This document shows, piece after piece, positions 1 through 64,000 of a DNA stretch of 64,000 nucleotides. The notes under the pieces were generated by a model. The model was not told the DNA's origin. It saw nothing but the letters and a program-made list of their open reading frames with translations, and searched no databases. Both the position numbers and the translations under genes were made by a program. Source of the stretch: Candidatus Omnitrophota bacterium. Lineage in GTDB: Bacteria; Omnitrophota; Omnitrophia; Omnitrophales; Aquincolibacteriaceae. Position 1 is the first letter of the stretch, and every line of letters starts with the position of its first letter. The stretch covers positions 18,780-82,779 of the forward strand of contig CAISGE010000027.1 of the NCBI GenBank assembly GCA_903884815.1, in the 5' to 3' direction.

Positions 1-54
1 GGAAAACGTTCTTGACCGTTACGGAAATATGAAGCCCTTCACTCGCGGTGCGCC

Positions 55-912
55 ATGCCCCATCCCGAAGCCGTAACGCTCGTCACCGGCATCTTCGACG
101 TCGGCCGCGGATCCCCATGGAAGTTCCTGGGAAGCGGCTTCCGGCGGAATTTCGAATTTTACACCAAAAGTCTCAAATGCATCCTGGAGTTCGATCTGCC
201 GATGGTGGTATACATTGAAAAAAAGAATGAATCCTTGGTCCGGGAGGCGCGCGGAGGGAGGCCCACGAGAATCGTGGTTATCAACAGGGAGGATTTAGAA
301 GATTTTCCCTTTTATGAAGAAATCCAGAGAATTAGAACTTCGAAGGCCTGGCGATCGCAAGCGAAGTGGCTCGGAAATTCCCCGCAAGGCCAGTTGGCGC
401 TCTACAACCCGCTCGTCCTGTCCAAGCTGTATTGGCTTCATGAAGAATCACAGCTCAATGTGTTCCGCACGCCGTATTTTGTCTGGCTGGATGGAGGAAT
501 TTTGAGCCATTTCTCCCGCTCCCTACGCAACGCAATGAATGAAAAAGTTTTCAACCACTTGACCGTTTTCCTGGACAAATTTTTTGTGTTAACCTATCCC
601 TATCACCAAAATACGGAAATCCACGGCTTTGAAAGACAAGCGTGCGCCCGATACTGCCGGACCGATTTTGTCGATCGGGTTTGCCGGGGCGGGCTCCTAG
701 GCGGAAGTCGGGCCTCTGTTGAAAAAGTTTTTGCTTTATATGATGCGATGTTGCGCGAGACGCTGAGGAATGGTTTTATGGGGACGGAGGAAAGTATTCT
801 GACGATCCTGTCTTTCAGATTTCCGGAGTTGTTTCATGTCGAACCGTTGCCCAACGGAGACACCGCCACTTTCTTCGCGCGCATGGCAGGGATCGAAAAC
901 AGTGACGCCTGA
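55..912 (+). CDS. hypothetical protein; possibly an HtrL/YibB-like LPS-cluster protein (N-terminal ...GIFDVGRG... motif)
   Basis: 285-aa ORF with no overlap conflicts. Early FD(V/I)GRG motif is remembered from HtrL/YibB family proteins in waa clusters; not verified. Confidence 0.45.
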   Translation: MPHPEAVTLVTGIFDVGRGSPWKFLGSGFRRNFEFYTKSLKCILEFDLPMVVYIEKKNESLVREARGGRPTRIVVINREDLEDFPFYEEIQRIRTSKAWRSQAKWLGNSPQGQLALYNPLVLSKLYWLHEESQLNVFRTPYFVWLDGGILSHFSRSLRNAMNEKVFNHLTVFLDKFFVLTYPYHQNTEIHGFERQACARYCRTDFVDRVCRGGLLGGSRASVEKVFALYDAMLRETLRNGFMGTEESILTILSFRFPELFHVEPLPNGDTATFFARMAGIENSDA

Positions 913-1858
913 CCTCAGGTCGCCGCCTCTTGCGCGAAGAGCGCTCCGGTTATTCAAGAGAGCGCTAAACCAAACCCGATGTGATTGGGGAAAAATAACA
1001 ATCGCCCGAAAAATCGTATGCTCGGATCCGCTGGCGCAAGCGCCCGACGCCGGATTCGAATTGCACATCCTGGTCTGCAAAAATGATTTTTTGAATTCTC
1101 TTTGGAGTCTGAAATCATTCTACAAGTTCAGCGGATTATGCCCCAAGCTATTCATCCACGATGATGGCACTCTGGAACCCAGCGAAATCAAGACGTTTCG
1201 GGAACACTTCGTTCATTCAAGGGTCATAGACCGCAAGGAATCCGACCGGGACTTAAGGGAACATCTGAGGAATTATCCCTTCTGTTCCAAGTTCCGCTTG
1301 GAAAAATTTTCATGGCCTTCGATAAAATTGTTTGATTTTTCCTACTATTCCGTTTCTAAGAAATTCCTCTTTTTCGATTCGGATGTTTTGTTCTTCAAAA
1401 GACCCGATCAAATAATTTCCTGTATCGAAAGTGACACCGGCTTTTTCATGAGCGATCTTCTGGACGCATTCACCTTCCCGCCGGACCAGTGGCACGCCTT
1501 GTTTAAGGTACCTGCCCTGCTCCGGGTTAACGTCGGCTTGGCTTTTATCCCCGGGGCTCGTTATTACGATTTGGATCTTATAGAAAACTGTCTTTGCGAG
1601 TTTTACCGGGATGACTCCATAAAAAGAAAATTCTGGATTGAGCAGACCGCGTGGGCTCTTCTATTCTCAAGGCACGCGAAGCACTTCATGAGACTGCCCG
1701 AAACCTATCAAATAGGCAGCATACCCCCCATTAACGACAAAACGGTTTGCCATCATTTTGTAAAAGATGACACTGATTCACGCTGCAATTTTTATTTCAA
1801 AGGCCTGACTTATCTGGATTCTACTGACTTTATGCGTGGCCTAAACGGAGTCCGCTGA
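836..1858 (+). CDS. hypothetical GT-A-fold glycosyltransferase-like protein (DxD-like FFDSDVLFF). The true start is probably internal, e.g. TTG at 1061, because the first 77 nt overlap the upstream ORF.
   Basis: Long ORF in a glycosyltransferase neighbourhood. DSD motif preceded by hydrophobic residues is typical of nucleotide-sugar transferases. Start is uncertain. Confidence 0.45.
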   Translation: MSNRCPTETPPLSSRAWQGSKTVTPDLRSPPLARRALRLFKRALNQTRCDWGKITIARKIVCSDPLAQAPDAGFELHILVCKNDFLNSLWSLKSFYKFSGLCPKLFIHDDGTLEPSEIKTFREHFVHSRVIDRKESDRDLREHLRNYPFCSKFRLEKFSWPSIKLFDFSYYSVSKKFLFFDSDVLFFKRPDQIISCIESDTGFFMSDLLDAFTFPPDQWHALFKVPALLRVNVGLAFIPGARYYDLDLIENCLCEFYRDDSIKRKFWIEQTAWALLFSRHAKHFMRLPETYQIGSIPPINDKTVCHHFVKDDTDSRCNFYFKGLTYLDSTDFMRGLNGVR

Positions 1859-1859
1859 A

Positions 1860-2738
1860 ATGAAGTTGTCACTTTGCCTGCTAAGCTGGGGGTCGCGCAA
1901 AACATTGCTCAACACCCTTATGTCCTATGAGAAGAACGGCCTTTTTCTCAAAGCTCAGGAAAAGATTATTTTTTTTCAAGAAATATCAGAGGCTGACGTC
2001 CGGATCGCAAAAAAATATGATTTGCAGTTCTGGAGTTCCAAACAAAATATCGGGATCGGTGCGGCCTATAAATTGATGGCTGAAAAAGCTACGGGGGACG
2101 CCCTCATTTTTCTACAGAACGATTTTGTGCTTGCGGAGGATCTCCGCAAGGACGACTCCCAGTTGGAGGCCGCCAAAAAGCTGATTGGGGAGAATGAGGT
2201 TGATGTTGTTCTCCTGCGTCATAGAAAGTTTCCGGGAAAACCCCATTGGGCGGCAGATCACGTTAAAGGTCGCGAAGGGGCTGTGCCGACCCATCTTTTT
2301 AATGCTCTTTATTGGATGGAAAATCCGGACAGGGCCTTTCCCGGGATCGTCACAAAGAATACGGACAAACCGGTTTTTTACATGACAACATCACAATATT
2401 CAGAATTTACCGACAATCCCTGCCTGTACCGTCGCCGATGGTTCCTGGAAGTTCTGGGGGAAATGCACGTAAAAAACCATCCCGACATTACCTGGCCGGA
2501 GCAGGTTATTCAGCCCTGGTGGCAAAAGCAAACATTTCGGATCGCCCACGGGGAGGGATTGTTCACGCATATTCGCCTGGACCGACCGTGGCGATCACAT
2601 CTTGGCCAGTCGAGTTATGCCTTTCGCCGAACGGGTTTTTATAGGTTTCTAAATGCTTTCGGATGGTTTCGACAACTGGAGGCATCTTTGAAGAAGTTTT
2701 TTAACCCGCCCCGTATTTGTTCACAAGACAAGCCGTGA
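1860..2738 (+). CDS. hypothetical glycosyltransferase-like protein (GT-A-like N-terminus LSWGSRKTL...)
   Basis: 292-aa ORF starting 2 nt after the previous stop. N-terminal Rossmann-like segment resembles GT2 proteins. No confident family assignment. Confidence 0.45.
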   Translation: MKLSLCLLSWGSRKTLLNTLMSYEKNGLFLKAQEKIIFFQEISEADVRIAKKYDLQFWSSKQNIGIGAAYKLMAEKATGDALIFLQNDFVLAEDLRKDDSQLEAAKKLIGENEVDVVLLRHRKFPGKPHWAADHVKGREGAVPTHLFNALYWMENPDRAFPGIVTKNTDKPVFYMTTSQYSEFTDNPCLYRRRWFLEVLGEMHVKNHPDITWPEQVIQPWWQKQTFRIAHGEGLFTHIRLDRPWRSHLGQSSYAFRRTGFYRFLNAFGWFRQLEASLKKFFNPPRICSQDKP

Positions 2739-2803
2739 TATATTACGGTTAAGCGCTTACCAGCTGCGAACGGAGTATGAGCAGAAGGAATAGATTTAAA
2801 GTC

Positions 2804-3166
2804 ATGAAGAAATTCATATTTATCTTGCTCGCGATATCTCTTCTGCTCGGAAAACGTGGAACCGACTTCTGTCACGCCCCTCAAGAGCAACTGCTAAGCG
2901 TCGTCTTGGCACCCTTGGTACTGATCCTTCTCATCATGGCTGTCCTCGGGCACGCGCCGACCTATGGGGCCCTCGTCTTGTCCTGGCTGTGGTTCCTGCT
3001 TAACATGCGATTTTTGGCTTTCCTCACTCAGGAAAAAGGCTTATTTTTGCGATTATCCGCTACATGGGTTACTTTTATGCATCTTATCGTCATGGCAGTC
3101 GGCATTGCGTGCGGGTCCTTTGCTTTTATGGTGGGTCAAAGCGGGAAGGAGAAAGGAGCGACATGA
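2804..3166 (+). CDS. GtrA-like small 4-TM membrane protein (the ORF could also start at 2777)
   Basis: About 120 aa with four hydrophobic helices. Its stop overlaps the downstream GT2 start (ATGA). Size and topology match the GtrA family, which is usually paired with a GtrB-type GT2. Confidence 0.5.
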   Translation: MKKFIFILLAISLLLGKRGTDFCHAPQEQLLSVVLAPLVLILLIMAVLGHAPTYGALVLSWLWFLLNMRFLAFLTQEKGLFLRLSATWVTFMHLIVMAVGIACGSFAFMVGQSGKEKGAT

Positions 3167-4041
3167 TATTCTCGGTGATCGTTCCCTTCCTGAATGAAGA
3201 GCTCTATATCGAGCGCTGCATCAAATCTCTAATAGAACAGGACTTCGCCAAGCTCGAGCGCGAATTCATTTTTATAGACAATGGCTCCACCGACAGTTCT
3301 CCGGATATCGTTCGCCGGTACCCTGAGCTCACGCTCATCCGCGATCCTCTGCCCAACGTTTACGCTGCACGCAATAAGGCGCTTGCCATTGCGAGGGGAG
3401 AGATCATCGCCTTCACCGATGCCGATTGCGAAGTCTCGCCGGATTGGCTCTTTCAAATTCATGAGGGAATAAGAGAAACGGGTGCGGACATCGTGCTGGG
3501 GAAACGATATTTCCCGCGCCGTAGCTCCATGCTCGCAAAGATCCTCCAGGATTATGAGAATGCCAAGGTGGAGTACCTGCTGACTCACGCCATGACAAAG
3601 TATTATTTTGGCTTTACCAATAATATGGCGGTCCTTACGCGTACTTTAAAGGAGCTTAAGGGGTTTCGGGAGGAGAGTAGAACCGAGGGCGATACCGAAT
3701 TTATCCAGCGATGCGTCGCGAGGTATCCGGGATCAAAAATAGTTTATTTGCCTCGGGTGGAGATCGTTCATTTGGAGATTACATCGTCTTTGACATGGCT
3801 GCTTAAACTTTACGCTTACGGTAAAGCTAACATCAGTGTAAAAACTACAGATAACCATTATAAAGAACTTGGACTGAAAGAGCGGCTGAACATATTCGGA
3901 CATCTTATTAGGACCAGTCATAATTCGTTCCTCAAGAGCCTTTTGGCGATCCTTGTCTTAATAACGGGCAACTTATTTTATATGGCTGGGCAGGTACAAA
4001 ACCTTATCACCCGTCTGTTTTTGGATAGGGGGAAAACGTAG
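3163..4041 (+). CDS. glycosyltransferase family 2 (Dpm1/GtrB-like, with a C-terminal hydrophobic segment)
   Basis: N-terminal VIVPFLNEE...IDNGSTD and a DAD motif (AFTDADCEV) are a classic GT2 signature. RBS AAGGAG upstream. ATG at 3163. Confidence 0.8.
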   Translation: MIFSVIVPFLNEELYIERCIKSLIEQDFAKLEREFIFIDNGSTDSSPDIVRRYPELTLIRDPLPNVYAARNKALAIARGEIIAFTDADCEVSPDWLFQIHEGIRETGADIVLGKRYFPRRSSMLAKILQDYENAKVEYLLTHAMTKYYFGFTNNMAVLTRTLKELKGFREESRTEGDTEFIQRCVARYPGSKIVYLPRVEIVHLEITSSLTWLLKLYAYGKANISVKTTDNHYKELGLKERLNIFGHLIRTSHNSFLKSLLAILVLITGNLFYMAGQVQNLITRLFLDRGKT

Positions 4042-4048
4042 AGAGTCA

Positions 4049-4336
4049 TTGGGGAGCGTGTGCCACTTTCTTGCCAAGCTGGGATGGCGGGTAAATGAGA
4101 CTCTTTCGCTTAAAACGAAAAATATTCGTTGGGAGTCGGGAGCTCCTGTCTCCATTACTATCGAAAAGGAATTTAGAAAGAATCGAAGGGAATCCACGCT
4201 CAATACTATCGACTCGAAATTGGCGAGTGTAATGGCGCGGTACGTGATTAAGGAAGAACAATGCAGAATTAGTTGCGGAAATAAACGAATTATGCATAAT
4301 TCGGTGCGCCCAGAGGGGGTAGGCGAATTCATCTGA
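4049..4336 (+). pseudogene. remnant of a tyrosine recombinase (XerC/XerD/phage-integrase catalytic-domain box I fragment)
   Basis: Translation GWRVNETLSLKTKNIRWESGAPVSITIEKEFRKNRRE aligns residue by residue with XerC [32 protein letters not shown] (G-R-E-L-K-ESG-R). Only about 95 aa are present. The N-terminal domain and the catalytic H/R/Y region are absent. The local sequence is lower in GC than its flanks. Confidence 0.35.
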
Positions 4337-4381
4337 CGATTCCCGAATCCCGCTCCATTCATGTGAACAATCGGATAGAAA

Positions 4382-4410
4382 CCCGTATATAAAACGGGAG
4401 TCTTTTCTCT
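4382..4410 (+). terminator. hairpin (CCCGT-ATATAAA-ACGGG) followed by a T-rich tract, ending at the NUDIX start codon. Either an intrinsic terminator for upstream transcripts or 5'-UTR structure.
   Basis: Seen directly: 5-bp GC-rich stem with a 7-nt loop, then TCTTTTCTCT. Confidence 0.3.
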
Positions 4411-4950
4411 ATGGCTCAAAAAAAATATCGGGTTTTTCAAAAGAAAGTCATCTTTTCAAAGGGGCCCATACGCCTTGTGGATTGCAAGGTCCGGACCCCG
4501 CAAGGGAAAGTCCTGTCGCGGCAGATTCTGGAACATCCGGGCTGTGTGGTCGTTATTCCGCGGATGAACGCGGGGAAGTATGTCCTGGTGAAGCAGTACC
4601 GGTTCCCGCTTGAAAAACATCTCTGGGAATTTCCGGCGGGCGGCAAGGAACCCGGCGAAACCTTCCCGCATGCCGCGAAGCGTGAGCTTATGGAAGAGAT
4701 CGGGATGAAACCAGGCAAGCTTCAGAAGATTCTAGCCTTCTATCCCACTCCGGGCGTTTCCGGAGAAAAAATGCACGTTTTTCTCGCGACCGAGCTCTGC
4801 CCCGCCATCGCGGAAAAGGATGAGGACGAGGATTTTGAAGTCAAAGAATTCTCCTTGGCCGATATCGGACGGATGATTCAAAGTGGGGAGATCTGCGACG
4901 GCAAAACACTTATCGGATTTTTTTATTTGAAAAATTTGAAAAATCAGTAG
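4411..4950 (+). CDS. NUDIX hydrolase (ADP-ribose pyrophosphatase-like)
   Basis: Nudix box GGKEPGETFPHAAKRELMEEIGM (GX5EX7REUXEEXGU). Confidence 0.8.
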   Translation: MAQKKYRVFQKKVIFSKGPIRLVDCKVRTPQGKVLSRQILEHPGCVVVIPRMNAGKYVLVKQYRFPLEKHLWEFPAGGKEPGETFPHAAKRELMEEIGMKPGKLQKILAFYPTPGVSGEKMHVFLATELCPAIAEKDEDEDFEVKEFSLADIGRMIQSGEICDGKTLIGFFYLKNLKNQ

Positions 4951-4953
4951 AAT

Positions 4954-5011
4954 ACCCAGACCTGCCCGGCACTTAGTCGAATTCATTCGGAATTCATTCA
5001 GAAGTCTGGGT
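4954..5011 (+). promoter_or_regulatory. stem-loop (ACCCAGAC...GTCTGGGT) enclosing a tandem 11-nt direct repeat (cGAATTCATTC gGAATTCATTC), 50 nt upstream of gltB
   Basis: Seen directly. 8-bp perfect inverted repeat at 4954-4961 and 5004-5011. Direct repeats at 4978-4988 and 4989-4999. Confidence 0.3.
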
Positions 5012-5059
5012 GTCTTTGTCTTAGGCTGGCATTGTTTTATAAAGTTTAAAGGACCATCC

Positions 5060-8000
5060 ATGAAAGCTCAGGGTCTGTATCATCCGAATCAGGAACACGA
5101 CGCGTGCGGTGTGGGTTTCGTCGTCAAGATCGACGGGACCCGGTCGCACCAGATCGTGCGGGATGGCGTCCAAATTCTCCGGAATCTCGTTCACCGGGGA
5201 GCCGTCGGGGGCGATCTGAAGACCGGCGATGGCGCCGGGATGATCCTCCAGATACCTCACAGGTTTTTCGGGAAGGTCCTGAAGTTTCCGCTGCCGGAAG
5301 AAGGGAAGTACGGTGCCGGGATGCTTTTTCTTCCTCGTCAGGAAAAAGATTCGGAAAAAGCGCGGAAAATGATCGCCTCAAAAACCATCCAGGAGGGCGG
5401 AAACATCCTGGGATGGCGCGAGGTGCCGGTCCATCCGGACTGTCTCGGAGAAATGGCCCGCGAAGTGATGCCCTCCATTTGGCAGGTATTCATTTCTTAT
5501 GAGGGGCTCGAAGGGCTGGCGCTGGAACGACGGCTGTATGTCCTGAGAAAGGTCCTGGAGAACGAAGCCCTCAAAATGGGCTGGGCCCTCGAAGATTTTT
5601 ATATTCCTTCGCTTTCCTGCCGCACAATAGTCTACAAAGGGATGTTCGCCGCGCCGCAATTCGATCATTTCTTTCCGGATCTCGCGGAAGCGGATGTCGT
5701 CAGCACCCTCGCGGTAGTGCATCAGCGCTATTCCACCAACACGTTCCCATCCTGGCCCCTCGCTCATCCTTTCCGGTTCATGGCACACAACGGTGAGATC
5801 AATACGCTGCGCGGAAACGTCAACAAGATGATGGCGCGTGAATCAACGATTTCCTCCACGCTTTTTGGAGAAGATCTCAAAAAACTTTTCCCCATTATCA
5901 ATGCGGAACTCAGTGACTCCGCGATTTTTGATAATGTTTATGAATTACTGGCGCTCAGCGGGCGCTCGATCGAACACTCGATGATGATGATGGTGCCAGA
6001 AGCTTTCGGCGCCAAGTACCACATCAGCGAAGCGAAGCGTGCCTTCTTTGAGTACCACGCTGCGATCATGGAGCCGTGGGATGGGCCCGCAGCGATCGCC
6101 TTCACTGACGGGACCAAGGTCGGCGCGACGCTCGACCGTAACGGCCTCCGCCCTGCCCGTTATGTGATCACAAAAAGCGGTCGGGTGGTCATGGCTTCTG
6201 AGATCGGAGTTTTAGATATTGATCCTTCGGATGTTCTTGAAAAAGGCCGCCTCGCGCCGGGCAAGATGTTCCTGGTGGATACCGACACAAAACGCGTGAT
6301 CAAGGATAATGAGATCAAATCGGGGATTTCCCGCCGCCGTCCCTACCGACGCTGGCTCGAAGAGAATCGCATCGAGCTCCGCGGACTCCTCCAAGTGCCG
6401 GGACCTGTGGCCGTCGACGAAAAGACGCTGGGGATGCGCCAGCGTGCTTTCGGCTACACGCTTGAGGATCAAAAGATGGTGATCCTCCCGATGATCGAAA
6501 CCGCCCAGGAGCCCATCGGGTCTATGGGAAATGACGCGCCGCTCGCCGTGCTCTCAAAACGGCCGCAGCTTCTCTACAACTATTTCAAGCAGCTTTTCGC
6601 GCAGGTCACGAACCCTCCGATCGATCCGTACCGTGAAAATCTCGTGATGTCGCTTATGAGCTTTGTCGGAAGAGAAGGGAATCTCCTCGACGAGAAACCC
6701 GAGCACTGCCGCCAGCTTAAGCTCTCTCATCCCGTTCTTACCAATGATGACATGGTTCGCCTGCGCGCGGTGCGCCTCCCACATTTCAAGGTGGCAACGC
6801 TCCCGATGCTTTTTGATGCCAAAGGCGGCGCGGGAACTCTCGAACGAGCGATCGAAAAACTTTGTGCGGATGCCGAACTTAAAGTGAGCGAGGGACATTC
6901 CCTCCTGATTCTGAGTGATCGGGATATCTCGCCCGACAAGGCCCCGATCCCGGCCCTTTTGGCCATGGCCGCGGTGCACCACCATCTTATCCGGAAAGGC
7001 CAGCGACAGCTTGCCGGCATCATTCTCGAAACCGGCGAGGCCCGCGAGGTCCAACATTTCGCCTGCCTCGTAGGCTACGGAGCCAACGGAATTAATCCCT
7101 ATCTCGCGCTCGAAACGCTGGCTGACCTCAAGAAACGCGGCTATTTGTCCGCCAATCTCACCATGGAAACCTGCATTGATAATTACATTACGGCGATCAA
7201 AAAAGGCCTTCTTAAGGTCATGTCGAAAATGGGGATCTCCACGCTCCGCAGTTACCGGGCCGCCCAGATCTTCGAGGCCGTTGGGCTTGATGACAGCTTC
7301 GTCGATAAGTATTTTCCAGGCACCGCGACGCGGATTAAAGGAATCGGTATCGATGTGGTCGAAAAAGAAGCGCTGTCGCGTTTTTCCGAAGCCTTTAAAG
7401 AACTGGCGCCGGACACTGCGACACTGAACTCCGGCGGTAATTACCATTACAGACTCCATTCCGAAAAGCATCTATTCTCTCCTCAGGCGATTGTGAACCT
7501 CCAGAAGGCGGTCCGGGAGAATGACTACAAAACCTTCAAGATTTATTCCGGAGAGATCAACGACATCAGCAAGAATCTCTGCACACTCCGAGGCCTGTTC
7601 GGTTTTAAGAAGGGGCAGCCGGTCCCGATCGGGGAAGTGGAATCCGCCGACACGATCGTAAAACGCTTTGTTTCATCGGCGATGTCGTTTGGCTCGATCA
7701 GCAAGGAAGCTCACGAGACCCTTGCCCTCGCGATGAACCGCATCGGCGCTATGAGCAATTCCGGCGAAGGCGGCGAAGACGAAGCCCGCTACATTCCGCT
7801 TCCGAACGGAGATTCGCTCAAGAGCACGGTCAAGCAAGTTGCCTCCGGCCGCTTCGGTGTGAACAGCAATTACCTGGCGAACTCCAACGAGCTGCAGATC
7901 AAAATGGCGCAGGGCGCTAAACCTGGAGAAGGCGGACAATTGCCCGGGCATAAGGTCAATGAGATCATTGCCAAGGTGCGCAATTCGACTCCCGGAGTCA

Positions 8001-9583
8001 TGCTGATTTCGCCACCCCCGCACCATGACATCTATTCCATTGAAGACCTGGCCCAGCTCATATTTGACCTTAAAAACGCGAACCCTGGGGCCCGCATCTC
8101 CGTAAAACTGGTTTCCGAGATCGGCGTGGGCACCATCGCTGCGGGCGTTGCCAAAGGCAAGGCCGACATGGTCCTCATCAGCGGGCATGATGGCGGCACG
8201 GGCGCCTCACCGATTTCTTCCATCAAATACGCCGGATCGCCCTGGGAGATAGGCCTGGCGGAAACACAGCAGGTTCTCGTCATGAATAAATTGCGCGATC
8301 GCATCCGGATCCAGACGGACGGACAGATGAAAACGGGCCGCGATGTAGTGATCGGGGCCCTCTTGGGCGCCGAAGAATTCGGCTTCGGTACCGCCGCACT
8401 CGTCACGATGGGTTGCATCATGATGAGAAAGTGCCACCTGAATACTTGCCCCGTCGGTGTTGCGACCCAAAACGGGGAACTCCGAAAGCGTTTCACCGGA
8501 AAAGCGGAGCACGTGATCAGTTTCATGCGATTCATCGCGGAGGAGATCCGCGAGCTTATGGCAGAACTCGGCTTCCGGAAATTCGAAGATATGGTTGGCC
8601 GGGTGGATCTTCTCGAGGTCCAACACGCGGTCGAGTACTACAAGACCCAGGGACTTGATTTCTCGAAAGTCCTCGCCGTGCCCGCAGTGCCTGCGGGAGG
8701 ATCCTTGCGCTGCGTCACGCACCAGCAGCATGATTTTTCCCTTTCGATTGACGCGGAACTGATACAAGGCGCCAAGGAGGCGCTCGAGCACCGCAAACCC
8801 GTCAGCCTCCGCCACAAGATCCGCAATTGCAACCGTACGGCGGGAACGACACTCAGTTATGAAATCTCCAAGCGCTATGGTTCCAAGGGCCTCGACGCGG
8901 ACACGATCCGTGTCAAATTCGATGGATCAGCGGGTCAAAGCTTTGGGGCATTCCTCGCGTCGGGCGTTACGTTCGAACTTGAAGGCGATGCGAATGACTA
9001 CTTCGGGAAAGGGCTTTCCGGCGGGAAACTCATCATCTACCCCCCAAAGGCTTCCACCTTCCGCCCTCAGGATAACAGCATCACCGGCAACGTGAATCTT
9101 TTTGGCGCCACGGCAGGAGAAGTTTATATCCATGGTATGGCCGGTGAACGATTCTGCGTGCGCAACAGCGGCGCCATTGCCGTCGTTGAGGGCGTCGGAG
9201 ACCACGGCTGTGAATATATGACCGGCGGCCGCGTGATCATTCTGGGCAAAACGGGTGTCAATTTCGCGGCGGGTATGAGCGGAGGGATTGCTTACGTTCT
9301 GGATGAGAATCAGCTTTTTGACACGCTCTGCAATTTGGAAATGGTCGATCTCGAACCTGTCGTGGAAAAAGAAGATGTGAACTTCCTTCGAACGCACATC
9401 GAACGCCACGTCAAGTTCACGGGCAGTGATTACGCCTCGGAGATCCTCAAAAGCTGGGACGAGATGCTCCCGAAATTCGTGAAAGTCATGCCGATGGATT
9501 ATAAAAAAGCACTCCAGAAGCTCAAAGAACAGCAAATGAAAAACTCGGAATCAGCAGAAATGACTGAAGAGGTTTTTTTATAA
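5060..9583 (+). CDS. gltB: glutamate synthase (NADPH) large subunit
   Basis: 1507 aa. N-terminal Cys-1 amidotransferase start (HDACGVGF), FMN and 4Fe-4S regions. Stop overlaps the gltD start (TAATG). Confidence 0.95.
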
Positions 9584-11010
9584 TGGGAAAATCGGACGGT
9601 TTCTTAGAATACAAACGGTCTCTCGCACCCAAACGCCCTGTCCAAGAGCGTCTCAAGGACTATAAGGAGATCACCAAGCCCCTCCTCACCGAAGAGATCA
9701 ACAAGCAGGGCGCGCGCTGCATGGACTGCGGCGTCCCGTTCTGCCATGCCATGGGTTGCCCCATTTATAATCTCATTCCTGAATGGAACGACGCTGTCTA
9801 CCGCGGTCTGTGGCACGACGCTTTTGAAAGACTCTCCCTTACGAACAATCTGCCGGAAGTAACCGGAAGAGTTTGCCCCGCGCCCTGCGAAGCGGCTTGC
9901 ACCATGGCGATCAATGAGGCCCCCGTCACCATCGAACAAATTGAGCTTTCCATTATTGAAAAAGCCTTCGCGGAAGGTTGGGTCAAACCCCAGCCCCCCG
10001 CAAAAGAGACCGGAAAAAAGATCGCCATCGTGGGTTCCGGCCCTGCAGGACTTTCCGCCGCCCAACAGCTTCGCCGGATGGGACACAGTGTCACCCTTTA
10101 TGAAAAGTCGTCCAAGATCGGAGGACTGCTCCGTTTTGGGATTCCGGATTTTAAACTTGAAAAGTCAGTACTTGACCGGCGCATGGAACAGATGCGAGCC
10201 GAAGGAGTCCGATTTGAAACCAATGTGGAAGTAGGCGTCACGATCACCGCAGAAGAACTGAAGATGAAGTTCGACGCGGTCCTCCTCACGATGGGCGCCG
10301 GAACTCCGCGTGATCTCCAGGTTCCGGGCCGCGAACTGTCCGGGGTTCACTACGCCATGGAATTCCTGACGCTTTCCAATAAGGCTGTTTCAGGCGAGAT
10401 CAAACAGGACGCGATTATTTCTGCGAAAGGGAAGACTGTTCTTGTGATCGGCGGCGGAGACACGGGCTCCGATTGTGTCGGTACATCGAACCGCCAGGGC
10501 GCGAAAAAAGTTTGTCAATTTGAGATCCTCCCCAAACCCCGCGACTGGAAAGAACCCTGGAATCCCTCGTGGCCCAACTGGCCCCTCATTCTCCGCACAT
10601 CGACTTCCCACGAGGAAGGCTGCGAACGCGACTGGGCTATTACCACCAAGAAGATCACGGGAAAAGAAGGCAAAGTTCATGAAGTTCATTGTGCGCGCGT
10701 GGAATGGACCCGGGATGCGGTCACGGGGCAGTATTCCATGAAAGAGATACCGGGTTCAGAATTTGTTCTCCAAGCCGACCTCGTGCTCCTCGCGATGGGC
10801 TTTGTCCATGTCGAGCACTCCAAGCTTTTGACGGATCTTGGGGTTCAATACGATGCGCGGGGCAACATTCAGACAAATGGCAATTTCATGAGCACCGTCC
10901 CCGGTGTTTTTGGAGCCGGAGATACGGTTCGCGGAGCCTCGCTCGTGGTTTGGGCTATCAGCCAGGGACGCCAGGCCGCCCAGGCCATGGATGCTTTTTT
11001 AAAGTCTTAG
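9583..11010 (+). CDS. gltD: glutamate synthase small subunit (NADPH-dependent oxidoreductase beta chain)
   Basis: 475 aa. Cys cluster CMDCGVPFC and CPAPCE, FAD/NAD Rossmann motifs GSGPAGL and GGGDTGSDC. Collinear with E. coli GltD. Confidence 0.95.
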
Positions 11011-11011
11011 C

Positions 11012-11039
11012 TTCGATTCGTGGCTTCTTCTGCTATAAT
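11012..11039 (+). promoter_or_regulatory. putative promoter for tRNA-Thr: weak -35 TTCGAT, 16-nt spacer, extended -10 TGcTATAAT
   Basis: TGCTATAAT at 11031-11039, about 20 nt upstream of the tRNA 5' end. Confidence 0.4.
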
Positions 11040-11058
11040 TCCGACCATCCCGGTTCAT

Positions 11059-11131
<73 letters not shown>

Positions 11132-11140
11132 TTCTTTAAA

Positions 11141-11192
11141 GTGACAGGCCGCTTCCACCTCGTGGAATCAATTGTGGCCCGTCACTTTTTTT
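11141..11192. terminator. hairpin (GTGACAGGCC...GGCCCGTCAC, one mismatch) followed by T7. Likely a terminator for tRNA-Thr and positioned at the 3' end of convergent rpoN.
   Basis: Seen directly: 10-bp stem, large loop containing a sub-hairpin, TTTTTTT at 11186-11192. Confidence 0.45.
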
Positions 11193-12624
11193 ATTTTCGC
11201 CGGCGGAGATGGGTGGGGAGGATTTTGAGGGTCTCGCGGTATTTCGCGACAGTACGCCGGGCCAGAGTAACGCCTTCATCTTTAAGGGCTTTCACCACGG
11301 CCAGGTCGCTCAGGGGGCGGCGCGGATCTTCTTTCGCGATGACCGCGCGTATTCGCTCCATAATACTTTTTTGAGATTCTTCCTGACTATTCTCCGTCCC
11401 CACCTTCTGAGAAAAAAAACTTTTGTAGGGAATCGTGCCCTGCGGCGTCTTGAGATACTTTCCGTGGATCGCGCGACTGATCGTGGATTCATGAAGGTTG
11501 AGCCGCTCCGCAATGTCCTTCAGCCGTAACGGGCGCAACTCGGCAAAACCGCGGGTAAAAAAAAGCGGTTGAGCCCGGACGATCTCCTCGGTGATCAACT
11601 TGAGAGTAGAACCTCGTAATTCAATAGCTTTCAGAAAATCCATGCCACTGGCCAGACGGGTTTTAAGGAATTCCTTGGTCTTCCCGTCCAAACCCTTCTC
11701 CCGCATCATGCTCCGGTATTCCGCGTTGATCCTTAGTTCCGGGATCAAATCCCGGTGGATCTCGATCTCGAGTCCTTCGTCCGTACCGTCCTTGATCGAG
11801 ACCGAAGCATCCGGAGTCACCGCGATCGCATCTTCCACGTAAAAACTTCGCCCCGGCTTGGGGTCGAGCCTTGAAATCAACTCCAAAGCCTTTTGAATGG
11901 CCTGCTCACTCACGCAAAAGATCTTGGCTAGCATCTTTCCGTCGTGCTTGGCAAGAAGATCCATATGTTCGCGGACGATCTCCCTGGCAAGTGTCGCCTC
12001 GGGACCCTTGCGTTCCAGTTGGATCAACAAAGCTTCACGAAGATCGCGCGCACCGACCCCGGGAGGATCCAGGCTCTGAACTTTCCGAAGAACCTCCTCG
12101 ACTTCGGGAAGGGAAGTCTTGGTCGAAGACGCGATATCCTCGAGTGTCGATTTCAGATAGCCATCGGGATCGATATTTCCGATAAGCTCGGAGGCGATCT
12201 TTTTCTGGCCGTCATCGAGATCGAGAAAAGGGGCCTGCCACTCGAGATAATCAAACAAGCTTTCGGCTTTCGTGATCAGGGTTTCCTGGAAATCCAGGAT
12301 CTTGCGGGTGTCTTCCGGCTTGCGCTTTGACAAGTCCGGAGGAAGATTTGTAAAAGATAAGGGATCCTTGGCGCCCCAATCATCGGGAAGTGATTCTTCC
12401 GAATCTGGGTCCTCATTCAATTTGTGGTCGGCCGTTGACGAAGCCTCGCCCTCTTCGATCTCCGCCGGGCGCACGCTCTCCTCAAGCATCGGATTCTCTT
12501 CCAGGGCTTCTTCGACCGCTTGGCGGAGATCCTCGATCGGCAGATGTAGCAGGCGCAAATACACGCGCATTTGCGGGGATAGAGCCATCTTTTGGGATTG
12601 GGACTGACTGAATTCGTGTCGCAT
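11191..12624 (-). CDS. rpoN: RNA polymerase sigma-54 factor
   Basis: C-terminal RpoN box ARRTVAKYRE and an HTH, N-terminal Gln/Leu-rich region I. Start chosen at MRHEFSQSQSQKMALSPQ (12624); an alternative is 12588. The ORF-track extension to 12846 would run into accD. Confidence 0.9.
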   Translation of the reverse strand: MRHEFSQSQSQKMALSPQMRVYLRLLHLPIEDLRQAVEEALEENPMLEESVRPAEIEEGEASSTADHKLNEDPDSEESLPDDWGAKDPLSFTNLPPDLSKRKPEDTRKILDFQETLITKAESLFDYLEWQAPFLDLDDGQKKIASELIGNIDPDGYLKSTLEDIASSTKTSLPEVEEVLRKVQSLDPPGVGARDLREALLIQLERKGPEATLAREIVREHMDLLAKHDGKMLAKIFCVSEQAIQKALELISRLDPKPGRSFYVEDAIAVTPDASVSIKDGTDEGLEIEIHRDLIPELRINAEYRSMMREKGLDGKTKEFLKTRLASGMDFLKAIELRGSTLKLITEEIVRAQPLFFTRGFAELRPLRLKDIAERLNLHESTISRAIHGKYLKTPQGTIPYKSFFSQKVGTENSQEESQKSIMERIRAVIAKEDPRRPLSDLAVVKALKDEGVTLARRTVAKYRETLKILPTHLRRRK

Positions 12625-12630
12625 GCTGAG

Positions 12631-12659
12631 AACATAGCACGACATAAAATCGTTGTAAA
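12631..12659 (-). promoter_or_regulatory. putative rpoN promoter TTTACA-17-TATGTT; the -10 ends 6 nt before the ATG at 12624, so the transcript would be leaderless
   Basis: Read on the minus strand. No Shine-Dalgarno sequence upstream of either candidate start. Confidence 0.3.
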
Positions 12660-12694
12660 GCCACGAGATTTCTCGACTTAGGGGGAAAAAGGAT

Positions 12695-12722
12695 TTGACA
12701 CCCCCCTCGATTTTTTTATAAT
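12695..12722 (+). promoter_or_regulatory. consensus sigma-70 promoter TTGACA-16nt-TATAAT driving accD
   Basis: Perfect hexamers: TTGACA 12695-12700, TATAAT 12717-12722. Confidence 0.55.
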
Positions 12723-12748
12723 GTCTGTGCCTTATTCGAAACGCTTTG

Positions 12749-12792
12749 CCACGAGACAGCTTCTTTGTCGAGGTCCTTCTCGTGGTTTTTTT
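12749..12792 (+). terminator. terminator-like hairpin (CCACGAGA...TCTCGTGG) plus T7 inside the accD 5' leader. Possible attenuator or autoregulatory structure.
   Basis: Seen directly: 8-bp perfect stem, 21-nt loop, TTTTTTT at 12786-12792, located between the promoter and the accD ATG at 12834. Confidence 0.4.
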
Positions 12793-12833
12793 GTATGGGG
12801 GAATCCCCCCTGATTCCAAAGAGAGATCGCACA

Positions 12834-13670
12834 ATGCCTCACACACCTGCGTTGCTTGTGACTAAAGGACTTAGAAAAAATAGCATGCCCGTCGGCTTGT
12901 GGACGAAATGTCCCAGCTGCCAGTCGGTCATGTTCAATAAAACTCTCAAAGAAAATCTGCTCGTCTGCACGAAATGCGCCTATCACTTTATCATGGGTGC
13001 CATGGAAAGAATTCACCATCTCGCGGACCCCGACACGTTCGTCGAAAGGGATGCCGACCTCCGCTCCGAAGACCCGCTCAAGTTCTCCGCCGTCAAGGCC
13101 TATACTGAAAAGGTCAAAGCTGATCAAAAAAAGACCGGATTAAAAGAAGCCTGCGTCATCGGAACCGCCAAGATCCACGGCAAAGCCTGTGCGTTGGGCG
13201 TGACGGACTCCCGGTTCATCATGGGTTCCATGGGATCCGTCGTTGGGGAAAAGATCACCCGTCTGATCGAGCATGCCCTTGAGCAAAAACTTCCGCTTAT
13301 CATTGTTTCCGGATCCGGAGGCGGCGCGCGCATGTATGAGGGCGCTCTCAGTCTCATGCAAATGGCGAAAACCTCCGTCGCTCTCGCGCGTTACCAAAAG
13401 GAAGGATTGTCATTCATCTCAGTGCTCACGAATCCCACCATGGGCGGCGTCATGGCGAGTTTTGCGTCACTCGGCGATATCATTGTTGCGGAACCACGAG
13501 CACTCTTGGGCTTCGCGGGACCGCGCGTTATTGAACAGACGATCCGCCAAAAACTTCCCGCGGACTTCCAAACTTCAGAATTCCTGATGGAACACGGCTT
13601 TGTGGACATGGTGGTGGAACGGCAGGACCTGAAGCAAAAGCTCGGCCTTTTACTCGAATATCTTTCCTGA
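12834..13670 (+). CDS. accD: acetyl-CoA carboxylase carboxyltransferase subunit beta
   Basis: N-terminal Zn ribbon CPSC...CTKC. Carboxyltransferase core GSMGSVVGEK and FAGPRVIEQT. Start at MPHTPALL, collinear with E. coli AccD. Confidence 0.9.
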   Translation: MPHTPALLVTKGLRKNSMPVGLWTKCPSCQSVMFNKTLKENLLVCTKCAYHFIMGAMERIHHLADPDTFVERDADLRSEDPLKFSAVKAYTEKVKADQKKTGLKEACVIGTAKIHGKACALGVTDSRFIMGSMGSVVGEKITRLIEHALEQKLPLIIVSGSGGGARMYEGALSLMQMAKTSVALARYQKEGLSFISVLTNPTMGGVMASFASLGDIIVAEPRALLGFAGPRVIEQTIRQKLPADFQTSEFLMEHGFVDMVVERQDLKQKLGLLLEYLS

Positions 13671-13691
13671 TCCACTCACAAGAGGATTCCC

Positions 13692-14798
13692 GTGGCGAAC
13701 GTCACTTTAAAGAACGTTTCTAAGAGTTACAAGGACGGCGTCCGGGCAGTCAATAATGTCAGCCTTGAGATCGCGGACCGGGAGTTCGTGGTACTCGTCG
13801 GGCCTTCAGGTTGCGGAAAATCCACTACGCTGCGGATGATGGCTGGGCTCGAGGAGATCACCGATGGAGAGATCTTCATTGAGAACGTCCTGGTGAACCA
13901 TGTCCCCGCCAAGAACCGCGATATCGCGATGGTGTTCCAGAATTACGCGCTTTACCCTCACATGACCGTTTATGAGAATCTCGCCTTCGGCCTAAAATTG
14001 CGCCGTTACCCTCGAAAAGAGATCGAGCGACGCGTTCACGAATCTGCCGAGATCCTAGGCTTGACCATGGAGATGCTGAAGCGACGCCCCAAGGAACTTT
14101 CCGGTGGTGAGCGTCAGCGGGTGGCCGTAGGCCGCGCGATCGTCCGCAAACCCAAAGTGTTTCTCTTTGATGAACCTCTCAGCAACTTGGACGCCAAACT
14201 CCGGGTGCAAATGCGCATGGAACTTCAGAAACTGCACAACCGTCTCCAGTCCACCATGGTCTATGTGACACACGACCAGGTTGAGGCTCTGACACTTGGT
14301 GACCGCATCGTCGTGATGCACCACGGCCTCGTCCAGCAGGTGGCCGATCCGGTGAATCTCTACGAACGGCCCCACAACAAGTTCGTCGCGGGTTTTATCG
14401 GCTCTCCGCCGATGAATTTCCTCAAAGGCACGATCCTCGCGGAAGACGGGGACTATTATTTTCAGGATCGGAATATCAAACTGCGCATCCTGCCGCACTT
14501 TTATTCGAGAATCGCGCAGTTCAAAGGCCAATCGCTCACCATGGGCATACGCCCCGAGGATATTTACGATAAAATCTTCGCTCAAGACGCCCGTCCCGAA
14601 TTCACGATCACGGCCACGGTCGACGTAGTCGAACCGATGGGCTCCGAAATCTATCTCTATCTGACCTGCGGCACAAACAATTTCGTGGTTCGCGTTTCAA
14701 ACCAGGACACCGCGGCTATGAACCAGGACCTTCAGGTAGTCTTTGATATGAGCAAGGCACATTTCTTTGATCCTCAAACAGGCGTTGCAATCTCATAA
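13692..14798 (+). CDS. ABC transporter ATP-binding protein, MalK/UgpC/MsmK type, with a C-terminal regulatory (TOBE) domain
   Basis: Walker A GPSGCGKST, signature LSGGERQR, Walker B VFLFDEPLSNLD. About 368 aa. No permease or binding-protein gene adjacent. Confidence 0.9.
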   Translation: MANVTLKNVSKSYKDGVRAVNNVSLEIADREFVVLVGPSGCGKSTTLRMMAGLEEITDGEIFIENVLVNHVPAKNRDIAMVFQNYALYPHMTVYENLAFGLKLRRYPRKEIERRVHESAEILGLTMEMLKRRPKELSGGERQRVAVGRAIVRKPKVFLFDEPLSNLDAKLRVQMRMELQKLHNRLQSTMVYVTHDQVEALTLGDRIVVMHHGLVQQVADPVNLYERPHNKFVAGFIGSPPMNFLKGTILAEDGDYYFQDRNIKLRILPHFYSRIAQFKGQSLTMGIRPEDIYDKIFAQDARPEFTITATVDVVEPMGSEIYLYLTCGTNNFVVRVSNQDTAAMNQDLQVVFDMSKAHFFDPQTGVAIS

Positions 14799-14837
14799 GT
14801 GACAAAGGCCTATCCTTGTCTGAATGTTGCCTCTCCA

Positions 14838-14877
14838 AGGGTTGACAAGGACGGTCCTGACTATCATTTTCAACCCT
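14838..14877. promoter_or_regulatory. nested palindrome (AGGGTTGA...TCAACCCT enclosing AGGAC-G-GTCCT) upstream of the first GGDEF gene
   Basis: Seen directly. Possible operator or terminator for the ABC ATPase gene. Confidence 0.3.
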
Positions 14878-14906
14878 CCGAATTTGATAAGAATTGGGAC
14901 TAAGTC

Positions 14907-16352
14907 ATGGGCTCACAGACCCGTCGTCAAGTCGCGTTCGCGTTCGGCGTAGGCGCCGGCTTACTCCTTATATTTCTTGTTATTTACTCCCTCGCGCAGC
15001 TTAAAAACACGGAAGTTCCCGAGATCCACCTCCAACGCATTGCGGTTATCCTGACCGCTTTTTCTATAACTCTTTTCACTACGTGGTGGCGCTTCAAGTG
15101 GGTCGGAGTCAATCTTCTCGCGGCCCTCATTCTTATACCACTAGTGCTCTTTGTCGTCTCGGTCACGAAGATCCCTGTGTTCCTTTGGATCCTTTTGGTT
15201 TACGGGGTCATACTCTTTGTCCTCCACCGCACCGATCAACACTTCGAAAACCAGATCGCGATGCTCGGGATCGAACAGGAAAAATACGAGGATGAAACAA
15301 ATAATCTCAGTCTGGCGTTCAAGGCCAAAGGCGAAGGAATCAGCACTTTCTTTGAGAAATACTCCACTTATTACAATCTCCGCAAACTCGCGGAAGAACT
15401 GACGGTCAGCATCTCTTGGGCCGATCTCGCGCAAAAGGCGGTCGACCGCGCAATGGATTTTATCCCACGTGGTGATTTCGCAAAGATCGCACTAGCGCAC
15501 GGTGAGGAAAAAAAACTCCCTGTGGTGGCCAGACGCCGGTTGCGTCCCGTGGGAAACTGGAATGCGAAGCAAGGGGACCTTTTTGACTTTTGGTGCATCA
15601 AGAATCGCAAGCGCCTGATCATTATGGACACCCAGGAAGACTTCCGGTTCGTCCTGAGCGATTCAGAAAAAAAAGACAATGTGCGCAGCTTGATCGTCGC
15701 GCCGCTCTTCCATGAAGGCCGCGTGGCGGGGACGATCGCAATCCACGCGACGCGCCCCAATGTTTTCAGCCATGATGACCTCCGGCTACTGGACGCTATC
15801 GCCACGCTGGCATCCTCGGCCATCTCCAATGCGATCCTTTACGAGAAGACCGAAGAATTGGCGATCAAGGATTCATTGACGGGGCTTTTCGTGAGGCGTT
15901 ATTTTTTCGAACGTCTCAAAGAAGAACATCGCCGCGCGCTCCTCAACCAGAAAGACCTTTCTTTCCTGATGTGCGACTTAGATCATTTCAAAGAATGCAA
16001 CGACAAGTTCGGCCATCAGGGCGGTGATCTGATGCTGGTCCAATTCGCGGAGATTCTCACCCAATGTCTAAAAGGTTCCCTTCTGGCTCGCTATGGCGGA
16101 GAGGAATTCGCGATCCTACTGCCGGAAACGACGAAAGCAGAAGCCCTGAAAATTTCCGAGCAAGTCCGGAAAGCGGTCGAGGGATCGGACTTCAACATCC
16201 GACGTGAAAAGGTCAAAATGACGGTCTCCATAGGAGTCGCGAACCTTCCCGATGACACCCTGGATGCTGAGAATCTTGTCCAAAAAGCGGATCAGGCGCT
16301 TTACCGCGCGAAAAGGGAAGGGAGGAACCGCGTATGCGCGTCCACTTCTTAA
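14907..16352 (+). CDS. membrane-anchored GAF-like / GGDEF diguanylate cyclase (active-site GGEEF, no RxxD I-site)
   Basis: N-terminal TM helices. RYGGEEF with upstream DxLTGL and downstream KxxLYRAK(R)EGRNR. Confidence 0.85.
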   Translation: MGSQTRRQVAFAFGVGAGLLLIFLVIYSLAQLKNTEVPEIHLQRIAVILTAFSITLFTTWWRFKWVGVNLLAALILIPLVLFVVSVTKIPVFLWILLVYGVILFVLHRTDQHFENQIAMLGIEQEKYEDETNNLSLAFKAKGEGISTFFEKYSTYYNLRKLAEELTVSISWADLAQKAVDRAMDFIPRGDFAKIALAHGEEKKLPVVARRRLRPVGNWNAKQGDLFDFWCIKNRKRLIIMDTQEDFRFVLSDSEKKDNVRSLIVAPLFHEGRVAGTIAIHATRPNVFSHDDLRLLDAIATLASSAISNAILYEKTEELAIKDSLTGLFVRRYFFERLKEEHRRALLNQKDLSFLMCDLDHFKECNDKFGHQGGDLMLVQFAEILTQCLKGSLLARYGGEEFAILLPETTKAEALKISEQVRKAVEGSDFNIRREKVKMTVSIGVANLPDDTLDAENLVQKADQALYRAKREGRNRVCASTS

Positions 16353-17716
16353 TCCTTTTGTGCCTCGGGGCGCTCATGGCCTTCGTTGTCTGGCAATCCC
16401 AGGAGGTCATTCTGGCCTATTACCTCCTTTCAGCTTTCTGGCTTATGCCTCTTTTCTATTTTTGGAAATCAAAGACGTATCCGATGCTCGCCTTCGCAAC
16501 GATTGGCGTTCTTTGTCTTCATGGATATTTTTTCAAGTTCAATCCTTCCCTGAGGATCGTTGCCCTCGGCATCTTTCAAATTTTTCTTTTTTTGGGGTTC
16601 TCGTATTACTGGTGGGAGCTTAAGCGTTTTCATGACCGCGCCGTCGCCTCCAAAGAACATATTCGCAAGAGCCTTGAATCTTTTCAGGCTAAGTATCAGA
16701 CACGCCTCGGCAGTTTACGCCATCTAGAGATCCAAGTAAGCAGCCTGATGAATCTTTTTGAGATCGCCCGGGATTTTAGCGAATGCATGGATTTCAAAAC
16801 GCTGGCCGAGTTTCTGTTGAAAAAACTTCGCTCGGAACTCGTCTTCGACAAAATGGCGATTTATCTTTTGCCGCGATCGGGTCCCTCCCAGGGGACAGCT
16901 CTTGCAAGGATTCACTCCATGCTACAGGAGGGGGTCCAGGAGGAAGAGCGCGCGCTTACGGAGACGGAGCAAAAACATTTTACAGCGATGGCACTCTCGA
17001 AGGCCATGCTCCGCGATGAGGACAAATGGTATTTCCCAATCCTCGAATCGGGGGAAATCATCGCTGTGTTTGCGGTCCATGGTATCAAAGAAGAAGATTT
17101 GGCCCGCGTCGAAGTCTTAAGCGCTTATCTCGTGCTTTTGATCAAAAAGATCAAGCTCTACGAAACGGTCCGGGAACTGGCGATCGTGGACGAATTGACC
17201 CAGGTTTTCGTGCGCCATCACTTTCTCGTGCGTCTTGAGGAAGAATTACGCCGTAGTATCCGCTTCAAGCTCCCGATGACGGTATTAATGTTAGACATCG
17301 ATCATTTCAAAAGATATAATGACGACTTCGGACACCTCGTCGGTGATGCGACGCTTAAAGAAGTCGCGAATCTCCTCAAAAACAGCTTGCGCCGGGTGGA
17401 TCTTGTAGGCCGTTATGGTGGGGAAGAGTTCATCGTGGCCATGCCGGAGACGAGGATCGCTAACGCCGCAGAAGTCGCCGAACGTATTCGCTCCAGCATC
17501 GCGCGGCATGACTTTCAGGTCTATAACGTCAGGACCAAAGTGACCGTTAGCCAGGGGATCATGGTCTTTGACGGAGAAGATACGGCTGCAACAGCGGGCC
17601 TTGATCCAAAAGAAATTGTGGCGGAACTAATTAGGAAAGCGGACGAATCCATGTACCGCGCTAAAGAAGAAGGCCGCAATCGCGTTTGTCTTCATAAGGA
17701 TGCCAAGAAACCGTGA
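16334..17716 (+). CDS. second membrane-anchored GGDEF diguanylate cyclase (GGEEF with an RRVD I-site), paralogous to the upstream gene and overlapping it by 19 nt
   Basis: RYGGEEF preceded by RRVDLVG (RxxD). Same architecture as the upstream gene. Confidence 0.85.
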   Translation: MRVHFLILLCLGALMAFVVWQSQEVILAYYLLSAFWLMPLFYFWKSKTYPMLAFATIGVLCLHGYFFKFNPSLRIVALGIFQIFLFLGFSYYWWELKRFHDRAVASKEHIRKSLESFQAKYQTRLGSLRHLEIQVSSLMNLFEIARDFSECMDFKTLAEFLLKKLRSELVFDKMAIYLLPRSGPSQGTALARIHSMLQEGVQEEERALTETEQKHFTAMALSKAMLRDEDKWYFPILESGEIIAVFAVHGIKEEDLARVEVLSAYLVLLIKKIKLYETVRELAIVDELTQVFVRHHFLVRLEEELRRSIRFKLPMTVLMLDIDHFKRYNDDFGHLVGDATLKEVANLLKNSLRRVDLVGRYGGEEFIVAMPETRIANAAEVAERIRSSIARHDFQVYNVRTKVTVSQGIMVFDGEDTAATAGLDPKEIVAELIRKADESMYRAKEEGRNRVCLHKDAKKP

Positions 17717-20127
17717 ATCCAGCATTAAGATTAAGGCTCTCCGCCAAATACGCCCTCACGCTTCTGGCTTTTGCTTTATTTATTTCCAGCGGCATGTCCG
17801 TCGCGCACTCCGCGGAAAATCCAAAGGCAGACAACTCGTCCGCAGAAGCCTCCCAAAATCCTCCATCGCGAGTACCGACCAAGAACATTTACAACCCCCA
17901 GGATGCCAAGATCGAAGCGGTTGCGGACAGTCTGGAATATCAGAAGGACACCGGAAAACTTATCGCTAGAGGAAATGCCATTATCACCTACCAAGGCACC
18001 AAGATCCTCGCCGATTACGCGGAAGTGGAAACCGACGCCAAGAAAGCATACGCCAAGGGACACGTGATGATCTTCAAAAACGATGCGCCCAAACTGCAGG
18101 GCGAGGAGATCTATTATGATTTCGGAAATCATACCGGAAGTTTCCCCAACGCCCGAGCGATCAGTTTCCCGTTTTATGCGAAAGGAAAGGAGATCCGCCA
18201 GATCCGCGAAGGAGTGAGCAAAATCGAGGACGGCGTCGTGACTTCCTGCAACCTTGAAAAGCCCCACTATGAGATCCGTTGCAAAAAGGCAACCCTCTAT
18301 GCGAACGAAAAGCTCCTCATGCGTAGCGTAACGATCTACGTACTCGGCGTGCCCGTCTTCTGGCTTCCGTGGATGGATATCCCTCTGAATCTTCCGAAAA
18401 TTCCGCTCCAAATCAAAACGGGACATAGCACGCAGTACGGGTACTACGCTGAGCTTTCAAAAGTCATCGCGCTCAACAAACAACTCTGGGGGAAGGCTCA
18501 CATCGACTATCGGTCCAAGCGAGGATTCGGTGGGGGATGGGACCAGTACTACGACTTCGGGAAATACGCCAAGGGCAGCATTGTCCTTTATCTGACCCAG
18601 GATAAGAAAGCGCCCACACCGGGTTATATAAACCCATCCTCGGGACAATTAGATCCTTATTCCGTTCGTCAAGACAGAGAGCGAGGCCGTATCACCTGGC
18701 GCCACCGTACGGATATTGATGACAACACGAATATCCTCCTGCGCTATCACCGCGTTGCCGACCAATACCTCCTTCAGGATTTCTTTGAAGATGAGTACTC
18801 CCGGGAAATGCAGCCTCAATCCTTTGTGACTGCCAATCATAATACCGAACACTACGGGGCCATGATCCATCTCGAGAAAAAAATGAACAGTTATGAATCC
18901 ATGGTTGAGCGCTTGCCGGAAATTCGGCTTGATCTGAAGAACCAGCCTTTATACAAGGAACTCATCTTCAACGAAAGCCGAGTTCAGTTCGACAATCTCA
19001 ATATCACTTACCCCCACAGCACCACACACCAGGGCGCAATGCGCACGGATTTCTCTAATCGTTGGTACATGCCTCTTCGCTGGAAGGACATCAACCTGAC
19101 TCCTTTTGCGGGCTATCGCGCCACAGGATACAGCAGCCTGCTCAATTCGGACGCCTCAAAGCTCCGAAACGTACTCGAGTACGGCACCGATCTTCGAACG
19201 CATTTCTACAAGACCTTTGATGTCTCGTTCGACAAAATGGGCATCGAAGTCAACGAACTTCGGCACGTCGCTGTCCCGAGCGTTGCTTTTAAGGGCACAA
19301 GCAGCACGATCAAGAACAGTGAGCTCATCCATTTTGACACGACGGATGTTCTTGACGACGCGGCGGAACTACAATTCGGGCTTGAAAACCGGCTCCAGAC
19401 AAAGCGCATCATCAACGGCAAGGCCCAGCGCGTCGACATTGTCAGTCTGAACACTTATTTGCATTTTGAGGCCTCTCCCAAAAACTCCACGAACGGCGAG
19501 AGCACCTTTACCACCATGGGAAATGAGCTCACCCTGCGCCCCTACGAGTGGATGCAATTCCAAACACGGCTTGAGTACGATTTTTCAGGGAACTATCTGA
19601 AATTCTCCACCAATGATTTGCTGATCCGGCATGGCGCTTTTAAATTCGTATTCGGATTTCGTTATACGCACCCCAATTATAACTACTACACGGACGAGTT
19701 TATCCCCAAGAGCCAGGAGGTTGTTTTTGACACCCGCTATCAGCTCAACAAGCTGTGGGAGATCGGCGGCTATGTTCGTTACGATACCTCCACGAGCGGT
19801 GTTCAGGAATTCCAGATCTCCGCCGCCCGCGATCTGCACGACTTCATCCTGGAATTCGGTTATAACCAACGTAACTCCCTGATCAACCAGAACAATAATG
19901 AAGTGTTCGTCAATTTCCGCATGAAGGGGGTACCCGGGATCTCGATTGGCGGAGGCGGCGGACGCGCCAACTTTTCTGAACCACGCATCGGTGAAACCGT
20001 GGCAGGCGCGAACGAAGGCGCTGGCAGGTTCGCAACACCGATGATGGCCGATGATGCACAACTCATTACATCCCCCGATCAGCAGCAGTCTTTCACCAAC
20101 TCACACTCAATGTCTCAGGTCAGCTAA
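17713..20127 (+). CDS. lptD: LPS-assembly outer-membrane protein LptD (OstA/Imp family)
   Basis: Signal peptide, N-terminal OstA domain (ADSLEYQKDTGKLIARGNAIITYQGTKILADYAEV), large C-terminal beta-rich region. ATGA overlap with the upstream GGDEF gene. Confidence 0.8.
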   Translation: MNPALRLRLSAKYALTLLAFALFISSGMSVAHSAENPKADNSSAEASQNPPSRVPTKNIYNPQDAKIEAVADSLEYQKDTGKLIARGNAIITYQGTKILADYAEVETDAKKAYAKGHVMIFKNDAPKLQGEEIYYDFGNHTGSFPNARAISFPFYAKGKEIRQIREGVSKIEDGVVTSCNLEKPHYEIRCKKATLYANEKLLMRSVTIYVLGVPVFWLPWMDIPLNLPKIPLQIKTGHSTQYGYYAELSKVIALNKQLWGKAHIDYRSKRGFGGGWDQYYDFGKYAKGSIVLYLTQDKKAPTPGYINPSSGQLDPYSVRQDRERGRITWRHRTDIDDNTNILLRYHRVADQYLLQDFFEDEYSREMQPQSFVTANHNTEHYGAMIHLEKKMNSYESMVERLPEIRLDLKNQPLYKELIFNESRVQFDNLNITYPHSTTHQGAMRTDFSNRWYMPLRWKDINLTPFAGYRATGYSSLLNSDASKLRNVLEYGTDLRTHFYKTFDVSFDKMGIEVNELRHVAVPSVAFKGTSSTIKNSELIHFDTTDVLDDAAELQFGLENRLQTKRIINGKAQRVDIVSLNTYLHFEASPKNSTNGESTFTTMGNELTLRPYEWMQFQTRLEYDFSGNYLKFSTNDLLIRHGAFKFVFGFRYTHPNYNYYTDEFIPKSQEVVFDTRYQLNKLWEIGGYVRYDTSTSGVQEFQISAARDLHDFILEFGYNQRNSLINQNNNEVFVNFRMKGVPGISIGGGGGRANFSEPRIGETVAGANEGAGRFATPMMADDAQLITSPDQQQSFTNSHSMSQVS

Positions 20128-21426
20128 ATGAAAATTGGGATCATTGGTTCTGGATATGTGGGACTTGTCACAGGAACTTGCCTAGCACATCTGGGGCATA
20201 CCGTCACTTGCGTGGACCAGGATCCCACCAAGATCCGGACGCTGAAGAAAGGCAAAATCCCGTTCTATGAGCCGGGCCTCATGGAAATGGTCCTCGAGTG
20301 CGTTGCAGCCAAACGCCTTTCCTTTACGACAGAAATATCGAAGATCGTCAATCGTTGCGAAGTTCTTTTTATCTGCGTCAATACGCCTCCTATGCCGGAC
20401 GGGGGTGCGGACTTAACCTTCGTGGAAAAGGTGGCCCGTCAGATCGCGACCCATTTACGAGGTTATTGCTTGGTGGTGGAGAAAAGCACCGTCCCTGTCG
20501 AAACAGGGGAATGGGTGCGCCAAACGATCAAACGGAATGTGAGAAAAGGCGTCCAGTTCGACGTCGCCTCGAACCCGGAGTTTCTCCGCGAAGGCTCCGC
20601 GATCCGTGATTTCCTTCAACCGGACCGCATCGTGATCGGTGTTTCAAGTGACCGCGCGGAAAAGCTCTTCCGGAAACTTTACAGTCCCCTCAAAGCGCCC
20701 ATGATCGTCACTGACATTAAAAGCGCCGAACTTATCAAGCATGCCGCCAATTCGTTTCTCGCGACCAAGATCTCTTTCACCAACGCGGTTTCAAGGATCT
20801 GCGACGCGGTCGGTGCAGACATTGAAAAGGTCGCTCTCGGAATGGGCCTTGATCCGCGTATCGGAAAACAATTTCTCAAAGCGGGTGTGGGTTTCGGCGG
20901 ATCCTGTTTTCCCAAAGATGTGAGCGCATTCCTCCATATCTCTGAAAAACTGGGCACACGTTTTGAACTTCTCGCGGACGTTTTGAAGATCAATGACGCT
21001 CAAGCGAAATATTTTGTGGAGGGAATCAAGAACTCCATGAAGACGCTGCGAGGAAAAACGATCGGTGTTCTTGGACTGGCTTTTAAACCTGACACAGATG
21101 ATATGCGCTCGGCACCTTCGATCCCAATCATTCAGATGCTTCAGAAAGAAGGAGCCCGCATCCTGGCTTATGATCCCCAGGCCGCCGCAAAAGCGGCTGA
21201 AACACTTCGCGATGTCAGTTATGTTTCAGCGCCGTATGCCGTCGCTCAAGGAGCGCACGCGATCGTCGTTCTGACGGAGTGGTCTGAATTTCTCAATCTG
21301 GACTGGGCAAGACTCAAAAAGTCCATGAAGGACCGCTTCTTTTTTGATGGCCGTAATATGTTTCAACCTGAGGAAATGAAAACACTCGGGTTCCGCTATT
21401 CGAGCATCGGCCGGCCTTCGGCCTAA
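20128..21426 (+). CDS. ugd: UDP-glucose 6-dehydrogenase (nucleotide-sugar dehydrogenase family)
   Basis: MKIGIIGSGYVGLVTG NAD-binding start. Catalytic GFGGSCFPKD motif. Confidence 0.85.
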   Translation: MKIGIIGSGYVGLVTGTCLAHLGHTVTCVDQDPTKIRTLKKGKIPFYEPGLMEMVLECVAAKRLSFTTEISKIVNRCEVLFICVNTPPMPDGGADLTFVEKVARQIATHLRGYCLVVEKSTVPVETGEWVRQTIKRNVRKGVQFDVASNPEFLREGSAIRDFLQPDRIVIGVSSDRAEKLFRKLYSPLKAPMIVTDIKSAELIKHAANSFLATKISFTNAVSRICDAVGADIEKVALGMGLDPRIGKQFLKAGVGFGGSCFPKDVSAFLHISEKLGTRFELLADVLKINDAQAKYFVEGIKNSMKTLRGKTIGVLGLAFKPDTDDMRSAPSIPIIQMLQKEGARILAYDPQAAAKAAETLRDVSYVSAPYAVAQGAHAIVVLTEWSEFLNLDWARLKKSMKDRFFFDGRNMFQPEEMKTLGFRYSSIGRPSA

Positions 21427-21441
21427 AAAGGAGGAGCTGCC

Positions 21442-22173
21442 ATGAAAGGCGTCATTCTCGCGGGAGGTCTCGGAAGCCGGCTTTTCCCGCTCACCAAAGT
21501 CACCAATAAGCATCTTCTCCCTGTTTATAATAAACCGATGATTTATTATCCGATCGAAACCCTGGTGCGCGCCGGAGTGCGCGACATTCTTATCGTGACC
21601 GGCGGGAATTCCTCCGGGGATTTCCTCAAGCTCCTCGGGAATGGAAAACAGTTCGGCCTGAAACATATCAACTACACCTATCAGGAAGGCGAGGGCGGGA
21701 TAGCACACGCGCTAGGGCTCGCAGAACATTTTGTAGGAAAAGACAAAATGGTGGTGGTGCTTGGCGACAATATCGTTCAGGAAGATATCACGCCCCATGT
21801 CCAGCACTTCGATCAGCAAACGGAAGGCGCCCGGCTTCTTCTCAAGAAAGTCCCCGACCCTGAACGCTTTGGTGTCGCCACTTTCAAGAAAGGCCGTATC
21901 ACCGGGATCATCGAAAAACCCAGGAACCCGAAAAGCCCCTACGCCGTCATCGGCGTTTACATGTATGATGCGACAGTGTTCAGTTTTATCAAGACCCTCA
22001 AACCCTCCCGCAGGGGAGAACTTGAGATCACGGACGTGAACAACTGGTACCTCAAGCGCGGCGTTCTGGAATATGACCTCCTCAAAGGTTTCTGGACGGA
22101 TGCCGGCCAATTCGAATCTCTTCATCGCGCCAACACTCTCGTCGCTCGCCAGGCAGGTTATAAGTCTGTATGA
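21442..22173 (+). CDS. sugar-phosphate nucleotidyltransferase, short-form RmlA-like (glucose-1-phosphate thymidylyltransferase-like)
   Basis: MKGVILAGGLGSRLFPLT...NKPMIYYPIE signature. About 243 aa. AGGAGG RBS. Confidence 0.75.
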   Translation: MKGVILAGGLGSRLFPLTKVTNKHLLPVYNKPMIYYPIETLVRAGVRDILIVTGGNSSGDFLKLLGNGKQFGLKHINYTYQEGEGGIAHALGLAEHFVGKDKMVVVLGDNIVQEDITPHVQHFDQQTEGARLLLKKVPDPERFGVATFKKGRITGIIEKPRNPKSPYAVIGVYMYDATVFSFIKTLKPSRRGELEITDVNNWYLKRGVLEYDLLKGFWTDAGQFESLHRANTLVARQAGYKSV

Positions 22174-23150
22174 AGCGCCTGCTCGTCACCGGAGGCTGCG
22201 GTTTCATCGGTTCTAATTTCATCCGCTTTTTTCTCAAGAGCCGACCGGGATGGAGCGTGATCAATCTCGACAAGCTCAGCTATTCCGGCAATCCCGCGAA
22301 CCTTCGCGATCTTAGGGGCTCTTCCCGTTACAAATTCGTCAAAGGTGACATTCTCGACAAAAAACTTGTCCTTAAGTTGATGAAACATGCTTCGGGCGTT
22401 GTGCATTTCGCCGCGGAGACCCACGTCGACCGGTCCATCGAAAGCGCGGATGATTTCCTTAAAACCAATATCCTAGGGACTGCTTCTCTTCTTGAGGCCT
22501 CGCTCGCATGCGGAACCAAGAGATTCGTCCACATGGCCACCGACGAGGTTTACGGTTCGATCCCACGGGGGTATGCCGATGAGCGGGCACCGCTTCTCCC
22601 GAACAGCCCTTATTCCGCTTCGAAAGCAGGTGCGGACCTCCTGGTACGATCATTCCAGGAAACCTACAAGCATCCCGCCATGATCGTGCGTTGTACGAAT
22701 AATTACGGACCGTATCAATTCCCCGAAAAGGTTATCCCGCTCTTCGTGACCAATTTGATCGAAGGAAAGACCGTCCCGCTTTACGGGAATGGCAAGAACC
22801 GTCGCGACTGGATCTATGTCGAAGACGCTTGCCGGGCGATCCTGCTTGTCCTTGAGAAAGGTCGCGCTGGGGAGACTTACAATATCGGCGCGCATAACGA
22901 GATGAATAACATCGATCTGACTTTCGCGATCCTCCGTCATTTTGGAAAGGGTAAGGAGATGATCCGCTGCGTCAAAGATCGCCTCGGTCATGATCTGCGT
23001 TATGCCGTGAATTTCAATAAATTGAAGAAACTTGGCTTCAAGCCTCGATGGACGTTTGCGAAAGGGCTGGCCGTGACCGCGAAATGGTATCGCGAAAATC
23101 CGCAGTGGTGGCAACCCCTGAAACAAGATAAGTATACGGTCAAATCATGA
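22170..23150 (+). CDS. rfbB: dTDP-glucose 4,6-dehydratase
   Basis: MKRLLVTGGCGFIGSNF, catalytic YSASK and TDEVYG motifs. Overlaps the upstream gene (ATGA). Confidence 0.9.
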   Translation: MKRLLVTGGCGFIGSNFIRFFLKSRPGWSVINLDKLSYSGNPANLRDLRGSSRYKFVKGDILDKKLVLKLMKHASGVVHFAAETHVDRSIESADDFLKTNILGTASLLEASLACGTKRFVHMATDEVYGSIPRGYADERAPLLPNSPYSASKAGADLLVRSFQETYKHPAMIVRCTNNYGPYQFPEKVIPLFVTNLIEGKTVPLYGNGKNRRDWIYVEDACRAILLVLEKGRAGETYNIGAHNEMNNIDLTFAILRHFGKGKEMIRCVKDRLGHDLRYAVNFNKLKKLGFKPRWTFAKGLAVTAKWYRENPQWWQPLKQDKYTVKS

Positions 23151-24124
23151 CCGTTCAGGCTCCGATGAAGATCCTAATCACGGGTGCGGGAGGCATGCTC
23201 GGGACCGATCTGACAAATGTCCTAAAAGAAGATTATGAGATCCTGGGGCTGGAACGCCGTCCTGTCACGCATTTAACCGTCCCCTACGATATTTGCGACC
23301 TCACGCAAGCCCGTAAGACGCGGGACGCCATTCTGAGCCAAAGACCGGATCTCATCTTTCACACGGCAGCGATGACGGACGTAGACTATTGTGAAGGCCA
23401 TCAGGACGAAGCCCTGGAGAGCAATGTCGCAGCCACGGGAAATGTCGTGACGGCCGCAAATGAAATCGATGCGCCGGTCATCTTTTACAGCACCGATTAT
23501 GTTTTTGACGGAATGAAGTCTGGCGAGTATGACGAATCGGATACACCGAACCCTCTCAGCTTCTATGGAAAAACAAAACGCATGGGTGAAGAGGCACTTC
23601 TGAACGGTGCCCGACGGGCCGTCATTTTCCGCATCACCTGGCTCTTTGGGATCTGGGGTCGTAGCTTTCCGAAGGCTATTCTGCGCCAAGCTGCGGAGAT
23701 GAAGAAAATGAATGTCGTCAACGACCAGGTCGGCCGCCCCACATGGTCGTGGGATGTTGCCATCGCCATGCGGCACCTTTTGAAGAACAAGATAGAAACC
23801 ATCCTGCGCCCGGGAACAGAGATCTATAATCTTGGGAATTCCGGCACTGTCCACTGGGCAGACTACGCCCGTTTTATTTTAAAAAACTCCGGACTGGGCG
23901 ACGTCAAGGTCAAAGACATCCCAAGCTCACATCTTGAGCGCCCGGCACCGCGCCCGGCGAATTCGGTTCTGGCTCTCGGCAAGGCCGAAAAGGTCCTCGG
24001 TCTAAAACTGCGATCTTGGGAGGAAGCGACGCTGGAATTCCTGCCAAAACTTAAGGATGAAATGGCCGCCCTGGAAGCCAAAGAAAAGGCTAAGGCCGCT
24101 GAAAAGGAAAATCTGCCGTCATGA
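23147..24124 (+). CDS. rfbD: dTDP-4-dehydrorhamnose reductase (RmlD) with a Lys/Ala-rich C-terminal tail
   Basis: MKILITGAGGMLG. RmlD-like fold and length. The terminal tail is KEKAKAAEKENLPS. Confidence 0.8.
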   Translation: MTVQAPMKILITGAGGMLGTDLTNVLKEDYEILGLERRPVTHLTVPYDICDLTQARKTRDAILSQRPDLIFHTAAMTDVDYCEGHQDEALESNVAATGNVVTAANEIDAPVIFYSTDYVFDGMKSGEYDESDTPNPLSFYGKTKRMGEEALLNGARRAVIFRITWLFGIWGRSFPKAILRQAAEMKKMNVVNDQVGRPTWSWDVAIAMRHLLKNKIETILRPGTEIYNLGNSGTVHWADYARFILKNSGLGDVKVKDIPSSHLERPAPRPANSVLALGKAEKVLGLKLRSWEEATLEFLPKLKDEMAALEAKEKAKAAEKENLPS

Positions 24125-24202
24125 TTCTCTATTTTGAAGATAAACGGGTAATTATGACGGTCCCAATCACCCTCATTTTAAATAAAATCGAGATTGGGAC
24201 CG

Positions 24203-25153
24203 ATGCCTACTAAAAAGACATGCATTGTCACGGGAGGCGGGGGATTTCTGGGATCGCATCTTTGCGACCGTTTTTTGGCCAGAAAATGGCACGTTATCGC
24301 GATCGATAATTTCCTCACGGGGAACGAAAAAAATATCGCTCATCTCAAAACAAATAAGTCCTTTCACTTGATCCGACATGATGTCAGCAAAACGATCCAT
24401 ATCCCGGGCCGAGTGGATTATGTGCTTCACTTCGCCTCGCCGGCAAGCCCGCTGGATTATCTGGAATTTCCCATTCAGACACTCAAAGTCGGTGCGCTCG
24501 GAACGCACAATGCCCTGGGTCTTGCCAAAGACAAGAAAGCCGTTTTCCTTTTAGCCTCGACTTCCGAAGTCTACGGCGATCCGCTTGTCCATCCCCAAAC
24601 CGAAGAATACTGGGGGAATGTCAATCCCGTCGGACCCCGGGGTGTTTATGATGAGGCGAAACGTTTCGCGGAAGCCATCACCATGGCCTATCACCGAACG
24701 CATAAGTTAGACGCCAAGATCATCCGAATTTTCAACACCTATGGGCCGAGAATGCGCCTTCGCGACGGCCGGGCGATTCCGGCTTTTCTGTCCCAGGCTT
24801 TGACCGGAAAACCTCTGACGGTATTCGGCGACGGTCGCCAGACGCGAAGCCTTTGTTATGTCACCGATCTCGTTCGCGGCATCGAAAAACTTCTCCTTTC
24901 CGGTCTCAATGAACCCATCAATATTGGAAATCCCAATGAGATCTCCATGACAGACCTTGCAAAAAGGATCCTTCGAATTACCGGCAGCTCGAGCGGCATC
25001 GTCCACCGGAAACTCCCTGTCGACGATCCGAAGGTGCGCCAGCCCGATATTCGCAAAGCCAAAAAATATTTATCTTGGACTCCGGAGGTTCCGTTGGACG
25101 AAGGTTTGAAATACACGATTGAATATTTCAAACACGCCTTACGGAAGAAATAG
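24203..25153 (+). CDS. UDP-glucuronate decarboxylase-like SDR (UDP-xylose synthase / ArnA C-terminal-domain-like); an alternative TTG start lies at 24194
   Basis: [19 protein letters not shown]...[10 protein letters not shown], catalytic YDEAKR. About 315 aa, typical of UXS. Confidence 0.75.
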
Positions 25154-25872
25154 TGCCCCCCTTTCTTTCGGTGGTAATTCCCGCCTATAACGAAGAGAAG
25201 CGCCTTCAGTATTCCCTCGCCTCGGTGCTTGATTTTCTAAAACAACAATCGTACTTGTGGGAGATCCTTGTTTCGGATGACGGAAGTAGCGACGGGACAG
25301 CGGCTCTTGCCCGGGAGACGCTCAAAGGCCTGCCGCACCAAGTTTTGGTCTCACCCCTCAACCGGGGCAAAGGACACGCGGTCCGGCAGGGGGTACTGGC
25401 CGCTCATGGACATTACATACTTCACTCTGACGCTGATTTTTCGACCCCCATCGAAGAAGTCACCCGCTTCCTGGGCTATCTCGAGAAAGATTTTGATATC
25501 GTGATCGGTTCCCGAGCGCTTCCGGATTCCAAAGTAGAAGTCCGCCAAAATTTCATTAGGGAGACCATGGGGCGCACATTCAACCGTCTTGCGCGCCTTT
25601 TCTCCTTTAAGGGTATCCATGATTCGCAGTGCGGCTTTAAATGTTTTCGGGGGGAGGTGGCAAAAAATCTTTTCAGCCACTCGAGGCTGAATGGCTTCAG
25701 TTTTGATCCCGAGATCATCTTCCTCGCTCAAAAGAGAGGCTATCGCATCCGGGAAGAACCCGTGATCTGGCGGAATTCTCCACAAAGTCGCGTTCGGCTG
25801 ATCGCGGACCCGATTCATATGTTCTGGGATCTCCTCAAAATCCGTGGGATGCATCGCCACACAAAGCTCTAG
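25153..25872 (+). CDS. GT2 polyprenyl-phosphate/dolichyl-phosphate sugar synthase-like (Dpm1/ArnC-like, soluble form). GTG start overlapping the upstream stop.
   Basis: LSVVIPAYNEE...VSDDGSSDGT...DAD motifs. Confidence 0.8.
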   Translation: MPPFLSVVIPAYNEEKRLQYSLASVLDFLKQQSYLWEILVSDDGSSDGTAALARETLKGLPHQVLVSPLNRGKGHAVRQGVLAAHGHYILHSDADFSTPIEEVTRFLGYLEKDFDIVIGSRALPDSKVEVRQNFIRETMGRTFNRLARLFSFKGIHDSQCGFKCFRGEVAKNLFSHSRLNGFSFDPEIIFLAQKRGYRIREEPVIWRNSPQSRVRLIADPIHMFWDLLKIRGMHRHTKL

Positions 25873-25983
25873 ACACCTTTCACAAGCTGCAGACAGACCT
25901 TTTCCCAAAAAAAGTCACAACCTTTCGAATCATTTGAAGCATTGTTTCCTGTAAAATCATTTAATTTCATTCATTCGTATCTG

Positions 25984-26011
25984 TTGATTTAGTTCCCGCT
26001 TTACGTACAAT
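25984..26011 (+). promoter_or_regulatory. putative sigma-70 promoter TTGATT-16-TACAAT upstream of korA
   Basis: AT-rich 187-bp intergenic region. Hexamers seen directly. Confidence 0.4.
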
Positions 26012-26059
26012 AGCCCCTATATTTCTTTTAACATCTTTTTTGCAAAAGAGCTCGATCGT

Positions 26060-27133
26060 ATGGAACATGAAAAAATGCTGGTGATGGGCAATGTGGCAAT
26101 GTCGGAGGCTGCCATAAGAGCAGGTTGCCGTTTTTACGCGGGCTATCCCATCACGCCACAAAATGAAGTCAGCGAGTATCTTGCCTCAAAGCTTCCGGCC
26201 GCTGGAGGAGTTTTCGTCCAGGCAGAGTCTGAGCTTGCCGCAATCAATATGGTCTACGGTGCCGCTTCAACAGGCGAAAGAGCCATGACCTCTTCCTCAA
26301 GCCCCGGCATCAGTCTTATGCAGGAAGCCATTTCCTTTATTGCCGCCGCACAGATCCCTTGTTTTATCGCAAATATCATGCGCGGTGGACCAGGACTCGG
26401 AAATATCCAAGGCTCTCAGGCGGATTATTTTCAGGCCACACGGGGCGGGGGACATGGGGATTATCGCCTCATTGTGCTGGCGCCGTGGTCGGTCCAGGAA
26501 ATGTATGACCTCACGACGCTCGCCTTTGAACTTGGCGACAAGTACCAGAATCCCGTCATGCTTCTGGCCGATGGCATCCTCGGACAAATGGCGGAAGCGA
26601 TCGAGTTCCGGGAACCCGTCGCGAAGAAAAAGGTTCCAAAGCCATGGGCGCTGACAGGCTGCGAAGGACGCAAGCCCAATGTCATACGGACGCTCTACCT
26701 CCAGCAAAAAGACGCTTTGGAAGAAAAAAACGCGGAACTCCAGGCAAAGTACGACAAGATCACCGCAGAACTCCAGCTTTCCGAAACCCGGTTCGCGGAA
26801 GATGCCGATATCGCCGTCGTGGCATACGGAACACCGGCACGCATCGCGCATTGGGCCATCAAAAAAGCACGCGAGCAGGGCGTGAAAGTCTGTCTTTTCC
26901 GCCCTATCACCCTGTGGCCTTTTCCGGTACTCGAACTCCGGAAAGTGGCCCGTCACTGCCGGAAAATTCTTGTGGTGGAAATGAGTCAGGGACAAATGAT
27001 CGAGGATGTGCGCCTCGCGAGAATTCCCGCAACCGTCGTGGACCCCAAAATAGAATTTATGGGACGAGGCGGGGGATGGTACCCGAAGCCGAAAGAATTG
27101 CTGGCCAAGATCCTGGAGGTTGCAAAGCCATGA
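26060..27133 (+). CDS. korA: 2-oxoacid:ferredoxin oxidoreductase subunit alpha
   Basis: GNVAMSEAAIRAGCRFYAGYPITPQNE...AESELAAINMVYGAASTGERAMTSSSSPG, matching the KorA/PorA family. Confidence 0.85.
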   Translation: MEHEKMLVMGNVAMSEAAIRAGCRFYAGYPITPQNEVSEYLASKLPAAGGVFVQAESELAAINMVYGAASTGERAMTSSSSPGISLMQEAISFIAAAQIPCFIANIMRGGPGLGNIQGSQADYFQATRGGGHGDYRLIVLAPWSVQEMYDLTTLAFELGDKYQNPVMLLADGILGQMAEAIEFREPVAKKKVPKPWALTGCEGRKPNVIRTLYLQQKDALEEKNAELQAKYDKITAELQLSETRFAEDADIAVVAYGTPARIAHWAIKKAREQGVKVCLFRPITLWPFPVLELRKVARHCRKILVVEMSQGQMIEDVRLARIPATVVDPKIEFMGRGGGWYPKPKELLAKILEVAKP

Positions 27134-27861
27134 ACGCCGAGAACCGCACGATCCGGAGCGGCCGCATGCACTATTGCCCCGTTTGCGGGCATACGATCGC
27201 TCAGCGTCTCATCGGGGATGTCATGGACGAGCTCGGTATCCGGGAAAGAACGATAGGGACCGCGCCGGTGGGTTGCGCCGTGCTTCTCTATGATTATTTC
27301 AACTGCGATATTATTGAGTGCCCGCACGGCAGGATTCCCGCCGTCGCCACGGGGATCAAAAGGATGCGGCCCGACAATATCGTGTTTGCTTACGGCGGAG
27401 ACGGCGACCTTCTTTCGATCGGACTCGCGGAAACCATTCACTGCGCGAACCGCGGCGAAAATATCACAATGATCTTCATCAATAATGCCGTCTACGGAAT
27501 GACCGGGGGGCAAATGGCGCCCACGACGCTCATCGGTCAAAAGACCATCACGACGCCGGAAGGCCGGATGTCCACAGAAACCGGATCGCCCCTAAGGATC
27601 TGTGAAATGTTCGCAACGCTCTCGAGTCCTGTTTTCATCGAACGCGTTGCGGTACACGACGCCCCGCACATGCAGCGTGCGAAGCAGGCGATCAGGAAGG
27701 CTTTTGTGAATCAGATCGAAGGAAAGGGTTTCTCTTTCGTCGAGGTGCTTTCAATGTGCCCGACCCATTGGCGCATGGGCGGCAAGGAATCCTGCCAATT
27801 CGTCGGCAATGAAATGGCCGGCTATTTTCCGATCAAAAAATTCAGGGATGTGGACGGATGA
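27130..27861 (+). CDS. korB: 2-oxoacid:ferredoxin oxidoreductase subunit beta (TPP-binding)
   Basis: CPVCGH...GGDGD...NNAVYGMTGGQ TPP motif. ATGA overlap with korA. The ORF-track start at 26644 is an out-of-gene extension. Confidence 0.85.
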   Translation: MNAENRTIRSGRMHYCPVCGHTIAQRLIGDVMDELGIRERTIGTAPVGCAVLLYDYFNCDIIECPHGRIPAVATGIKRMRPDNIVFAYGGDGDLLSIGLAETIHCANRGENITMIFINNAVYGMTGGQMAPTTLIGQKTITTPEGRMSTETGSPLRICEMFATLSSPVFIERVAVHDAPHMQRAKQAIRKAFVNQIEGKGFSFVEVLSMCPTHWRMGGKESCQFVGNEMAGYFPIKKFRDVDG

Positions 27862-28409
27862 TCGAAGAAAAAGTTTTTGTCGCGGGATTCGGCGGGCAGG
27901 GAGTCGTCGTGGCGGGGAACATCCTCGCTCATGCCGCACTGGAGGAGGGCCGTCATATTCTCGGGATGGTCTCCTACGGGGTCGAAGTCCGCGGAGGCGC
28001 GTCCCACAGCTTTGTCATCATCTCAGACCAAGAAATCGATTGCCCCATCATCGATGAAGCCACGCTCGGATTTGTGCTCAGCCAGGCGGCTTATGAGAAA
28101 TTCAAGACCAAAACGCGCCCTGACGGGGTTCTCTTCATCGATTCTACACAGGTGGGGAATGTGGATCCCGCGCAAACAACAGGCACCATCATCCAGATTC
28201 CCGCCACCCAGATGGCCCGCGAGATCGGGAACGAGCGCGTGACGAACATGATCATGCTGGGAGCCGCCATCCAGAAAACAGGCATCGTCAAGATGGCGAG
28301 TGCCGTCAAGGTCCTGGGCAAAGTCTTTAAAGGCCTCCGCAAAGATCTTATCTACGTCAACGAAAAAGCCCTCTCCACGGGCGCAGACCTCATGCGCCAG
28401 GCACATTGA
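27858..28409 (+). CDS. korC: 2-oxoacid:ferredoxin oxidoreductase subunit gamma
   Basis: VAGFGGQGVVVAGNILAHAA is the gamma-subunit signature. ATGA overlap with korB. Confidence 0.85.
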   Translation: MIEEKVFVAGFGGQGVVVAGNILAHAALEEGRHILGMVSYGVEVRGGASHSFVIISDQEIDCPIIDEATLGFVLSQAAYEKFKTKTRPDGVLFIDSTQVGNVDPAQTTGTIIQIPATQMAREIGNERVTNMIMLGAAIQKTGIVKMASAVKVLGKVFKGLRKDLIYVNEKALSTGADLMRQAH

Positions 28410-28484
28410 TCCCTCGCTTTTAATACCACTTTTGATATTCAGGGCGGGAAATTCTGCGGGTGCAGGGTGCGAAAATTTTATTGC

Positions 28485-29228
28485 CTACAGCTTATCACTT
28501 AGCAAAGCTCCAGCTTTATACCTCTTCGATGTGCGGTAGCTCCAAAACTTCAGACCTTCCCATAACGCGAAGCCCATGATTTTCAGATTGACGGAAGATT
28601 TGCCCCATTGACGGCCGCGGTGATTGGAGGGGATCTCCTTGATGCGAAATCCAAGATCGTGGGCCTTCACAATGATCTCGGGAAGCACAAAGAGAGATTT
28701 CGAGGTAAGGTCGATCCGGTCGAGGACTTTGCGGCTCCAGGCCTGCGACCAGTTGTAGTCATTGATGCGGATCCTGAACAGATAGTTGAGAAGAAAGATA
28801 TAGATCACGGACAAAAAGAACCGGAAAAGCTGATAAGCGTTCCTCTGCCATCTCACCCCGAGCACCAGATCCGCTTCATCCCGCAGAAAGATATTCACAA
28901 AATCAGGGATCTCCGAAGAATCGAACTCCTCGTCCGCCCCCACGTACATGAGGTATTTCCCGCGCGCCGCAGCCATACCATCTTTCAGAGAACACGTATA
29001 GCCCTTGTTCTGGTCATGAATAATAAGTCGGGTGTGGGGATATTTCGGGATTTCCGATTTAAGGACGGGGAGGGTCTTGTCTTTGCTGCCATCCTCGATA
29101 AGTATCACTTCCCAGTTCCATTCCGGATGAGCGTTGAGAACGGTAAAGAGATTCGCAAGCATCCGAGCGATATTCTCTTCCTCGTTGTAGACCGGCGTAA
29201 TAAAACTGATGAATACGGGGGAATCCAT
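28485..29228 (-). CDS. GT2 polyprenyl-phosphate sugar synthase-like (Dpm1/ArnC-like)
   Basis: ISFITPVYNEEENI...LIEDGSKDKT...GADEE. Start at MDSPVF (29228). Divergent from the carbamoyltransferase gene. Confidence 0.8.
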   Translation of the reverse strand: MDSPVFISFITPVYNEEENIARMLANLFTVLNAHPEWNWEVILIEDGSKDKTLPVLKSEIPKYPHTRLIIHDQNKGYTCSLKDGMAAARGKYLMYVGADEEFDSSEIPDFVNIFLRDEADLVLGVRWQRNAYQLFRFFLSVIYIFLLNYLFRIRINDYNWSQAWSRKVLDRIDLTSKSLFVLPEIIVKAHDLGFRIKEIPSNHRGRQWGKSSVNLKIMGFALWEGLKFWSYRTSKRYKAGALLSDKL

Positions 29229-29348
29229 ACGTGTAAGATTAATGTTTTTAGAGGCCGATGTCAATTGTCGCTCGAAGGGTTTTCTGTTAACATGCCCGAC
29301 ATTCGTGACAGAACGCGCGTTTGAGCGCAAACGATCGGGAGAAAATTC

Positions 29349-31166
29349 TTGAACGTCCTTGGTATTTCAGCTTTTTATCATGACAGCGCGTCCTGCCTCA
29401 TCCGGGAAGGGGCGATCGTCGCCGCGGCCCAGGAAGAGCGTTTTACGCGCAAAAAACATGACTTCTCTTTTCCCCGGCACGCCATCGATTTCTGCCTCAA
29501 GAAAGGCGAGCTCCGATCTTCAGATCTTGATTGTGTCGCATTCTACGACAAACCATTCCTCAAATTCGAACGTATCCTGGAGACTTATCTGGCCTACGCG
29601 CCTCACGGGATCGCATCCTTTCTTCAGGCCATGCCGCTTTGGATCAAACAGAAACTCTGGATGAAAGACTACCTCCAGACCGAACTCAACTTTAATGGCA
29701 AGATCATTTTCCCCGAACACCATCAGTCGCATGCTGCATCCGCATTCTTCCCTTCGCCATTTGAAGAGGCCGCATTCCTCACCATGGACGGCGTCGGAGA
29801 ATGGGCCACCACCAGCTACGGCGTCGGAAAAGGAAACAAGATCGAGATTCAGGCCGAGATCCGGTTTCCCCATTCCCTCGGACTCCTGTATTCCGCTTTC
29901 ACTTATTACACCGGCTTCCGAGTCAACTCCGGCGAATACAAGGTGATGGGCCTCGCGCCTTACGGCAAGCCGATCTTCAAGGACCTCATCCTCAAAGAAC
30001 TGATCGATCTGAAAGAGGACGGCTCCTTCAAGCTCAATATGAAATACTTCGATTACGCTGCAGGTCTCCGCATGACAAATGGCCGTTTTCATAAACTTTT
30101 CGGCGCGCCTCCGCGAAAGCCCGAGTCCCGGGTCACTCAACGTGAAATGGACCTCGCTCGCTCGATCCAGGAAGTCACTGAGGAAGTCATGCTTCGAGTC
30201 ACGCGACATGTCCATGAAGTGACGGGGCAGAAGAATCTTTGCCTCGCCGGAGGTGTCGCACTGAACTGCGTCGGCAATGGCCGAATTCTTCGTGAAGGTC
30301 CGTTCAAAAATATCTGGATACAGCCTGCCTCAGGGGACGCCGGCGGCGCTTTGGGAGCGGCCTCCTTTGCATGGCACCAATACCTGGACAAGCCACGGAC
30401 CGTAAATGGAAAAACCGACAGCATGCGAGGCTCTTATCTAGGGCCCGAATACCCAAACGAAGACATCGAGTCATTCCTCACGGAACATCGAATCCCTTTC
30501 ACGAAACTCACGGACAAGGAACTCCCGGAAAAGATCGCGGATCTTATCGCTCAGGAAAAAGTTATTGGCTGGTTCCAGGGTCCTATGGAGTTCGGCCCCC
30601 GTGCCTTGGGCGGTCGCTCCATTCTCGGGGACTCCCGCTCTCCCAAAATGCAGGAGCAAATGAATCTCAAGATCAAGTTCCGTGAGAGCTTCAGGCCGTT
30701 CGCGCCATCCGTCACGCTTGAAAGAGTGTCGAATTATTTTGAACTCGAGACCGAAAGTCCCTATATGCTTCTCGTAGCGCCGGTGCAAAAGAAGTGGCGC
30801 CGTGAAATGACGGAGACTGAAAAGAAACTGGAGGGGATCGAACTACTGAACGTAAAGCGCTCCGAGATCCCAGCCGTCACGCATGTCGATTATTCCGCAC
30901 GCGTCCAAACCATCACCCCGGTGCAAAATCCCCGGTTTTACGCCCTACTCAAAGCCTTTGACGAGAAGCATGGATGCCCCGTCATGATCAATACCTCCTT
31001 CAATGTGCGCGGAGAGCCGATCGTCTGCACGCCTGAGGATGCATTCCGCTGTTTTATGCGCACGCAAATGGACCATCTGGTCCTGGGTAATTATCTGCTT
31101 ACGAAGACAGAACAGAAGCCCCTTGAAAAAGACAGCGAATGGATGAAAGAGTTCGAACTCGATTGA
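29349..31166 (+). CDS. carbamoyltransferase, NodU/CmcH/NovN/TobZ/SxtI family (TTG start)
   Basis: LGISAFYHDSA N-terminus, HH(Q/L)SHAASAF, and the C-terminal YrdC/Kae1-like half with NTSFN. 605 aa. Confidence 0.85.
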   Translation: MNVLGISAFYHDSASCLIREGAIVAAAQEERFTRKKHDFSFPRHAIDFCLKKGELRSSDLDCVAFYDKPFLKFERILETYLAYAPHGIASFLQAMPLWIKQKLWMKDYLQTELNFNGKIIFPEHHQSHAASAFFPSPFEEAAFLTMDGVGEWATTSYGVGKGNKIEIQAEIRFPHSLGLLYSAFTYYTGFRVNSGEYKVMGLAPYGKPIFKDLILKELIDLKEDGSFKLNMKYFDYAAGLRMTNGRFHKLFGAPPRKPESRVTQREMDLARSIQEVTEEVMLRVTRHVHEVTGQKNLCLAGGVALNCVGNGRILREGPFKNIWIQPASGDAGGALGAASFAWHQYLDKPRTVNGKTDSMRGSYLGPEYPNEDIESFLTEHRIPFTKLTDKELPEKIADLIAQEKVIGWFQGPMEFGPRALGGRSILGDSRSPKMQEQMNLKIKFRESFRPFAPSVTLERVSNYFELETESPYMLLVAPVQKKWRREMTETEKKLEGIELLNVKRSEIPAVTHVDYSARVQTITPVQNPRFYALLKAFDEKHGCPVMINTSFNVRGEPIVCTPEDAFRCFMRTQMDHLVLGNYLLTKTEQKPLEKDSEWMKEFELD

Positions 31167-31179
31167 TCACACCCTTTTC

Positions 31180-31623
31180 TTGAATGAGAATCAGAATGGA
31201 AAAAACATGGTCATCGCGGAAATAAAGAAAATTGAGTCGAGCGAAAAAAAACTCAGGGAGTTCGGATTCCTGATCGGAGGCGTGCTCTGCGCTCTCGCGT
31301 GCCTCCTTATGTGGCGGGGAAGGGGAAGCTACCGCTATTTTCTAATTCCAGGTATCACCCTCGTGATCGCGGGAGCCCTCTCACCGCGCGTGCTGAAACC
31401 CTTTCAAAAAGCGTGGATGACGCTCGCGATACTGATGAACTGGGTCATGACGAGGGTCCTCCTCTCTGTCCTTTTTTATCTCGCAATCACACCCATCGGA
31501 CTCTTCATGCGCCTTACGGGTAAGGATATCTTGAACGAACGACTTGAGCCTCGCAAGTTAAGCTATTGGAAGATCCGCCCCTCCAACCCTCACGCCCCCG
31601 CTGAATACGAAAAGCAGTTTTGA
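31180..31623 (+). CDS. SxtJ-like small membrane protein of unknown function (2-3 TM)
   Basis: 147 aa, immediately after the carbamoyltransferase. Size and position match the SxtJ-type proteins that commonly follow O-carbamoyltransferase genes. Recalled from memory, not searched. Confidence 0.5.
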   Translation: MNENQNGKNMVIAEIKKIESSEKKLREFGFLIGGVLCALACLLMWRGRGSYRYFLIPGITLVIAGALSPRVLKPFQKAWMTLAILMNWVMTRVLLSVLFYLAITPIGLFMRLTGKDILNERLEPRKLSYWKIRPSNPHAPAEYEKQF

Positions 31624-31689
31624 GTTTTTCGTTTCGGCCGCGGGCATCATCTGATAGTATATCGCGCGTTCGTTTACATAGGAGGCCCT

Positions 31690-31848
31690 TTGGGCAAGCT
31701 TGGCATTCTTAAAGAATTCTGGGATTTTCTGAAAGTTCGGAAGAAATGGTGGCTAACGCCGATCGTTTTGGTAATGATCCTCTTGGGCGCTTTGATCGTC
31801 TTTTCTCAAGGCTCCGCACTTTCTCCTTTTATCTATACGCTTTTCTAG
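31690..31848 (+). CDS. SxtK-like very small protein (52 aa, one TM). Absent from the ORF track because it is under 60 aa and starts with TTG.
   Basis: GGAGG 4 nt upstream of the TTG. Translation LGKLGILKEFWDFLKVRKKWWLTPIVLVMILLGALIVFSQGSALSPFIYTLF. Same frame and direction as the SxtJ-like gene. Matches the size of SxtK-type partners. Confidence 0.45.
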   Translation: MGKLGILKEFWDFLKVRKKWWLTPIVLVMILLGALIVFSQGSALSPFIYTLF

Positions 31849-31923
31849 GAATCATGCCGCGTAAGCCCCTCAAATACCTGATGGGTTGATCGCTACAGCT
31901 TAAACAGCACCACGAATTAAGAA

Positions 31924-32718
31924 ATGGAGATTTTGAAAATGAATAAGGCCGCATTAACCGTCGTTGTCATTGCCAAGAACGAAGAGAAGCGCCTTGCCGA
32001 ATGCCTCAAAAGCGCCGCCTTTGCGGCGGAGATCGTCGTCCTGGATGACATGTCAACGGACCGGACGATTGAGATCGCCAAGTCGTTTGGAGCCAAGGTC
32101 TTCCAGCGCGCCATGGATATCGAGGGAACGCATCGGAATTACGCCTACAGCCTCGCGACACAACCCTGGGTTTTCAGCCTTGATGCCGACGAACGGATCA
32201 CTCCGGAGCTCGCAGCGGAACTCACTGCCATCGCGTCTAAACCCATCGATCAGGTTTCGGACGTTGCCTACTGCATGCCCGTGAAGACCTTCATCGGAAC
32301 GGACTGGATCCGAGGCGGAGGCTATTATCCCGCACCCAAGACGCGATTTTTCAAAAAAGGCCAGTTTAAATACGAAGACGCTCGTGTCCATCCCCGGATG
32401 TTCTATGAAGGCACCTGCGGGAACCTGAAGGGCGACATCCTTCACTATTCGAGTCCCAGCTGGGAGAACTGGCTTGCCAAGTTCAACCGCGAAACCACCC
32501 TCGAGGCCGAGAAGTGGGTAAAAGACGGTCGCCCCATGGGTCCGTGGCGTGTCTACCGAAAAGCCTGCAGCCGCTTTCTGAAATATTACTTCCAAAAGGA
32601 CGGCATCAAGACCGGGTACACGGGGTTTTTCATGTCCTTCATGCATTCGGCCTATCAGATCATAACTTTCGCGAAATACCGTGAGATGAAGCGCGCTCAA
32701 GAAGGCGCCCCCAAATAG
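31924..32718 (+). CDS. glycosyltransferase family 2 (WaaE/KdtX-like LPS core-type)
   Basis: LTVVVIAKNEEKRLAECL...VLDDMSTD...DADE. Confidence 0.8.
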   Translation: MEILKMNKAALTVVVIAKNEEKRLAECLKSAAFAAEIVVLDDMSTDRTIEIAKSFGAKVFQRAMDIEGTHRNYAYSLATQPWVFSLDADERITPELAAELTAIASKPIDQVSDVAYCMPVKTFIGTDWIRGGGYYPAPKTRFFKKGQFKYEDARVHPRMFYEGTCGNLKGDILHYSSPSWENWLAKFNRETTLEAEKWVKDGRPMGPWRVYRKACSRFLKYYFQKDGIKTGYTGFFMSFMHSAYQIITFAKYREMKRAQEGAPK

Positions 32719-32725
32719 GCGTGCC

Positions 32726-33838
32726 ATGAAAGTCCCGTATTTCGACGTCTCCAGGCAACATCAAAAGTTCGCGATCGAAGCCCAGGCCGCTCTCGAAAAG
32801 ATCCTGAAAAGCGGCGCCTATATTCTTGGCCCCGCATTGAAGGACCTCGAAGCTGAGTTCGCTGCGTATGTGGGCACCCGGTTCGCAATCGGCGTCGGTT
32901 CGGGGACGGACGCCCTGACCTTCAGCCTCAAAGCCCTCGATATAAAAAAAGGGGATGAGGTCATTGTCCCGTCTTTTACATTCACCTCAACAGCACTCGC
33001 CGTTCTGCATCTTGGGGCAATACCGGTCTTCGCCGATGTTGATGAGAAGACCTTCAACCTGGATCCCAAGTCCGTAGAGAAAGCCCTTAGCAAAAAAACC
33101 AGAGCGCTGATCCCAGTTCATCTCTTCGGCCAATGCGCCGATATGACCGCGCTCATGGCTTTGGCAAAGCAAAAAAAACTCAAGGTCGTCGAGGACGCGT
33201 GCCAGGCCCACGGCGCGCTTTGGAATAAGGTCATGGCCGGAGCTTTCGGAAACGCCGGATGTTTCAGCTTTTATCCGACCAAGAACCTCGGGGGGATCGG
33301 AGACGGCGGCATGGTCACAACCTCGGATGAAAAACTTCTGAAGCGCGTCACGCAGTACCGCAATCTCGGCAAGGGGATCGAGGATCCCTTTGTCCATGAC
33401 GAGATCGGCTGGACCAGCCGCCTCGACAGCCTCCAGGCCGCGTTCCTTAGTATCAAACTACGCTTTCTTGACGAACTGAACAGGGAACGTCGCGCGGTGG
33501 CCGAGCTTTATCACCAGAAGTTGTCCGCCACACCGCTCATCCTTCCGCGGGAAACAACCCAAGCCTATCATGTTTATCATCTTTACGTTGTCCGTGTCAC
33601 GGACGAGAAACGGGATGCTTTAAAAGCCCATCTCGCTGCGGAAGGTATCCCGACCATGGTCCATTACGCGACGCCGGTCGATGCGCAGCCCGTCATGAAA
33701 AAACAAAAGATCCGGAAGGTCAAGTTGCCTGTCACGGAAATTCTCCGTGAGGAAGTATTGACGCTCCCACTTTTCCCGGGCATGACGGAGCCCGAGATTG
33801 CGGCTGTGGCCGGTTCGATCAGAAAATTTTACAGTTAA
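32726..33838 (+). CDS. DegT/DnrJ/EryC1/StrS-family PLP-dependent sugar aminotransferase (ArnB/PglE-like)
   Basis: About 370 aa. GSGTDAL, conserved Lys region FSFYPTKNLG, fold consistent with sugar 3-/4-aminotransferases. Confidence 0.85.
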   Translation: MKVPYFDVSRQHQKFAIEAQAALEKILKSGAYILGPALKDLEAEFAAYVGTRFAIGVGSGTDALTFSLKALDIKKGDEVIVPSFTFTSTALAVLHLGAIPVFADVDEKTFNLDPKSVEKALSKKTRALIPVHLFGQCADMTALMALAKQKKLKVVEDACQAHGALWNKVMAGAFGNAGCFSFYPTKNLGGIGDGGMVTTSDEKLLKRVTQYRNLGKGIEDPFVHDEIGWTSRLDSLQAAFLSIKLRFLDELNRERRAVAELYHQKLSATPLILPRETTQAYHVYHLYVVRVTDEKRDALKAHLAAEGIPTMVHYATPVDAQPVMKKQKIRKVKLPVTEILREEVLTLPLFPGMTEPEIAAVAGSIRKFYS

Positions 33839-33918
33839 TGTTTCAGGAGCGTTTGCCCCAACGGGGCAACCTCGCAATATAAACAAAACTCAAACCATCT
33901 TACAAAGAGAAAAAACTC

Positions 33919-34479
33919 ATGACCAAGCCTTCAAAAAAAGTTGTTTTCATTGACCGGGACGGTGTCATCAATGTCGATCTCTGGAAATATGTCGAAACCT
34001 GGAAAGAATTCAAATTTGAAAAGGGCGTTCTGGATGCCCTTCTCACCCTTACTGAAAAAGGGTTCGATATCTACATTATCTCGAATCAAGCAGGCGTCGG
34101 AGACGGGATCTTTACTGAAGCGGCCATGTGGCAGGTCCACGAAAAAATGGTAGCGGTGATGGCCAAGAAAGGCATCAAGATCCGCGGTGCCCGCTTCTGC
34201 ACACACGGAAAGAAGGAACGCTGTGAATGCCGAAAGCCGAAGACACTGCTGCTCGAAAAGGCTGTAGCGGGTATTACCTTCGACCGGAAGAAAACTTTTT
34301 TCGTGGGGGACAAATTGAGCGACCTCGAGGCGGGGATCAATTTCGGTGTTCGCACTCTCCTTGTCCGTACGGGATATGGCGCCGAAACCGAGAAGAAACT
34401 GGGCAAAAAGTTCCGCCCCGACCATATTGTGGACAATCTTAAAGACGCCGTTCCCATCATCGTCAAGGCAGCCGCATAA
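33919..34479 (+). CDS. HAD-IIIA phosphatase, GmhB-like (D,D-heptose 1,7-bisphosphate phosphatase / histidinol-phosphatase family)
   Basis: VFIDRDGVIN (DxDGT/V motif I), ISNQ, Zn-binding CxH...CxC, GDKLSD motif. Confidence 0.75.
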   Translation: MTKPSKKVVFIDRDGVINVDLWKYVETWKEFKFEKGVLDALLTLTEKGFDIYIISNQAGVGDGIFTEAAMWQVHEKMVAVMAKKGIKIRGARFCTHGKKERCECRKPKTLLLEKAVAGITFDRKKTFFVGDKLSDLEAGINFGVRTLLVRTGYGAETEKKLGKKFRPDHIVDNLKDAVPIIVKAAA

Positions 34480-34486
34480 GCGCCCT

Positions 34487-35602
34487 ATGAAAATCGACAT
34501 TATTCATGCCACGGCAGGGGAAGGACACCGCAAGATCGCGATGGCCGTCCAGGACGGGCTGACACGCCTCCACCGGACCGATCTCCAGATCCGGCTCATG
34601 AATTGCCTCGATTATACCGATGCCACTTTTCAGAAAACCTACGCGCCCATTTATTACTGGGCGGTCCGCCACGCGCCTAATCTTTGGGGCGGCTCCTACG
34701 AGATACTGGACCAGGCTTGGGTGTATCAGCCACTTCGCCCTTTGCGGGCACTGACTAACAATGTTCATGCCAAAGCTTTACTCGACGATGTTGTAAAGAA
34801 CCAACCGGATGTCATCGTCTCGACCCATTTCCTGCCACCCGAGATCCTGGGTCGCGCCAAGCAAAAGGGCCTTATCAAATCTAAGATGATCACGGTTATT
34901 ACGGATTTTTATCCGCATACGTTTTGGGTGAACCCCGGAACCGATCATTACTGGGTCATGGCCGATGAAACCAAGCAAGATCTCATCCGCCGCGGCATTC
35001 CGGCCGGAATCATCACCGTCGGAGGCATTCCGGTCGTCCCGACTTTCAAGCCCTCAGGAAGGAAGAAAGAGATACTGAAAACGCACGGACTTGATGAAAA
35101 CCGATATACAATCCTCCTCACCAGCGGCAGTTTTGGTCTCGGCCCCCAAGAAGCGATCCTCGAAGAACTTAAAGCGTTCAAAGACCGGGTCCAGTGCTTT
35201 GTGGTCTGTGCCAACAACAAAGAGCTCAAAGCGATCCTGGAAAGCAAGGCCTATCCTTTCCCCGTCAAGATCTTCGGATTCATTGATTTCATGCCCGAAC
35301 TTATGGAGGCAAGCGATCTCATGGTGGCAAAATCGGGCGGGTCCACAACCTCCGAAGCGCTCACCAAAGGCGTCGTGATGGTCGTGATGGCCCCGATCCC
35401 CGGGCAAGAGACCCGGAATGTCAAACTCCTCAAGCTCCGCGACGCCGCGTATTTTCTCAATGACCCGCACGAGATCCACGCGATCGTCAAGGGTATCCTG
35501 GAGGATCCTGCTTCATTGCAAAAGAAACGCGATGCTATCAAGCGACTGGCGAAACCCGATGCCTCCGATGATCTGGTGAAACTGATCCTCGGATCCTGCT
35601 AA
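34487..35602 (+). CDS. MGDG-synthase/UgtP-like diacylglycerol glycosyltransferase (GT28 family)
   Basis: N-terminal MGDG_synth-like region (IIHATAGEGH...) and a C-terminal GT-B half (KSGGSTTSEAL...PIPGQE), collinear with Bacillus UgtP. Confidence 0.75.
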   Translation: MKIDIIHATAGEGHRKIAMAVQDGLTRLHRTDLQIRLMNCLDYTDATFQKTYAPIYYWAVRHAPNLWGGSYEILDQAWVYQPLRPLRALTNNVHAKALLDDVVKNQPDVIVSTHFLPPEILGRAKQKGLIKSKMITVITDFYPHTFWVNPGTDHYWVMADETKQDLIRRGIPAGIITVGGIPVVPTFKPSGRKKEILKTHGLDENRYTILLTSGSFGLGPQEAILEELKAFKDRVQCFVVCANNKELKAILESKAYPFPVKIFGFIDFMPELMEASDLMVAKSGGSTTSEALTKGVVMVVMAPIPGQETRNVKLLKLRDAAYFLNDPHEIHAIVKGILEDPASLQKKRDAIKRLAKPDASDDLVKLILGSC

Positions 35603-35607
35603 ATTCC

Positions 35608-36321
35608 ATGTCACTGCAGAAAACCCGATTATTCCTCAAAACGCTCAAAGAGGACGGAATCGAGATGGTGCATCTTCCGAAAAAGTCTCCCCATGCCATC
35701 GCTCTGAACTCCTCAGAGACAAGGAATATTAATATTTCACCCAAGTCGGCCACTTCAGATCAGCCCGGAATTTCAACCCTCCGCACCGAAGTCGAATCCT
35801 GCAAACGCTGCTCTGAACTTGCCCGTACGCGCAACAAAGTCGTCTTCGGGAGTGGCAGTACCTCCGCAAAACTTGTTTTTGTGGGAGAAGCCCCGGGCGC
35901 GGATGAAAACGAGCAGGGGCTCCCATTCGTCGGCCGCGCCGGACAGCTCTTGACCAAGATCATCGAGGCTATGGGCCTTACCCGCGACCAAGTTTTCATC
36001 TGCAATGTCTTGAAATGCAGGCCGCCGGAGAATCGTCCGCCCGCACCCAAAGAAGTTGAGAACTGCCGCCCTTTTCTCAAACGTCAGCTAGAGATCATCA
36101 AGCCTCAAGTGATCGTCGCGCTCGGCAATCACGCGGTGAAGGCTCTGCTCCAGAATGAATCGGGAATATCTTCTTTGCGCGGAACCTTCCAGAAATACGA
36201 AGGTATCCCGGTCATGTGCACCTATCATCCCGCCTATCTTCTGCGCAGTCCGGGGGAGAAACGCAAAGTTTGGGAGGACATGAAGAAAGTGATGAAGATG
36301 CTTGAGGGTAAGGGAGAGTGA
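35608..36321 (+). CDS. uracil-DNA glycosylase, family 4 (Fe-S type), with an approximately 60-aa N-terminal extension
   Basis: CKRCSEL...VFGSG...[27 protein letters not shown] signature. Confidence 0.8.
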
Positions 36322-36392
36322 GTCCCTCTTCAAAAAACATCTCCCCAAAGTCTCCCTCGACTAATCCGCAGGCAGACGAAAATATCTCCGGG

Positions 36393-38486
36393 ATGATCGC
36401 CCAGGTGGCTGTGCCACTTCCGATCCCCACGGTCTTCAGTTACTCGATTCCTGAGCCTCATCGAGCGAAAGCCATTCCCGGGGTCCGCGCCACCGTGCCT
36501 TTCCGCAACACCGAGATCACAGGCTACATCGTCGCCGTCGTACCGATTTCAAGCTACGAGGTTGAAATGGGTAAGAGGTCCGTCAAGATGAAGCCCTTGA
36601 TTGGAATCTTGGACGATCAGCCTGTCCTCTCAACCGGAATGCTGCAACTCACAAAGTGGGTGAGTGAGCATTATGGCTCCAGCTGGGGAGAAGCAATCGA
36701 GAACGCGCTCCCGCGCTGGGTTAAATACGGAAAGAAAGTCGAGAAATACATAGAAAAAGCCAAAAAGGCGATCGGCACACACGCTGCGCCTCCTCAGGAC
36801 TACGCCTTATCCGATGAACAACACAGCGCCTTTGAGATCATTCAAAAGGTTCTGAGCGGGAATGCCGCGACTAAAAAACCCATTCTGATCTATGGCGTCA
36901 CGGGCAGCGGCAAAAGTGAATTGTATATCCGTGCCATCCGGCAGACTTTAAAACAGGACCGGGCCGCTATCTGTCTAGTCCCGGAGATCGCACTCACCGA
37001 ACAACTTCAAAGATTTTTCGCCGGCCATTTCGGGGAAGCGCTTGAGATCCTCCATAGCAAGATGACCGACGGCGAGCGATTCCTCACCTGGAAACGCATC
37101 GAAATGGGGACTTGCAAGGTGGTGCTCGGCCCTCGTTCCGCGGTGTTCGCGCCTGTCCCGAACCTCGGCCTCCTCATTATGGACGAAGAACACGAAGGCT
37201 CGTACAAGCAGGAGACCACGCCCCGGTATCACGCCCGTGAAGTGGCCGCCAGGCGCGCCCAAAATGAGGGCGCTTTATTCCTCATGGGCACGGCAACGCC
37301 ATCGCTTGAAAGCATGGAGATGGCAGAACGAGGCGTGATCGACCGAATTGATCTGACCCAGCGCATTGATCTCAGAGCCATGCCTAAAGTCGACGTGATT
37401 GACCTCAAACGCTATCAGGGGGACAAACGCCCGAGCCTTCTTTTTTCACCGCCCCTCATGCGCGAGATCGAGACCAATCTCAAAAATCAGGAAGGCACGA
37501 TGCTGCTCCTCAACCGTCGCGGCTTTTCCACATCGATCCGCTGTCCGACCTGCTCCGAGATCGAGAAATGCAAACACTGCGAAGTCGCGCTCACCTTTCA
37601 TCAGGAACAAAATCTCCTGCTCTGCCACTATTGCAATTATCAGAAAAAAGTCACGTCCGTGTGCGGGGAATGCGAGTCGCCGCTTCTGCGCTTCATGGGA
37701 TTCGGCACGGAAAAGATCGAAAGCGAGGTGGCCCGGTTTTTCCCGAGCGCCCGAATCGCCCGTCTCGACGCCGACACCACCCAAAAACGTGGCTCGCATG
37801 AGAAGGTCCTTGAGGATTTCCGGGAGCGAAAGATCGACATCCTCATCGGAACTCAGATGATCGCCAAAGGCTTCGATTTTCCTCACGTCACGCTGGTCGG
37901 CGTCGTGCTCGCGGATGTGGGACTCCGACTGCCGGATTTCCGTTCGAGTGAACGAACCTTCCAACTCCTGACCCAGTTCGCCGGTCGCGCGGGGCGAGGA
38001 ACGAAACCCGGCCGGGTCATCATCCAGACCTGGATGCCGGAACATCCGAGCATCCGTTTCGCAAAAGAGCATGATTTCCTCAGCTTTTACGCGCACGAAA
38101 AACAGTGCCGAGAGGAATTCCATTACCCGCCGTACCGCTCCCTCATCAATATCATCATCCGGTCCCACGATGAGAAAAAGGCGTATCTTTTCGCGCGAGA
38201 GCTGCGCGATCTGCTCCGAAAAGAACTGGGGACCCCTGCCGCGGTCAACGCCGATCTCCCGTCTGCGGTGACAGGTCTCGAAATCATCGGCCCCGCGCCG
38301 CTACCTTTCTATAAACTCCGTGGCCATTTCAGGTGGCATGTCATGCTCAAGATCCCCCCGCTTCATGCTAGCATTCCGTCAGGGGATCTCACGATCACAG
38401 CCAAGATCTATCAACTTCTAATGGACCTCAAGAAGCCCTCAGGAGTTGCTTTTCAACTCGACGTAGAACCCCTAAATATTTTGTAA
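36393..38486 (+). CDS. priA: primosomal protein N' (PriA helicase). The ORF-track GTG at 36318 is an alternative start.
   Basis: N-terminal MIAQVAVPLPIPTVFSY matches PriA starts. Walker A VTGSGKSE, DEEH box, Cys-rich Zn-binding insert (CPTCS...CKHC...CHYC...CGEC). Confidence 0.9.
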   Translation: MIAQVAVPLPIPTVFSYSIPEPHRAKAIPGVRATVPFRNTEITGYIVAVVPISSYEVEMGKRSVKMKPLIGILDDQPVLSTGMLQLTKWVSEHYGSSWGEAIENALPRWVKYGKKVEKYIEKAKKAIGTHAAPPQDYALSDEQHSAFEIIQKVLSGNAATKKPILIYGVTGSGKSELYIRAIRQTLKQDRAAICLVPEIALTEQLQRFFAGHFGEALEILHSKMTDGERFLTWKRIEMGTCKVVLGPRSAVFAPVPNLGLLIMDEEHEGSYKQETTPRYHAREVAARRAQNEGALFLMGTATPSLESMEMAERGVIDRIDLTQRIDLRAMPKVDVIDLKRYQGDKRPSLLFSPPLMREIETNLKNQEGTMLLLNRRGFSTSIRCPTCSEIEKCKHCEVALTFHQEQNLLLCHYCNYQKKVTSVCGECESPLLRFMGFGTEKIESEVARFFPSARIARLDADTTQKRGSHEKVLEDFRERKIDILIGTQMIAKGFDFPHVTLVGVVLADVGLRLPDFRSSERTFQLLTQFAGRAGRGTKPGRVIIQTWMPEHPSIRFAKEHDFLSFYAHEKQCREEFHYPPYRSLINIIIRSHDEKKAYLFARELRDLLRKELGTPAAVNADLPSAVTGLEIIGPAPLPFYKLRGHFRWHVMLKIPPLHASIPSGDLTITAKIYQLLMDLKKPSGVAFQLDVEPLNIL

Positions 38487-38523
38487 CCCAGTCCTACAAC
38501 TCAGATTTTTTTGATGCACAACG

Positions 38524-38853
38524 ATGAAAGGAACAATTATGACCGAGTTGAAAGGTGTGACCGTTGTTAAAAAAGCAAATGTCTATTTTGAGGGCAAGGT
38601 CACGAGCCGCACGGTAGTGTTTCCAGACGGCTCCAAGAAAACCCTTGGGATCATGCTTCCGGGGGAATATGAATTCGGCACTGTCGAAAAAGAGGTGATG
38701 GAGATCCTTTCGGGGAAACTCGCCCTCCAGCTGCCGGGATCGACCGATTGGCGTGCGATACAGGGAGGGACTTCTTTCGAAGTACCGGCGCAATCCAAGT
38801 TCCGACTTCGGGTCGCGGAGCTAACAGACTATTGCTGCTCATTCATTAAATAG
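38524..38853 (+). CDS. ppnP: pyrimidine/purine nucleoside phosphorylase PpnP (YaiE/UPF0345 cupin)
   Basis: About 109 aa. ANVYFEGKV...GEYEFGT...E is the characteristic YaiE pattern. Confidence 0.65.
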
Positions 38854-38873
38854 CGTACGTTGAATTCAAACTT

Positions 38874-38899
38874 GCAGGGCAGGTTTAAACCTGCCCTGC
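38874..38899. terminator. perfect 13-bp inverted repeat GCAGGGCAGGTTT/AAACCTGCCCTGC between convergent genes. Candidate bidirectional terminator, though no U-tract is present.
   Basis: Seen directly. Confidence 0.35.
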
Positions 38900-38943
38900 G
38901 CATGACTGCCGCCCCCCCCTTGCCGGAGAAACGACAAGAAGAG

Positions 38944-39180
38944 CTAAGCAGCGCGTTTCTGTGCGGGGAAGAACGTGGTTCGTATCCAGCCCCAGTTCAG
39001 ATAGATGTGCGTTGCGGCAAGACAGATCAGAGCGAGCCCGTTATACTCGTGCACCGCGAATACCAGCTCCTTATTCGGAAGCTTGATCTCTGAAAAAATA
39101 ATAAGCGCCGTCCCGGCCTGAACGAGAAAAGAAAGGACCAAGGGCATATTCACGTAACGCAACATTTGGCTTTTATTCAT
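38944..39180 (-). CDS. hypothetical small membrane protein (78 aa, 2 TM)
   Basis: Start at MNKSQM (39180), divergent from def. Two hydrophobic helices. No family recognised. Confidence 0.35.
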   Translation of the reverse strand: MNKSQMLRYVNMPLVLSFLVQAGTALIIFSEIKLPNKELVFAVHEYNGLALICLAATHIYLNWGWIRTTFFPAQKRAA

Positions 39181-39308
39181 AACAATCCTTTCGTTGAATG
39201 TTCGGCAAGGGCCCCTAGCATAAATGAATCTCTCCTGGTGAGCAAATAGAAACCCTTCCCCGCGATTTTTTATAAGCGTCCTTTTTTTCGCGGTCCACGA
39301 CTTACCTC

Positions 39309-39337
39309 TTATCACTTATCATTTCTCTTGCTATAAT
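39309..39337 (+). promoter_or_regulatory. putative def promoter TTATCA-17-TGcTATAAT (extended -10). The -10 ends 6 nt before the ATG, so the transcript would be leaderless or nearly so.
   Basis: Seen directly. No Shine-Dalgarno sequence upstream of the def ATG. Confidence 0.4.
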
Positions 39338-39343
39338 CCGACT

Positions 39344-39859
39344 ATGTCTAAGCTTAAAATTCGCATTTATCCGGATCCGGTACTCAAAAAAAAGACGGCG
39401 CCCGTGACCGACTTTGGCCCCGTGACGCAAAAGCTCTTTGATGACATGATCGAAACCATGCATGTCTCCGATGGCGTCGGGCTGGCAGCACCCCAGATCG
39501 GGATCAGCCAACAGATCTTCATCGCCTGTCCCACCATGCGGCACGGCGAAGAATACGTCATAGTGAACGCCGTCATTGAAAAAATGTCCGGGGCTGAGGT
39601 CAAGGCCGAAGGATGCTTGAGCCTGCCGGGAATCTCCGCAGAGATCAAACGCGCCACAAAGCTTCGCATGAAATTCCAGGACCGGCACGGCAAGTGTTAC
39701 ACAGCTGAGCTTGAAAACTTCTTTGCCCGTGTCATCCAGCATGAAATGGATCATCAGAACGGCATTCTTCTGATCGATCACTTTAAGGGCAAGGGACGCG
39801 AAAAACTAATCGCTCAATATGAATCGGCCCACACCGCGAAAAACACTTCCAAACTCTAA
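39344..39859 (+). CDS. def: peptide deformylase
   Basis: GVGLAAPQIG, EGCLSLPG, HEMDHQNG motifs. Confidence 0.9.
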   Translation: MSKLKIRIYPDPVLKKKTAPVTDFGPVTQKLFDDMIETMHVSDGVGLAAPQIGISQQIFIACPTMRHGEEYVIVNAVIEKMSGAEVKAEGCLSLPGISAEIKRATKLRMKFQDRHGKCYTAELENFFARVIQHEMDHQNGILLIDHFKGKGREKLIAQYESAHTAKNTSKL

Positions 39860-39872
39860 GACTCATCCATTT

Positions 39873-40805
39873 ATGAAAATTGTCTTCTTCGGCTCCGATG
39901 CGTTCTCCATTAAGGCTCTAGAGGCCTGCCTGCACACCTCCGGCATGGAACTCTCACTCGTCGTGACCACACCGGCAAAAAAGAAGGGACGCGGCCTCAA
40001 ACTCGAACCCAGCGAAGTATATGATTATTGCCGGACCAAAGGTCTTCCGGTCACGGAATATCCCACGCTCCGCGATCCGAAAGTCGCGCAAGAGTTGATC
40101 ACGCTCCGTCCGGATCTCTTTGTGGTGGCTTCCTATGGAAAACTGATCCCGACCAACCTCCTGGATATCCCGAAATACCGTCTCAATGTCCATCCTTCGC
40201 TGCTTCCGAAATACCGCGGCTCCGCGCCCATCCACTGGCCCATCCTGAACGGAGACAAGGAGACGGGCGTCAGCATCCTCGACATCGCCGAGAAACTCGA
40301 CAGCGGCGACATTTATTATCAGGAACAGATCGCTCTTGACCTGCGCGCCAACGCCGCAACGCTAACTTCAGAACTCGCGCGGTTTTCCTACGGCGTTCTC
40401 AAGAAGGTTCTTGTCCAGGTCCTGAACGGCCAGCTCCGCGGCACCCCTCAGATCGAGTCCGAAGCGACGCTCGCGCCGCAGCTTTCAAAAAAAGACGGGG
40501 AGTTATCCTTTCTTACCATGACGGCGGAAGCTATCGATCGCAAAGTCCGGGGACTCCAGCCTTGGCCCGGAGCCTACTGTTTTCTGAAAGGGGAACGCCT
40601 CGCGATTCTCGAGACGCAACTGCCCGAACTGGACACAAAAGAAAAACCGGGTACCATAGTGTCCCTTTGTAGAGAAAAGGGCCTCGTGGTTGCGACGGTA
40701 AAGGGATGTCTCGGAATTCTCCGCGTCAAGCCAGAGGGAAAGAAGGAAATGTCCGCGACGGATTTCGCAAACGGACGAAGGCTGCAGCCCGGCTTCATCT
40801 TGTAA
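39873..40805 (+). CDS. fmt: methionyl-tRNA formyltransferase
   Basis: MKIVFFGSDAFS, formyltransferase core (HPSLLPKYRGSAPI) and the C-terminal domain. Classic def-fmt pair. Confidence 0.9.
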   Translation: MKIVFFGSDAFSIKALEACLHTSGMELSLVVTTPAKKKGRGLKLEPSEVYDYCRTKGLPVTEYPTLRDPKVAQELITLRPDLFVVASYGKLIPTNLLDIPKYRLNVHPSLLPKYRGSAPIHWPILNGDKETGVSILDIAEKLDSGDIYYQEQIALDLRANAATLTSELARFSYGVLKKVLVQVLNGQLRGTPQIESEATLAPQLSKKDGELSFLTMTAEAIDRKVRGLQPWPGAYCFLKGERLAILETQLPELDTKEKPGTIVSLCREKGLVVATVKGCLGILRVKPEGKKEMSATDFANGRRLQPGFIL

Positions 40806-40815
40806 AAGAGACCTT

Positions 40816-42126
40816 ATGATAAAAGAAATTGTAAAATATATTCAGCAAGACATATGGCGCTTTCGCACGAAAACGCTTGGCGGACTGCGTGGTTTGCTGC
40901 TTCGAACACTACGCATACTCACCTTGTCCTTCCGTGAGTTCTCCACGGATCAGTGCTCCCTGCGCGCCTCGGCCCTGACTTTTTTTTCACTGCTCTCGAT
41001 CGTCCCGGTGCTCGCCATGTCTTTCGGTCTTGCCAAAGGATTTGGGCTTGAGAAACTCCTGCGCGAAAAACTCGTCGAAAGCCTCGCGGGACAACGAGAT
41101 GTCCTCGCACAAGCCATTACCTTTGCCGAGAACCTTCTTCAAAACACGAAAGGGGGACTCATTGCGGGGGTCGGACTTGTGCTTCTTTTCTGGACCGTTA
41201 TCAAAGTGCTTGGCAGCATTGAAACTGCTTTCAATCACATTTGGGGGATCAAAAAAGACCGCGGCTTAGGTCGCAAATTCACCGATTATCTTGCCCTGAT
41301 GATGATCGTGCCCGTGCTTTACATCGTTGCCAGCAGCGCAACGGTCTTTGTGACGAGTCAGATCAGCCTTGTTACGAACAGGTTTGGGATGATCGGCCCC
41401 TTCGTCCTGCTCGGACTAAAGATCCTCCCGTTCGCCGTATTTTCGGGGCTTTTGACTTACCTTTATATTTTTATGCCGAACGGCAAGATCCGCTTCGGAT
41501 CGGCACTTCTCGGCGGACTTGTCGCCGGATCTCTTTATCAGGGATTGCAATGGGCCTACATCCATTTTCAGATCGGAGCCTCTAGCGCCGGTGCTATTTA
41601 CGGCAGCTTTGCCGCCCTTCCGCTTTTCTTGGCATGGCTACAAACGAGCTGGGTCATCGTACTCTACGGTGCGGAACTCGCGTTCGCCCACCAAAACGAA
41701 CAAACTTTCGAATTCGAACCGGATTGCCTTTCCGCGAGTCCCGCGACAAAAAAACTTTTGGCGCTGCGCCTGGCGCATCTTTGCGTCACCCGCTTTTCAA
41801 AGGGACTTCCGGCGCTTTCCATTGAAGAGATCGCCGCGCATCTTGAAATGCCCATCCGCCTGGCGCGTGATCTTTTGCATCGCCTTGCAGAAGCGGGTCT
41901 CCTCACGTTAATTCAAGGCCAGGACGAAAGGGATCGGCGTTATCAACCCGCTCTTGATGTGGGGGAGATGACGATACAATTCGTGATCGAAAAACTGGAC
42001 GAGACCGGAACCCGAAACATTCCGGTCGCGGAGACCTCCGAGCTTGAGAAACTCCGCGCATCTCTCGCGGCTTTTGAGCGCGCTGTCACTCAGCTTCCGG
42101 ACAATCGGTTACTCAAAGATCTCTAA
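40816..42126 (+). CDS. YihY/BrkB-family membrane protein with an approximately 130-aa C-terminal cytoplasmic extension
   Basis: N-terminal LRASALTFFSLLSIVPVLA is typical of YihY. Six predicted TMs. The C-terminal domain is unassigned. Confidence 0.8.
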   Translation: MIKEIVKYIQQDIWRFRTKTLGGLRGLLLRTLRILTLSFREFSTDQCSLRASALTFFSLLSIVPVLAMSFGLAKGFGLEKLLREKLVESLAGQRDVLAQAITFAENLLQNTKGGLIAGVGLVLLFWTVIKVLGSIETAFNHIWGIKKDRGLGRKFTDYLALMMIVPVLYIVASSATVFVTSQISLVTNRFGMIGPFVLLGLKILPFAVFSGLLTYLYIFMPNGKIRFGSALLGGLVAGSLYQGLQWAYIHFQIGASSAGAIYGSFAALPLFLAWLQTSWVIVLYGAELAFAHQNEQTFEFEPDCLSASPATKKLLALRLAHLCVTRFSKGLPALSIEEIAAHLEMPIRLARDLLHRLAEAGLLTLIQGQDERDRRYQPALDVGEMTIQFVIEKLDETGTRNIPVAETSELEKLRASLAAFERAVTQLPDNRLLKDL

Positions 42127-42162
42127 TGCCGCATCATGTTTTAAATGAGGGGTATGCGGCAT
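42126..42162 (+). terminator. hairpin (ATGCCGCAT...ATGCGGCAT, 9-bp stem) overlapping the yihY stop codon
   Basis: Seen directly. No clear U-tract. Confidence 0.3.
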
Positions 42163-42289
42163 AGCACTGTTACCCCTAGAATCAAACAGAGAACAGTGCT
42201 AACGCGAAATCGCGGTCTCTGGTAGAATCTCAACTCATTGGATGCTTGAACTTTTTAAATAGTCTGCCCTGCTAATAAGGAATCATGAG

Positions 42290-45443
<3,154 letters not shown>

Positions 45444-45505
45444 CTCATAGGGGACAGTGCCTTTTTGATTCAAAGGCGCTGTCCCCAACAGTTTTAAGGA
45501 AAAAA

Positions 45506-46777
45506 ATGAAAAAGAAAACAGTGAAGGATATTGATTTCCACGGGAAACGCGTTCTCATGCGCGTTGACTTCAATGTGCCGATGAAAGACGGCGTTCTTCA
45601 GGATGACACGCGCATCAAGGCCGCTTTGCCGACCATCCGATACGTGCTTGAGCAGGGTGCCAAAAGCCTTGTCCTGATGTCTCATCTGGGGGATCCCAAG
45701 AAAGATACGCAGAAAGCCAAAGAAAAAGCAGAAAAAGCCGGGAAGCCTTTCGATGAAAAGAAATTCATCGACGGAAAATACAAAATGGCTCCCGTGGCCG
45801 TAGCACTCGCAAAACTGCTCGGCAAACCTGTCCAACTCGCCCCGGCTTGCATGGGCCCTGAAACGGATGCCATGGTCAAGGCCCTTCCTCAAGGCGGCAT
45901 TCTGATGCTTGAGAACACGCGCTTCCATAAAGAAGAGACGTCAAAAGAATTGTCGGAGCGCGAGAAGATGGCCAAGGCCCTCGCTCAATACGGCGATATC
46001 TTCGTCAATGACGCCTTCGGCTCCGCGCATCGCGCCCATGCATCGACTGAAACTGTCGCGAGATACCTGCCAGCTGTCGCGGGTTTTCTTATCGAAAAAG
46101 AGCTGGATTACCTTCAAGACAAGATCGTCGATAATCCCGCGCGCCCCTTCGTGGCGATCATCGGCGGGGCCAAAGTGTCCTCAAAGATCGCGGTTCTCGA
46201 AAGCCTGCTAACCAAAGTCGACCGACTGATCGTCGGCGGCGGCATGGCCTACACTTTCTTAAAGGCGAAGGGACTTGCGGTAGGCGCCTCGCTCGTCGAA
46301 GAAGACATGATCGATACCGCTCGCCAGATCCTTCAAAAAGCCTACGAATCACACATCTATCTTTACCTTCCGATCGATCACATCGTCACGACAGAGTTTT
46401 CCGCAGACGCCGAGGCCAAACACGTCGCCCGCGGGAATATTGAAGCGAATCAGATGGGAATGGATATCGGCCCTCTCACGATCGACAAGTTTAAAGGAGC
46501 TCTCAAGGGCGCACGGACGGTTTTCTGGAATGGCCCTGTCGGGGTATTTGAATTTCCAAAATTTGCCACAGGCACGATGTCGCTGGCCAAAGCTATCGCG
46601 GAACTTCCGGATTGTATTACCGTGATTGGAGGAGGCGATTCTGTAGCGGCGGTCAATAAATCCGGTGTGGCGGACAAGATCTCTCATATGTCCACGGGCG
46701 GGGGAGCCTCTCTCGAACTCGTGGAAGGCAAAGTTTTGCCCGGAGTGGCAGCGCTTCTTGACAAGCACTGTTCTTGA
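45506..46777 (+). CDS. pgk: phosphoglycerate kinase (with a Lys-rich internal insertion of about 30 aa)
   Basis: RVDFNVP, SHLGDP, FGSAHRAHAS motifs. 424 aa, against the usual 395-400. Confidence 0.9.
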   Translation: MKKKTVKDIDFHGKRVLMRVDFNVPMKDGVLQDDTRIKAALPTIRYVLEQGAKSLVLMSHLGDPKKDTQKAKEKAEKAGKPFDEKKFIDGKYKMAPVAVALAKLLGKPVQLAPACMGPETDAMVKALPQGGILMLENTRFHKEETSKELSEREKMAKALAQYGDIFVNDAFGSAHRAHASTETVARYLPAVAGFLIEKELDYLQDKIVDNPARPFVAIIGGAKVSSKIAVLESLLTKVDRLIVGGGMAYTFLKAKGLAVGASLVEEDMIDTARQILQKAYESHIYLYLPIDHIVTTEFSADAEAKHVARGNIEANQMGMDIGPLTIDKFKGALKGARTVFWNGPVGVFEFPKFATGTMSLAKAIAELPDCITVIGGGDSVAAVNKSGVADKISHMSTGGGASLELVEGKVLPGVAALLDKHCS

Positions 46778-46786
46778 TATAACTCA

Positions 46787-46823
46787 AAGGTTAACAGTGC
46801 TTGTACTGCTAACCTTTTAATTT
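46787..46823 (+). terminator. imperfect hairpin (AAGGTTAACAG...CTGCTAACCTT) plus TTTTAATTT between pgk and tpiA. Candidate internal terminator or attenuator.
   Basis: Seen directly. One mismatch in the stem. Confidence 0.3.
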
Positions 46824-46883
46824 GATCCGTAAGCAGCACAAGTAATGTTCACGATTTAATTATAAAAGAAAAGAGCGGAACCG

Positions 46884-47669
46884 ATGAAAAAAAGACCCTT
46901 GATCGCCGGCAATTGGAAAATGTACAAAACCGCGTCCGAAGCTGTCACGCTTGTTCAGACGCTTAAGGCGGCCGCCCATACGGTCTCGAATGTCACCATT
47001 GTGATCTGCCCGCCTTTCACGGCCCTGAGTGAAGTGTCCAAGGTTTTAAAGGATACCGAGATCCATCTCGGCGCGCAAAATATGTATTCCGCTCCTGAAG
47101 GAGCTTTCACCGGCGAAATCTCGCCGACCATGTTGAAGGACTCCGGCTGCCGCTATGTGATCCTCGGCCATTCGGAACGCCGGCAATATTTCAAAGAAGA
47201 CGATATCCTAATCCACGAAAAAGTCAAAACGGCGCTCAAGTACAGCCTCATCCCGATCGTCTGTGTCGGAGAAACTCTCGCCGAAAGGGAAGCAAAAAAA
47301 CATTTCGACGTGGTGAAGACCCAGTTTGATGACTCGATCGGCGGGCTTGAAAAAGAGGACATCTCAAAAGTCGTCATCGCCTACGAGCCTGTTTGGGCCA
47401 TTGGAACGGGAAAAACTGCGACCCCCGATCAGGCGGAGCAGATGCATTCCTACATCCGCAGACTCCTCAACGAACGGTACGGCCAGGAGATCGGTAACCG
47501 GATCCCGCTCCTTTACGGCGGAAGCGTCAAGCCCGACAACACAAAGTCTTTGATGGAAAAGCCCAACATTGATGGAGCCTTGGTCGGGGGAGCCTCTCTA
47601 AAGGCCGAGTCCTTCGCCCAGATCATCCAGGAAGCGCAACAAACCTACGAATCGGGGAACCAGTCATGA
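46884..47669 (+). CDS. tpiA: triosephosphate isomerase
   Basis: IAGNWKM, active site AYEPVWAIGTG, GGASLK. Confidence 0.9.
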   Translation: MKKRPLIAGNWKMYKTASEAVTLVQTLKAAAHTVSNVTIVICPPFTALSEVSKVLKDTEIHLGAQNMYSAPEGAFTGEISPTMLKDSGCRYVILGHSERRQYFKEDDILIHEKVKTALKYSLIPIVCVGETLAEREAKKHFDVVKTQFDDSIGGLEKEDISKVVIAYEPVWAIGTGKTATPDQAEQMHSYIRRLLNERYGQEIGNRIPLLYGGSVKPDNTKSLMEKPNIDGALVGGASLKAESFAQIIQEAQQTYESGNQS

Positions 47670-48142
47670 ACATTCTCGTTGTCACCATTCACATCATCGT
47701 CTGTTTCGTTCTGATCATTGTGATCCTTCTCCAGGCCGGCCGCGGACAGGGCCTCACAGGAGGAAGCTTCGGAGGGAACGTACAATCCCTTTTCGGAACA
47801 AAGGCGTCGTCCTTTCTGACGAAAGCCACCAGTGTTTGCGCGATCCTCTTTCTTTTCACATGCATCGGTCTGAACGTTCTGGAAGTCCAGAAGAGCCGCT
47901 CGCTTTTCCGCGGGCCGGGAAACCAAACCCCGCTTGATGTGGAACAGATCAAGAAAGCTCTTGAGAAGATCAAGCAGATCGATCCTGCCACGGCCGCAGC
48001 CTCGGCCAAGGCCATCAAGACGGGCAAAGCGACTACTGTCGCGACAACCACCGCTAAAGCCCAATCGGATGCGACCAAGCTTGCCGAAACCGCAAAAAAA
48101 GAAGTCGCTAAGACCGCTCTTCCTGAGGCGACTAAGCCCTAG
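47666..48142 (+). CDS. secG: preprotein translocase subunit SecG with an approximately 80-aa Ala/Thr/Lys-rich C-terminal extension
   Basis: LIIVILLQAGRGQGL...GGNVQSLFG is the SecG signature. ATGA overlap with tpiA. Confidence 0.8.
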   Translation: MNILVVTIHIIVCFVLIIVILLQAGRGQGLTGGSFGGNVQSLFGTKASSFLTKATSVCAILFLFTCIGLNVLEVQKSRSLFRGPGNQTPLDVEQIKKALEKIKQIDPATAAASAKAIKTGKATTVATTTAKAQSDATKLAETAKKEVAKTALPEATKP

Positions 48143-48177
48143 GTTTCCCAAGAGTCTTTCCGCATGACGCGAGCACT

Positions 48178-50241
48178 ATGAAAGTCGCTGAACCGGAAAG
48201 CGGGGAATTGCGCTATATCAAAGGCGTAGGCCCTAAGAGATGCCTTCTATTTCAGAAGATTGGCATCCATTCTGTCCGCGATCTCCTGTATCTTTTTCCG
48301 CGCCGTTATGAAGACCGTTCCCACTTTGCTCCGCTAGATGAACTCCCTTTTGAAGAACCCATTACTTGCCGCGGAGAGATCGTCGACGTCAAGTTCAAGC
48401 CGATTCGAGGCATGCCGCTTGTTGAGATCCTGATCGGCGACGCGGGGGGAACCTTGCGCGTGGTCTGGTTCAATCAACCCTATTTAAAAAATATTTTTCA
48501 ATGCGGGCAGCAAGTCATTCTTTTCGGAAAAGTCGAGGCCTATAAAAAAAGCCTCCAAATGTCCAACCCCGAGTTCGAGATCGTCGACGGTCCAAGCGGG
48601 GAATCGATCCACACCGGCCGCATCACGCCGATCTACCCGCTGACCGAGGGACTTTTCCAACGTTCGCTTCGGACAACCCTCAAGGAAGCGATCGACCATC
48701 ACCTTGCCGGTGCGATTATTGATTTCCTGCCACAAGAATTACGAACAAGGCTGGATCTGATGCCGCTCGATCAATCCCTTCGCGAAATGCATCTGCCAAC
48801 GACTTTTGAGACGCTGGATAAGGCCCGGCGGCGCATTGTTTTTGATGAATTCTTCTCATTCGAGCTTCAACTATTCCTCAAGGTCAAAGCCATTCGCCGC
48901 GAGTATCAGTCGCCGGCATTCCGCATCAGTCCCGGACTCATCGATGAGTTCAGGAGTTCTCTGCCATTTCAATTCACCGGAAGCCAGGAAAAAGCGGTAC
49001 TCGACCTGGTCAAAGATCTTGAGCGGACGGTCCCCATGAATCGTTTGCTTCAGGGAGACGTAGGGTCCGGAAAGACCGTAGTCGCTGCTTTCGCGCTCCT
49101 TGCGAGCCATCGGTCCGGACATCAATCCGCGTTCCTGATCCCCACCGAGATCCTCGCCGAGCAACACTTCCGAACCCTTGTAAAATTCCTGGAACCTCTA
49201 GGCATTCGTCCTGAACTCTTAACGAAAAGCACCGAAACGGACAAGCGAGCGCGGCTCATCTCGGAACTCAAGCAGGGGAAAGTACCGGTTATTGTTGGGA
49301 CTCACGCACTTTTGCAAGAAGATGTGACCTTTAAGAACCTGGGCCTACTTGTGGTCGATGAGCAGCACAAGTTTGGCGTTCACCAGCGTAACCAGCTCTT
49401 ACAGAGAAATCCAAGACCCCATCAGCTAGTCATGACCGCCACGCCGATCCCGAGGACTTTGGCCCTCACGGTTTACGCGGATTTGGATATCTCCACGATG
49501 AAGGACCTGCCGACGGGGCGCTTGCCGATCAAAACCTACTGGATCACACGCAAGAAGCAGCCGGACATCTTCACCCACATGGCCGACCGCATCCAGAAAG
49601 GGGAACAAGCATATATCGTCTTTCCGTTGATCGAAGAAACTGAAAAGACGGATCTTCTCGCGGCAAAAAAGGAATTTGAGCGTCTCCGCAAGACCGTCTT
49701 TTCGAAATACCGCCTGGGGCTTGTTCATGGAAAGATGGAGCGCTCGGAGCGTGAAACGACCATGCGCGCCTTCACCCGCGGCGAAATCGATATCCTTGTC
49801 GCGACTTCGGTGATCGAAGTCGGCGTCGACCAGCCAAACGCCACCATGATGATCATCGAGAACGCCGAACGTTTTGGCCTCGCGCAGCTCCACCAGCTTC
49901 GCGGTCGCATCGGTCGCGGCACTCTCGAATCGGAGTGTTTCCTCTTTGGGGAACCCACGACAGCAGAAGGTAAAATGCGCCTTCGCCTGCTCACAAAACT
50001 TTCGGACGGATTCCTCATCGCCGACGAGGATCTGAAGCTCCGCGGGCAGGGAGATCTCTGGGGGATACGCCAGTCCGGAGAACCCCTTTTCCGGGTTGCG
50101 CATCCGATCCTGGACGAAGCGATTCTCCTCCAGGCGCGCCAGGAAGCCCGAAAATGGATCGCTGAGGTCCCGGACGTTGACGGTCCCAAAATTCCAGTCT
50201 GGATCCAAAAATATCTCGAACAAATGCCTAAAACCGATTAG
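48178..50241 (+). CDS. recG: ATP-dependent DNA helicase RecG
   Basis: Wedge domain, Walker A GDVGSGKT, DEQH, helicase C motifs (QLHQLRGRIGRG). Confidence 0.9.
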   Translation: MKVAEPESGELRYIKGVGPKRCLLFQKIGIHSVRDLLYLFPRRYEDRSHFAPLDELPFEEPITCRGEIVDVKFKPIRGMPLVEILIGDAGGTLRVVWFNQPYLKNIFQCGQQVILFGKVEAYKKSLQMSNPEFEIVDGPSGESIHTGRITPIYPLTEGLFQRSLRTTLKEAIDHHLAGAIIDFLPQELRTRLDLMPLDQSLREMHLPTTFETLDKARRRIVFDEFFSFELQLFLKVKAIRREYQSPAFRISPGLIDEFRSSLPFQFTGSQEKAVLDLVKDLERTVPMNRLLQGDVGSGKTVVAAFALLASHRSGHQSAFLIPTEILAEQHFRTLVKFLEPLGIRPELLTKSTETDKRARLISELKQGKVPVIVGTHALLQEDVTFKNLGLLVVDEQHKFGVHQRNQLLQRNPRPHQLVMTATPIPRTLALTVYADLDISTMKDLPTGRLPIKTYWITRKKQPDIFTHMADRIQKGEQAYIVFPLIEETEKTDLLAAKKEFERLRKTVFSKYRLGLVHGKMERSERETTMRAFTRGEIDILVATSVIEVGVDQPNATMMIIENAERFGLAQLHQLRGRIGRGTLESECFLFGEPTTAEGKMRLRLLTKLSDGFLIADEDLKLRGQGDLWGIRQSGEPLFRVAHPILDEAILLQARQEARKWIAEVPDVDGPKIPVWIQKYLEQMPKTD

Positions 50242-50252
50242 ACTACCGGGCC

Positions 50253-50852
50253 ATGCGCATCATCAGCGGTAAATTCAAATCCCGGAAGATTGATTTTCCC
50301 AAGAACAAGCTGACCCGTCCCATGACGGATCGGACGAAAGAGACCCTTTTTAATATCGTGGGCTCCTTCGTCTTTGGAAAACATGTGCTGGATCTCTATG
50401 CGGGATCGGGAAGTCTTGGATTGGAGGCCTTAAGCCGGGGCTCTATCAGCGCCACTTTCGTGGATCAGGCGCCTTGGGCTCAAAAGGTCATCGAGAAGAA
50501 CTTGGCAGGGCTCGGAATCAGCCATCAAGGCACACGTCTCGCGATGGATATCCTCCCGGCCATTCGCAAACTTGAAAAGGAAAAGCGGGGATTCGCGCTG
50601 ATCTTCGTCGATCCGCCTTTCATGAAAGGCCTGGTCAAAAAGACATTGATGCGGTTGGACGCGTCTGATATAGTCCTGCCGTTTGCGCAGGTCGTCGTCG
50701 GGCATATGTGGCGGGAAGAGCTGCCGAACGCCGAACTCAAGAACCTCAAATGGGTCCGCACTAAAAGGATCGGGCAAGCCTGCCTCTCCTTCTTTTTCCG
50801 ATTGGAATCTACTAATGAAAAAACGAAAAGCTATATATCCGGGGAGCTTTGA
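50253..50852 (+). CDS. rsmD: 16S rRNA (guanine966-N2)-methyltransferase
   Basis: MRIISGKFKSRKI...TDRTKE.LFN...LDLYAGSGSLGLEALSRG...DPPF motifs. Confidence 0.8.
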   Translation: MRIISGKFKSRKIDFPKNKLTRPMTDRTKETLFNIVGSFVFGKHVLDLYAGSGSLGLEALSRGSISATFVDQAPWAQKVIEKNLAGLGISHQGTRLAMDILPAIRKLEKEKRGFALIFVDPPFMKGLVKKTLMRLDASDIVLPFAQVVVGHMWREELPNAELKNLKWVRTKRIGQACLSFFFRLESTNEKTKSYISGEL

Positions 50853-51312
50853 TCCTGTCACGTTCGGTCATCTGGATCTGATCGAACGAGCCCTGGATCT
50901 CTTCGACGAGCTGATCGTGGTGGTTGCCTCGAACCCTTCCAAGAAAACCCTTTTCTCAGCGGACGAGCGCGTGGATTTTCTAAAAAAAGCACTAAAAAAC
51001 CGCCCCCAAGTTCAAGTCCAAAGCTGGGAGGGTTTGACGGTCACGCTTGCGGAAAAGGAAAAAGCCTTTACTCTTATCCGGGGAATCCGGGCGACCTCGG
51101 ATTTTGATTACGAGTTCCAGATGGCGCTCACGAATCGGAAGCTCGCACCCAAGATCGACACCATGTTCCTGATGCCCTCCGAGTCCCATTTCTATCTTTC
51201 GTCGCGCCTGATCAAAGAGATCGCTCAGTTGGGGGGCAATGTAACCCGCTTTGTCCCGGCACCCGTCGCTGCTCAGATCAGGCAAAAATTCTCTACACGA
51301 AGGGATCGTTGA
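50815..51312 (+). CDS. coaD: phosphopantetheine adenylyltransferase
   Basis: KAIYPGSFDPVTFGHLD (the T/HxGH motif). 38-nt overlap with rsmD. Confidence 0.9.
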   Translation: MKKRKAIYPGSFDPVTFGHLDLIERALDLFDELIVVVASNPSKKTLFSADERVDFLKKALKNRPQVQVQSWEGLTVTLAEKEKAFTLIRGIRATSDFDYEFQMALTNRKLAPKIDTMFLMPSESHFYLSSRLIKEIAQLGGNVTRFVPAPVAAQIRQKFSTRRDR

Positions 51313-51313
51313 C

Positions 51314-51796
51314 ATGAAGTTGATCCTGTCAGATTTCGAAGAGGGAATTGCAATTCTCGTTGAGGGGACCTACGACGCCAAAACGATTGAGGTCGAATAC
51401 CCCGACATGATTTACACAGAGCCCATACTTTTGAAGGGGGAGGCCGAAAAAGGACCCGGCATCCTCCGATTCCAAGGGGTATTGACCACGGCGGTTAAAC
51501 GTTTTTGCGGCAAGTGTCTGAAGGAAAAAAGCGAGCAGCTTTCCTGTGATTTTGACTGGATTTTTGACCTTTCGGGCAAAGACACGGTCGAACCTTTGGA
51601 GAATGTTCGAGAACTTTTGATCCTAGAGCACCCTCTGGTGCATCTGTGCCGGGAGGATTGCAAAGGCCTTTGCCCGTACTGCGGCATTGATCGCAATGAA
51701 GGCACTTGCAATTGTAAAGGAAATGGCTATTATGCTTCCCCAGTCATCATAAAAAAAGCGAAATCCAACAAGGAGCGAAATCATGGCACATCCTAA
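51314..51796 (+). CDS. yceD: YceD/DUF177 family protein (23S rRNA accumulation protein), upstream of rpmF
   Basis: Conserved position before rpmF-plsX. C-terminal Cys cluster CxxxCxGLCPYCG...C.C is typical of DUF177. Confidence 0.7.
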   Translation: MKLILSDFEEGIAILVEGTYDAKTIEVEYPDMIYTEPILLKGEAEKGPGILRFQGVLTTAVKRFCGKCLKEKSEQLSCDFDWIFDLSGKDTVEPLENVRELLILEHPLVHLCREDCKGLCPYCGIDRNEGTCNCKGNGYYASPVIIKKAKSNKERNHGTS

Positions 51797-51980
51797 GAGA
51801 AGACATTCTAATACGCGCACGAACCTGCGCCGGGCCCACGACTTTCTGGTCCCGAAGTCCCGTTCGCAGTGCAGCCAGTGTGCCGCGTTTATCCTGCCGC
51901 ACCGCGTTTGCACCAAATGCGGCTTCTATAAAGGGAAGCTGGTCAAGGTGATCAAAGTCAAAACAAAGGCAAAGGAATAG
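51783..51980 (+). CDS. rpmF: 50S ribosomal protein L32
   Basis: MAHPKRRHS start. Zn-ribbon CSQC...CTKCG. Confidence 0.9.
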   Translation: MAHPKRRHSNTRTNLRRAHDFLVPKSRSQCSQCAAFILPHRVCTKCGFYKGKLVKVIKVKTKAKE

Positions 51981-51985
51981 CCCGT

Positions 51986-53035
51986 ATGATCCGTATTGCT
52001 CTGGACGGAATGGGCGGGGATTACGCCCCCCAGGTCGTGGTCGAAGGCGCCGTATTGGCCGCTAACGATTTTGAACACCTGGAGATCGTCCTTGTAGGAC
52101 AAACAGCCGCCCTCAAACGAGAATTAAATAAGCACAAGGTACTCGGCGGCAAGATCGTCATCCACGAAGCGAGCGAAGTCATCGGCATGGGGGAATCGCC
52201 CGTCGCCGCGCTTCGCAAGAAAAAGGATTCTTCGATCGGCGTCTGCATCGATCTTCTCAAGAAAAAAGAGTGTGCCGCCGCTGTTTCCGCCGGCAATACC
52301 GGCGCCATGGTCGCGGCCTCCACGCTGCTCCTCGGTCTGCTGCCCGGGATCAAGCGCCCTGGCATCGCCATCGCAACGCCCACACTTCATGGCATGTCTG
52401 TCACAATGGACGTCGGCGCGAACCTCAATCCTTCCGCTTTTGAACTTTTTCAATATGCACTCATGGCGGATGTCTTTGCCAAAAGCATCCTGAAGAAAAA
52501 ACGCCCCACGGTTGGCCTTCTGAACATCGGAGAGGAAGAGTCCAAGGGAACCGAGGTCCTCAAAGACACCTATAAACTGCTCAGGGAGTCCACGCTGAAT
52601 TTCATCGGGAATATCGAAGGACGTGATTTTTTCTCCGGCAAAGCCGATTGTATTATTTGCGACGGCTTCGTCGGTAATGTCGTTCTCAAGATGATCGAAA
52701 GCGTTCTCGAGACGACCGTTGCGCTGATCAGCCGGGAGCTCCGTAAGAACTGGCTCACAGCGATTGCCGCCTGGCTCTTGAAGCCGGCTCTTTCATCGAT
52801 CCGCAAGGAAACGGATTATGAAGAAGCAGGCGGGGCACCGCTTCTCGGCGTCGACGGAAACATCATCATCAGCCATGGAATTTCTTCCGCACTTGCCATC
52901 CGCAACGCGATTCGCGTCGCGGGGGAACTTGTTACCACGCGCGTCAATGCGCAGATCGTGGATGCCATCACGCCGTACCTGAATCATTGTGTTCCGCCCG
53001 CTCCTCCGGTTGAACGCAAACCCAGCAATGCTTAA
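51986..53035 (+). CDS. plsX: phosphate acyltransferase PlsX
   Basis: IALDGMGGDYAP...NTGAMVAAS, matching the PlsX family. Confidence 0.9.
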   Translation: MIRIALDGMGGDYAPQVVVEGAVLAANDFEHLEIVLVGQTAALKRELNKHKVLGGKIVIHEASEVIGMGESPVAALRKKKDSSIGVCIDLLKKKECAAAVSAGNTGAMVAASTLLLGLLPGIKRPGIAIATPTLHGMSVTMDVGANLNPSAFELFQYALMADVFAKSILKKKRPTVGLLNIGEEESKGTEVLKDTYKLLRESTLNFIGNIEGRDFFSGKADCIICDGFVGNVVLKMIESVLETTVALISRELRKNWLTAIAAWLLKPALSSIRKETDYEEAGGAPLLGVDGNIIISHGISSALAIRNAIRVAGELVTTRVNAQIVDAITPYLNHCVPPAPPVERKPSNA

Positions 53036-53065
53036 TTAATCCAAAGCAAACCCAATAAAGGAATT

Positions 53066-54052
53066 ATGACCGCACCCTATCGTGCTGCCATTACAGGCCT
53101 CGGAGCGTATCTTCCCGAGAGAATTTTGACCAACGCAGAGATCGAAAAGATCGTGGATACCACGGACGAGTGGATCCGTACCCGAACAGGGATCCGTGAG
53201 CGGCGTGTTGCCGCCCCGGAGCAGGCCACGAGCGATCTGGCCTTGCCGGCTGCCCAGGAAGCCATTAAGAACGCCGGGCTAACACCTCAGGACCTCGATC
53301 TGATCATCGTCGCGACCACATCGCCGGACATGATCTTCCCGTCCGCATCTTGTTATCTTCAGGCAAAACTCGGCGCGACCTGCGGCGCCTTCGATCTAGC
53401 TGCCGCATGTTCGGGTTTTGCTTACGCCCTCTCGGTCGCGGAAGGATTCATAAAATCCGGCATCTATAAGCATGTGCTCGTCGTAGGCGCGGAAACCATC
53501 ACACGCTTTATCGACTGGAAAGACCGCGGCACCTGCGTTCTTTTCGGTGACGGCGCCGGAGCCGCGGTCATTTCCCGTTCAATGGACGGACATGGCATTC
53601 TCGCATCCTATCTTGGGGCTGACGGAAATCAGAGCGAGATACTCCAGATCCCCGCGGGGGGATCCCGGATCCCTCCGAGCGCTGATAGCGTGGCCAGCGG
53701 ACAGCACTATATACGCATGGCGGGTCCCGAGCTTTTTAAGATCGCCGTCAAGACCATGGATCAGGCCGTCCGCAAGGTTCTCGCCCAGGAAAATCTCCAA
53801 GTAAGTGACATTAATTGCCTCATCCCGCATCAGGCGAATAACCGCATTCTTCAAGCGGTGGCGGACCGGCTCGAGATCCCTGCCGAAAAAGTTTTTATCA
53901 ATGTGGACCGTTACGGCAATATGTCGAGCGCTTCCACGGTCGTTGCACTTTATGAAGCTGTCAAAACAGGCGTCGTGAAGAAAGGGGACTATGTCGTCCT
54001 CGTCGCTTTCGGCGGCGGCCTCACTTGGGGCGCTAGCCTCATCAAGTGGTGA
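53066..54052 (+). CDS. fabH: 3-oxoacyl-ACP synthase III
   Basis: Active-site Cys (AAACSGF), His (IPHQAN) and Asn (NVDRYGNMSSAS) triad. Confidence 0.9.
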   Translation: MTAPYRAAITGLGAYLPERILTNAEIEKIVDTTDEWIRTRTGIRERRVAAPEQATSDLALPAAQEAIKNAGLTPQDLDLIIVATTSPDMIFPSASCYLQAKLGATCGAFDLAAACSGFAYALSVAEGFIKSGIYKHVLVVGAETITRFIDWKDRGTCVLFGDGAGAAVISRSMDGHGILASYLGADGNQSEILQIPAGGSRIPPSADSVASGQHYIRMAGPELFKIAVKTMDQAVRKVLAQENLQVSDINCLIPHQANNRILQAVADRLEIPAEKVFINVDRYGNMSSASTVVALYEAVKTGVVKKGDYVVLVAFGGGLTWGASLIKW

Positions 54053-54056
54053 TCGA

Positions 54057-54998
54057 ATGACCAAAGCCATTGGTTTCTTATTTCCAGGACAGGGCGCTCA
54101 ATTCCTCGGCATGGGAAAAGATCTTTTTGAGCAAAGTCCCGCGGCGCGTCAGGTCTATGAAAAAGCCGACCGGATCCTAGGCTACTCGATCAGCCAGATC
54201 TGTTTCGCCGGCCCCGAAACGGAGTTGATGCGAACTCTCTATGCTCAAACCGGTATTCTCGTGACGAGCCTCGCGGCTCTTGCCGCCATCCGTGAAAGGA
54301 TGCCCGGCCTTCAACCTTCACTCGTCGCGGGACTCAGCCTTGGTGAATTCACGGCGCTGACCGCATCTGAAGCTATCTCTTTTGAAGACGCGCTAAAGCT
54401 GGTCCAGGTCCGCGCTGAAGCTATGGAAAATGCCGCCAAAAATCATCCGGGCACCATGGCCTCAGTCATGGGTCTTGATCTGGAACAGTGCAAAGCCGTC
54501 GCCCAGGAAGCTCGGTGCGAAGTCGCGAATCTCAACACCCCTGATCAAACGGTACTTTCGGGAACATTTCCGGCCATCGAACAGGCCTGTAAGATCGCGG
54601 AAGCAAAGGGCGCCAAGCGCGCGCTGCCTCTCAAAGTCGGTGGCGCTTTCCACTCCTCCCTTATGGGCGAAGCCAAAGAACGCCTCGAGGCAGCACTCGC
54701 AAAAACGCCCATCCGCGAGCCTCTCTGTTCCTTCATTCCCAATGTCACAGCCGAGCCCGTTTCCCATCCCGATGAAATACGAGCCCTTCTCGCTAAGCAG
54801 CTCACCAGTTCGGTTCAATGGGTTGGGACGATGGCAACGGCCAAGGAATCCGGGATCAAGACTTATCTTGAGATCGGTCCGGGAAAGATCCTCAAAGGCC
54901 TGGCCCGAAAATGCCAACCCGAACTTGAAGTTCTTTCATTTGGCGCGATAGCCGATTTCAAAGGGCTTGAAGCGCTTAGTTTACTCGCACAATCCTAA
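54057..54998 (+). CDS. fabD: malonyl CoA-ACP transacylase
   Basis: FPGQGAQ, GLSLGEF active-site Ser. Start at MTKAIGFLF. Confidence 0.9.
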   Translation: MTKAIGFLFPGQGAQFLGMGKDLFEQSPAARQVYEKADRILGYSISQICFAGPETELMRTLYAQTGILVTSLAALAAIRERMPGLQPSLVAGLSLGEFTALTASEAISFEDALKLVQVRAEAMENAAKNHPGTMASVMGLDLEQCKAVAQEARCEVANLNTPDQTVLSGTFPAIEQACKIAEAKGAKRALPLKVGGAFHSSLMGEAKERLEAALAKTPIREPLCSFIPNVTAEPVSHPDEIRALLAKQLTSSVQWVGTMATAKESGIKTYLEIGPGKILKGLARKCQPELEVLSFGAIADFKGLEALSLLAQS

Positions 54999-55014
54999 CC
55001 TTAAGGAGACCACG

Positions 55015-55758
55015 ATGATCTTTAAAGATAAAGTAGCACTTATCACCGGCGCCGGTCGGGGAATTGGGCAGTCGATCGCCCTCGCTTTCGCAAAAGAGGG
55101 CGCAACTTTGGTTCTTTCTGACCTGAAAACCGAGTTTTTGACTGAGACAGAGACCCTCGCGAAGCAGGCCGGCTCACCGAAAGTACTCTTGACGCAAGGG
55201 AATGTCGCGAATGCAGGGGATGTCGCGCAAGTCGTCAAAATCGCCCTTGACACATATGAGCGCATAGATATACTCGTGAACGTTGCGGGAATTACGAAGG
55301 ATGGATTGCTCGCAACCATGTCCGAACAGGACTGGGACGATGTTCTTTCCATCAATCTGAAGAGCGCATTCCTCTTTACCAAGGAGTGCGCAAGGCCCAT
55401 GATGAAACAGCGAGCTGGAAACATCATCAATATCGCTTCAATCATCGGGATTGCCGGGAATGCCGGTCAAGCCAATTATGCAGCCTCCAAAGGCGGCATG
55501 ATCGCTTTGACAAAGAGCACTGCGAAAGAGTTGGCCAAGCGCAATGTCAGGGCCAATGCGATCGCGCCGGGGTTCATCAAATCCAAGATGACCGACAAGC
55601 TTCCGCCGGATCTGGTTGAGAAAATGGTAGAACGGATCGGGTTGAGGCGTATCGGGGAACCTCAAGATGTAGCGAATGTTGCCGTATTTCTGGCATCGGA
55701 CGCATCAGCGTACGTCACCGGACAGACGATCGTCGTGGACGGGGGTCTCGTAATCTGA
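55015..55758 (+). CDS. fabG: 3-oxoacyl-ACP reductase
   Basis: TGAGRGIGQ, NVAGIT, YAASKGG SDR motifs. AAGGAG RBS. Confidence 0.9.
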   Translation: MIFKDKVALITGAGRGIGQSIALAFAKEGATLVLSDLKTEFLTETETLAKQAGSPKVLLTQGNVANAGDVAQVVKIALDTYERIDILVNVAGITKDGLLATMSEQDWDDVLSINLKSAFLFTKECARPMMKQRAGNIINIASIIGIAGNAGQANYAASKGGMIALTKSTAKELAKRNVRANAIAPGFIKSKMTDKLPPDLVEKMVERIGLRRIGEPQDVANVAVFLASDASAYVTGQTIVVDGGLVI

Positions 55759-55807
55759 TGCATTTATCAAGCAGTAAAGCTTTCAATCCTTAAAGGAGGA
55801 AACATCA

Positions 55808-56047
55808 ATGGGCGTTGCAGAGAAGATCACAGAAATCATCGTTGAACAGCTTGGCGTGAAACCCGAGGAAGTCGTTCCCGAAGCCTCTTTCGTGGATGAT
55901 CTCGGCGCGGATTCACTCGATACGGTAGAGCTCGTTATGGCGTTCGAAGAAGAGTTCGGGGCGGAAATCCCGGATGAAGATGCCGAAAAGCTTCAGACCG
56001 TTGGTGACGCGATCAAGTACGTCGAAGAAAAGACGAGCCAGAAGTAG
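55808..56047 (+). CDS. acpP: acyl carrier protein
   Basis: [21 protein letters not shown] with the phosphopantetheine-attachment Ser. Confidence 0.9.
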
Positions 56048-56100
56048 TCGGCTCGTCGTTTCTCTCCCAACAACCGTTTGACTCAAGGAATCCAACTCAC

Positions 56101-57342
56101 ATGCGTCGTGTAGTTATTACAGGTATTGGCATGATTACCCCTGTGGCCAATACTGCCGAAGAAACCTGGCAGGGATTTTTAAAAGGCAAGAGCGGGACGG
56201 GTCCACTGACCCAACTTGACTCGACCCCTTTTAATTCCAAGGTCGCTGCCGAGGTTAAGAACTTCGAACCCACCAAGTACATGTCCCTCAAGGAAATCAA
56301 AAAGTCGGACATCTTTGTTCAGTTTGGGGTCGCCACCGCCAAAATGGCGATGGAAGATGCCAAACTCGACATTTCGAAGGTCGACGCTCACCGCGTCGGC
56401 ATTCTGGTCGGGTCGGGGATCGGCGGATTGCGAGTGATCGAGGAGCAACACAAGCAGATGATGGAAAAAGGACCGGGCCGTATTTCTCCCTTTCTGATTC
56501 CGATGCTCATCGTCAATATGGCTCCTGGAGCGATTTCGATCGCTTTGGGGTTAAAAGGACCCAGCACATGCGTCGCGACTGCCTGTGCGACGGGCTCCAA
56601 CGCCATCGGCGATGCCTTCAAGATCATCCAACGTGACGAAGCGGACATTATGTTCGCAGGCGGCACGGAATCCTGCATTACCAACCTTGGATTCGGTGGT
56701 TTCGATGCGATGAAAGCCTTGAGCACACACAATGAAAATCCCGAGACGGCCTCACGACCGTTTGATAAAACGCGCAGCGGGTTTGTCATGGGGGAAGGCT
56801 GTGCCGTTTTGATCATGGAAGAGCTGGAGCATGCAAAAAAGCGCGGCGCCAGGATCTATGCCGAAATGGCCGGCTATGGCATGACCTCGGACGCCAGTCA
56901 CATTACGGCGCCGGATCCGAGCGGTGAGGGAGCTGCCCGATGCATGGTGCTCGCCATGAAAGACGCAGGCCTCCGACCTGAGGATATTGATTACATCAAT
57001 GCGCATGGCACTTCCACCGCGATGAATGATAAAGTCGAGACGCTTGCGATTAAAAAAGCCCTTGGCGAAGATATCGCGCGCAAAGTGAGGATCAGTTCCA
57101 CAAAATCCATGACCGGGCATTTGCTAGGCGCGGCCGGTGCCGTGGAAGGTGTGGCGTGCGTCCTGGCCATCCGTGACCAGATCGTGCCTCCGACTATCAA
57201 TTACAAGCATCCGGATCCGGATTGTGATCTGAATTACGTTCCGAACGAGGCCCAAGCCTGCCGTGTTCGCGTCACGCTGTCGAACTCGCTAGGTTTCGGG
57301 GGACATAATGCCTGTATCGCTTTCAAAGCGTTTCAGGAATAG
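56101..57342 (+). CDS. fabF: 3-oxoacyl-ACP synthase II
   Basis: KAS-II Cys (ATACATGSNAIGDA), His-His (INAHGTST...GHLLGAAG). Confidence 0.9.
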   Translation: MRRVVITGIGMITPVANTAEETWQGFLKGKSGTGPLTQLDSTPFNSKVAAEVKNFEPTKYMSLKEIKKSDIFVQFGVATAKMAMEDAKLDISKVDAHRVGILVGSGIGGLRVIEEQHKQMMEKGPGRISPFLIPMLIVNMAPGAISIALGLKGPSTCVATACATGSNAIGDAFKIIQRDEADIMFAGGTESCITNLGFGGFDAMKALSTHNENPETASRPFDKTRSGFVMGEGCAVLIMEELEHAKKRGARIYAEMAGYGMTSDASHITAPDPSGEGAARCMVLAMKDAGLRPEDIDYINAHGTSTAMNDKVETLAIKKALGEDIARKVRISSTKSMTGHLLGAAGAVEGVACVLAIRDQIVPPTINYKHPDPDCDLNYVPNEAQACRVRVTLSNSLGFGGHNACIAFKAFQE

Positions 57343-57444
57343 TCCCTATCATTTACCTCTTCAGAGAACATCCTTTTCTGCCGTTTCTTTGAGTGCCAGC
57401 AACAACCCTAAAGGGGATCAGCTCTTTTCTAAGAGCGTGTGAGT

Positions 57445-60400
57445 ATGCGCCTTAAAAAACTCGAGCTTTTAGGCTTCAAATCTTTCGCCGAGAAAACCGA
57501 GATCGCATTTGACCACGGGGTCACCTGCATTGTCGGTCCTAACGGTTGTGGTAAGAGCAATGTCTCAGACGCTATCCGTTGGGTTTTGGGAGAGCGCAGC
57601 GCGAAACTTTTGCGCGGCTCCACCATGGAAGACGTCATCTTCAACGGCACCGAAGTCCGCAAGCCTCTCGCCTTCGCCGAAGTCGCCCTCACGATCGATA
57701 ATGCGGACCGCGGCATGCCGATCGAATACAATGAAGTCACTATTGCGCGCCGCCTCTACCGCACCGGTGAGAGCGAGTACCTGCTCAACAAAACTTCCTG
57801 CCGTCTAAAGGATATCCAGGACCTCATCCTCGATACCGGCATCGGTTCTTCCTCCTACTCCATGATCGAGCAGGGGAGGATCGACTACATTTTAAAAGCC
57901 GACCCTGAAGAACGCCGTTTCCTCATTGAAGAAGCTGCGGGGATCGCGAAATACAAGGTGAAGAAGGACGAGTCCATCCGCAAGCTTGAGCGCACCGAGG
58001 AAAATCTCAAGCGCCTCCAGGACATTGTCTTCGAGGTCCAGAAGAACATCCAATATGCGGAGCGACAGGCCAAGCGTGCAGAGCGTTACAAGCTCGAACT
58101 GGAACGCCTCAAAGCCCTTGAGATCAAACGCGCTTTCCACGAACAGCGTCAAATTGAACAGAAGAAGCTCGACCTCACGCTGAGTTTCCAGGCCAAGAAA
58201 GACGAACTCGCGGCACTTGATTCGAATCTCCAGGGTCAGCACCAGACCATCGAGGACCAAGAGACTCGCGTCCGGGGCATCGGGCAACGTTGTCACGTCA
58301 AGGAGGGTGAACGTTATCAGGCTCTCGCTCAGATCGAAACCAACGGGCAAAAGCTCCAGTTCATCCGTGATAAGCGAGTCGAACTTGCCCAACAGCGCGG
58401 CCAGCTTCTCCAGGAGCAAGATCAGCTGCGCCAATCGATAGAAGCCGCGGCCATCCAGAAAAACGAGCACGAAGAACTCCTCAAGACCCGCCACAGCGAA
58501 AGCGGACAGGTTCAGGTCCGCCTCGCGGAAGTAACGCAAAAACTCCAGCATCAAGAGTCCTTGATCCAAGAAGCCAAAAACAACCTTGAAGCCGCCAGAA
58601 AAGATTTTTTTGACGCCGCTCAGTCGACCACCCAGGCCCGCAACGAATTTCACCGCGCCAAAGTGCTCGGGGAGAATCTGGAATCCCAGAAGCGCCGCGA
58701 GGAATCGAACGCCACTCGTCTTGCGGAACAGATCTCCGTCTGGAATGAAAAACTGCGCGTATGTCTCGAATCGCTTGAAAACACGAATGCCGGCCTTCAG
58801 AACACTCTGAGCGGCCACCAGGGACTCCGGGCCACCACCCACGCTTTTGAGCATGAGCTCGCGGACCTCCGCACACGCGCCAACGAAACGCGTCTCGCCC
58901 TCCGCGAAAAGGAATCCCGTCTTCATACTCTTACTGAAATTCAGGGCGCGAGTGCGACCGCCTTCCAAGAATTCCTTAGTGAGGCAACACAGCAAGTACC
59001 GGGGCTTGTGTGTGGACTGCAGGAAATCGTTGAGGTCCGAGAAGGCTATGAGTGGGCAATTGACGTCGCCCTTGGACAATTCGCCCGTTCCTTGATCGCG
59101 GGGGACGCCACGACGGCTAGGACGCTTCTGGAGCGCCTCAACGCAAAAAAAACTCTTGCCGCGGGCATCTTCGTCAGACAGCCGACTTCTTTTCCCGAGG
59201 CTGAGATTCAGCGCTATGCGGCCTTGGGTTTTCGTCCGATCTCTGACTTCGTCGGTATCGAATCAGGCTTTGAGGGAATTCTTGCCAATGTTTTCGTGGG
59301 GGAAACCTTTCCGGTCCAGGAACTTGAATCGCTGCTCCAGACACCGGTCCCGGCGAATCTGGTTTCGCGGGATGGTCTTTTCCTGAGTTCCGACCGACGC
59401 CTCTTTTTCTGGAATGACCAGAGCCGCTCTCAGTTCTTTTTCTCTAATGATTCCGAGACATCCAAGATCCGTGTTGAGATCGATCTCCTGACGGCCCGGG
59501 TCCAGGAAAAAGAAACCAAGATCGGGTTCCTGGAAAACGAACTTGCCACGCTGCGCACCCAGAGCATTGAGGCGGACGAACAAAAGACCACCACCCTCAT
59601 TGAAAAGGAATCACTCGAAAGCGAGAGAAATAACATCGAGGACCGGATCCAGGGATTTCAAAAAGAGATTGAGCTGGCAACCGCGGAAGCCCTGGAGTTG
59701 ACTCAAGAAATTGAACGAAACCGCGTCACGTTCGAGCATTCGCAGAGCGCCTTGGGCCAAAAGGAACAGGACGAATCCAAGTTCACGGAGATCCAGCGGC
59801 AACGGGAAAGAGACCTCGAACAGCATGTGTTTGCCCGGGAAGAGGTCCTGAACGCGCTCCGTCAATGCGAGGCTCAATCCGAACAAGTCCATCAGGGAAT
59901 TCGCCATCTCGAAGAATCCCTCCGCATGATTGGACAGCACACGCAAAAAGATCAGGAACGTCAGGCTTTTCTGGAGCAAGGGAAGGGACGCATCGCCTCC
60001 AAAGAACAGGAGTTGGACCAGGATGAAATCGTTTGTGTTCGCCTGGCCGAAGATTATCAGCAGAGGCTCCACGGCATCGATGTGGAACTCGAGCTTTTGC
60101 GCAAAGATCTCCGGGAACAGGAAGAACTCCTCACGGGGCAGCGCCACGCGCTCGATCAAATGTTGCGCACGCAGAAGCTCTTACAAGACGAAGAGCATCA
60201 GATCTCGCTTCAGCAACTGGACCTCGACTACAAACTCAGGAACGTGGGGGAACGGCTCCAGCAGCGCTACCGCCTCAACTTCTCAGATCTGAATCCTGGG
60301 GAATATATTTTCACGGATGAGGAACTCGCCACGGCCGATGAGACGATCGCGGCGCTTCAGACCAAAGTGGATTCCCTCGGCACTGTCAATTTGCTCGCCA

Positions 60401-61071
60401 TTGAGGAATATCAGGAACTGAAAACGCGCTACGATTTCCTTCTAGCCCAGCAAAAAGACCTCGATGACGCGCGCAATTCCCTCATGGAAGCGATCCGCAA
60501 GATCAATCAGACCACCAAACAGCTTTTTGAGGATACATTCAAGCAGGTCCAGGAAACCTTTAAACAGTATTATCAGATCCTCTTCCGCGGCGGGGAAGCC
60601 AGGATCTTCCTGATCGACGAGACGCATCCCCTTGAATCCGGGATCGACATCGTCGTGCGCCCTCCGGGCAAAAAGTTGCAGAACATGTCGCTCCTTTCAG
60701 GCGGCGAGAAGGCGCTGACCGCCGTGGCACTGCTTTTTGCGCTCTTTAAAATCAAGCCATCACCTTTCTGCCTTCTCGACGAGATCGACGCCCCGCTTGA
60801 CGAAGCCAACATCGACCGATTTCTTGCGGTGCTCAACACTTTTATCGATCAATCGCAATTCATCATCATCACGCATAATCGCAAAACCATCGCCATGGGG
60901 AACTCGCTTTACGGCGTTACCATGGAAGAACCGGGCATTTCCAAGATCGTTTCCGTCAAGGTCCGCTCGGGGGAGGAATCCCTTCCGGGTGAAGGCGTTC
61001 ACCCTAAAGTCGCCGCAGAAGTCGCTCAGGAAGCAGCCTCCACGGAAACGACGGACACCGTCAGCGCTTGA
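57445..61071 (+). CDS. smc: chromosome segregation protein SMC (ATG at 57445; the ORF-track GTG at 57439 is an alternative start)
   Basis: Walker A GPNGCGKSN, long coiled coils, hinge, C-terminal LSGGEKALTAVALLFAL...LDEIDAPLD. Confidence 0.9.
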   Translation: MRLKKLELLGFKSFAEKTEIAFDHGVTCIVGPNGCGKSNVSDAIRWVLGERSAKLLRGSTMEDVIFNGTEVRKPLAFAEVALTIDNADRGMPIEYNEVTIARRLYRTGESEYLLNKTSCRLKDIQDLILDTGIGSSSYSMIEQGRIDYILKADPEERRFLIEEAAGIAKYKVKKDESIRKLERTEENLKRLQDIVFEVQKNIQYAERQAKRAERYKLELERLKALEIKRAFHEQRQIEQKKLDLTLSFQAKKDELAALDSNLQGQHQTIEDQETRVRGIGQRCHVKEGERYQALAQIETNGQKLQFIRDKRVELAQQRGQLLQEQDQLRQSIEAAAIQKNEHEELLKTRHSESGQVQVRLAEVTQKLQHQESLIQEAKNNLEAARKDFFDAAQSTTQARNEFHRAKVLGENLESQKRREESNATRLAEQISVWNEKLRVCLESLENTNAGLQNTLSGHQGLRATTHAFEHELADLRTRANETRLALREKESRLHTLTEIQGASATAFQEFLSEATQQVPGLVCGLQEIVEVREGYEWAIDVALGQFARSLIAGDATTARTLLERLNAKKTLAAGIFVRQPTSFPEAEIQRYAALGFRPISDFVGIESGFEGILANVFVGETFPVQELESLLQTPVPANLVSRDGLFLSSDRRLFFWNDQSRSQFFFSNDSETSKIRVEIDLLTARVQEKETKIGFLENELATLRTQSIEADEQKTTTLIEKESLESERNNIEDRIQGFQKEIELATAEALELTQEIERNRVTFEHSQSALGQKEQDESKFTEIQRQRERDLEQHVFAREEVLNALRQCEAQSEQVHQGIRHLEESLRMIGQHTQKDQERQAFLEQGKGRIASKEQELDQDEIVCVRLAEDYQQRLHGIDVELELLRKDLREQEELLTGQRHALDQMLRTQKLLQDEEHQISLQQLDLDYKLRNVGERLQQRYRLNFSDLNPGEYIFTDEELATADETIAALQTKVDSLGTVNLLAIEEYQELKTRYDFLLAQQKDLDDARNSLMEAIRKINQTTKQLFEDTFKQVQETFKQYYQILFRGGEARIFLIDETHPLESGIDIVVRPPGKKLQNMSLLSGGEKALTAVALLFALFKIKPSPFCLLDEIDAPLDEANIDRFLAVLNTFIDQSQFIIITHNRKTIAMGNSLYGVTMEEPGISKIVSVKVRSGEESLPGEGVHPKVAAEVAQEAASTETTDTVSA

Positions 61072-61679
61072 GCATTCCGAACTACCTGACCCTTCTCCGG
61101 ATCCTTCTCACCCCCATCTTTTTTATCACCCTTGTTTCCTACACTCCTGCAAAGGAGGGCTTTCGTCTCGTCGCCTTGGCGATCTTTGCACTCGCCGCCT
61201 TTACCGATGCGTTGGACGGCATCCTTGCGCGCTTTCTCAAACAGCGCACGGCCCTGGGACAAATGCTTGATCCTCTCGCTGATAAAATTCTCCTGGTCAG
61301 CGCTTACATAGGACTTCTCTTCGTTCCCACGATCCCTTACCGTCCGCCGCTTTGGATCACGATCACGATCGTCTTCAGGGATATCATCCTTCTTTTCGGA
61401 TTTTTCACCCTGCACTTTGCCTCAGTGCCAAGCCTCATCCATATGGGCAAAGCTGACAGCGGCTCACCCGAGGACCAAGAAAAGCAAGCCATTCGTACGG
61501 GCAAGATCGAAATGGCGCCCAATCTTTGGGGCAAACTGACCACGGCTTCCCAAATGATTCTGCTGTGCTTCATTCTTCTGGAATGGCCTCTGGCCGTCCC
61601 GCTTGCCTATCTCACCGTGACATTCACCATCGTTTCAGGCATTATCTATCTAACCCGGGGGTTAAAATTCATTCAATGA
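61068..61679 (+). CDS. pgsA: CDP-alcohol phosphatidyltransferase (PgsA-like), with an internal insertion of about 30 aa
   Basis: DALDGILAR...G...LDPLADK signature (D-G-x2-A-R...G-x3-D-x3-D). Confidence 0.8.
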   Translation: MSIPNYLTLLRILLTPIFFITLVSYTPAKEGFRLVALAIFALAAFTDALDGILARFLKQRTALGQMLDPLADKILLVSAYIGLLFVPTIPYRPPLWITITIVFRDIILLFGFFTLHFASVPSLIHMGKADSGSPEDQEKQAIRTGKIEMAPNLWGKLTTASQMILLCFILLEWPLAVPLAYLTVTFTIVSGIIYLTRGLKFIQ

Positions 61680-62290
61680 ACAACAATATCTTCATCTCCA
61701 GTTTTTTCATTATCGCGGCTTACCTGCTCGGCTCCATCCCTTTTGGACTCATCGCCGGATTCAAGATAAAGGGACTCGATATCCGGGAGCATGGAAGTAA
61801 GAACATCGGCGCCACCAACGTTTCCCGCGTGGTTGGAAAAAAATGGGGGATCACGGTTCTCTTACTGGATGCCCTGAAAGGCTATGTGGCTTGCATCCTG
61901 CCTGCTTTCTTTAGTCCGCACCCGACGCTCTCTTTCCAATTGATCCTGGGTGTCTGCGCGATTCTGGGCCACAGCTTTCCGGTCTGGCTCAGGTTCAAAG
62001 GGGGAAAGGGCGTCGCAACCTCGCTGGGGGTATTTCTGGCCGTCGCAACGCTTCCGACCTTGATCACCTTCTGCCTCTGGATACTCTGCTTCACGCTCAC
62101 GCACATCATCTCGATCTCGTCTCTCGTGGCCGCCCTTGTTTTCCCCGCCATGATCGTCTGGAACTACGCCAACACGTCTGAGCTAAAATTCCTCCTCCCC
62201 ATCAGTCTGTTACTCGCTCTGTTCATCTTCTATACCCACCGCGCCAACATCCAGCGCCTCCGCCAGGGAACCGAAAAAAAGCTTTTTTAA
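61676..62290 (+). CDS. plsY: glycerol-3-phosphate acyltransferase PlsY
   Basis: GSIPFG...HGSKNIGATN...DALKG are PlsY motifs. ATGA overlap with pgsA. Confidence 0.85.
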   Translation: MNNNIFISSFFIIAAYLLGSIPFGLIAGFKIKGLDIREHGSKNIGATNVSRVVGKKWGITVLLLDALKGYVACILPAFFSPHPTLSFQLILGVCAILGHSFPVWLRFKGGKGVATSLGVFLAVATLPTLITFCLWILCFTLTHIISISSLVAALVFPAMIVWNYANTSELKFLLPISLLLALFIFYTHRANIQRLRQGTEKKLF

Positions 62291-62298
62291 AGCCACTC

Positions 62299-62326
62299 TT
62301 GACAATTCATTTATTACATATATAAT
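62299..62326 (+). promoter_or_regulatory. consensus sigma-70 promoter TTGACA-16-TATAAT upstream of recA
   Basis: TTGACA 62299-62304, TATAAT 62321-62326. A 5'-UTR of about 100 nt with an AAAGGAG RBS. Confidence 0.5.
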
Positions 62327-62435
62327 TTCCGTTAAGATAATATTCTATGGGTCGTCTTTCCTCAAATTCTCTTTACAGATGAGGGGCCTGCCGATAGAAT
62401 TTTAAAACTGTCGTCATCCTAAAGGAGAAAACATC

Positions 62436-63503
62436 ATGACCGAGCGTAAAAAAGCCGAAAAACCCGCCGTTCCGGAAGCAAAAAAAGAAACCGAAAAGCA
62501 GAAGGCGCTCGCGCTCACGCTGCTCCAGATCGAAAAACAGTTCGGCAAGGGTTCCATCATGAAGCTCGGGGACCAGCACCATGAAAATGTTGCCGCGCTC
62601 CCGACCGGTGCCCTCAGCCTGGACATCGCGACCGGCATCGGCGGCATTCCGCGCGGACGCATTGTGGAGATCTACGGCCCGGAGTCGAGCGGGAAAACCA
62701 CGCTTACCCTTAACATTATCGCTCGGATCCAGTCCACCGGCGGGGTGGCGGCCTTCATCGACGCCGAGCACGCCCTTGACCCGCAATATGCCCAGAAGAT
62801 CGGCGTCAAAGTCGATGAGCTTTTGATCTCACAGCCCGATTCCGGAGAGCAAGCGCTTCAGATCGCGGAAATGCTCGTGCGCTCTAATGCTGTCGACCTG
62901 ATCGTGGTCGATTCCGTCGCCGCACTCGTCCCGCGCGCTGAGATCGAAGGGGAAATGGGACAAGCGCAGATGGGCCTTCAAGCACGCCTGATGTCGCAAG
63001 CTATGCGCAAGCTCACCGCCATTATCAGTAAATCCAAAACCTGCATTGTTTTTATCAATCAACTTCGCGAGAAGATTGGCGTGATGTTCGGGAATCCTGA
63101 AACCACCCCCGGCGGAAAAGCGCTCAAATTCTACGCATCCATGCGCCTCGATATCCGGAGAATCGCGAGCCTCAAAAAGGGGGACGCCGTCGTCGGGAAC
63201 CGTGTGCGCGTCAAGGTCGTCAAAAACAAGGTTGCCGCCCCATTCCGTCAGGCTGAATTTGACATCCTGTTCGAAGAAGGCATTTCCCGCGCGGCAAACG
63301 TTGTCGAACTTGGGACTCAATATCAGGTGATCGAGAAATCCGGTACCTGGCTCGCTTTCAACGATGTAAAACTAGGGCAAGGCAAGGACGCCGCGCGCAT
63401 TTTCCTGAAAGAGAACATGAAAGTTCTTCTGGAAATCGAAGCCCAGATCCTTGAAAAGATCGCCGCGGGGGAAAACGCCCTCGCTGTGACGGCTACGGAA
63501 TAA
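62436..63503 (+). CDS. recA: recombinase RecA (with a Lys-rich N-terminal extension of about 20 aa)
   Basis: [20 protein letters not shown], Walker [11 protein letters not shown]1/L2 loop regions. Confidence 0.95.
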
Positions 63504-63652
63504 GCCCGCAGGCAAAAAATTTCTTGAGGGTGGTTCCGCCAGAGAAGTGATCCGGGTCCGTCCTTATGCGTTTCTCCTTATCTCTTTTTCTCGTTGGCGG
63601 AGCAAGGATTGCCTGCATTTCAGATTCTCTGAAATAGATACGCATTGGGATT

Positions 63653-64000
63653 ATGGATAAAGCGCAAACGGAAGAACAGATCAAACAGGCCTTCATCACC
63701 TCGCTCCGTCTACTCGCGGCCAGTCCCAAAAGCGGGCAGGAAATAAAGAAAAAGCTCGCTGGCAAGGGCTACGAGGACAGCGTCATTGACGAGACATTAT
63801 CCCGGCTAAGGAGCCAGGGCATCGTGGACGATACGCTGTATGCCCAGGACCTGATTGCACGGTTGACGCAGGGCAAGGCAGCAGGCAGGCATAAGGTCGC
63901 GTTTGAATTAAAGCGGCACGGTGTCTCACCAAAGGTCCAGAAAGACTTACTGGAGTCCATCAAAGACGAGGACGAAACAGAACGCGCGCTCGAACAGGCC
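63653..64000 (+). CDS. recX: recombination regulator RecX (partial; runs off the window end)
   Basis: Follows recA. Repeated helical LxxxGY.D..I and L...G..DD..YA pattern typical of RecX. Confidence 0.65.
   Translation, partial: MDKAQTEEQIKQAFITSLRLLAASPKSGQEIKKKLAGKGYEDSVIDETLSRLRSQGIVDDTLYAQDLIARLTQGKAAGRHKVAFELKRHGVSPKVQKDLLESIKDEDETERALEQA

Follow-up and report, generated by a model that had tools for sequence, protein, structure and literature searches.

Why do two diguanylate cyclase genes stand directly in front of lptD in the Omnitrophota, and does this arrangement tie c-di-GMP synthesis to LPS assembly? The DNA that raises the question is a 64-kb window (the whole stretch analysed) of a Candidatus Omnitrophota MAG (GCA_903884815.1, contig CAISGE010000027.1), and its relevant features are collected in Table 1. 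The E. coli lptD locus has the order lptD-surA-pdxA-rsmA-apaGH. In contrast to this proteobacterial arrangement, two GGDEF genes lie 5' of lptD here and ugd, rml and uxs genes lie 3' of it, without surA or pdxA.

Table 1. Genes and candidate control elements around the cyclase pair and lptD, in positions of the 64-kb window.
Feature	Position	Strand	Basis and remarks
P1, sigma-70 consensus TTGACA-16-TATAAT	12695..12722	+	12/12 match; between divergent rpoN and accD
Terminator-like hairpin CCACGAGA...TCTCGTGG and T7 run	12749..12792	+	Read from sequence; ~20 nt past predicted P1 start
accD (acetyl-CoA carboxylase carboxyltransferase beta)	12835..13670	+	Pfam Carboxyl_trans, Zn_ribbon_ACC; syntenic in nearly all loci
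UgpC/MalK-type ABC ATPase, OB/TOBE regulatory domain	13692..14798	+	NCBIfam UgpC subfamily; Pfam
DGC1	14907..16352	+	481 aa; Pfam GGDEF 160 bits, GAF_2 53 bits
DGC2	16334..17716	+	460 aa; Pfam GGDEF 143.5 bits
P2, 42-nt block GTATTAATGTTAGACATCGATCATTTCAAAAGATATAATGAC in DGC2	17282..17323	+	TAGACA-17-TATAAT; nucleotide-invariant
lptD	17713..20127	+	804 aa; Pfam LptD, AF2 model, Foldseek
ugd (UDP-glucose 6-dehydrogenase)	20128..21426	+	Three UDPG_MGDP_dh Pfam domains; TIGR03026 470 bits
Short RmlA-like sugar-1-phosphate nucleotidyltransferase, 243 aa	21442..22173	+	Pfam NTP_transferase
rmlB (dTDP-glucose 4,6-dehydratase)	22170..23150	+	TIGR01181 432 bits, cut-off 365
rmlD (dTDP-4-dehydrorhamnose reductase)	23147..24124	+	TIGR01214 244 bits, cut-off 224
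uxs (UDP-glucuronate decarboxylase; product UDP-xylose)	24194..25153	+	phmmer
GT2, polyprenyl-phosphate sugar synthase type (ArnC/DPMS-like)	25153..25872	+	Pfam Glycos_transf_2

The third ORF of the group is a genuine LptD, and its identification from the sequence alone was borne out by Pfam, an AF2 model and Foldseek. The Pfam LptD profile (PF04453) was matched over positions 2-384 of 384, with a weak score (45.4 bits; cut-off 22.4). The homologs were all Omnitrophota LptD, annotated as such and carrying PF04453 with or without PF03968. In the AF2 model (mean pLDDT 72), beta-jellyroll strands at residues ~68-225 are followed by a beta-barrel of about 26-27 long strands at ~232-737. The best Foldseek matches of this model were all full-length LptD structures (E 1e-31 to 1e-25, TM 0.52-0.65), and the N-terminal domain matched PDB 7omm by phmmer. 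A signal peptide can be read from the sequence as a basic N-region and a hydrophobic core, ALTLLAFALFISSG, followed by AHS/AE. The protein belongs to the same family as proteobacterial LptD, and its predicted fold agrees with the solved LptD structures. E. coli LptD has two interdomain disulfides; these are probably absent here, since C179 is the sole invariant cysteine in an alignment of 20 LptD sequences. Also unlike E. coli LptD, the Omnitrophota protein ends in an added C-terminal tail, which is disordered and carries an invariant motif, FSEPRIGETVAGANE. A GTDB scan with two peptide patterns returned a single lptD locus per genome, and this lptD appears to be the sole LptD ortholog of these genomes. 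No lptE, lptA, lptC, lptB, lptF or lptG was recognisable among the ORFs of the 64-kb window.

The two genes in front of lptD encode paralogous membrane GGDEF proteins, as had been read from the sequence; domain searches, hydrophobic helices, BLASTP and hhalign all agree on this, and the two co-directional genes overlap by 19 nt. DGC1 has four hydrophobic N-terminal TM helices, a coiled coil, a GAF domain and a GGDEF domain, and DGC2 has four such helices, a GAF-like region and a GGDEF domain. Both score far above the cut-offs of PF00990 (159.7 and 143.5 bits for DGC1 and DGC2; cut-off 23.8) and TIGR00254 (174 and 162 bits; cut-off 37.4). The signature is GGEEF in both, at residues 397-401 of DGC1 (nt 16095-16109) and 362-366 of DGC2 (nt 17417-17431). 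Both cyclases are predicted to be enzymatically active: the Mg/GTP residues DxD...F-K-x-x-N-D-x-x-G-H-x-x-G-D, the R before GG and YRAK...GRN are invariant columns in both cyclase alignments. They are 38% identical over 224 aa (BLASTP), and their family profiles align over nearly the full length (hhalign E 7e-72). The duplication that gave rise to these full-length paralogs would be older than the sampled radiation.

The paralogs differ at the inhibitory site. Product inhibition of the PleD/WspR type acts through an RxxD I-site. DGC2 resembles PleD and WspR in having such a site (RRVD, residues 353-356), and in 57/57 DGC2 orthologs GGEEF is preceded by RxxD at a distance of exactly five residues. 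Unlike PleD and WspR, DGC2 is paired with a paralog that lacks the I-site: DGC1 and all of its orthologs (54/54) have GGEEF without it, and RxxD was found in 0/54. We know of no described conserved tandem cyclase pair with one I-site-bearing and one I-site-free member. The 19-nt overlap is retained in most lineages, and the two proteins may be synthesised in constant proportion and function jointly, perhaps as a heterodimer in which one subunit is feedback-inhibited. The four-helix membrane module and the GAF domain would form the sensing part.

Downstream of lptD, the assignments of ugd, rmlB, rmlD and the GT2 made in the sequence-only reading hold, and two others had to be adjusted. The product called RmlA is only RmlA-like, scoring ~250 bits with rmlA equivalogs whose NCBIfam cut-offs are 320 and 360. 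The protein described as a UXS-like SDR is a true UXS, which matched the human UXS1 structures 2b69 and 4gll over residues 7-316 (E 2e-100, 339 bits). The top PDB matches of the GT2 were ArnC and Dpm synthase (E ~1e-14), with every NCBIfam equivalog under its cut-off. Neither the cluster nor the other annotated ORFs of the window yielded an rmlC; the dTDP-L-rhamnose pathway (rmlABCD) is incomplete here, with rmlB and rmlD passing their cut-offs and rmlA falling below. Upstream of the cyclases, the ATPase reached 489 bits with the NCBIfam UgpC subfamily model (cut-off 432) and carries Pfam ABC_tran, OB_MalK and TOBE_2. No permease gene adjoins it. Its identity among loci is 57-96% and its position is always directly 5' of DGC1. 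For accD, the ATG at 12835 is a likelier start than the mechanical ORF start at 12765.

The genes are closely packed, broadly as first described. DGC2 and lptD do overlap by 4 nt; the overlap reads GTGA and not the ATGA first given, because the start codon of lptD is GTG. An SD-like AAGGA lies 5' of this start and is conserved in the close clade. The gaps after lptD, before ugd, the rmlA-like gene, rmlB, rmlD, uxs and the GT2 gene in turn, are 0, 15, -4, -4, 69 and -1 nt; most fit the earlier "zero to a few nucleotides", and those of 15 and 69 nt do not. Over the whole cluster, the gaps lie between -19 and +15 nt with two exceptions, of 69 and 108 nt. A scan from accD through the GT2 gene found no terminator-like site at any gene junction. 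The cluster therefore has what an operon is expected to have, namely co-directional genes, abutting or overlapping stops and starts, and terminator-free junctions. However, the window is compact and almost single-stranded in its coding, and junctions of -4, -1 or 0 nt are usual there even between unrelated genes: UDG/priA, tpi/secG and smc/pgsA each overlap by 4 nt. Tight junctions are thus the background state of this DNA, and by themselves prove little.

Stronger evidence than the tight junctions comes from relatives. The order accD, ugpC-like ATPase, DGC1, DGC2, lptD was found in 53/56 species-level Omnitrophota genomes with enough flanking sequence, far above chance, and ugd lies directly 3' of lptD in 61/65 loci. 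This synteny spans LptD identities from 70% down to 26%, so the GGDEF-lptD linkage, whose conservation the sequence-only reading had proposed as a check, is upheld. The co-location of the cyclase pair and lptD is confirmed as a conserved co-directional cluster. The flanks decay faster than this core: the distant clade has lost rpoN, and por is adjacent only in some close relatives. In other clades, a gene for a transaldolase-like protein or a ROK kinase separates DGC2 from lptD. In three lineages the ATPase and both cyclases are lost and accD-lptD or ROK-lptD is kept, which indicates that lptD needs no cyclases in cis.

Where transcription of this array would start is suggested by P1. In 38 of 47 related loci, a P1-like match of at least 10/12 occurs at the same relative position, ~200 nt ahead of the AccD zinc ribbon; in 17 of the 38 it is a perfect 12/12. 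P1 is the likely start of the whole cluster, and a consensus promoter before accD would place the beginning of the transcription unit 5' of the cyclases. The hairpin in the leader is kept in 14/16 close-clade loci, with 2 pairs changed on both sides, and is a possible attenuator.

A second candidate promoter, P2, lies in the GGDEF-coding part of DGC2, ~390 nt ahead of lptD. Its hexamers (-35 at 17292-17297, -10 at 17315-17320) match the sigma-70 consensus at 11/12 positions, and the site is present in 46/60 DGC2 orthologs; the background frequency of such matches is 0.073 per kb. Synonymous sites are frozen over DGC2 codons 317-332, and in a nucleotide alignment the block is invariant across ~20 diverse species. 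Codon choice within it is nearly fixed (Tyr TAT 47/47, Asn AAT 52/58, Arg AGA 39/45, Phe TTC 54/58), and third positions of the neighbouring codons stand at about 0.1-0.4 bits. In the same species, the corresponding part of DGC1 is freely variable. Since P2 is frozen at synonymous sites and its DGC1 counterpart is variable, lptD probably has its own embedded promoter, which would also serve the genes 3' of lptD. P2 is missing from the most distant clade (L050, L061-L080), where synteny still holds. The ftsZ promoters of the dcw cluster lie inside ddlB, ftsQ and ftsA. The present arrangement is similar in that a promoter for an essential downstream gene would lie in the preceding ORF within a strongly conserved gene order; it differs in that the host gene encodes a signalling enzyme and that the evidence for P2 is purely comparative, resting on the 42-nt synonymous freezing.

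The block could also be an operator bound by a regulatory protein, a site in the RNA at which a protein, an sRNA or an RNase acts, or a promoter for antisense transcription. The 17-nt spacer, which includes the palindrome ATCGAT, and the 10 nt 5' of the -35 are as invariant as the hexamers; a simple promoter would not usually have such an invariant spacer. The implied leader would also be long (~385 nt). We nevertheless regard a non-promoter element as improbable given the 11/12 match with optimal 17-nt spacing, the canonical TTGACA/TATAAT promoter at accD in the same genomes, and an Rfam search of 17200-17800 that found nothing at E<=5. An antisense promoter fits poorly, as the minus strand reads TTGAAA-17-TAATAC and the promoter scan reported none there.

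These observations bear on the single long transcript proposed in the earlier reading. The co-directional genes, terminator-free junctions and conserved order stand, and read-through across the junctions is plausible. On the other side is P2, a conserved sigma-70 match within DGC2; an independent start before lptD, which the sequence-only reading had named as evidence against its proposal, probably exists there, judging from the consensus match, the synonymous constraint and the DGC1 control. A single obligatory transcript is doubtful. Collectively, we consider it reasonably likely that the locus is an ancient gene array for envelope biogenesis, conserved in the Omnitrophota and served by two or more promoters. 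P1 would drive accD, the UgpC-type ATPase, DGC1 and DGC2, and lptD, ugd, the rml genes, uxs and the GT2 gene would be transcribed by read-through from P1 plus P2. P2 would permit the LPS exporter, presumably an essential protein, and the enzymes of sugar-nucleotide synthesis to be expressed independently of the cyclases. The activity of P1 and P2 and the read-through are what we infer from sequence. A point against this account is the P1 hairpin, at which the majority of transcripts could end; accD and the cyclases would then be poorly accounted for.

A different reading, which we find possible but doubtful, is that the synteny is structurally locked and reflects no functional link, the c-di-GMP of the pair acting on unrelated targets. 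The 19-nt and 4-nt overlaps and an embedded lptD promoter would make rearrangement deleterious in streamlined genomes. The conserved overlaps and the position of P2 inside DGC2 agree with this, as do the unrelated housekeeping genes in the array (accD and the UgpC-type ATPase), the gene that intervenes between DGC2 and lptD elsewhere, and the equally tight packing of unrelated neighbours in the window. The absence of a c-di-GMP effector or riboswitch points the same way: no PilZ domain was found by Pfam in the scanned ORFs of the cluster and window, and an Rfam search of the whole window at the gathering threshold gave only tRNA and no c-di-GMP riboswitch. However, the core block outlasts its flanks, and synteny holds in the clade without P2, where a further gene stands between DGC2 and lptD, so that entanglement alone cannot explain the deepest conservation.

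The coupling originally proposed is in our view unlikely. On that proposal, a single long mRNA links c-di-GMP synthesis to the insertion of LPS and the synthesis of envelope sugars, and LPS assembly or modification is either under c-di-GMP control or regulated together with c-di-GMP. Such coupling would account for the linkage in nearly all sampled species, for the overlapping stops and starts and for the terminator-free junctions, and membrane-embedded cyclase sensor modules could report envelope state. YfiBNR/DgcN is an envelope-stress-responsive diguanylate cyclase system. In P. aeruginosa, the Wsp/WspR cyclase system likewise connects envelope state to c-di-GMP, but Wsp-dependent c-di-GMP hardly changed when lptD was depleted (PMC9170161). 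Neither Wsp nor YfiBNR/DgcN is known to be encoded together with Lpt genes, and they sense via a chemosensory complex or a periplasmic partner. In the present case, a four-helix membrane module with GAF would be the sensor, and only gene position connects it with LPS. The candidate promoter ahead of lptD argues against one obligatory transcript, and the cluster has no known c-di-GMP receptor or riboswitch. The loss of the cyclases from the locus in some lineages also speaks against coupling, and our literature search found no paper linking GGDEF genes with lptD.

The most speculative reading, which we hold to be quite improbable, is that DGC1 and DGC2 form a heteromeric membrane sensor of inner-membrane or LPS-precursor status, shared by almost all Omnitrophota sampled and with one subunit feedback-inhibited and the other not, which sets c-di-GMP levels and thereby tunes LPS export or glycan decoration; the frozen block would then be a regulated promoter or operator that integrates the signal at lptD. 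Both the heteromer and the link from c-di-GMP to LPS export we infer from the sequences. To our knowledge, a coupling of this kind between c-di-GMP signalling and outer-membrane biogenesis is undescribed in any bacterium. If such a sensor exists, the coupling would be ancestral.

The stretch from 12.7 to 25.9 kb is a single co-directional array on the + strand, in the order accD, a UgpC/MalK-type ABC ATPase gene, DGC1, DGC2, lptD, ugd, a short RmlA-like nucleotidyltransferase gene, rmlB, rmlD, an SDR gene and a GT2 gene. DGC1 and DGC2 are two adjacent GGDEF genes encoding predicted diguanylate cyclases, and rpoN lies upstream of accD in divergent orientation. To follow this array in relatives, one genome per GTDB species was scanned by LptD alignment, giving 80 loci with an LptD identity of 70-26%, and the window proteins were compared by BLAST with the ORFs of these loci. 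The linkage of GGDEF genes to lptD, noticed earlier in this one sequence, is kept in relatives: among the 56 loci whose sequence extends 4.2 kb or more upstream, 53 have both cyclases directly 5' of lptD. ugd is directly 3' of lptD in 61/65 loci, and accD and the ATPase gene precede the cyclases nearly everywhere. Conservation falls off sooner in the flanks: the deepest clade has lost rpoN, and only some close relatives have por genes next to the cluster. It is thus the core block that is preferentially kept. Genes are inserted between DGC2 and lptD at loci L034, L038, L050-L057 and L061-L080 of the scan; one clade has a transaldolase/FSA-like gene (~215-238 aa) and a deeper clade a ROK-family sugar kinase gene (~305-345 aa), with the remaining order kept in each. 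The ATPase and both cyclases are missing at L070 (8988-12055), which has the order ROK-lptD, and at L075 (1858-7115) and L078 (1479-6903), which have the order accD-ROK-SDR-lptD without ugd after lptD. In L075 and L078, the ATPase and both cyclases seem to have gone together, in a single block. The array is real and conserved in nearly all sampled Omnitrophota, and is built of ordinary families (GGDEF, LptD and sugar-nucleotide enzymes). Full-text literature searches found no paper linking GGDEF genes with the lptD locus and none on Omnitrophota LptD. The gene order of the array was also observed in loci deposited as Ca. Elulimicrobium sp. (NCBI phylum Ca. Elulimicrobiota; L063), Planctomycetales (L065), Planctomycetia (L079) and Mariniphaga (L077). 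These labels or bins may be off, or the arrangement may reach past Omnitrophota as NCBI defines the phylum.

Coordinates of the genes and sequence elements in the window
Feature	Position	Strand	Description
P1	12695-12722	+	candidate sigma-70 promoter, perfect TTGACA-16-TATAAT, between rpoN and accD
Leader hairpin	12749-12792	+	hairpin and T7 run, ~20 nt past the predicted P1 start, just before accD
ABC ATPase	13692-14798	+	UgpC/MalK-type, TOBE regulatory domain
ATPase-DGC1 gap	14799-14906		108 nt
DGC1	14907-16352	+	GGDEF protein
DGC2	16334-17716	+	GGDEF protein
Invariant block	17282-17323		42 nt, around P2
P2	17292-17320		candidate promoter, 11/12 match, TAGACA-17-TATAAT, within DGC2, ~390 nt 5' of lptD
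lptD	17713-20127	+	804-aa outer-membrane protein
LptD tail	19927-20124		residues 739-804, predicted disordered
Array genes after lptD	20128-25872		include ugd, UXS and ArnC/DPMS-like GT2
Further genes	28485-35602		GT2s, carbamoyltransferase, DegT aminotransferase, HAD phosphatase, MGDG-synthase-like GT

The sequence-only reading had taken the tight gene junctions as a sign of coupling. The 19-nt overlap of DGC1 and DGC2 was confirmed and is found again in most lineages. The overlap of DGC2 and lptD has the claimed length of 4 nt, its sequence being GTGA and not ATGA. The gaps after lptD, described as zero to a few nucleotides, are 0, 15, -4, -4, 69 and -1 nt, so that some fall within that range and those of 15 and 69 nt do not. 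Tight junctions were ruled out as evidence of coupling: the window is compact and nearly all on one strand, and packing is not meaningful alone because a 4-nt overlap is also seen in unrelated pairs (UDG/priA, tpi/secG and smc/pgsA). No other protein of the array is as well conserved as the ATPase (57-96% identity), which is always encoded immediately 5' of DGC1, as an orphan without an adjoining permease or binding protein. The gap separating it from DGC1 is ~100-190 nt in L008, L017 and L021 and ~18 nt in most others; in the window, this gap contains no match of at least 9/12 to the sigma-70 consensus. The SDR, previously called UXS-like, turns out to be a true UDP-glucuronate decarboxylase (E 2e-100 against human UXS1), and the GT2 is similar to ArnC and DPMS, which are polyprenyl-phosphate sugar synthases. 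Together with ugd, these two genes suggest that a xylose-type pentose linked to polyprenyl phosphate is made for glycosylation in the periplasm. No rmlC was found among the annotated ORFs of the window, though rmlA-like, rmlB and rmlD genes are present. More GT2s, with genes for a carbamoyltransferase, a DegT aminotransferase, a HAD phosphatase and an MGDG-synthase-like GT, come after the array at 28485-35602.

At its N-terminus, each cyclase has, as read directly from the sequence, four hydrophobic helices joined by very short loops. A coiled-coil stretch, a region that is GAF in DGC1 and GAF-like in DGC2, and the GGDEF domain follow. Both proteins contain GGEEF and the full set of expected residues for binding metal and GTP, and ortholog alignments revealed these to be invariant. 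By profile-profile alignment, the two families are paralogous across nearly their full length (E 7e-72). The RxxD I-site was found in none of 54 DGC1 orthologs and in all 57 DGC2 orthologs. The sequence comparison suggests that the genes duplicated long ago and have kept distinct roles since, and would be consistent with the pair forming a heteromeric enzyme.

The Pfam score of the 804-aa protein for LptD is modest (45 bits). Its AF2 model, based on 20 homologs, has a mean pLDDT of 72 and shows an N-terminal β-jellyroll and ~26-27 barrel strands; the top PDB matches of this model are all full-length LptD structures (E ~1e-31). Database homologs (72-42% identity), which stem from MAGs of Candidatus Omnitrophota, carry the annotation LptD. 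We accept the protein as LptD. Compared to E. coli LptD, the Omnitrophota protein has one invariant cysteine only (20-sequence alignment) and ends in a tail, predicted to be disordered, that carries the invariant motif FSEPRIGETVAGANE, in which P757, R758, I759, G760, T762 and G765 are invariant among 20 homologs of 41-72% identity. We know of no such C-terminal tail in canonical LptD. The tail could act as a plug or as a peptide for interactions in the periplasm.

A single long transcript had been proposed for the cyclases, lptD and the sugar-nucleotide genes. The array is co-directional, with P1 lying ahead of it and P2 as a candidate start before lptD. A 10-12/12 match was found at the relative place of P1 in 38 of 47 loci, and since P1 is ahead of accD, the unit begins upstream of the cyclase-lptD stretch originally considered. 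The hairpin in the P1 leader is kept in 14/16 close relatives, and the stretch between P1 and the hairpin is not conserved. The hairpin could be a transcription attenuator or give rise to a ~65-nt short RNA.

Among 60 DGC2 orthologs, 46 have the P2 site; in the background, matches of this kind occur at 0.073 per kb. In a codon alignment of 58 DGC2 orthologs, profiled for synonymous conservation over codons 300-345, the synonymous sites of codons 317-332 are frozen (Tyr TAT 47/47, Asn AAT 52/58, Arg AGA 39/45 and Phe TTC 54/58), and neighbouring third positions carry just ~0.1-0.4 bits. A nucleotide alignment of 20 diverse species revealed that the whole 42-nt block is invariant. Amino-acid constraint or codon bias cannot explain this block, because in the control nucleotide alignment of the homologous DxDHFKxxND stretch of DGC1, from the same species, third positions vary freely. 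It is possible that the block is instead an operator or RNA element, for which the spacer of P2, invariant as well, leaves room. Most simply, the conserved sites can be read as P2 being a promoter embedded in DGC2 that serves lptD and the genes that follow. The proposal of a single transcript probably falls short, as lptD is likely to be transcribed from a start of its own. The block is missing from the deepest clade, where the DGC2-ROK gap has only weak promoter-like sites (9/12 matches, not above shuffles).

Co-location and conservation of the cyclases and lptD were confirmed, and exceed what was expected. A sober alternative is that the overlaps and the embedded promoter lock these genes together without any functional link; however, synteny is also kept in the clade where P2 is missing, so locking cannot be the whole story. 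Control of LPS assembly by c-di-GMP is treated here as a hypothesis drawn from gene order. No c-di-GMP riboswitch or other known RNA was found in the putative lptD leader at E<=5, none in the window at the Rfam gathering threshold, and no PilZ or other recognisable c-di-GMP receptor in a Pfam scan of the window ORFs. In P. aeruginosa, lptD depletion barely changed Wsp-dependent c-di-GMP (PMC9170161). We consider it unlikely that DGC1 and DGC2 would form a heteromeric membrane sensor that tunes LPS export or glycan decoration via c-di-GMP.

The P2 block is a clean and testable example of putative regulatory DNA lying within a gene, and it offers a simple reason for the stability of the neighbourhood. 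LptD is an essential, drug-targeted machine. Two predicted c-di-GMP synthases directly before lptD, in nearly all sampled species of a candidate phylum, are a concrete comparative lead, tempered by the organisms being uncultured and by tight packing being usual in this genome. The array could connect second-messenger signalling with outer-membrane assembly.

Follow-up and report, generated by a model that had tools for sequence, protein, structure and literature searches.

The gene set closest to the one described here is sxtI-sxtJ-sxtK of the saxitoxin (sxt) clusters, in which an O-carbamoyltransferase gene is accompanied by two small genes, sxtJ of 405 bp and sxtK of 165 bp. To our knowledge, no function has ever been demonstrated for the two membrane proteins of this trio. 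As late as 2025-2026, their role was only hypothesised, in that they should "work in conjunction with SxtI". Among stand-alone carbamoyltransferases, TobZ reportedly forms carbamoyl-AMP in its YrdC-like domain and consumes it in its Kae1-like domain. A second group of systems is marked by the FxYxxF acyl-shuttle motif (defined in PMC12148441), which is found in DltX and at the C-termini of bacterial MBOAT proteins and whose tyrosine ferries an acyl group to an SGNH transferase (DltX and PatA examples in PMC12148441 and PMC13653941).

The carbamoyltransferase-SxtJ-SxtK locus

We analysed a 64-kb stretch of a Candidatus Omnitrophota chromosome (64,000 nucleotides, referred to here as the window). 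The listing of its open reading frames (ORFs) contains three same-strand ORFs at 29349-31166, 31180-31623 and 31690-31848 on the plus strand, all of which open with TTG. These and the neighbouring features are as follows:

20128-21426, plus strand: ugd (Pfam)
21442-25153, plus strand: RmlA-like, RmlB-like and RmlD-like genes and an epimerase/dehydratase gene (Pfam)
25153-25872, plus strand: GT2 glycosyltransferase (Pfam)
26060-28409: 2-oxoacid:ferredoxin oxidoreductase operon, which splits the ugd/Rml/GT2 block (20128-25872) from the trio
28485-29330, minus strand: divergent GT2 glycosyltransferase, Dpm1/ArnC-like (Pfam Glycos_transf_2)
29349-31166, plus strand: SxtI-type O-carbamoyltransferase, 605 aa, TTG start (Pfam, solved homologues, clade alignment)
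31207-31623, plus strand: SxtJ-family membrane protein, 138 aa from the ATG at 31207, in an ORF that opens with the TTG at 31180 (Pfam PF19588)
31690-31848, plus strand: DUF5989/SxtK microprotein, 52 aa (Pfam PF19451)
31828-31845, plus strand: candidate acyl-shuttle motif (FxYxxF), codons 47-52, F-I-Y-T-L-F before the TAG stop (read from the sequence)
31924-32718, plus strand: GT2 glycosyltransferase (Pfam)
32726-33838, plus strand: DegT/ArnB-like sugar aminotransferase (Pfam)
33919-34479, plus strand: GmhB-like HAD phosphatase (Pfam/profile match)
34346-35602 (ORF), plus strand: GT28/MGDG-synthase-like glycosyltransferase (Pfam)

The trio is one autonomous, widely distributed carbamoylation module on this chromosome, and it is also an already catalogued, very widespread gene set, of which the window holds one more member. 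By its domain content, the first protein is a two-domain carbamoyltransferase (CT) of the NodU/CmcH/TobZ type. An N-terminal Kae1/ASKHA-like domain is followed by a C-terminal YrdC-like domain, and the corresponding Pfam models, Carbam_trans_N (E = 2.6e-104) and Carbam_trans_C (E = 1.8e-73), are both matched over their full length. Residues about 3 to 590 align with the solved structures of 7xb6 (307 bits), NovN (303 bits), GdmN (295 bits) and TobZ (259-262 bits), and the enzyme is 56-73% identical to J/K-linked CTs (those encoded beside sxtJ and sxtK homologues) of more than 15 phyla. Five sequence blocks (HH.SH, DG.GE, GD.G, GPRALG.RS and NTSFN) are invariant in this comparison. The HHxxH, DG.GE, GD.G and GPRALG.RS blocks are found in the window enzyme, with a conservation of 95% or more among 69 members of the clade, and from the TobZ structure we take them to correspond to the metal and nucleotide sites. 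Compared with 7xb6, the J/K-linked enzymes are about 20 residues longer near position 485-505. The 605-aa length with a TTG start is also the public gene call on identical contigs, and GGGAGA lies 6 nt upstream of the start.

The second protein matches the SxtJ family (E = 4e-13, 50.3-50.6 bits against a Pfam cut-off of 24.4). Because its homologues nearly all measure 136-143 aa and public gene calls begin at the ATG at 31207, the 147 aa of the ORF are probably nine codons too many, and the protein would have 138 aa. An AlphaFold2 (AF2) prediction gives it three long hydrophobic helices, and its conserved C-terminal tail, which is basic, includes SYW, ends in (K/R)Q(F/Y) and probably lies on the cytoplasmic side. 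There is no invariant His in the family alignment, no known fold relative of SxtJ was found, and neither SxtJ nor SxtK resembles known transporters. Both small proteins are already named in NCBI annotation, the relatives of the former as "SxtJ family membrane protein". Looked up by exact sequence, SxtJ and SxtK of the window themselves had no public name.

The third protein matches DUF5989/SxtK (E = 5.6e-26; 90.8 bits, cut-off 27; aligned to positions 2-49 of the 49-position model). It begins with an amphipathic basic N-terminus (..EFWDFLKVRKKWW), continues with one transmembrane (TM) helix and a Gly/Ser linker, and ends in PFIYTLF directly before the stop. Residues 21-38 form its one hydrophobic stretch, and homologues have 49-52 aa. 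Its length and TTG start agree with public gene calls on identical contigs, and AGGAGG is found 4 nt upstream. With a net charge of +4 before the TM helix and none after it, the C-terminus is predicted by the positive-inside rule, and by that rule only, to be extracytoplasmic.

The C-terminal FxYxxF tail is the most conserved part of this 52-aa protein. Among nine sequences from Omnitrophota, Gemmatimonadota, Planctomycetota and Alphaproteobacteria, residues E9, K18, K19, W21, P24 and G33 are invariant, as is P46-F47-I48-Y49-T50-x-F52, with the Tyr49 codon at 31834-31836. All 120 of 120 close homologues end in P-F-[IV]-Y-[TSAV]-[LI]-F-stop. In a set of 150 representatives chosen independently of the motif, 143 contain FxYxxF and 121 carry it at the extreme C-terminal end, those without it at the very end having junk tails that resemble read-through; a given 6-mer would show F.Y..F by chance with a probability of about 4e-5. 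Longer entries of the K family, considered as fusions with CT, J or larger proteins, turned out to be N-terminally over-extended calls or to carry read-through-like junk tails.

The first-pass annotation had thus described the locus correctly in most respects. Its three co-oriented ORFs have the sizes and order that it gave, its NodU/CmcH-family call is borne out by the two full-length Pfam domains, and a profile search places both small proteins above the cut-offs of the SxtJ and SxtK families. The 52-aa product is indeed a single-TM peptide, and the resemblance to the sxtI-sxtJ-sxtK arrangement holds for families, order and sizes. The 147-aa product is a membrane protein, as it had stated, and only the length needs correction.

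Distribution and genomic context

In a set of 80 genomes that spans more than 15 phyla, 69 of the 80 DUF5989 loci encode CT, SxtJ and SxtK together on one strand within 4 kb, far beyond chance. SxtJ is present in 72 of the 80 loci and lies next to CT in 69, and four gene orders of the trio occur across them. Nine plasmid loci were fetched and inspected, and all nine carry CT, J and K, the Leisingera trio wrapping the record origin. The DUF5989 family comprises 3,910 clusters at 50% identity, and the module is also found in streamlined Pelagibacteraceae (SAR11) genomes. There is no second copy of the trio in the 64-kb window, and a promoter/terminator scan of 28400-32800 yielded no more sites than shuffled sequence.

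Generally, the flanks of the trio are highly diverse. Across phyla, 127 and 124 Pfam families were counted among the 124 and 117 nearest neighbours, GT2 had fewer than two matches among the 124 immediate neighbours, and when 571 neighbours were clustered by BLAST, no family was shared by more than 6 of 68 loci. A glycan-type gene lies within five genes at 26 of 68 loci, leaving about 60% without one. These counts rule out the trio as a general part of glycan clusters.

Within the window, the gene at 28485-29330 has an NCBIfam ArnC-type match (E = 4e-13) that stays under the cut-off, with public calls of 247-259 aa. The block at 31924-35602 is syntenic with two Omnitrophota relatives, in which it follows the trio in the same order. 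Flippase, polymerase, GT-C, heptosyltransferase (GT9) and Wzy_C genes are absent from the window, as judged by a Pfam scan of its ORFs. In several Omnitrophota relatives, whose SxtJ proteins are 41-70% identical to that of the window, the order is a Wzy_C/O-antigen-ligase-like gene (or the contig edge), CT, J, K and a GT9 heptosyltransferase, then GT4 genes and Bac_transf. Two relatives continue after the trio/GT9 stretch with the same GT2-DegT-HAD-MGDG_synth frame as the window. One variant carries a Fic insert and two lack the Wzy_C side, and in one further relative the trio lies amid unrelated or housekeeping genes. The LPS-core cluster context is present in these relatives; the window retains only the GT2s, DegT and the GmhB-like HAD.

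For this lineage, a link between the trio and an envelope glycan appears plausible from gene order. The neighbours named in the first-pass annotation, Dpm1-like GT2s, a DegT aminotransferase and ugd, are real by Pfam, with the oxidoreductase operon intervening, and the co-occurrence with CT genes that it singled out as a check was found in 69 of 80 loci. It had proposed O-carbamoylation of a membrane-linked sugar. A link to an envelope glycan is plausible in this lineage, given the Wzy_C-trio-GT9 synteny of the relatives, and does not extend across phyla; in view of the diverse flanks, a glycan context is not a speciality of the trio.

The most recurrent extra neighbour is an SGNH/GDSL protein, and no Pfam family is commoner than GDSL among first or second neighbours. 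Of 80 K loci, 41 have an SGNH-family ORF, compared with 3 of 50 controls (Fisher p = 3e-8), and about half of the K loci have none. With the stricter requirement of E < 1e-10 and a distance of at most 2.5 kb from the module, 30 of 80 loci qualify. Most of these module-adjacent proteins have an N-terminal signal anchor followed by SGNH blocks. Their fold is SGNH, structurally closest to hydrolases and esterases, and their matches to AlgX fall partly below and partly above the threshold, one protein adjoining K passing the Pfam AlgX cut-off. Two loci contain a K+SGNH pair without CT or J. Small ORFs beside two stand-alone SGNH homologues were considered as K and are not K-like. There is no SGNH-family ORF in the 64-kb window and no MBOAT among its Pfam-scanned ORFs, nor does an MBOAT or AT3 family recur among 241 module neighbours elsewhere.

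A candidate tyrosine shuttle for carbamoyl groups

Our tentative reading, to which we give somewhat less than even confidence, is a carbamoyl relay from the cytoplasmic CT through SxtJ and Tyr49 of the microprotein to an envelope glycan. CT would convert carbamoyl phosphate and ATP to carbamoyl-AMP in the cytoplasm, and SxtJ would serve as its dock via the conserved basic C-terminal tail. The carbamoyl group would then be placed on the invariant Tyr49 of the FIYTLF tail, much as the FIYNEF tail of DltX takes up D-alanine on its Tyr and PatA takes up acetate on its C-terminal Tyr, and the flexible tail would hand it over on the outer side of the cytoplasmic membrane, where the acceptor lies. 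The final transfer could be made by the signal-anchored SGNH/GDSL protein, in the position of SxtL, which adjoins the module in about 40-50% of other genomes; for the window, the partner would be encoded elsewhere or be dispensable. Here, the neighbouring genes would likely supply the acceptor, a glycan of LPS-like or glycolipid type. The tight conservation of CT inside its clade, together with scores of only about 260-307 bits to small-molecule CTs, would fit a constant acceptor, the microprotein tail, rather than many glycans. The invariant FxYxxF tail, the architecture common to DUF5989 and DltX, the SGNH enrichment, the K+SGNH pairs without CT or J and the co-occurrence of CT, J and K also speak for the relay, and the synteny of the Omnitrophota relatives speaks for a glycan target in this lineage.

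Several observations count against the relay. The window has neither an SGNH nor an MBOAT gene, the majority of module loci lack a nearby SGNH at the stricter threshold, the profile match of DUF5989 to DltX is not significant, the outward position of the C-terminus is predicted from the positive-inside rule only, and the solved CT relatives carbamoylate small-molecule hydroxyls directly, without partners. Since no MBOAT or AT3 is present in the window or recurs elsewhere and SxtJ lacks an invariant His, the membrane-crossing step would be without a known catalyst. Serine hydrolases usually form long-lived carbamoyl-serine intermediates, which makes SGNH turnover of carbamoyl chemically uncertain. 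In its general form, in which CT-SxtJ-SxtK with its frequent SGNH partner is an MBOAT-independent tyrosine shuttle that carries carbamoyl through the inner membrane to envelope polymers and, in cyanobacteria, to saxitoxin precursors, the proposal seems rather doubtful to us. The open literature that we searched mentions DUF5989 in no paper, connects an "acyl shuttle" with carbamoyl in none and yielded no proposal of a carbamoyl tyrosine shuttle.

SxtJ and SxtK might instead merely anchor CT at the inner membrane face, where it would carbamoylate an undecaprenyl- or lipid A-core-linked sugar before export, akin to the putative carbamoylation of heptose II by WapO in Pseudomonas LPS. We regard this as somewhat unlikely. 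In its favour, the trio of several Omnitrophota relatives lies in an LPS-core/O-antigen-like cluster beside a GT9 heptosyltransferase, the window has a GmhB-like phosphatase and no SGNH partner, all characterised CT family members transfer directly to a hydroxyl, the basic tail of SxtJ could bind CT, and WapO offers a precedent as a proposed LPS-heptose carbamoylation. However, an invariant FxYxxF on the predicted far side of the membrane is left unexplained, as are the SGNH enrichment, the K+SGNH pairs without CT and the very high conservation of CT across unrelated genomic contexts, and the WapO gene is flanked by wapH and PA5006, not by small J/K-type genes, in its gene table. The membrane-tether idea of the first-pass annotation accounts neither for the conserved tail nor for the recurrent SGNH/GDSL partner.

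Tailoring of a small molecule, as assumed for saxitoxin, with J and K aiding export, sequestration or self-protection and the glycan genes coincidental, is improbable in our view. That the sxtI-J-K and suomilide clusters are natural-product clusters speaks for it, and so do the diverse flanks, the majority of loci without a glycan gene nearby and the Omnitrophota relative with its trio among housekeeping genes. Yet the window contains no NRPS, PKS, amidinotransferase or similar core enzymes and is a housekeeping region, the module persists in streamlined genomes such as those of Pelagibacteraceae, the LPS-type synteny is conserved within the lineage, and the small proteins have no likeness to known transporters. 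Least of all do we expect a reverse or quality-control role, in which the microprotein and SGNH remove or edit carbamoyl, or J and K act in regulation or assembly and do no chemistry. The sxt literature does annotate SxtL as a decarbamoylase, and the nearest structures of the SGNH partner are hydrolases and esterases, but a pure esterase has no need of a tyrosine-bearing microprotein, K is linked far more tightly to CT (69 of 80) than to SGNH, and the motif is a donor-side shuttle in all characterised systems.

Comparison with described systems

The window trio agrees with sxtI-sxtJ-sxtK in all three Pfam families and in gene order, and its sizes are similar; the GPRALGRS site of SxtI, as cited in a preprint, corresponds to the GPRALG.RS block of the window CT. 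In the sxt clusters, the GDSL/SGNH gene sxtL comes next, an order shared by many of the module loci (such as L093 from a cyanobacterium, CT-J-K-SGNH), whereas the window has no SGNH gene; and the sxt clusters contain toxin core genes, whereas the window has none and offers a chromosomal housekeeping and glycan setting. TobZ, GdmN, NovN and 7xb6 are similar to the window CT over both domains and the full length, but they are stand-alone soluble enzymes of antibiotic tailoring, and the J/K-linked clade is internally much more conserved.

In Pseudomonas, WapO (PA5005) is a putative 7-O-carbamoyltransferase acting on heptose II of the LPS, and its gene lies in an LPS core cluster with heptosyltransferases. 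A similar feature occurs in the Omnitrophota relatives, where the trio directly precedes GT9, and the window itself has no GT9; the WapO gene table lists no SxtJ/SxtK-like genes. In the crocagin system (CgnD/CgnI), CgnD is assigned as a very slow leader peptidase, which is not relevant to the window with its lack of an SGNH gene.

The Dlt and PatA-PatB systems resemble the proposed shuttle in several features. They too have a cytoplasmic adenylate-forming activator, for which CT is the counterpart in the window, and a membrane-anchored extracytoplasmic SGNH protein, a frequent partner of CT-J-K loci that is absent from the window. DltX (46-49 aa, ...KFIYNEF) and the window microprotein (52 aa, ...PFIYTLF) are both single-pass and end in FxYxxF, and DUF5989 and DltX share an amphipathic N-terminus, one TM helix and a small polar turn before the motif. 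When their profiles were aligned with hhalign, TM helix, turn and motif fell in register, but the match was not significant (P = 0.023, probability 2%), and the window microprotein has no DltX-family match in Pfam at E up to 1. We consider the DUF5989-DltX link to be one of motif, architecture and partners, in which homology is not demonstrable. The Dlt system has an MBOAT and a carrier protein, whereas the CT-J-K module has neither and would use the small SxtJ as membrane partner; the group moved would be carbamoyl, in contrast to the acyl esters of Dlt/Pat. Lacking an MBOAT, the module does not belong to the MBOAT systems of the Dlt/Pat type and could at most act in a similar way.

An acyl-shuttle tyrosine motif and a signal-anchored SGNH partner give the SxtJ/SxtK module a precise and testable functional hypothesis. 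Should it prove wrong, the window would be another annotated member of the SxtI/J/K module beside LPS-type genes. If it is true, SxtJ, SxtK and SxtL would gain the roles in saxitoxin biosynthesis that they have lacked since 2008, and carbamoylation would be a widespread surface modification in uncultured phyla. The Dlt/Pat mechanism would then extend to a new donor chemistry without an MBOAT, and carbamoylation would form a third extracytoplasmic "acylation" route beside MBOAT-SGNH and AT3-SGNH.

The three-gene module and its surroundings

In number, size and strand, the three open reading frames were as the first-pass annotation had described them, apart from the length of the middle one:

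29349-31166, + strand: carbamoyltransferase (CT) of the NodU/CmcH/TobZ type, 605 aa, TTG start
31180-31623, + strand: SxtJ-family membrane protein (J), 147 aa as opened
31690-31848, + strand: DUF5989/SxtK microprotein (K), 52 aa

CT matched Carbam_trans_N and Carbam_trans_C (Pfam, E ~1e-104 and ~1e-73). The similarity of the small proteins to the SxtJ and SxtK families could be confirmed, as both passed the Pfam cut-offs: J matched SxtJ (PF19588) at 50 bits (cut-off 24.4) and K matched DUF5989 (PF19451) at 91 bits (cut-off 27). NCBIfam holds no model for either. Since nearly all SxtJ homologues are 136 to 143 aa long and the public gene calls on identical contigs begin at the ATG at 31207, J most likely measures 138 aa rather than 147 aa. 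Shine-Dalgarno-like sequences lie upstream of the TTG starts of the CT and 52-aa K genes. The names carried by close homologues identify the organism as a Candidatus Omnitrophota bacterium.

CT aligned over its full length with the solved TobZ, GdmN, NovN and 7xb6 (259 to 307 bits). The J/K-linked CTs of every phylum sampled were 56 to 73% identical to it (median 62%), and this clade has about 20 extra residues near 485 to 505 relative to 7xb6. A tailoring enzyme whose acceptor varied by genome would not usually be so conserved, and the comparison suggests that either the acceptor or the protein partners of this enzyme are constant.

The window is a chromosomal housekeeping region, with genes for glutamate synthase, rpoN, lptD, PriA, RecG, the glycolytic gap-pgk-tpi set, fab genes, SMC and RecA. 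The immediate gene order is as follows:

Before the trio: lptD, ugd, RmlA-, RmlB- and RmlD-like genes, epimerase, GT2, three-subunit 2-oxoacid:ferredoxin oxidoreductase, GT2 (minus strand)
After CT-J-K: GT2, DegT, GmhB-like HAD phosphatase, GT28/MGDG-synthase-like gene, UDG, PriA

Genes of the Wzx, Wzy, GT-C, GT9, MBOAT and SGNH types were absent from the 64-kb window, in which CT, J and K each occurred only once. The oxidoreductase operon (26060-28409; POR_N/PFOR_II, TPP_enzyme_C and POR gamma) lies amid sugar-nucleotide and glycosyltransferase genes and divides the "glycan cluster" in two, a placement that is the same on identical public contigs. The window opens with another small set of envelope-related genes (55-4950), which comprises an HtrL_YibB-family protein, a GT2 (3064-4041), a NUDIX hydrolase and two ORFs without a Pfam match (836-1858 and 1860-2738). 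Immediately upstream of lptD, 14907-17716 encodes two successive GGDEF diguanylate cyclases, of which one has GAF domains, and a lone tRNA-Thr(CGT) at 11059-11131 separates the glutamate synthase genes from rpoN, with no signs of an integrated element.

Linkage of the trio and its genomic settings

Scanning a DUF5989 alignment against 185,579 species genomes yielded at least 573 confirmed matches, from which 80 loci were kept. These belong to Planctomycetota, Acidobacteriota, Nitrospirota, Gemmatimonadota, Omnitrophota, Pelagibacteraceae, Gammaproteobacteria, Bacteroidota, Ignavibacteria, KSB1, Elusimicrobia, Cyanobacteria, a CPR lineage and others. SxtJ was present in 72 of the 80, and CT, J and K lay on the same strand within 4 kb in 69, arranged as CT-J-K (43 loci), J-K-CT (21), J-CT-K (4) or CT-K-J (1); K stood alone in 8, in one of them at a contig edge. 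J and K also occurred together on 46 to 47 plasmids by tblastn (Sinorhizobium pSymB, Ensifer, Planctomycetota, Gemmatirosa, Methylosinus, Leisingera and Planktothrix), and CT adjoined them in every plasmid locus inspected. This co-occurrence clearly bears out the proposal that the three genes form a carbamoyltransferase-SxtJ-SxtK-like module. The trio as such is not new: its distribution is ordinary, relatives already carry the NCBI names "SxtJ family membrane protein" and "DUF5989 family protein", and a word-index-free search of 1.84 billion cluster representatives found 3,910 DUF5989 clusters at E ≤ 1e-3. What the window adds is an Omnitrophota member, set among LPS-like genes, of the SxtI/J/K module, which is known but has no characterised function.

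Among variants of the arrangement, a gammaproteobacterial locus (L085, 5701-11576) has two CT paralogues flanking J-K, the first belonging to the J/K-linked clade (916 bits), the other divergent (445 bits). In a metagenomic locus of order SGNH-CT-J-K (L148, 7230-10700), CT continues into a SAM methyltransferase domain at its C-terminus (947 aa in all), a fusion that hints at a methylated carbamoyl product or at a second modification by the same machine.

The envelope-glycan setting claimed for the trio held within the lineage but not across phyla. In Omnitrophota relatives (SxtJ 41 to 70% identical), CT-J-K is followed by a GT9 heptosyltransferase, GT4s and Bac_transf; in two of these relatives the trio is directly preceded by GT2s and a Wzy_C gene, and two run on into GT2-DegT-HAD-MGDG_synth, one (L004) further into UDG-PriA. 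The relatives' frame is the window's frame plus an LPS-core/O-antigen-like insert absent from the window genome, and within this lineage the glycan context is meaningful. In one relative (L095, 8001-10253), sxtJ is separated from the DUF5989 gene by a Fic-domain gene and a 79-aa ORF; the two module genes are nevertheless intact, and K ends in PFVYTLF. In another Omnitrophota genome the trio sits between thioredoxin, a formyltransferase and enolase. Across phyla, the 124 immediate neighbours matched 127 Pfam families and the 117 second neighbours 124, no neighbour BLAST cluster recurred in more than 6 of 68 loci, and at least one glycan-type gene lay within five genes in only 26 of the 68 (at least two in 14). 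Because the flanks are so extremely diverse, the module is autonomous, and glycan clusters are one of its homes rather than its defining context. One example of such heterogeneity is a Planctomycetales MAG (L015), where the second gene upstream of the trio, at 5923-6603, is of the AbiEii toxin family.

The C-terminal motif of K and the SGNH neighbours

In nine aligned K sequences from Omnitrophota, Gemmatimonadota, Planctomycetota and Alphaproteobacteria, E9, K18, K19, W21, P24 and G33 were invariant, as was the C-terminal heptapeptide P-F-I-Y-T-(L/I)-F, a conservation far above expectation for a single-pass peptide. In two homologue sets picked without reference to the motif, F.Y..F stood at the C-terminal end of all 120 close homologues and was contained in 143 of 150 representatives at 50% identity, in 121 of them at the extreme C-terminus; the remaining representatives have heterogeneous junk tails resembling read-through gene calls. 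F, Y and F are constant, with [IV], [TSAV] and [LI] at the variable positions, and the computed chance of the pattern at one fixed hexamer is about 4e-5.

The same kind of ending is known from DltX, a membrane microprotein of about 49 aa that bears D-alanine on the invariant Tyr of a C-terminal extracellular "acyl shuttle", FXYXXF, and takes it from the MBOAT protein DltB to the SGNH protein DltD; other bacterial MBOATs bear the motif on their own C-terminus, e.g., FIYANF in PatA (PMC12148441). The L. plantarum DltX ends in NQAKFIYNEF (PMC13653941), and DUF5989 in SPFIYTLF. DltX genes retrieved from metagenomes by DNA pattern resemble K in layout, with a short amphipathic N-terminus, one transmembrane segment, a small polar turn and FIYxxF-stop. 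A profile-profile comparison placed these elements in register but was not significant (P 0.023), and we therefore claim only an analogy of motif and architecture, homology being not demonstrable. No link between DUF5989 and the acyl-shuttle motif was found in the searchable literature.

DltX hands its group to an SGNH protein, and SGNH proteins recur beside the module. Lipase_GDSL_2 was the commonest Pfam family among its first (7/124) and second (6/117) neighbours. By iterative searching, 30 of the 80 loci have an SGNH-family ORF no more than 2.5 kb from the module at E < 1e-10 (35 at E < 1e-5). A fixed HMM had matches in 41 of the 80 K loci and in 3 of 50 unrelated controls (Fisher p = 3e-8). 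These neighbours carry the SGNH blocks GxS, N and DxxH, and the majority begin with a single hydrophobic anchor, after which (L/V)(A/G)E is conserved. The genetically tractable model rhizobium S. meliloti (pSymB, ~483-487 kb) and Methylosinus both have the arrangement SGNH/GDSL hydrolase-J-K-CT, which echoes sxtI-J-K-L of saxitoxin clusters, where SxtL is a GDSL lipase; sxtJ,K,L-like genes are grouped in the suomilide cluster too. The available sequence of two K-only loci, L041 (8691-10153) and L065 (2163-4957), lacks CT and J but has K directly beside SGNH genes. L065 is an 8-kb contig that further encodes an LPS-kinase-family protein, a GT4 and an Elm1-like protein; one of its SGNH proteins scored above the Pfam cut-off for AlgX (SGNH-like acetyltransferase), which others match weakly. 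In L067 (904-2750), K has neither CT nor SxtJ nearby and closely follows the gene for the large subunit of a carbamoyl-phosphate synthase. An SGNH gene of this family need not accompany the module: one of three homologues examined adjoins CT-J-K and the other two stand alone.

On pSymB, the S. meliloti trio lies ~8 kb from a galE-GT-DUF995-GH26-DUF995 polysaccharide cluster, which we take to be an arabinose-containing polysaccharide locus. In the PLSDB gene tables, known to be incomplete, most Sinorhizobium replicons have J and K unlisted at the tblastn match.

A possible carbamoyl relay and its relation to known systems

A TobZ-type CT, near-obligate J/K pairing, an invariant C-terminal FxYxxF, an enriched signal-anchored SGNH neighbour and LPS-type synteny in this lineage form the observed basis of a proposed relay from cytoplasmic CT through J and Tyr49 of K (the Tyr of its FIYTLF) to an acceptor outside the membrane. 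We regard this relay as plausible though short of probable. CT would form carbamoyl-AMP in the cytoplasm, as is TobZ-family chemistry, and dock on the probably cytoplasmic tail of SxtJ. Tyr49 would then be loaded with the group, perhaps by the K tail entering a J-lined cavity as the DltX tail enters DltB, and the tail would pass it to an SGNH transferase or straight to the acceptor, here likely a glycan or glycolipid made by the adjacent GT2, DegT and GT28 genes. The topology is predicted from the positive-inside rule only. The relay has its weak points: neither an SGNH nor an MBOAT gene lies within the window, no catalytic residue was identified in SxtJ, and turnover of a carbamoyl-serine intermediate is chemically uncertain.

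A simpler scheme, in which J and K would tether CT for inner-face carbamoylation of a lipid-linked sugar, is in our view somewhat less likely than the relay. The first-pass annotation had suggested that the two small proteins may be tethers or presentation partners; its observation of the module is confirmed, and its interpretation as a whole is partly supported. Small-molecule tailoring, reverse or regulatory roles and unknowns share the remaining probability.

More tentatively than the relay in general, the module may be an MBOAT-independent carbamoyl-tyrosine shuttle. This reading is directly testable and offers a specific mechanistic hypothesis, with none like it in the searchable literature, for an uncharacterised family of 3,900 clusters. 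The sxt literature up to 2026 says only that SxtI, SxtJ and SxtK "work in conjunction". LPS carbamoylation by a CT-family member is an accepted proposal for WapO, whose neighbours in the published gene table include no SxtJ/SxtK-like genes. Dlt and Pat systems have an MBOAT, whereas the CT-J-K module has none; for this reason it is not classifiable as a Dlt/Pat system and can only be said to work, putatively, like one.

What the first reader, a model, noticed from the sequence alone, without database searches (positions are those of the whole stretch)
31690..31848. Unlisted 52-codon TTG-initiated ORF (SxtK-like) missed by the ORF track
The gap between the SxtJ-like gene and the next GT2 contains GGAGG-cccT-TTG, followed by an uninterrupted 52-codon frame. 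It encodes a peptide with a basic N-terminus (KVRKKWW) and one hydrophobic helix, in the same direction as its neighbours. It is below the 60-aa cutoff and uses a non-ATG start, so automated annotation would likely skip it.
Basis: seen in the sequence. Interest (0 to 1): 0.55.

Follow-up and report, generated by a model that had tools for sequence, protein, structure and literature searches.

The report
SxtK-family (DUF5989) membrane microprotein gene
The 52-codon ORF is a real, strongly conserved gene for a tiny membrane protein of the known DUF5989/SxtK family that travels with a carbamoyltransferase; public pipelines already annotate it, but its conserved C-terminal tyrosine motif suggests a testable way it might work.

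Summary
The ORF at 31690-31848 (+) exists as described: AGGAGG, a 4-nt spacer, a TTG start and 52 codons. It is a genuine gene. It matches Pfam PF19451 (DUF5989) over its full length (90.8 bits, cut-off 27). A diverged relative encodes the identical peptide despite 25/159 nucleotide differences and starts with ATG at the same codon. The family has about 3,900 clusters at 50% identity. In 68 of 80 species genomes sampled it sits beside a carbamoyltransferase and an SxtJ homologue, as sxtI-sxtJ-sxtK do in saxitoxin clusters. "SxtK-like" is therefore right. The claim that annotation would skip it is wrong: the identical protein is on record in NCBI, JGI, ENA and Logan, and homologues are named "DUF5989 family protein". 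The window is an LPS/glycan neighbourhood with no toxin genes found. SxtJ/SxtK function is still unknown in the literature. I found that 94% of family members end in FxYxxF-COOH, the "acyl shuttle" motif of DltX and PatA. I also found that membrane-anchored SGNH enzymes are their commonest extra neighbour (31/80 loci). This suggests, without proving, a tyrosine-borne carbamoyl relay. Homology to DltX is not demonstrable, and this window has no SGNH gene.

The parts
31690..31848 (+). DUF5989/SxtK-family microprotein gene (TTG start, 52 codons plus TAG stop)
   Evidence: ORF list. Pfam PF19451, 90.8 bits, E=5.6e-26, model positions 2-49 of 49. Identical protein P0001 is in public collections. 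Synonymous-only divergence from L001.
31680..31685 (+). Shine-Dalgarno-like AGGAGG, 4 nt upstream of the TTG start
   Evidence: Read directly from the sequence. The start position is supported by an ATG at the homologous codon in L001/L003/L004 and by conserved MGK(L/I)S N-termini in homologues.
31720..31761 (+). Codons 11-24: conserved cytoplasmic juxtamembrane block W-D-F-L-K-V-R-K-K-W-W-L-T-P (basic, predicted to face the cytoplasm)
   Evidence: Per-residue conservation: W11, F13, R17, K18, K19, W21, L22 and P24 are each at least 95% conserved. K18 and P24 are invariant in the unfiltered alignment A1. Net charge of the N-terminal segment is about +2.8.
31753..31803 (+). Codons 22-38: single predicted transmembrane helix LTPIVLVMILLGALIVF
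   Evidence: The maximum 15-residue hydropathy, 3.1, falls at residues 24-38. G33 and L35 are conserved.
31828..31845 (+). Codons 47-52: C-terminal hexapeptide F-I-Y-T-L-F-COOH, which matches the FXYXXF 'acyl shuttle' motif; Tyr49 is invariant
   Evidence: 441 of 471 family sequences end exactly in FxYxxF-COOH. P46, F47 and Y49 are invariant in A1. The motif definition comes from PMC12148441. The background rate is 3 of 6,767 ORFs.
31207..31623 (+). SxtJ-family multi-pass membrane protein gene (138 aa from the ATG at 31207; an alternative TTG at 31180 gives 147 aa)
   Evidence: Pfam PF19588 SxtJ, 50.3 bits. The gene caller used the 138-aa form in L002. It is linked to K in 68 of 80 genomes.
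29349..31166 (+). NodU/CmcH/TobZ-type O-carbamoyltransferase gene (605 aa)
   Evidence: Pfam Carbam_trans_N (349.8 bits) and Carbam_trans_C (246.1 bits). It is linked to K in 69 of 80 genomes in five different gene orders.
28485..29330 (-). Flanking GT2 glycosyltransferase gene (context, not part of the core module)
   Evidence: Pfam Glycos_transf_2, E=2.5e-25.
31924..33838 (+). Downstream GT2 glycosyltransferase (31924/31939-32718) and DegT/EryC1-type sugar aminotransferase (32726-33838): the glycan-biosynthesis context
   Evidence: Pfam and the gene calls in L002.

Best explanation
The ORF is a translated gene for a 52-residue, single-pass inner-membrane microprotein of the DUF5989/SxtK family. 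It is the third component of a widespread three-gene module (carbamoyltransferase, SxtJ, SxtK) that here most likely O-carbamoylates a cell-envelope glycan. Those points are shown or strongly supported. The proposed mechanism is inferred. The basic N-terminal block sits at the cytoplasmic face, and the C-terminal tail with its invariant Tyr49 in F-I-Y-T-L-F-COOH sits at the periplasmic face. The cytoplasmic carbamoyltransferase makes carbamoyl-AMP from carbamoyl phosphate and ATP. With SxtJ as the membrane partner, the carbamoyl group is loaded onto Tyr49. This would parallel the way DltB loads D-alanine onto the FXYXXF tyrosine of DltX, or the way PatA acetylates its own C-terminal tyrosine. 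A membrane-anchored periplasmic SGNH enzyme, encoded elsewhere in this genome, would then move the group onto the glycan. My estimates for the separate steps are: real gene 0.99; functional subunit of the carbamoyltransferase module 0.85; covalent tyrosine shuttle about 0.4. The stated confidence refers to the full mechanism.
For: Real gene: (see the observation check). The start codon is confirmed by an ATG at the homologous position.

Module: 69 of 80 species genomes from many phyla keep a carbamoyltransferase next to K, and 68 of 80 also keep SxtJ. Five gene orders occur (CT-J-K 39, J-K-CT 16, K-J-CT 7, J-CT-K 5, CT-K-J 1), so linkage survives rearrangement. K is as conserved as the enzyme: mean pairwise identity is 60% for K, 59% for the carbamoyltransferase and 29% for SxtJ over 65 genomes. 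K is 100% identical between the window and L001, where the carbamoyltransferase is 88% and SxtJ 70% identical.

Glycan context: GT2, DegT, LptD, UDP-glucose dehydrogenase and RmlD are in the window. Glycosyltransferases are frequent neighbours family-wide.

Shuttle idea:
- 94% of family members end exactly in FxYxxF-COOH, and F47 and Y49 are invariant in A1. This is the published acyl-shuttle motif of DltX and PatA (PMC12148441).
- The tyrosine lies 3 residues from the C-terminus and about 11-12 residues after the TM helix in both K and DltX.
- The charge distribution predicts N-in/C-out.
- The motif is rare by chance: 3 of 6,767 ORFs.
- SGNH/GDSL is the most frequent extra neighbour family: 15 of 369 neighbour genes by Pfam and 31 of 80 loci with an iterated profile. 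About 15 of these directly abut K or the triad, and nearly all have an N-terminal membrane anchor. They keep the G-D/E-S, Asn and His catalytic blocks, and 5 of 10 sampled also hit the AlgX acetyltransferase SGNH model at E <= 0.01.
- K pairs with an SGNH gene even where no carbamoyltransferase or SxtJ is nearby (L035, L040).
- In L038 the K-J-CT-SGNH operon lies beside an MBOAT + FIYSTF-microprotein + SGNH operon whose SGNH belongs to the same family.
- sxtL, next to sxtK in saxitoxin clusters, is a GDSL lipase.
- HypF, a related carbamoyltransferase, carbamoylates the C-terminal Cys of HypE (PMC9633730).
Against: - No homology to DltX can be shown. There is no Pfam cross-hit. hhalign gives probability 2.7% over only 11 columns, and the DltX profile was shallow at 12 close sequences. 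The pairwise score is not significant once the motif is held fixed (p about 0.10).
- No MBOAT or other known transmembrane acyl conduit accompanies the module.
- SxtJ has no invariant His or other obvious catalytic residue, has no solved relative, and could not be modelled. How a carbamoyl group made in the cytoplasm would reach a periplasmic tyrosine is therefore unexplained.
- 61% of loci, including this 64-kb window, have no SGNH gene nearby.
- The topology is only predicted from charge and hydropathy.
- Saxitoxin is a small soluble molecule, which fits poorly with an extracytoplasmic relay.
- No experiment on any SxtJ, SxtK or DUF5989 protein was found.
Confidence: 0.4

Rival explanations
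1. K is a non-covalent structural subunit. Together with SxtJ it tethers the soluble carbamoyltransferase to the inner membrane and helps present a lipid-linked (for example undecaprenyl-linked) sugar at the cytoplasmic face. The conserved C-terminal motif would be a protein-protein contact, and the linked SGNH enzymes would be esterases that trim or edit carbamoyl or acetyl groups. This matches the literature's guess that SxtL is a decarbamoylase.
For: - Linkage to the carbamoyltransferase and SxtJ is tight.
- The conserved basic juxtamembrane block faces the cytoplasm, where the enzyme is.
- There is no transmembrane conduit such as an MBOAT.
- Class III carbamoyltransferases transfer directly to substrate hydroxyls.
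- Most loci lack an SGNH gene.
- SxtL is annotated as a decarbamoylase.
- This reading needs no new chemistry.
Against: - A passive anchor rarely shows 100% identity at a synonymous divergence of about 1.3 substitutions per site, or conservation equal to that of the enzyme.
- The strongest invariants sit in the predicted periplasmic tail, away from the enzyme.
- The tail reproduces FxYxxF-COOH exactly.
- K pairs with SGNH genes in the absence of nearby carbamoyltransferase or SxtJ genes.
- Five of ten sampled SGNH partners also hit the model built on the acetyltransferase AlgX.
Confidence: 0.35
2. K serves another membrane role within the same pathway, such as a chaperone or insertion factor for SxtJ, a regulator of carbamoyltransferase activity, or an accessory to export or flipping of the modified glycan. 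In this case the C-terminal motif resembles the acyl-shuttle motif by coincidence.
For: - Function is unknown in the literature.
- Some K genes lie far from the carbamoyltransferase and SxtJ, next to unrelated genes (L049, L062, L065).
- Motif-level matches can arise by convergence or chance.
Against: - Coincidence has to cover the motif, its position at the exact C-terminus, the tail length, the predicted topology and the SGNH partner all at once.
- Two of the only three other FxYxxF-COOH ORFs in 84 loci are also TM microproteins beside SGNH genes.
Confidence: 0.2
3. The ORF is a chance open frame or a non-coding element in the SxtJ-GT2 spacer, and it is not translated.
For: The ORF is short, has a non-ATG start and has only a 4-nt Shine-Dalgarno spacer. 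No expression data exist for this organism.
Against: - Pfam E=5.6e-26.
- There are thousands of homologues of the same length.
- Divergence from L001 is synonymous-only, with 0 of 200,000 random trials matching.
- The codon-position signature holds across 78 sequences.
- There is an ATG at the same codon in relatives.
- There is no Rfam match.
Confidence: 0.01

Closest known systems
SxtK of cyanobacterial saxitoxin (sxt) clusters / Pfam PF19451 DUF5989
   Same: - It belongs to the same Pfam family.
- The size is similar (52 aa against 54 codons for sxtK).
- It has the same neighbours in the same order: carbamoyltransferase (sxtI), SxtJ, then SxtK.
- It is 57% identical to a Synechococcus protein named 'putative sxtK'.
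- A GDSL/SGNH gene (sxtL-like) joins the set in relatives.
- Function is equally uncharacterised.
   Different: - No saxitoxin pathway genes were found in the parts of the window I scanned. The context is LPS and glycan biosynthesis in an Omnitrophota-like genome, so the substrate is almost certainly a sugar polymer and not a toxin.
- Direct alignment with bona fide SxtK (ABI75101) was not possible with the tools.
DltX, the membrane microprotein of the teichoic-acid D-alanylation pathway (Pfam PF12459)
   Same: - Both are about 50 aa with a basic N-terminus in the cytoplasm, one TM helix and a short outer tail.
- Both tails end in FxYxxF-COOH, with the invariant Tyr 3 residues from the end (DltX TFIYNEF, here PFIYTLF).
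- Both partner with an N-terminally anchored extracytoplasmic SGNH enzyme, which holds for 31 of 80 loci in this family.
- Both belong to a pathway that moves an acyl-type group onto hydroxyls of an envelope polymer.
   Different: - No sequence homology is demonstrable.
- The donor enzyme is a soluble ATP-dependent carbamoyltransferase plus the small SxtJ, not an MBOAT with a carrier protein.
- The group transferred would be carbamoyl, not D-alanyl.
- No covalent intermediate has been shown.
- No SGNH gene is present in this window.
MBOAT-SGNH acyltransferase pairs with a fused C-terminal shuttle motif (PatA/PatB; also AlgI with AlgX/AlgJ, from my own knowledge of the alginate pathway)
   Same: The hexapeptide is the same and sits at the extreme C-terminus (NgPatA FIYANF-COOH). 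The logic of an SGNH transferase partner is the same, and 5 of 10 sampled partners here hit the AlgX SGNH model at E <= 0.01.
   Different: In those systems the motif is part of a large MBOAT that provides the transmembrane funnel and a catalytic His. Here it is on a free microprotein, and no MBOAT is in the module. L038 has a separate MBOAT system alongside.
HypF-HypE carbamoyl transfer in [NiFe]-hydrogenase maturation
   Same: A carbamoyl-AMP-forming enzyme of the same superfamily transfers the carbamoyl group to a residue at the C-terminus of a partner protein (PMC9633730).
   Different: - The acceptor is a Cys thiol on a soluble protein in the cytoplasm.
- No membrane step is involved.
- HypF is class II and has extra domains.

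Membership tests
Pfam PF19451 DUF5989 (SxtK family) | Score above the curated gathering threshold over the whole model | tested here: met
   90.8 bits against a cut-off of 27, E=5.6e-26, model positions 2-49 of 49. All 3,150 homologues listed carry PF19451.
Pfam PF19451 DUF5989 (SxtK family) | About 50 aa, with an RKKWW-type basic block, one TM helix and a C-terminal (A/S)PF(I/V)Y..F-COOH | tested here: met
   Alignment A1 has K18, P24, P46, F47 and Y49 invariant. 441 of 471 sequences end in FxYxxF.
Pfam PF19451 DUF5989 (SxtK family) | Genomic linkage to an SxtJ-family gene and an NodU/CmcH-type carbamoyltransferase | tested here: met
   In the window the order is CT 29349-31166, SxtJ 31207-31623, K 31690-31848. 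Family-wide, 68 of 80 genomes have all three.
SxtK as a saxitoxin-biosynthesis protein | Sequence similarity to a protein called SxtK | tested here: inconclusive
   57% identity, E=7e-24, to 'putative sxtK [Synechococcus sp. Minos11]'. That name is itself an annotation by similarity. The reference SxtK (ABI75101) could not be retrieved.
SxtK as a saxitoxin-biosynthesis protein | Location inside an sxt cluster (sxtA, sxtG, sxtB and the other core genes) | tested here: not met
   Neighbours are GT2, DegT, a HAD phosphatase, an MGDG-synthase-like GT, POR subunits, LptD, UDP-glucose dehydrogenase and RmlD. No toxin-pathway families were found among the genes scanned.
DltX / acyl-shuttle microprotein | Sequence or profile similarity to PF12459 DltX | tested here: not met
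   There is no DltX hit at E<=10. hhalign gives probability 2.7% over 11 columns. BLASTP gives E=0.009, but the shuffle controls give p=0.028, or p=0.10 with the motif fixed.
DltX / acyl-shuttle microprotein | FXYXXF motif with an invariant Tyr at the extreme C-terminus | tested here: met
   F47-I-Y49-T-L-F52-COOH is present. It holds for 94% of the family. The motif definition is in PMC12148441, and DltX ends in TFIYNEF.
DltX / acyl-shuttle microprotein | Single-pass topology with the N-terminus inside and the motif outside the cytoplasm | tested here: inconclusive
   This is predicted only. The N-segment charge is about +2.8 and the C-segment charge about -1, with one hydrophobic helix at residues 24-38. 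There is no experimental topology.
DltX / acyl-shuttle microprotein | MBOAT partner that loads the tyrosine | tested here: not met
   MBOAT is not among the 25 most frequent families in any of the three scanned batches, which together cover 369 neighbour genes of L005-L074. No MBOAT was found among the window genes scanned. The only MBOAT seen, in L038, belongs to a separate adjacent operon.
DltX / acyl-shuttle microprotein | Membrane-anchored extracytoplasmic SGNH partner that unloads the tyrosine | tested here: inconclusive
   This is met in 31 of 80 family loci, with about 15 directly adjacent to K or the triad. The partners have an N-terminal anchor and an intact Ser/Asn/His set. It is not met in this 64-kb window.
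DltX / acyl-shuttle microprotein | Covalent acyl-tyrosine intermediate | not testable with these tools
   This needs mass spectrometry or radiolabelling of K, with a Tyr49Phe control.

The most novel reading that the evidence does not exclude
DUF5989/SxtK proteins are the carbamoyl counterpart of DltX. In this reading they are free-standing tyrosine 'shuttle' microproteins that carry a carbamoyl group from a cytoplasmic ATP-dependent carbamoyltransferase, through SxtJ, to a periplasmic SGNH transferase. This would define a third, MBOAT- and AT3-independent route for decorating cell-envelope polymers. The route would be present in hundreds of species, including SAR11, marine Synechococcus/Prochlorococcus, CPR bacteria and DPANN archaeal MAGs. 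It would also imply that the sxtI-J-K-L genes of saxitoxin clusters are a recruited copy of this envelope-modification module.
Probability: 0.35. Interest if true: 0.75.

Novelty: already known. Interest (0 to 1): 0.4.

Why it matters
For this window the result is mainly housekeeping. The spacer between the SxtJ-like gene and the GT2 gene holds a real gene that belongs in any annotation, and it completes a conserved carbamoyltransferase-SxtJ-SxtK module inside an LPS/glycan locus. More broadly, the role of SxtJ and SxtK has been left as "unknown, thought to work with SxtI" since the saxitoxin cluster was described, and reviews from 2025-26 still repeat that. The family is very large (about 3,900 clusters at 50% identity) and occurs in ecologically dominant bacteria. 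Three observations together turn an uncharacterised DUF into a specific, cheaply testable hypothesis: nearly every member ends in the published acyl-shuttle hexapeptide, the peptide is as conserved as the enzyme, and anchored SGNH enzymes are its commonest additional neighbour. The tests are a Tyr-to-Phe mutant, a search for carbamoyl-tyrosine, and peptide-donor assays with the SGNH domain. If confirmed, this would extend the acyl-tyrosine relay from acetyl and D-alanyl groups to carbamoyl groups and from MBOAT/AT3 donors to a soluble adenylating enzyme.

Tried and rejected
- **NCBIfam:** no model hits K or SxtJ.
- **Natural SxtJ-SxtK fusions:** the long cluster representatives (99-162 aa) are start over-extensions or chimeras, for example one with what I read as a RuvA-like N-terminus. 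None is a fusion.
- **Solved structures:** the K profile has no hit at E<=10. The SxtJ profile has only TM-composition matches at E>0.09.
- **DltX homology:** there is no Pfam cross-hit. hhalign probability is 2.7%. The collinear BLASTP alignment (E=0.009) does not survive a segment-wise shuffle with the motif fixed (p=0.10). Homology is therefore rejected as not demonstrable. The DltX profile was shallow, because only 12 close Bacillus sequences were returned.
- **AlphaFold2 model of SxtJ without an alignment:** pLDDT 69 and pTM 0.32, with one implausible 60-residue helix. I did not use it and ran no fold search. I had no homology searches left to build an allowed alignment. A K-only model was judged uninformative and was not run.
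- **Promoter and terminator scan of 28300-33000:** nothing above the shuffled expectation, and no terminator between SxtJ, K and GT2. Co-transcription is only inferred.
- **Rfam scan of 31100-32100:** one chance-level hit (CRISPR-DR47, E=0.84) outside the ORF.
- **SGNH gene in the window:** none of the family linked to K elsewhere.
- **Papers not held:** Kellmann et al. 2008 (PMC2446512) and Schultz et al. 2023 (PMC10664464). I cannot exclude that the latter already noted DUF5989-type proteins.
- **Literature searches:** 'DUF5989' found 0 papers. 'Acyl shuttle'/'FXYXXF' together with 'carbamoyl' found none linking them.
- **Neighbour census:** the fourth batch (L074-L083) was not scanned against Pfam. 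The iterated SGNH profile did cover those loci.
Full report
**1. The observation**

AGGAGG lies at 31680-31685 and is followed by CCCT and a TTG at 31690. An open frame of 52 codons then runs to a TAG ending at 31848, on the same strand as the flanking genes. The peptide is MGKLGILKEFWDFLKVRKKWWLTPIVLVMILLGALIVFSQGSALSPFIYTLF. TTG is the first possible start after the preceding in-frame stop.

**2. It is a real gene**

- The peptide matches Pfam PF19451 (DUF5989) end to end, with 90.8 bits against a cut-off of 27 and E=5.6e-26.
- A word-indexed search of 5.8 billion proteins returned 3,150 homologues, all carrying PF19451 and nearly all 52 aa long.
- An exhaustive HMMER scan of 1.84 billion cluster representatives found 3,910 clusters at E<=0.001.
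Loci L001, L003 and L004 encode the identical peptide, but the gene differs at 25 of 159 nucleotides. Twenty-two of those differences are at third codon positions, and one is TTG to ATG at the start codon.
- Outside the start codon there are 23 substitutions (pS 0.61, dS about 1.3) and no amino-acid change. Random placement of 23 substitutions gave on average 15 amino-acid changes and never fewer than 6 in 200,000 trials.
- The other five frames accumulate 10-22 differences and contain stops.
- Across 78 sequences, column entropy at codon positions 1/2/3 is 0.94/0.37/1.62 bits. Single-difference codons are synonymous 3.2 times as often as nonsynonymous, against a random expectation of about 0.3.
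- No Rfam family matches the region.

**3. It is already annotated elsewhere**

The exact 52-aa protein (P0001) is on record from NCBI, JGI, ENA and Logan on 39 contigs. Contig L002 is 100% identical to window 25690-37848, and the gene was called there at these coordinates. Close homologues are named "DUF5989 family protein [Candidatus Omnitrophota bacterium]" by NCBI. The ORF was unlisted only because of the 60-aa cut-off of the first-stage ORF list. The claim that pipelines would skip it is not supported.

**4. The "SxtK-like" label**

The two upstream genes are an NodU/CmcH-type carbamoyltransferase (29349-31166; Carbam_trans_N and Carbam_trans_C) and an SxtJ-family membrane protein (PF19588). 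In saxitoxin clusters, sxtI (carbamoyltransferase, 1839 bp), sxtJ (405 bp) and sxtK (165 bp) are listed consecutively and are followed by sxtL, a GDSL lipase (PMC2679770). A marine Synechococcus member of PF19451 is named "putative sxtK" by its depositor and is 57% identical to the window peptide (E=7e-24). I could not retrieve the reference SxtK sequence, so the link rests on the family model, the name and the synteny.

The window is not a toxin locus. Its genes include GT2s, a DegT aminotransferase, a GmhB-like phosphatase, an MGDG-synthase-like GT, LptD, UDP-glucose dehydrogenase, a 4,6-dehydratase and RmlD.

**5. Distribution and linkage**

They include Omnitrophota, Planctomycetota, Acidobacteriota, Gemmatimonadota, Nitrospirota, Pelagibacteraceae, Magnetospirillum, Ignavibacteria, CPR lineages, Synechococcus and a few DPANN and other archaeal MAGs.

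In the 80 loci kept, a carbamoyltransferase is on the same strand within a few kb in 69, and SxtJ as well in 68. The gene orders are CT-J-K (39), J-K-CT (16), K-J-CT (7), J-CT-K (5), CT-K-J (1) and CT-K (1). Linkage that survives this much rearrangement argues for a functional unit.

Over 65 genomes, K is as conserved as the enzyme (60% against 59% mean identity), while SxtJ is far less conserved (29%). Between the window and L001, K is 100% identical, the carbamoyltransferase 88% and SxtJ 70%.

**6. State of knowledge**

Reviews from 2009 to 2025 and a 2026 preprint say only that SxtJ and SxtK are of unknown function and are thought to act with SxtI (PMC2679770, PMC2885083, PMC12300590, bioRxiv 10.64898/2026.06.11.731795). 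No paper in the library mentions DUF5989.

**7. Anatomy of the peptide**

Conservation falls into two blocks:
- a juxtamembrane W-x-F-L-x-x-R-K-K-x-W-L-x-P, just before the single hydrophobic helix (residues about 22-38);
- a tail Q-G-S-x-x-x-P-F-I-Y-x-x-F that ends the protein.

K18, P24, P46, F47 and Y49 are invariant in an alignment chosen without regard to the motif. In an unfiltered sample, 441 of 471 sequences end exactly in FxYxxF-COOH, and the exceptions look like read-through or mis-called ORFs. The per-residue table is circular for F47, Y49 and F52, because that set was pre-filtered on the motif. The net charge is about +2.8 before the helix and about -1 after it, which predicts N-in/C-out.

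**8. The lead: an acyl-shuttle-like tail**

PMC12148441 describes DltX as a membrane microprotein whose invariant Tyr sits in a C-terminal FXYXXF "acyl shuttle" motif on the outer face. The MBOAT DltB loads this Tyr with D-alanine, and the SGNH enzyme DltD unloads it. MBOATs such as PatA carry the same hexapeptide at their own C-terminus (NgPatA FIYANF-COOH) and hand acetyl to the SGNH enzyme PatB.

B. thuringiensis DltX is printed in PMC5541007 as MERLKEIWSRP / LTQWVAKTVYYLAILFALLWLY / GFHDTNTSTFIYNEF. K ends in PFIYTLF. In both proteins the Tyr is three residues from the C-terminus and 11-12 residues after the helix. Outside the family the motif at a C-terminus is rare: 3 of 6,767 six-frame ORFs, 1 of 573 called genes, and a composition-based expectation of 6e-5.

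**9. Is it homology? It cannot be shown**

- Pfam shows no DltX cross-hit even at E<=10.
- hhalign aligns only the last 11 columns, in register on FIY, with probability 2.7%. The DltX profile was shallow, at 12 close sequences.
- BLASTP gives a collinear 28%-identity alignment with E=0.009.
- Shuffling DltX within its three topological segments beats the observed score in 2.8% of trials. With the hexapeptide held fixed, this rises to 10%.

The resemblance therefore consists of the motif, size, predicted topology and partner type. K is not a demonstrable member of the DltX family.

**10. Partner evidence**

I called genes roughly in the 80 loci and scanned 369 neighbour genes from L005-L074 against Pfam. 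Lipase_GDSL_2 is the most frequent neighbour family (4+5+6=15), ahead of GT2 (13). MBOAT and AT3 families are not among the 25 most frequent families in any batch.

An iterated profile finds one coherent SGNH family in 31 of 80 loci. About 15 of these genes directly abut K or the triad, and nearly all have an N-terminal hydrophobic anchor preceded by basic residues, so the catalytic domain should be periplasmic. All ten sampled members hit GDSL/SGNH models, and five also hit PF16822, the SGNH-like domain of the acetyltransferase AlgX, at E <= 0.01. The family keeps an invariant G-D/E-S block, an invariant Asn and a 94% conserved His.

In relatives of this very organism (L001, L003, L004), a TM-anchored SGNH+TPR gene is inserted between SxtJ and K.

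Among the 11 loci where K has no carbamoyltransferase or SxtJ nearby:
- two have an SGNH gene next to K (L035 at 13 nt downstream, L040 divergent);
- two have a carbamoyl-phosphate synthase subunit next to K (L066, L068);
- two have polysaccharide genes next to K (L042 exosortase, L071 Wzy_C).

Two of the only three non-family ORFs ending in FxYxxF are themselves TM microproteins beside SGNH genes. In L038, one of them closes an operon of GT1, SGNH, MBOAT and microprotein (...FIYSTF). That operon lies convergent to a K-SxtJ-CT-SGNH operon, and the two SGNH proteins belong to the same family.

**11. Proposed mechanism and its gaps**

Class III carbamoyltransferases form carbamoyl-AMP from carbamoyl phosphate and ATP and transfer the carbamoyl group to a hydroxyl. 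The related enzyme HypF transfers it to the C-terminal Cys of HypE (PMC9633730).

I propose that Tyr49 of K is the acceptor and that an anchored SGNH enzyme then passes the group to an envelope glycan. From general chemistry (my own knowledge), aryl carbamates are known carbamoyl donors to serine hydrolases.

The weak points are:
- The enzyme is cytoplasmic and the Tyr is predicted to be periplasmic, and no MBOAT-like conduit is present.
- SxtJ is the only candidate conduit. It has conserved LRxFG, an invariant Trp in LKPxxxxWM, an intramembrane TRVIL...TPIG segment and a basic tail ending in YE(K/R)QF. It has no invariant His, no solved relative and no usable model.
- 61% of loci, including this whole window, lack a nearby SGNH gene.
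- A relay across the membrane fits poorly with carbamoylation of soluble saxitoxin.

I therefore rate the covalent-shuttle reading at about 0.35-0.4 and a non-covalent scaffold role at about 0.35.

**12. Verdict**

The gene and its family are already known, so the finding as submitted is ordinary. The added value is a specific, testable hypothesis for a large family whose function has been open since 2008.

Noticed in passing
L038 5998-12156 (Candidatus Peribacter sp. MAG): Two parallel systems lie convergent to each other. The + strand has K (5998-6159), SxtJ, the carbamoyltransferase and an SGNH gene (8213-9211). The - strand has GT1 (11476-12156), an SGNH gene (10410-11489), an MBOAT (9302-10420, PF03062 E=5e-23) and a small TM ORF ending in FIYSTF-COOH (9192-9368). 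The second operon has the gene content of a DltB/DltX/DltD-type system with a free microprotein, in a CPR bacterium. PMC12148441 states that MBOAT pathways other than Dlt lack such a microprotein.
   Followed up: partly
L045 7478-8285: A second, divergent 48-aa ORF has a basic N-terminus, one TM helix and a C-terminal SPFLYFQF. It lies just upstream of an SGNH-like gene (7731-8285), in a locus that also has the canonical CT-SxtJ-K set. It is not detected by the K query at E<=1e-3.
   Followed up: partly
L001 4313-5944 (also L003 and L004): Relatives encoding the identical K peptide have a 543-aa TM-anchored SGNH+TPR gene inserted between SxtJ and K, and a different downstream set (DUF4254, GT9 heptosyltransferase, PMT-family GT, GSCFA, WcbI). 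The peptide is unchanged while the locus around it has been remodelled.
   Followed up: partly
L066 4317-5709; L068 907-2753: In two genomes where K is not next to a carbamoyltransferase or SxtJ, it lies next to carbamoyl-phosphate synthase genes: a CarA-type small chain in L066 and large-chain domains in L068. This is another link to carbamoyl metabolism.
   Followed up: no
window 31180-31689: The SxtJ start is ambiguous: TTG at 31180 gives 147 aa and ATG at 31207 gives 138 aa. The gene caller in the identical contig L002 chose the 138-aa form. SxtJ and K are in the same reading frame, separated by a single TGA (31621-31623) and 22 sense codons. This is probably coincidence, and I did not test for read-through.
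   Followed up: no
L021 1867-6538: This Binatia MAG locus carries two K copies (3185-3337 and one ending at 6135) and two SxtJ-like ORFs. An SGNH gene (1867-3111) abuts the first K copy.
   Followed up: no
L073, L076, L083 (DPANN archaeal MAGs); L070 (Methanosarcinales MAG): The carbamoyltransferase-SxtJ-K module, with an SGNH gene in L073, L076 and L083, appears in contigs binned as archaea. Whether this reflects real lateral transfer or binning error was not examined.
   Followed up: no
window 14907-17716: Two adjacent GGDEF diguanylate-cyclase genes (one with a GAF domain) lie immediately upstream of an LptD-like gene (17713-20127) and a run of nucleotide-sugar genes (UDP-glucose dehydrogenase, a 4,6-dehydratase, RmlD).
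   Followed up: no
window 34346-35602: The mechanical ORF (GTG start, 418 aa) over-extends the MGDG-synthase-like glycosyltransferase and overlaps the preceding HAD phosphatase gene. The public gene call on the identical contig is 371 aa.
   Followed up: no
SxtJ family, alignment A4 (window 31207-31620): SxtJ proteins also end in a conserved hydrophilic C-terminal motif, Y-E-(K/R)-Q-F-COOH. The terminal Phe is at least 90% conserved. The Tyr is present in about 16 of the 28 aligned sequences by eye, so it is not invariant. Its role is unknown.
   Followed up: no
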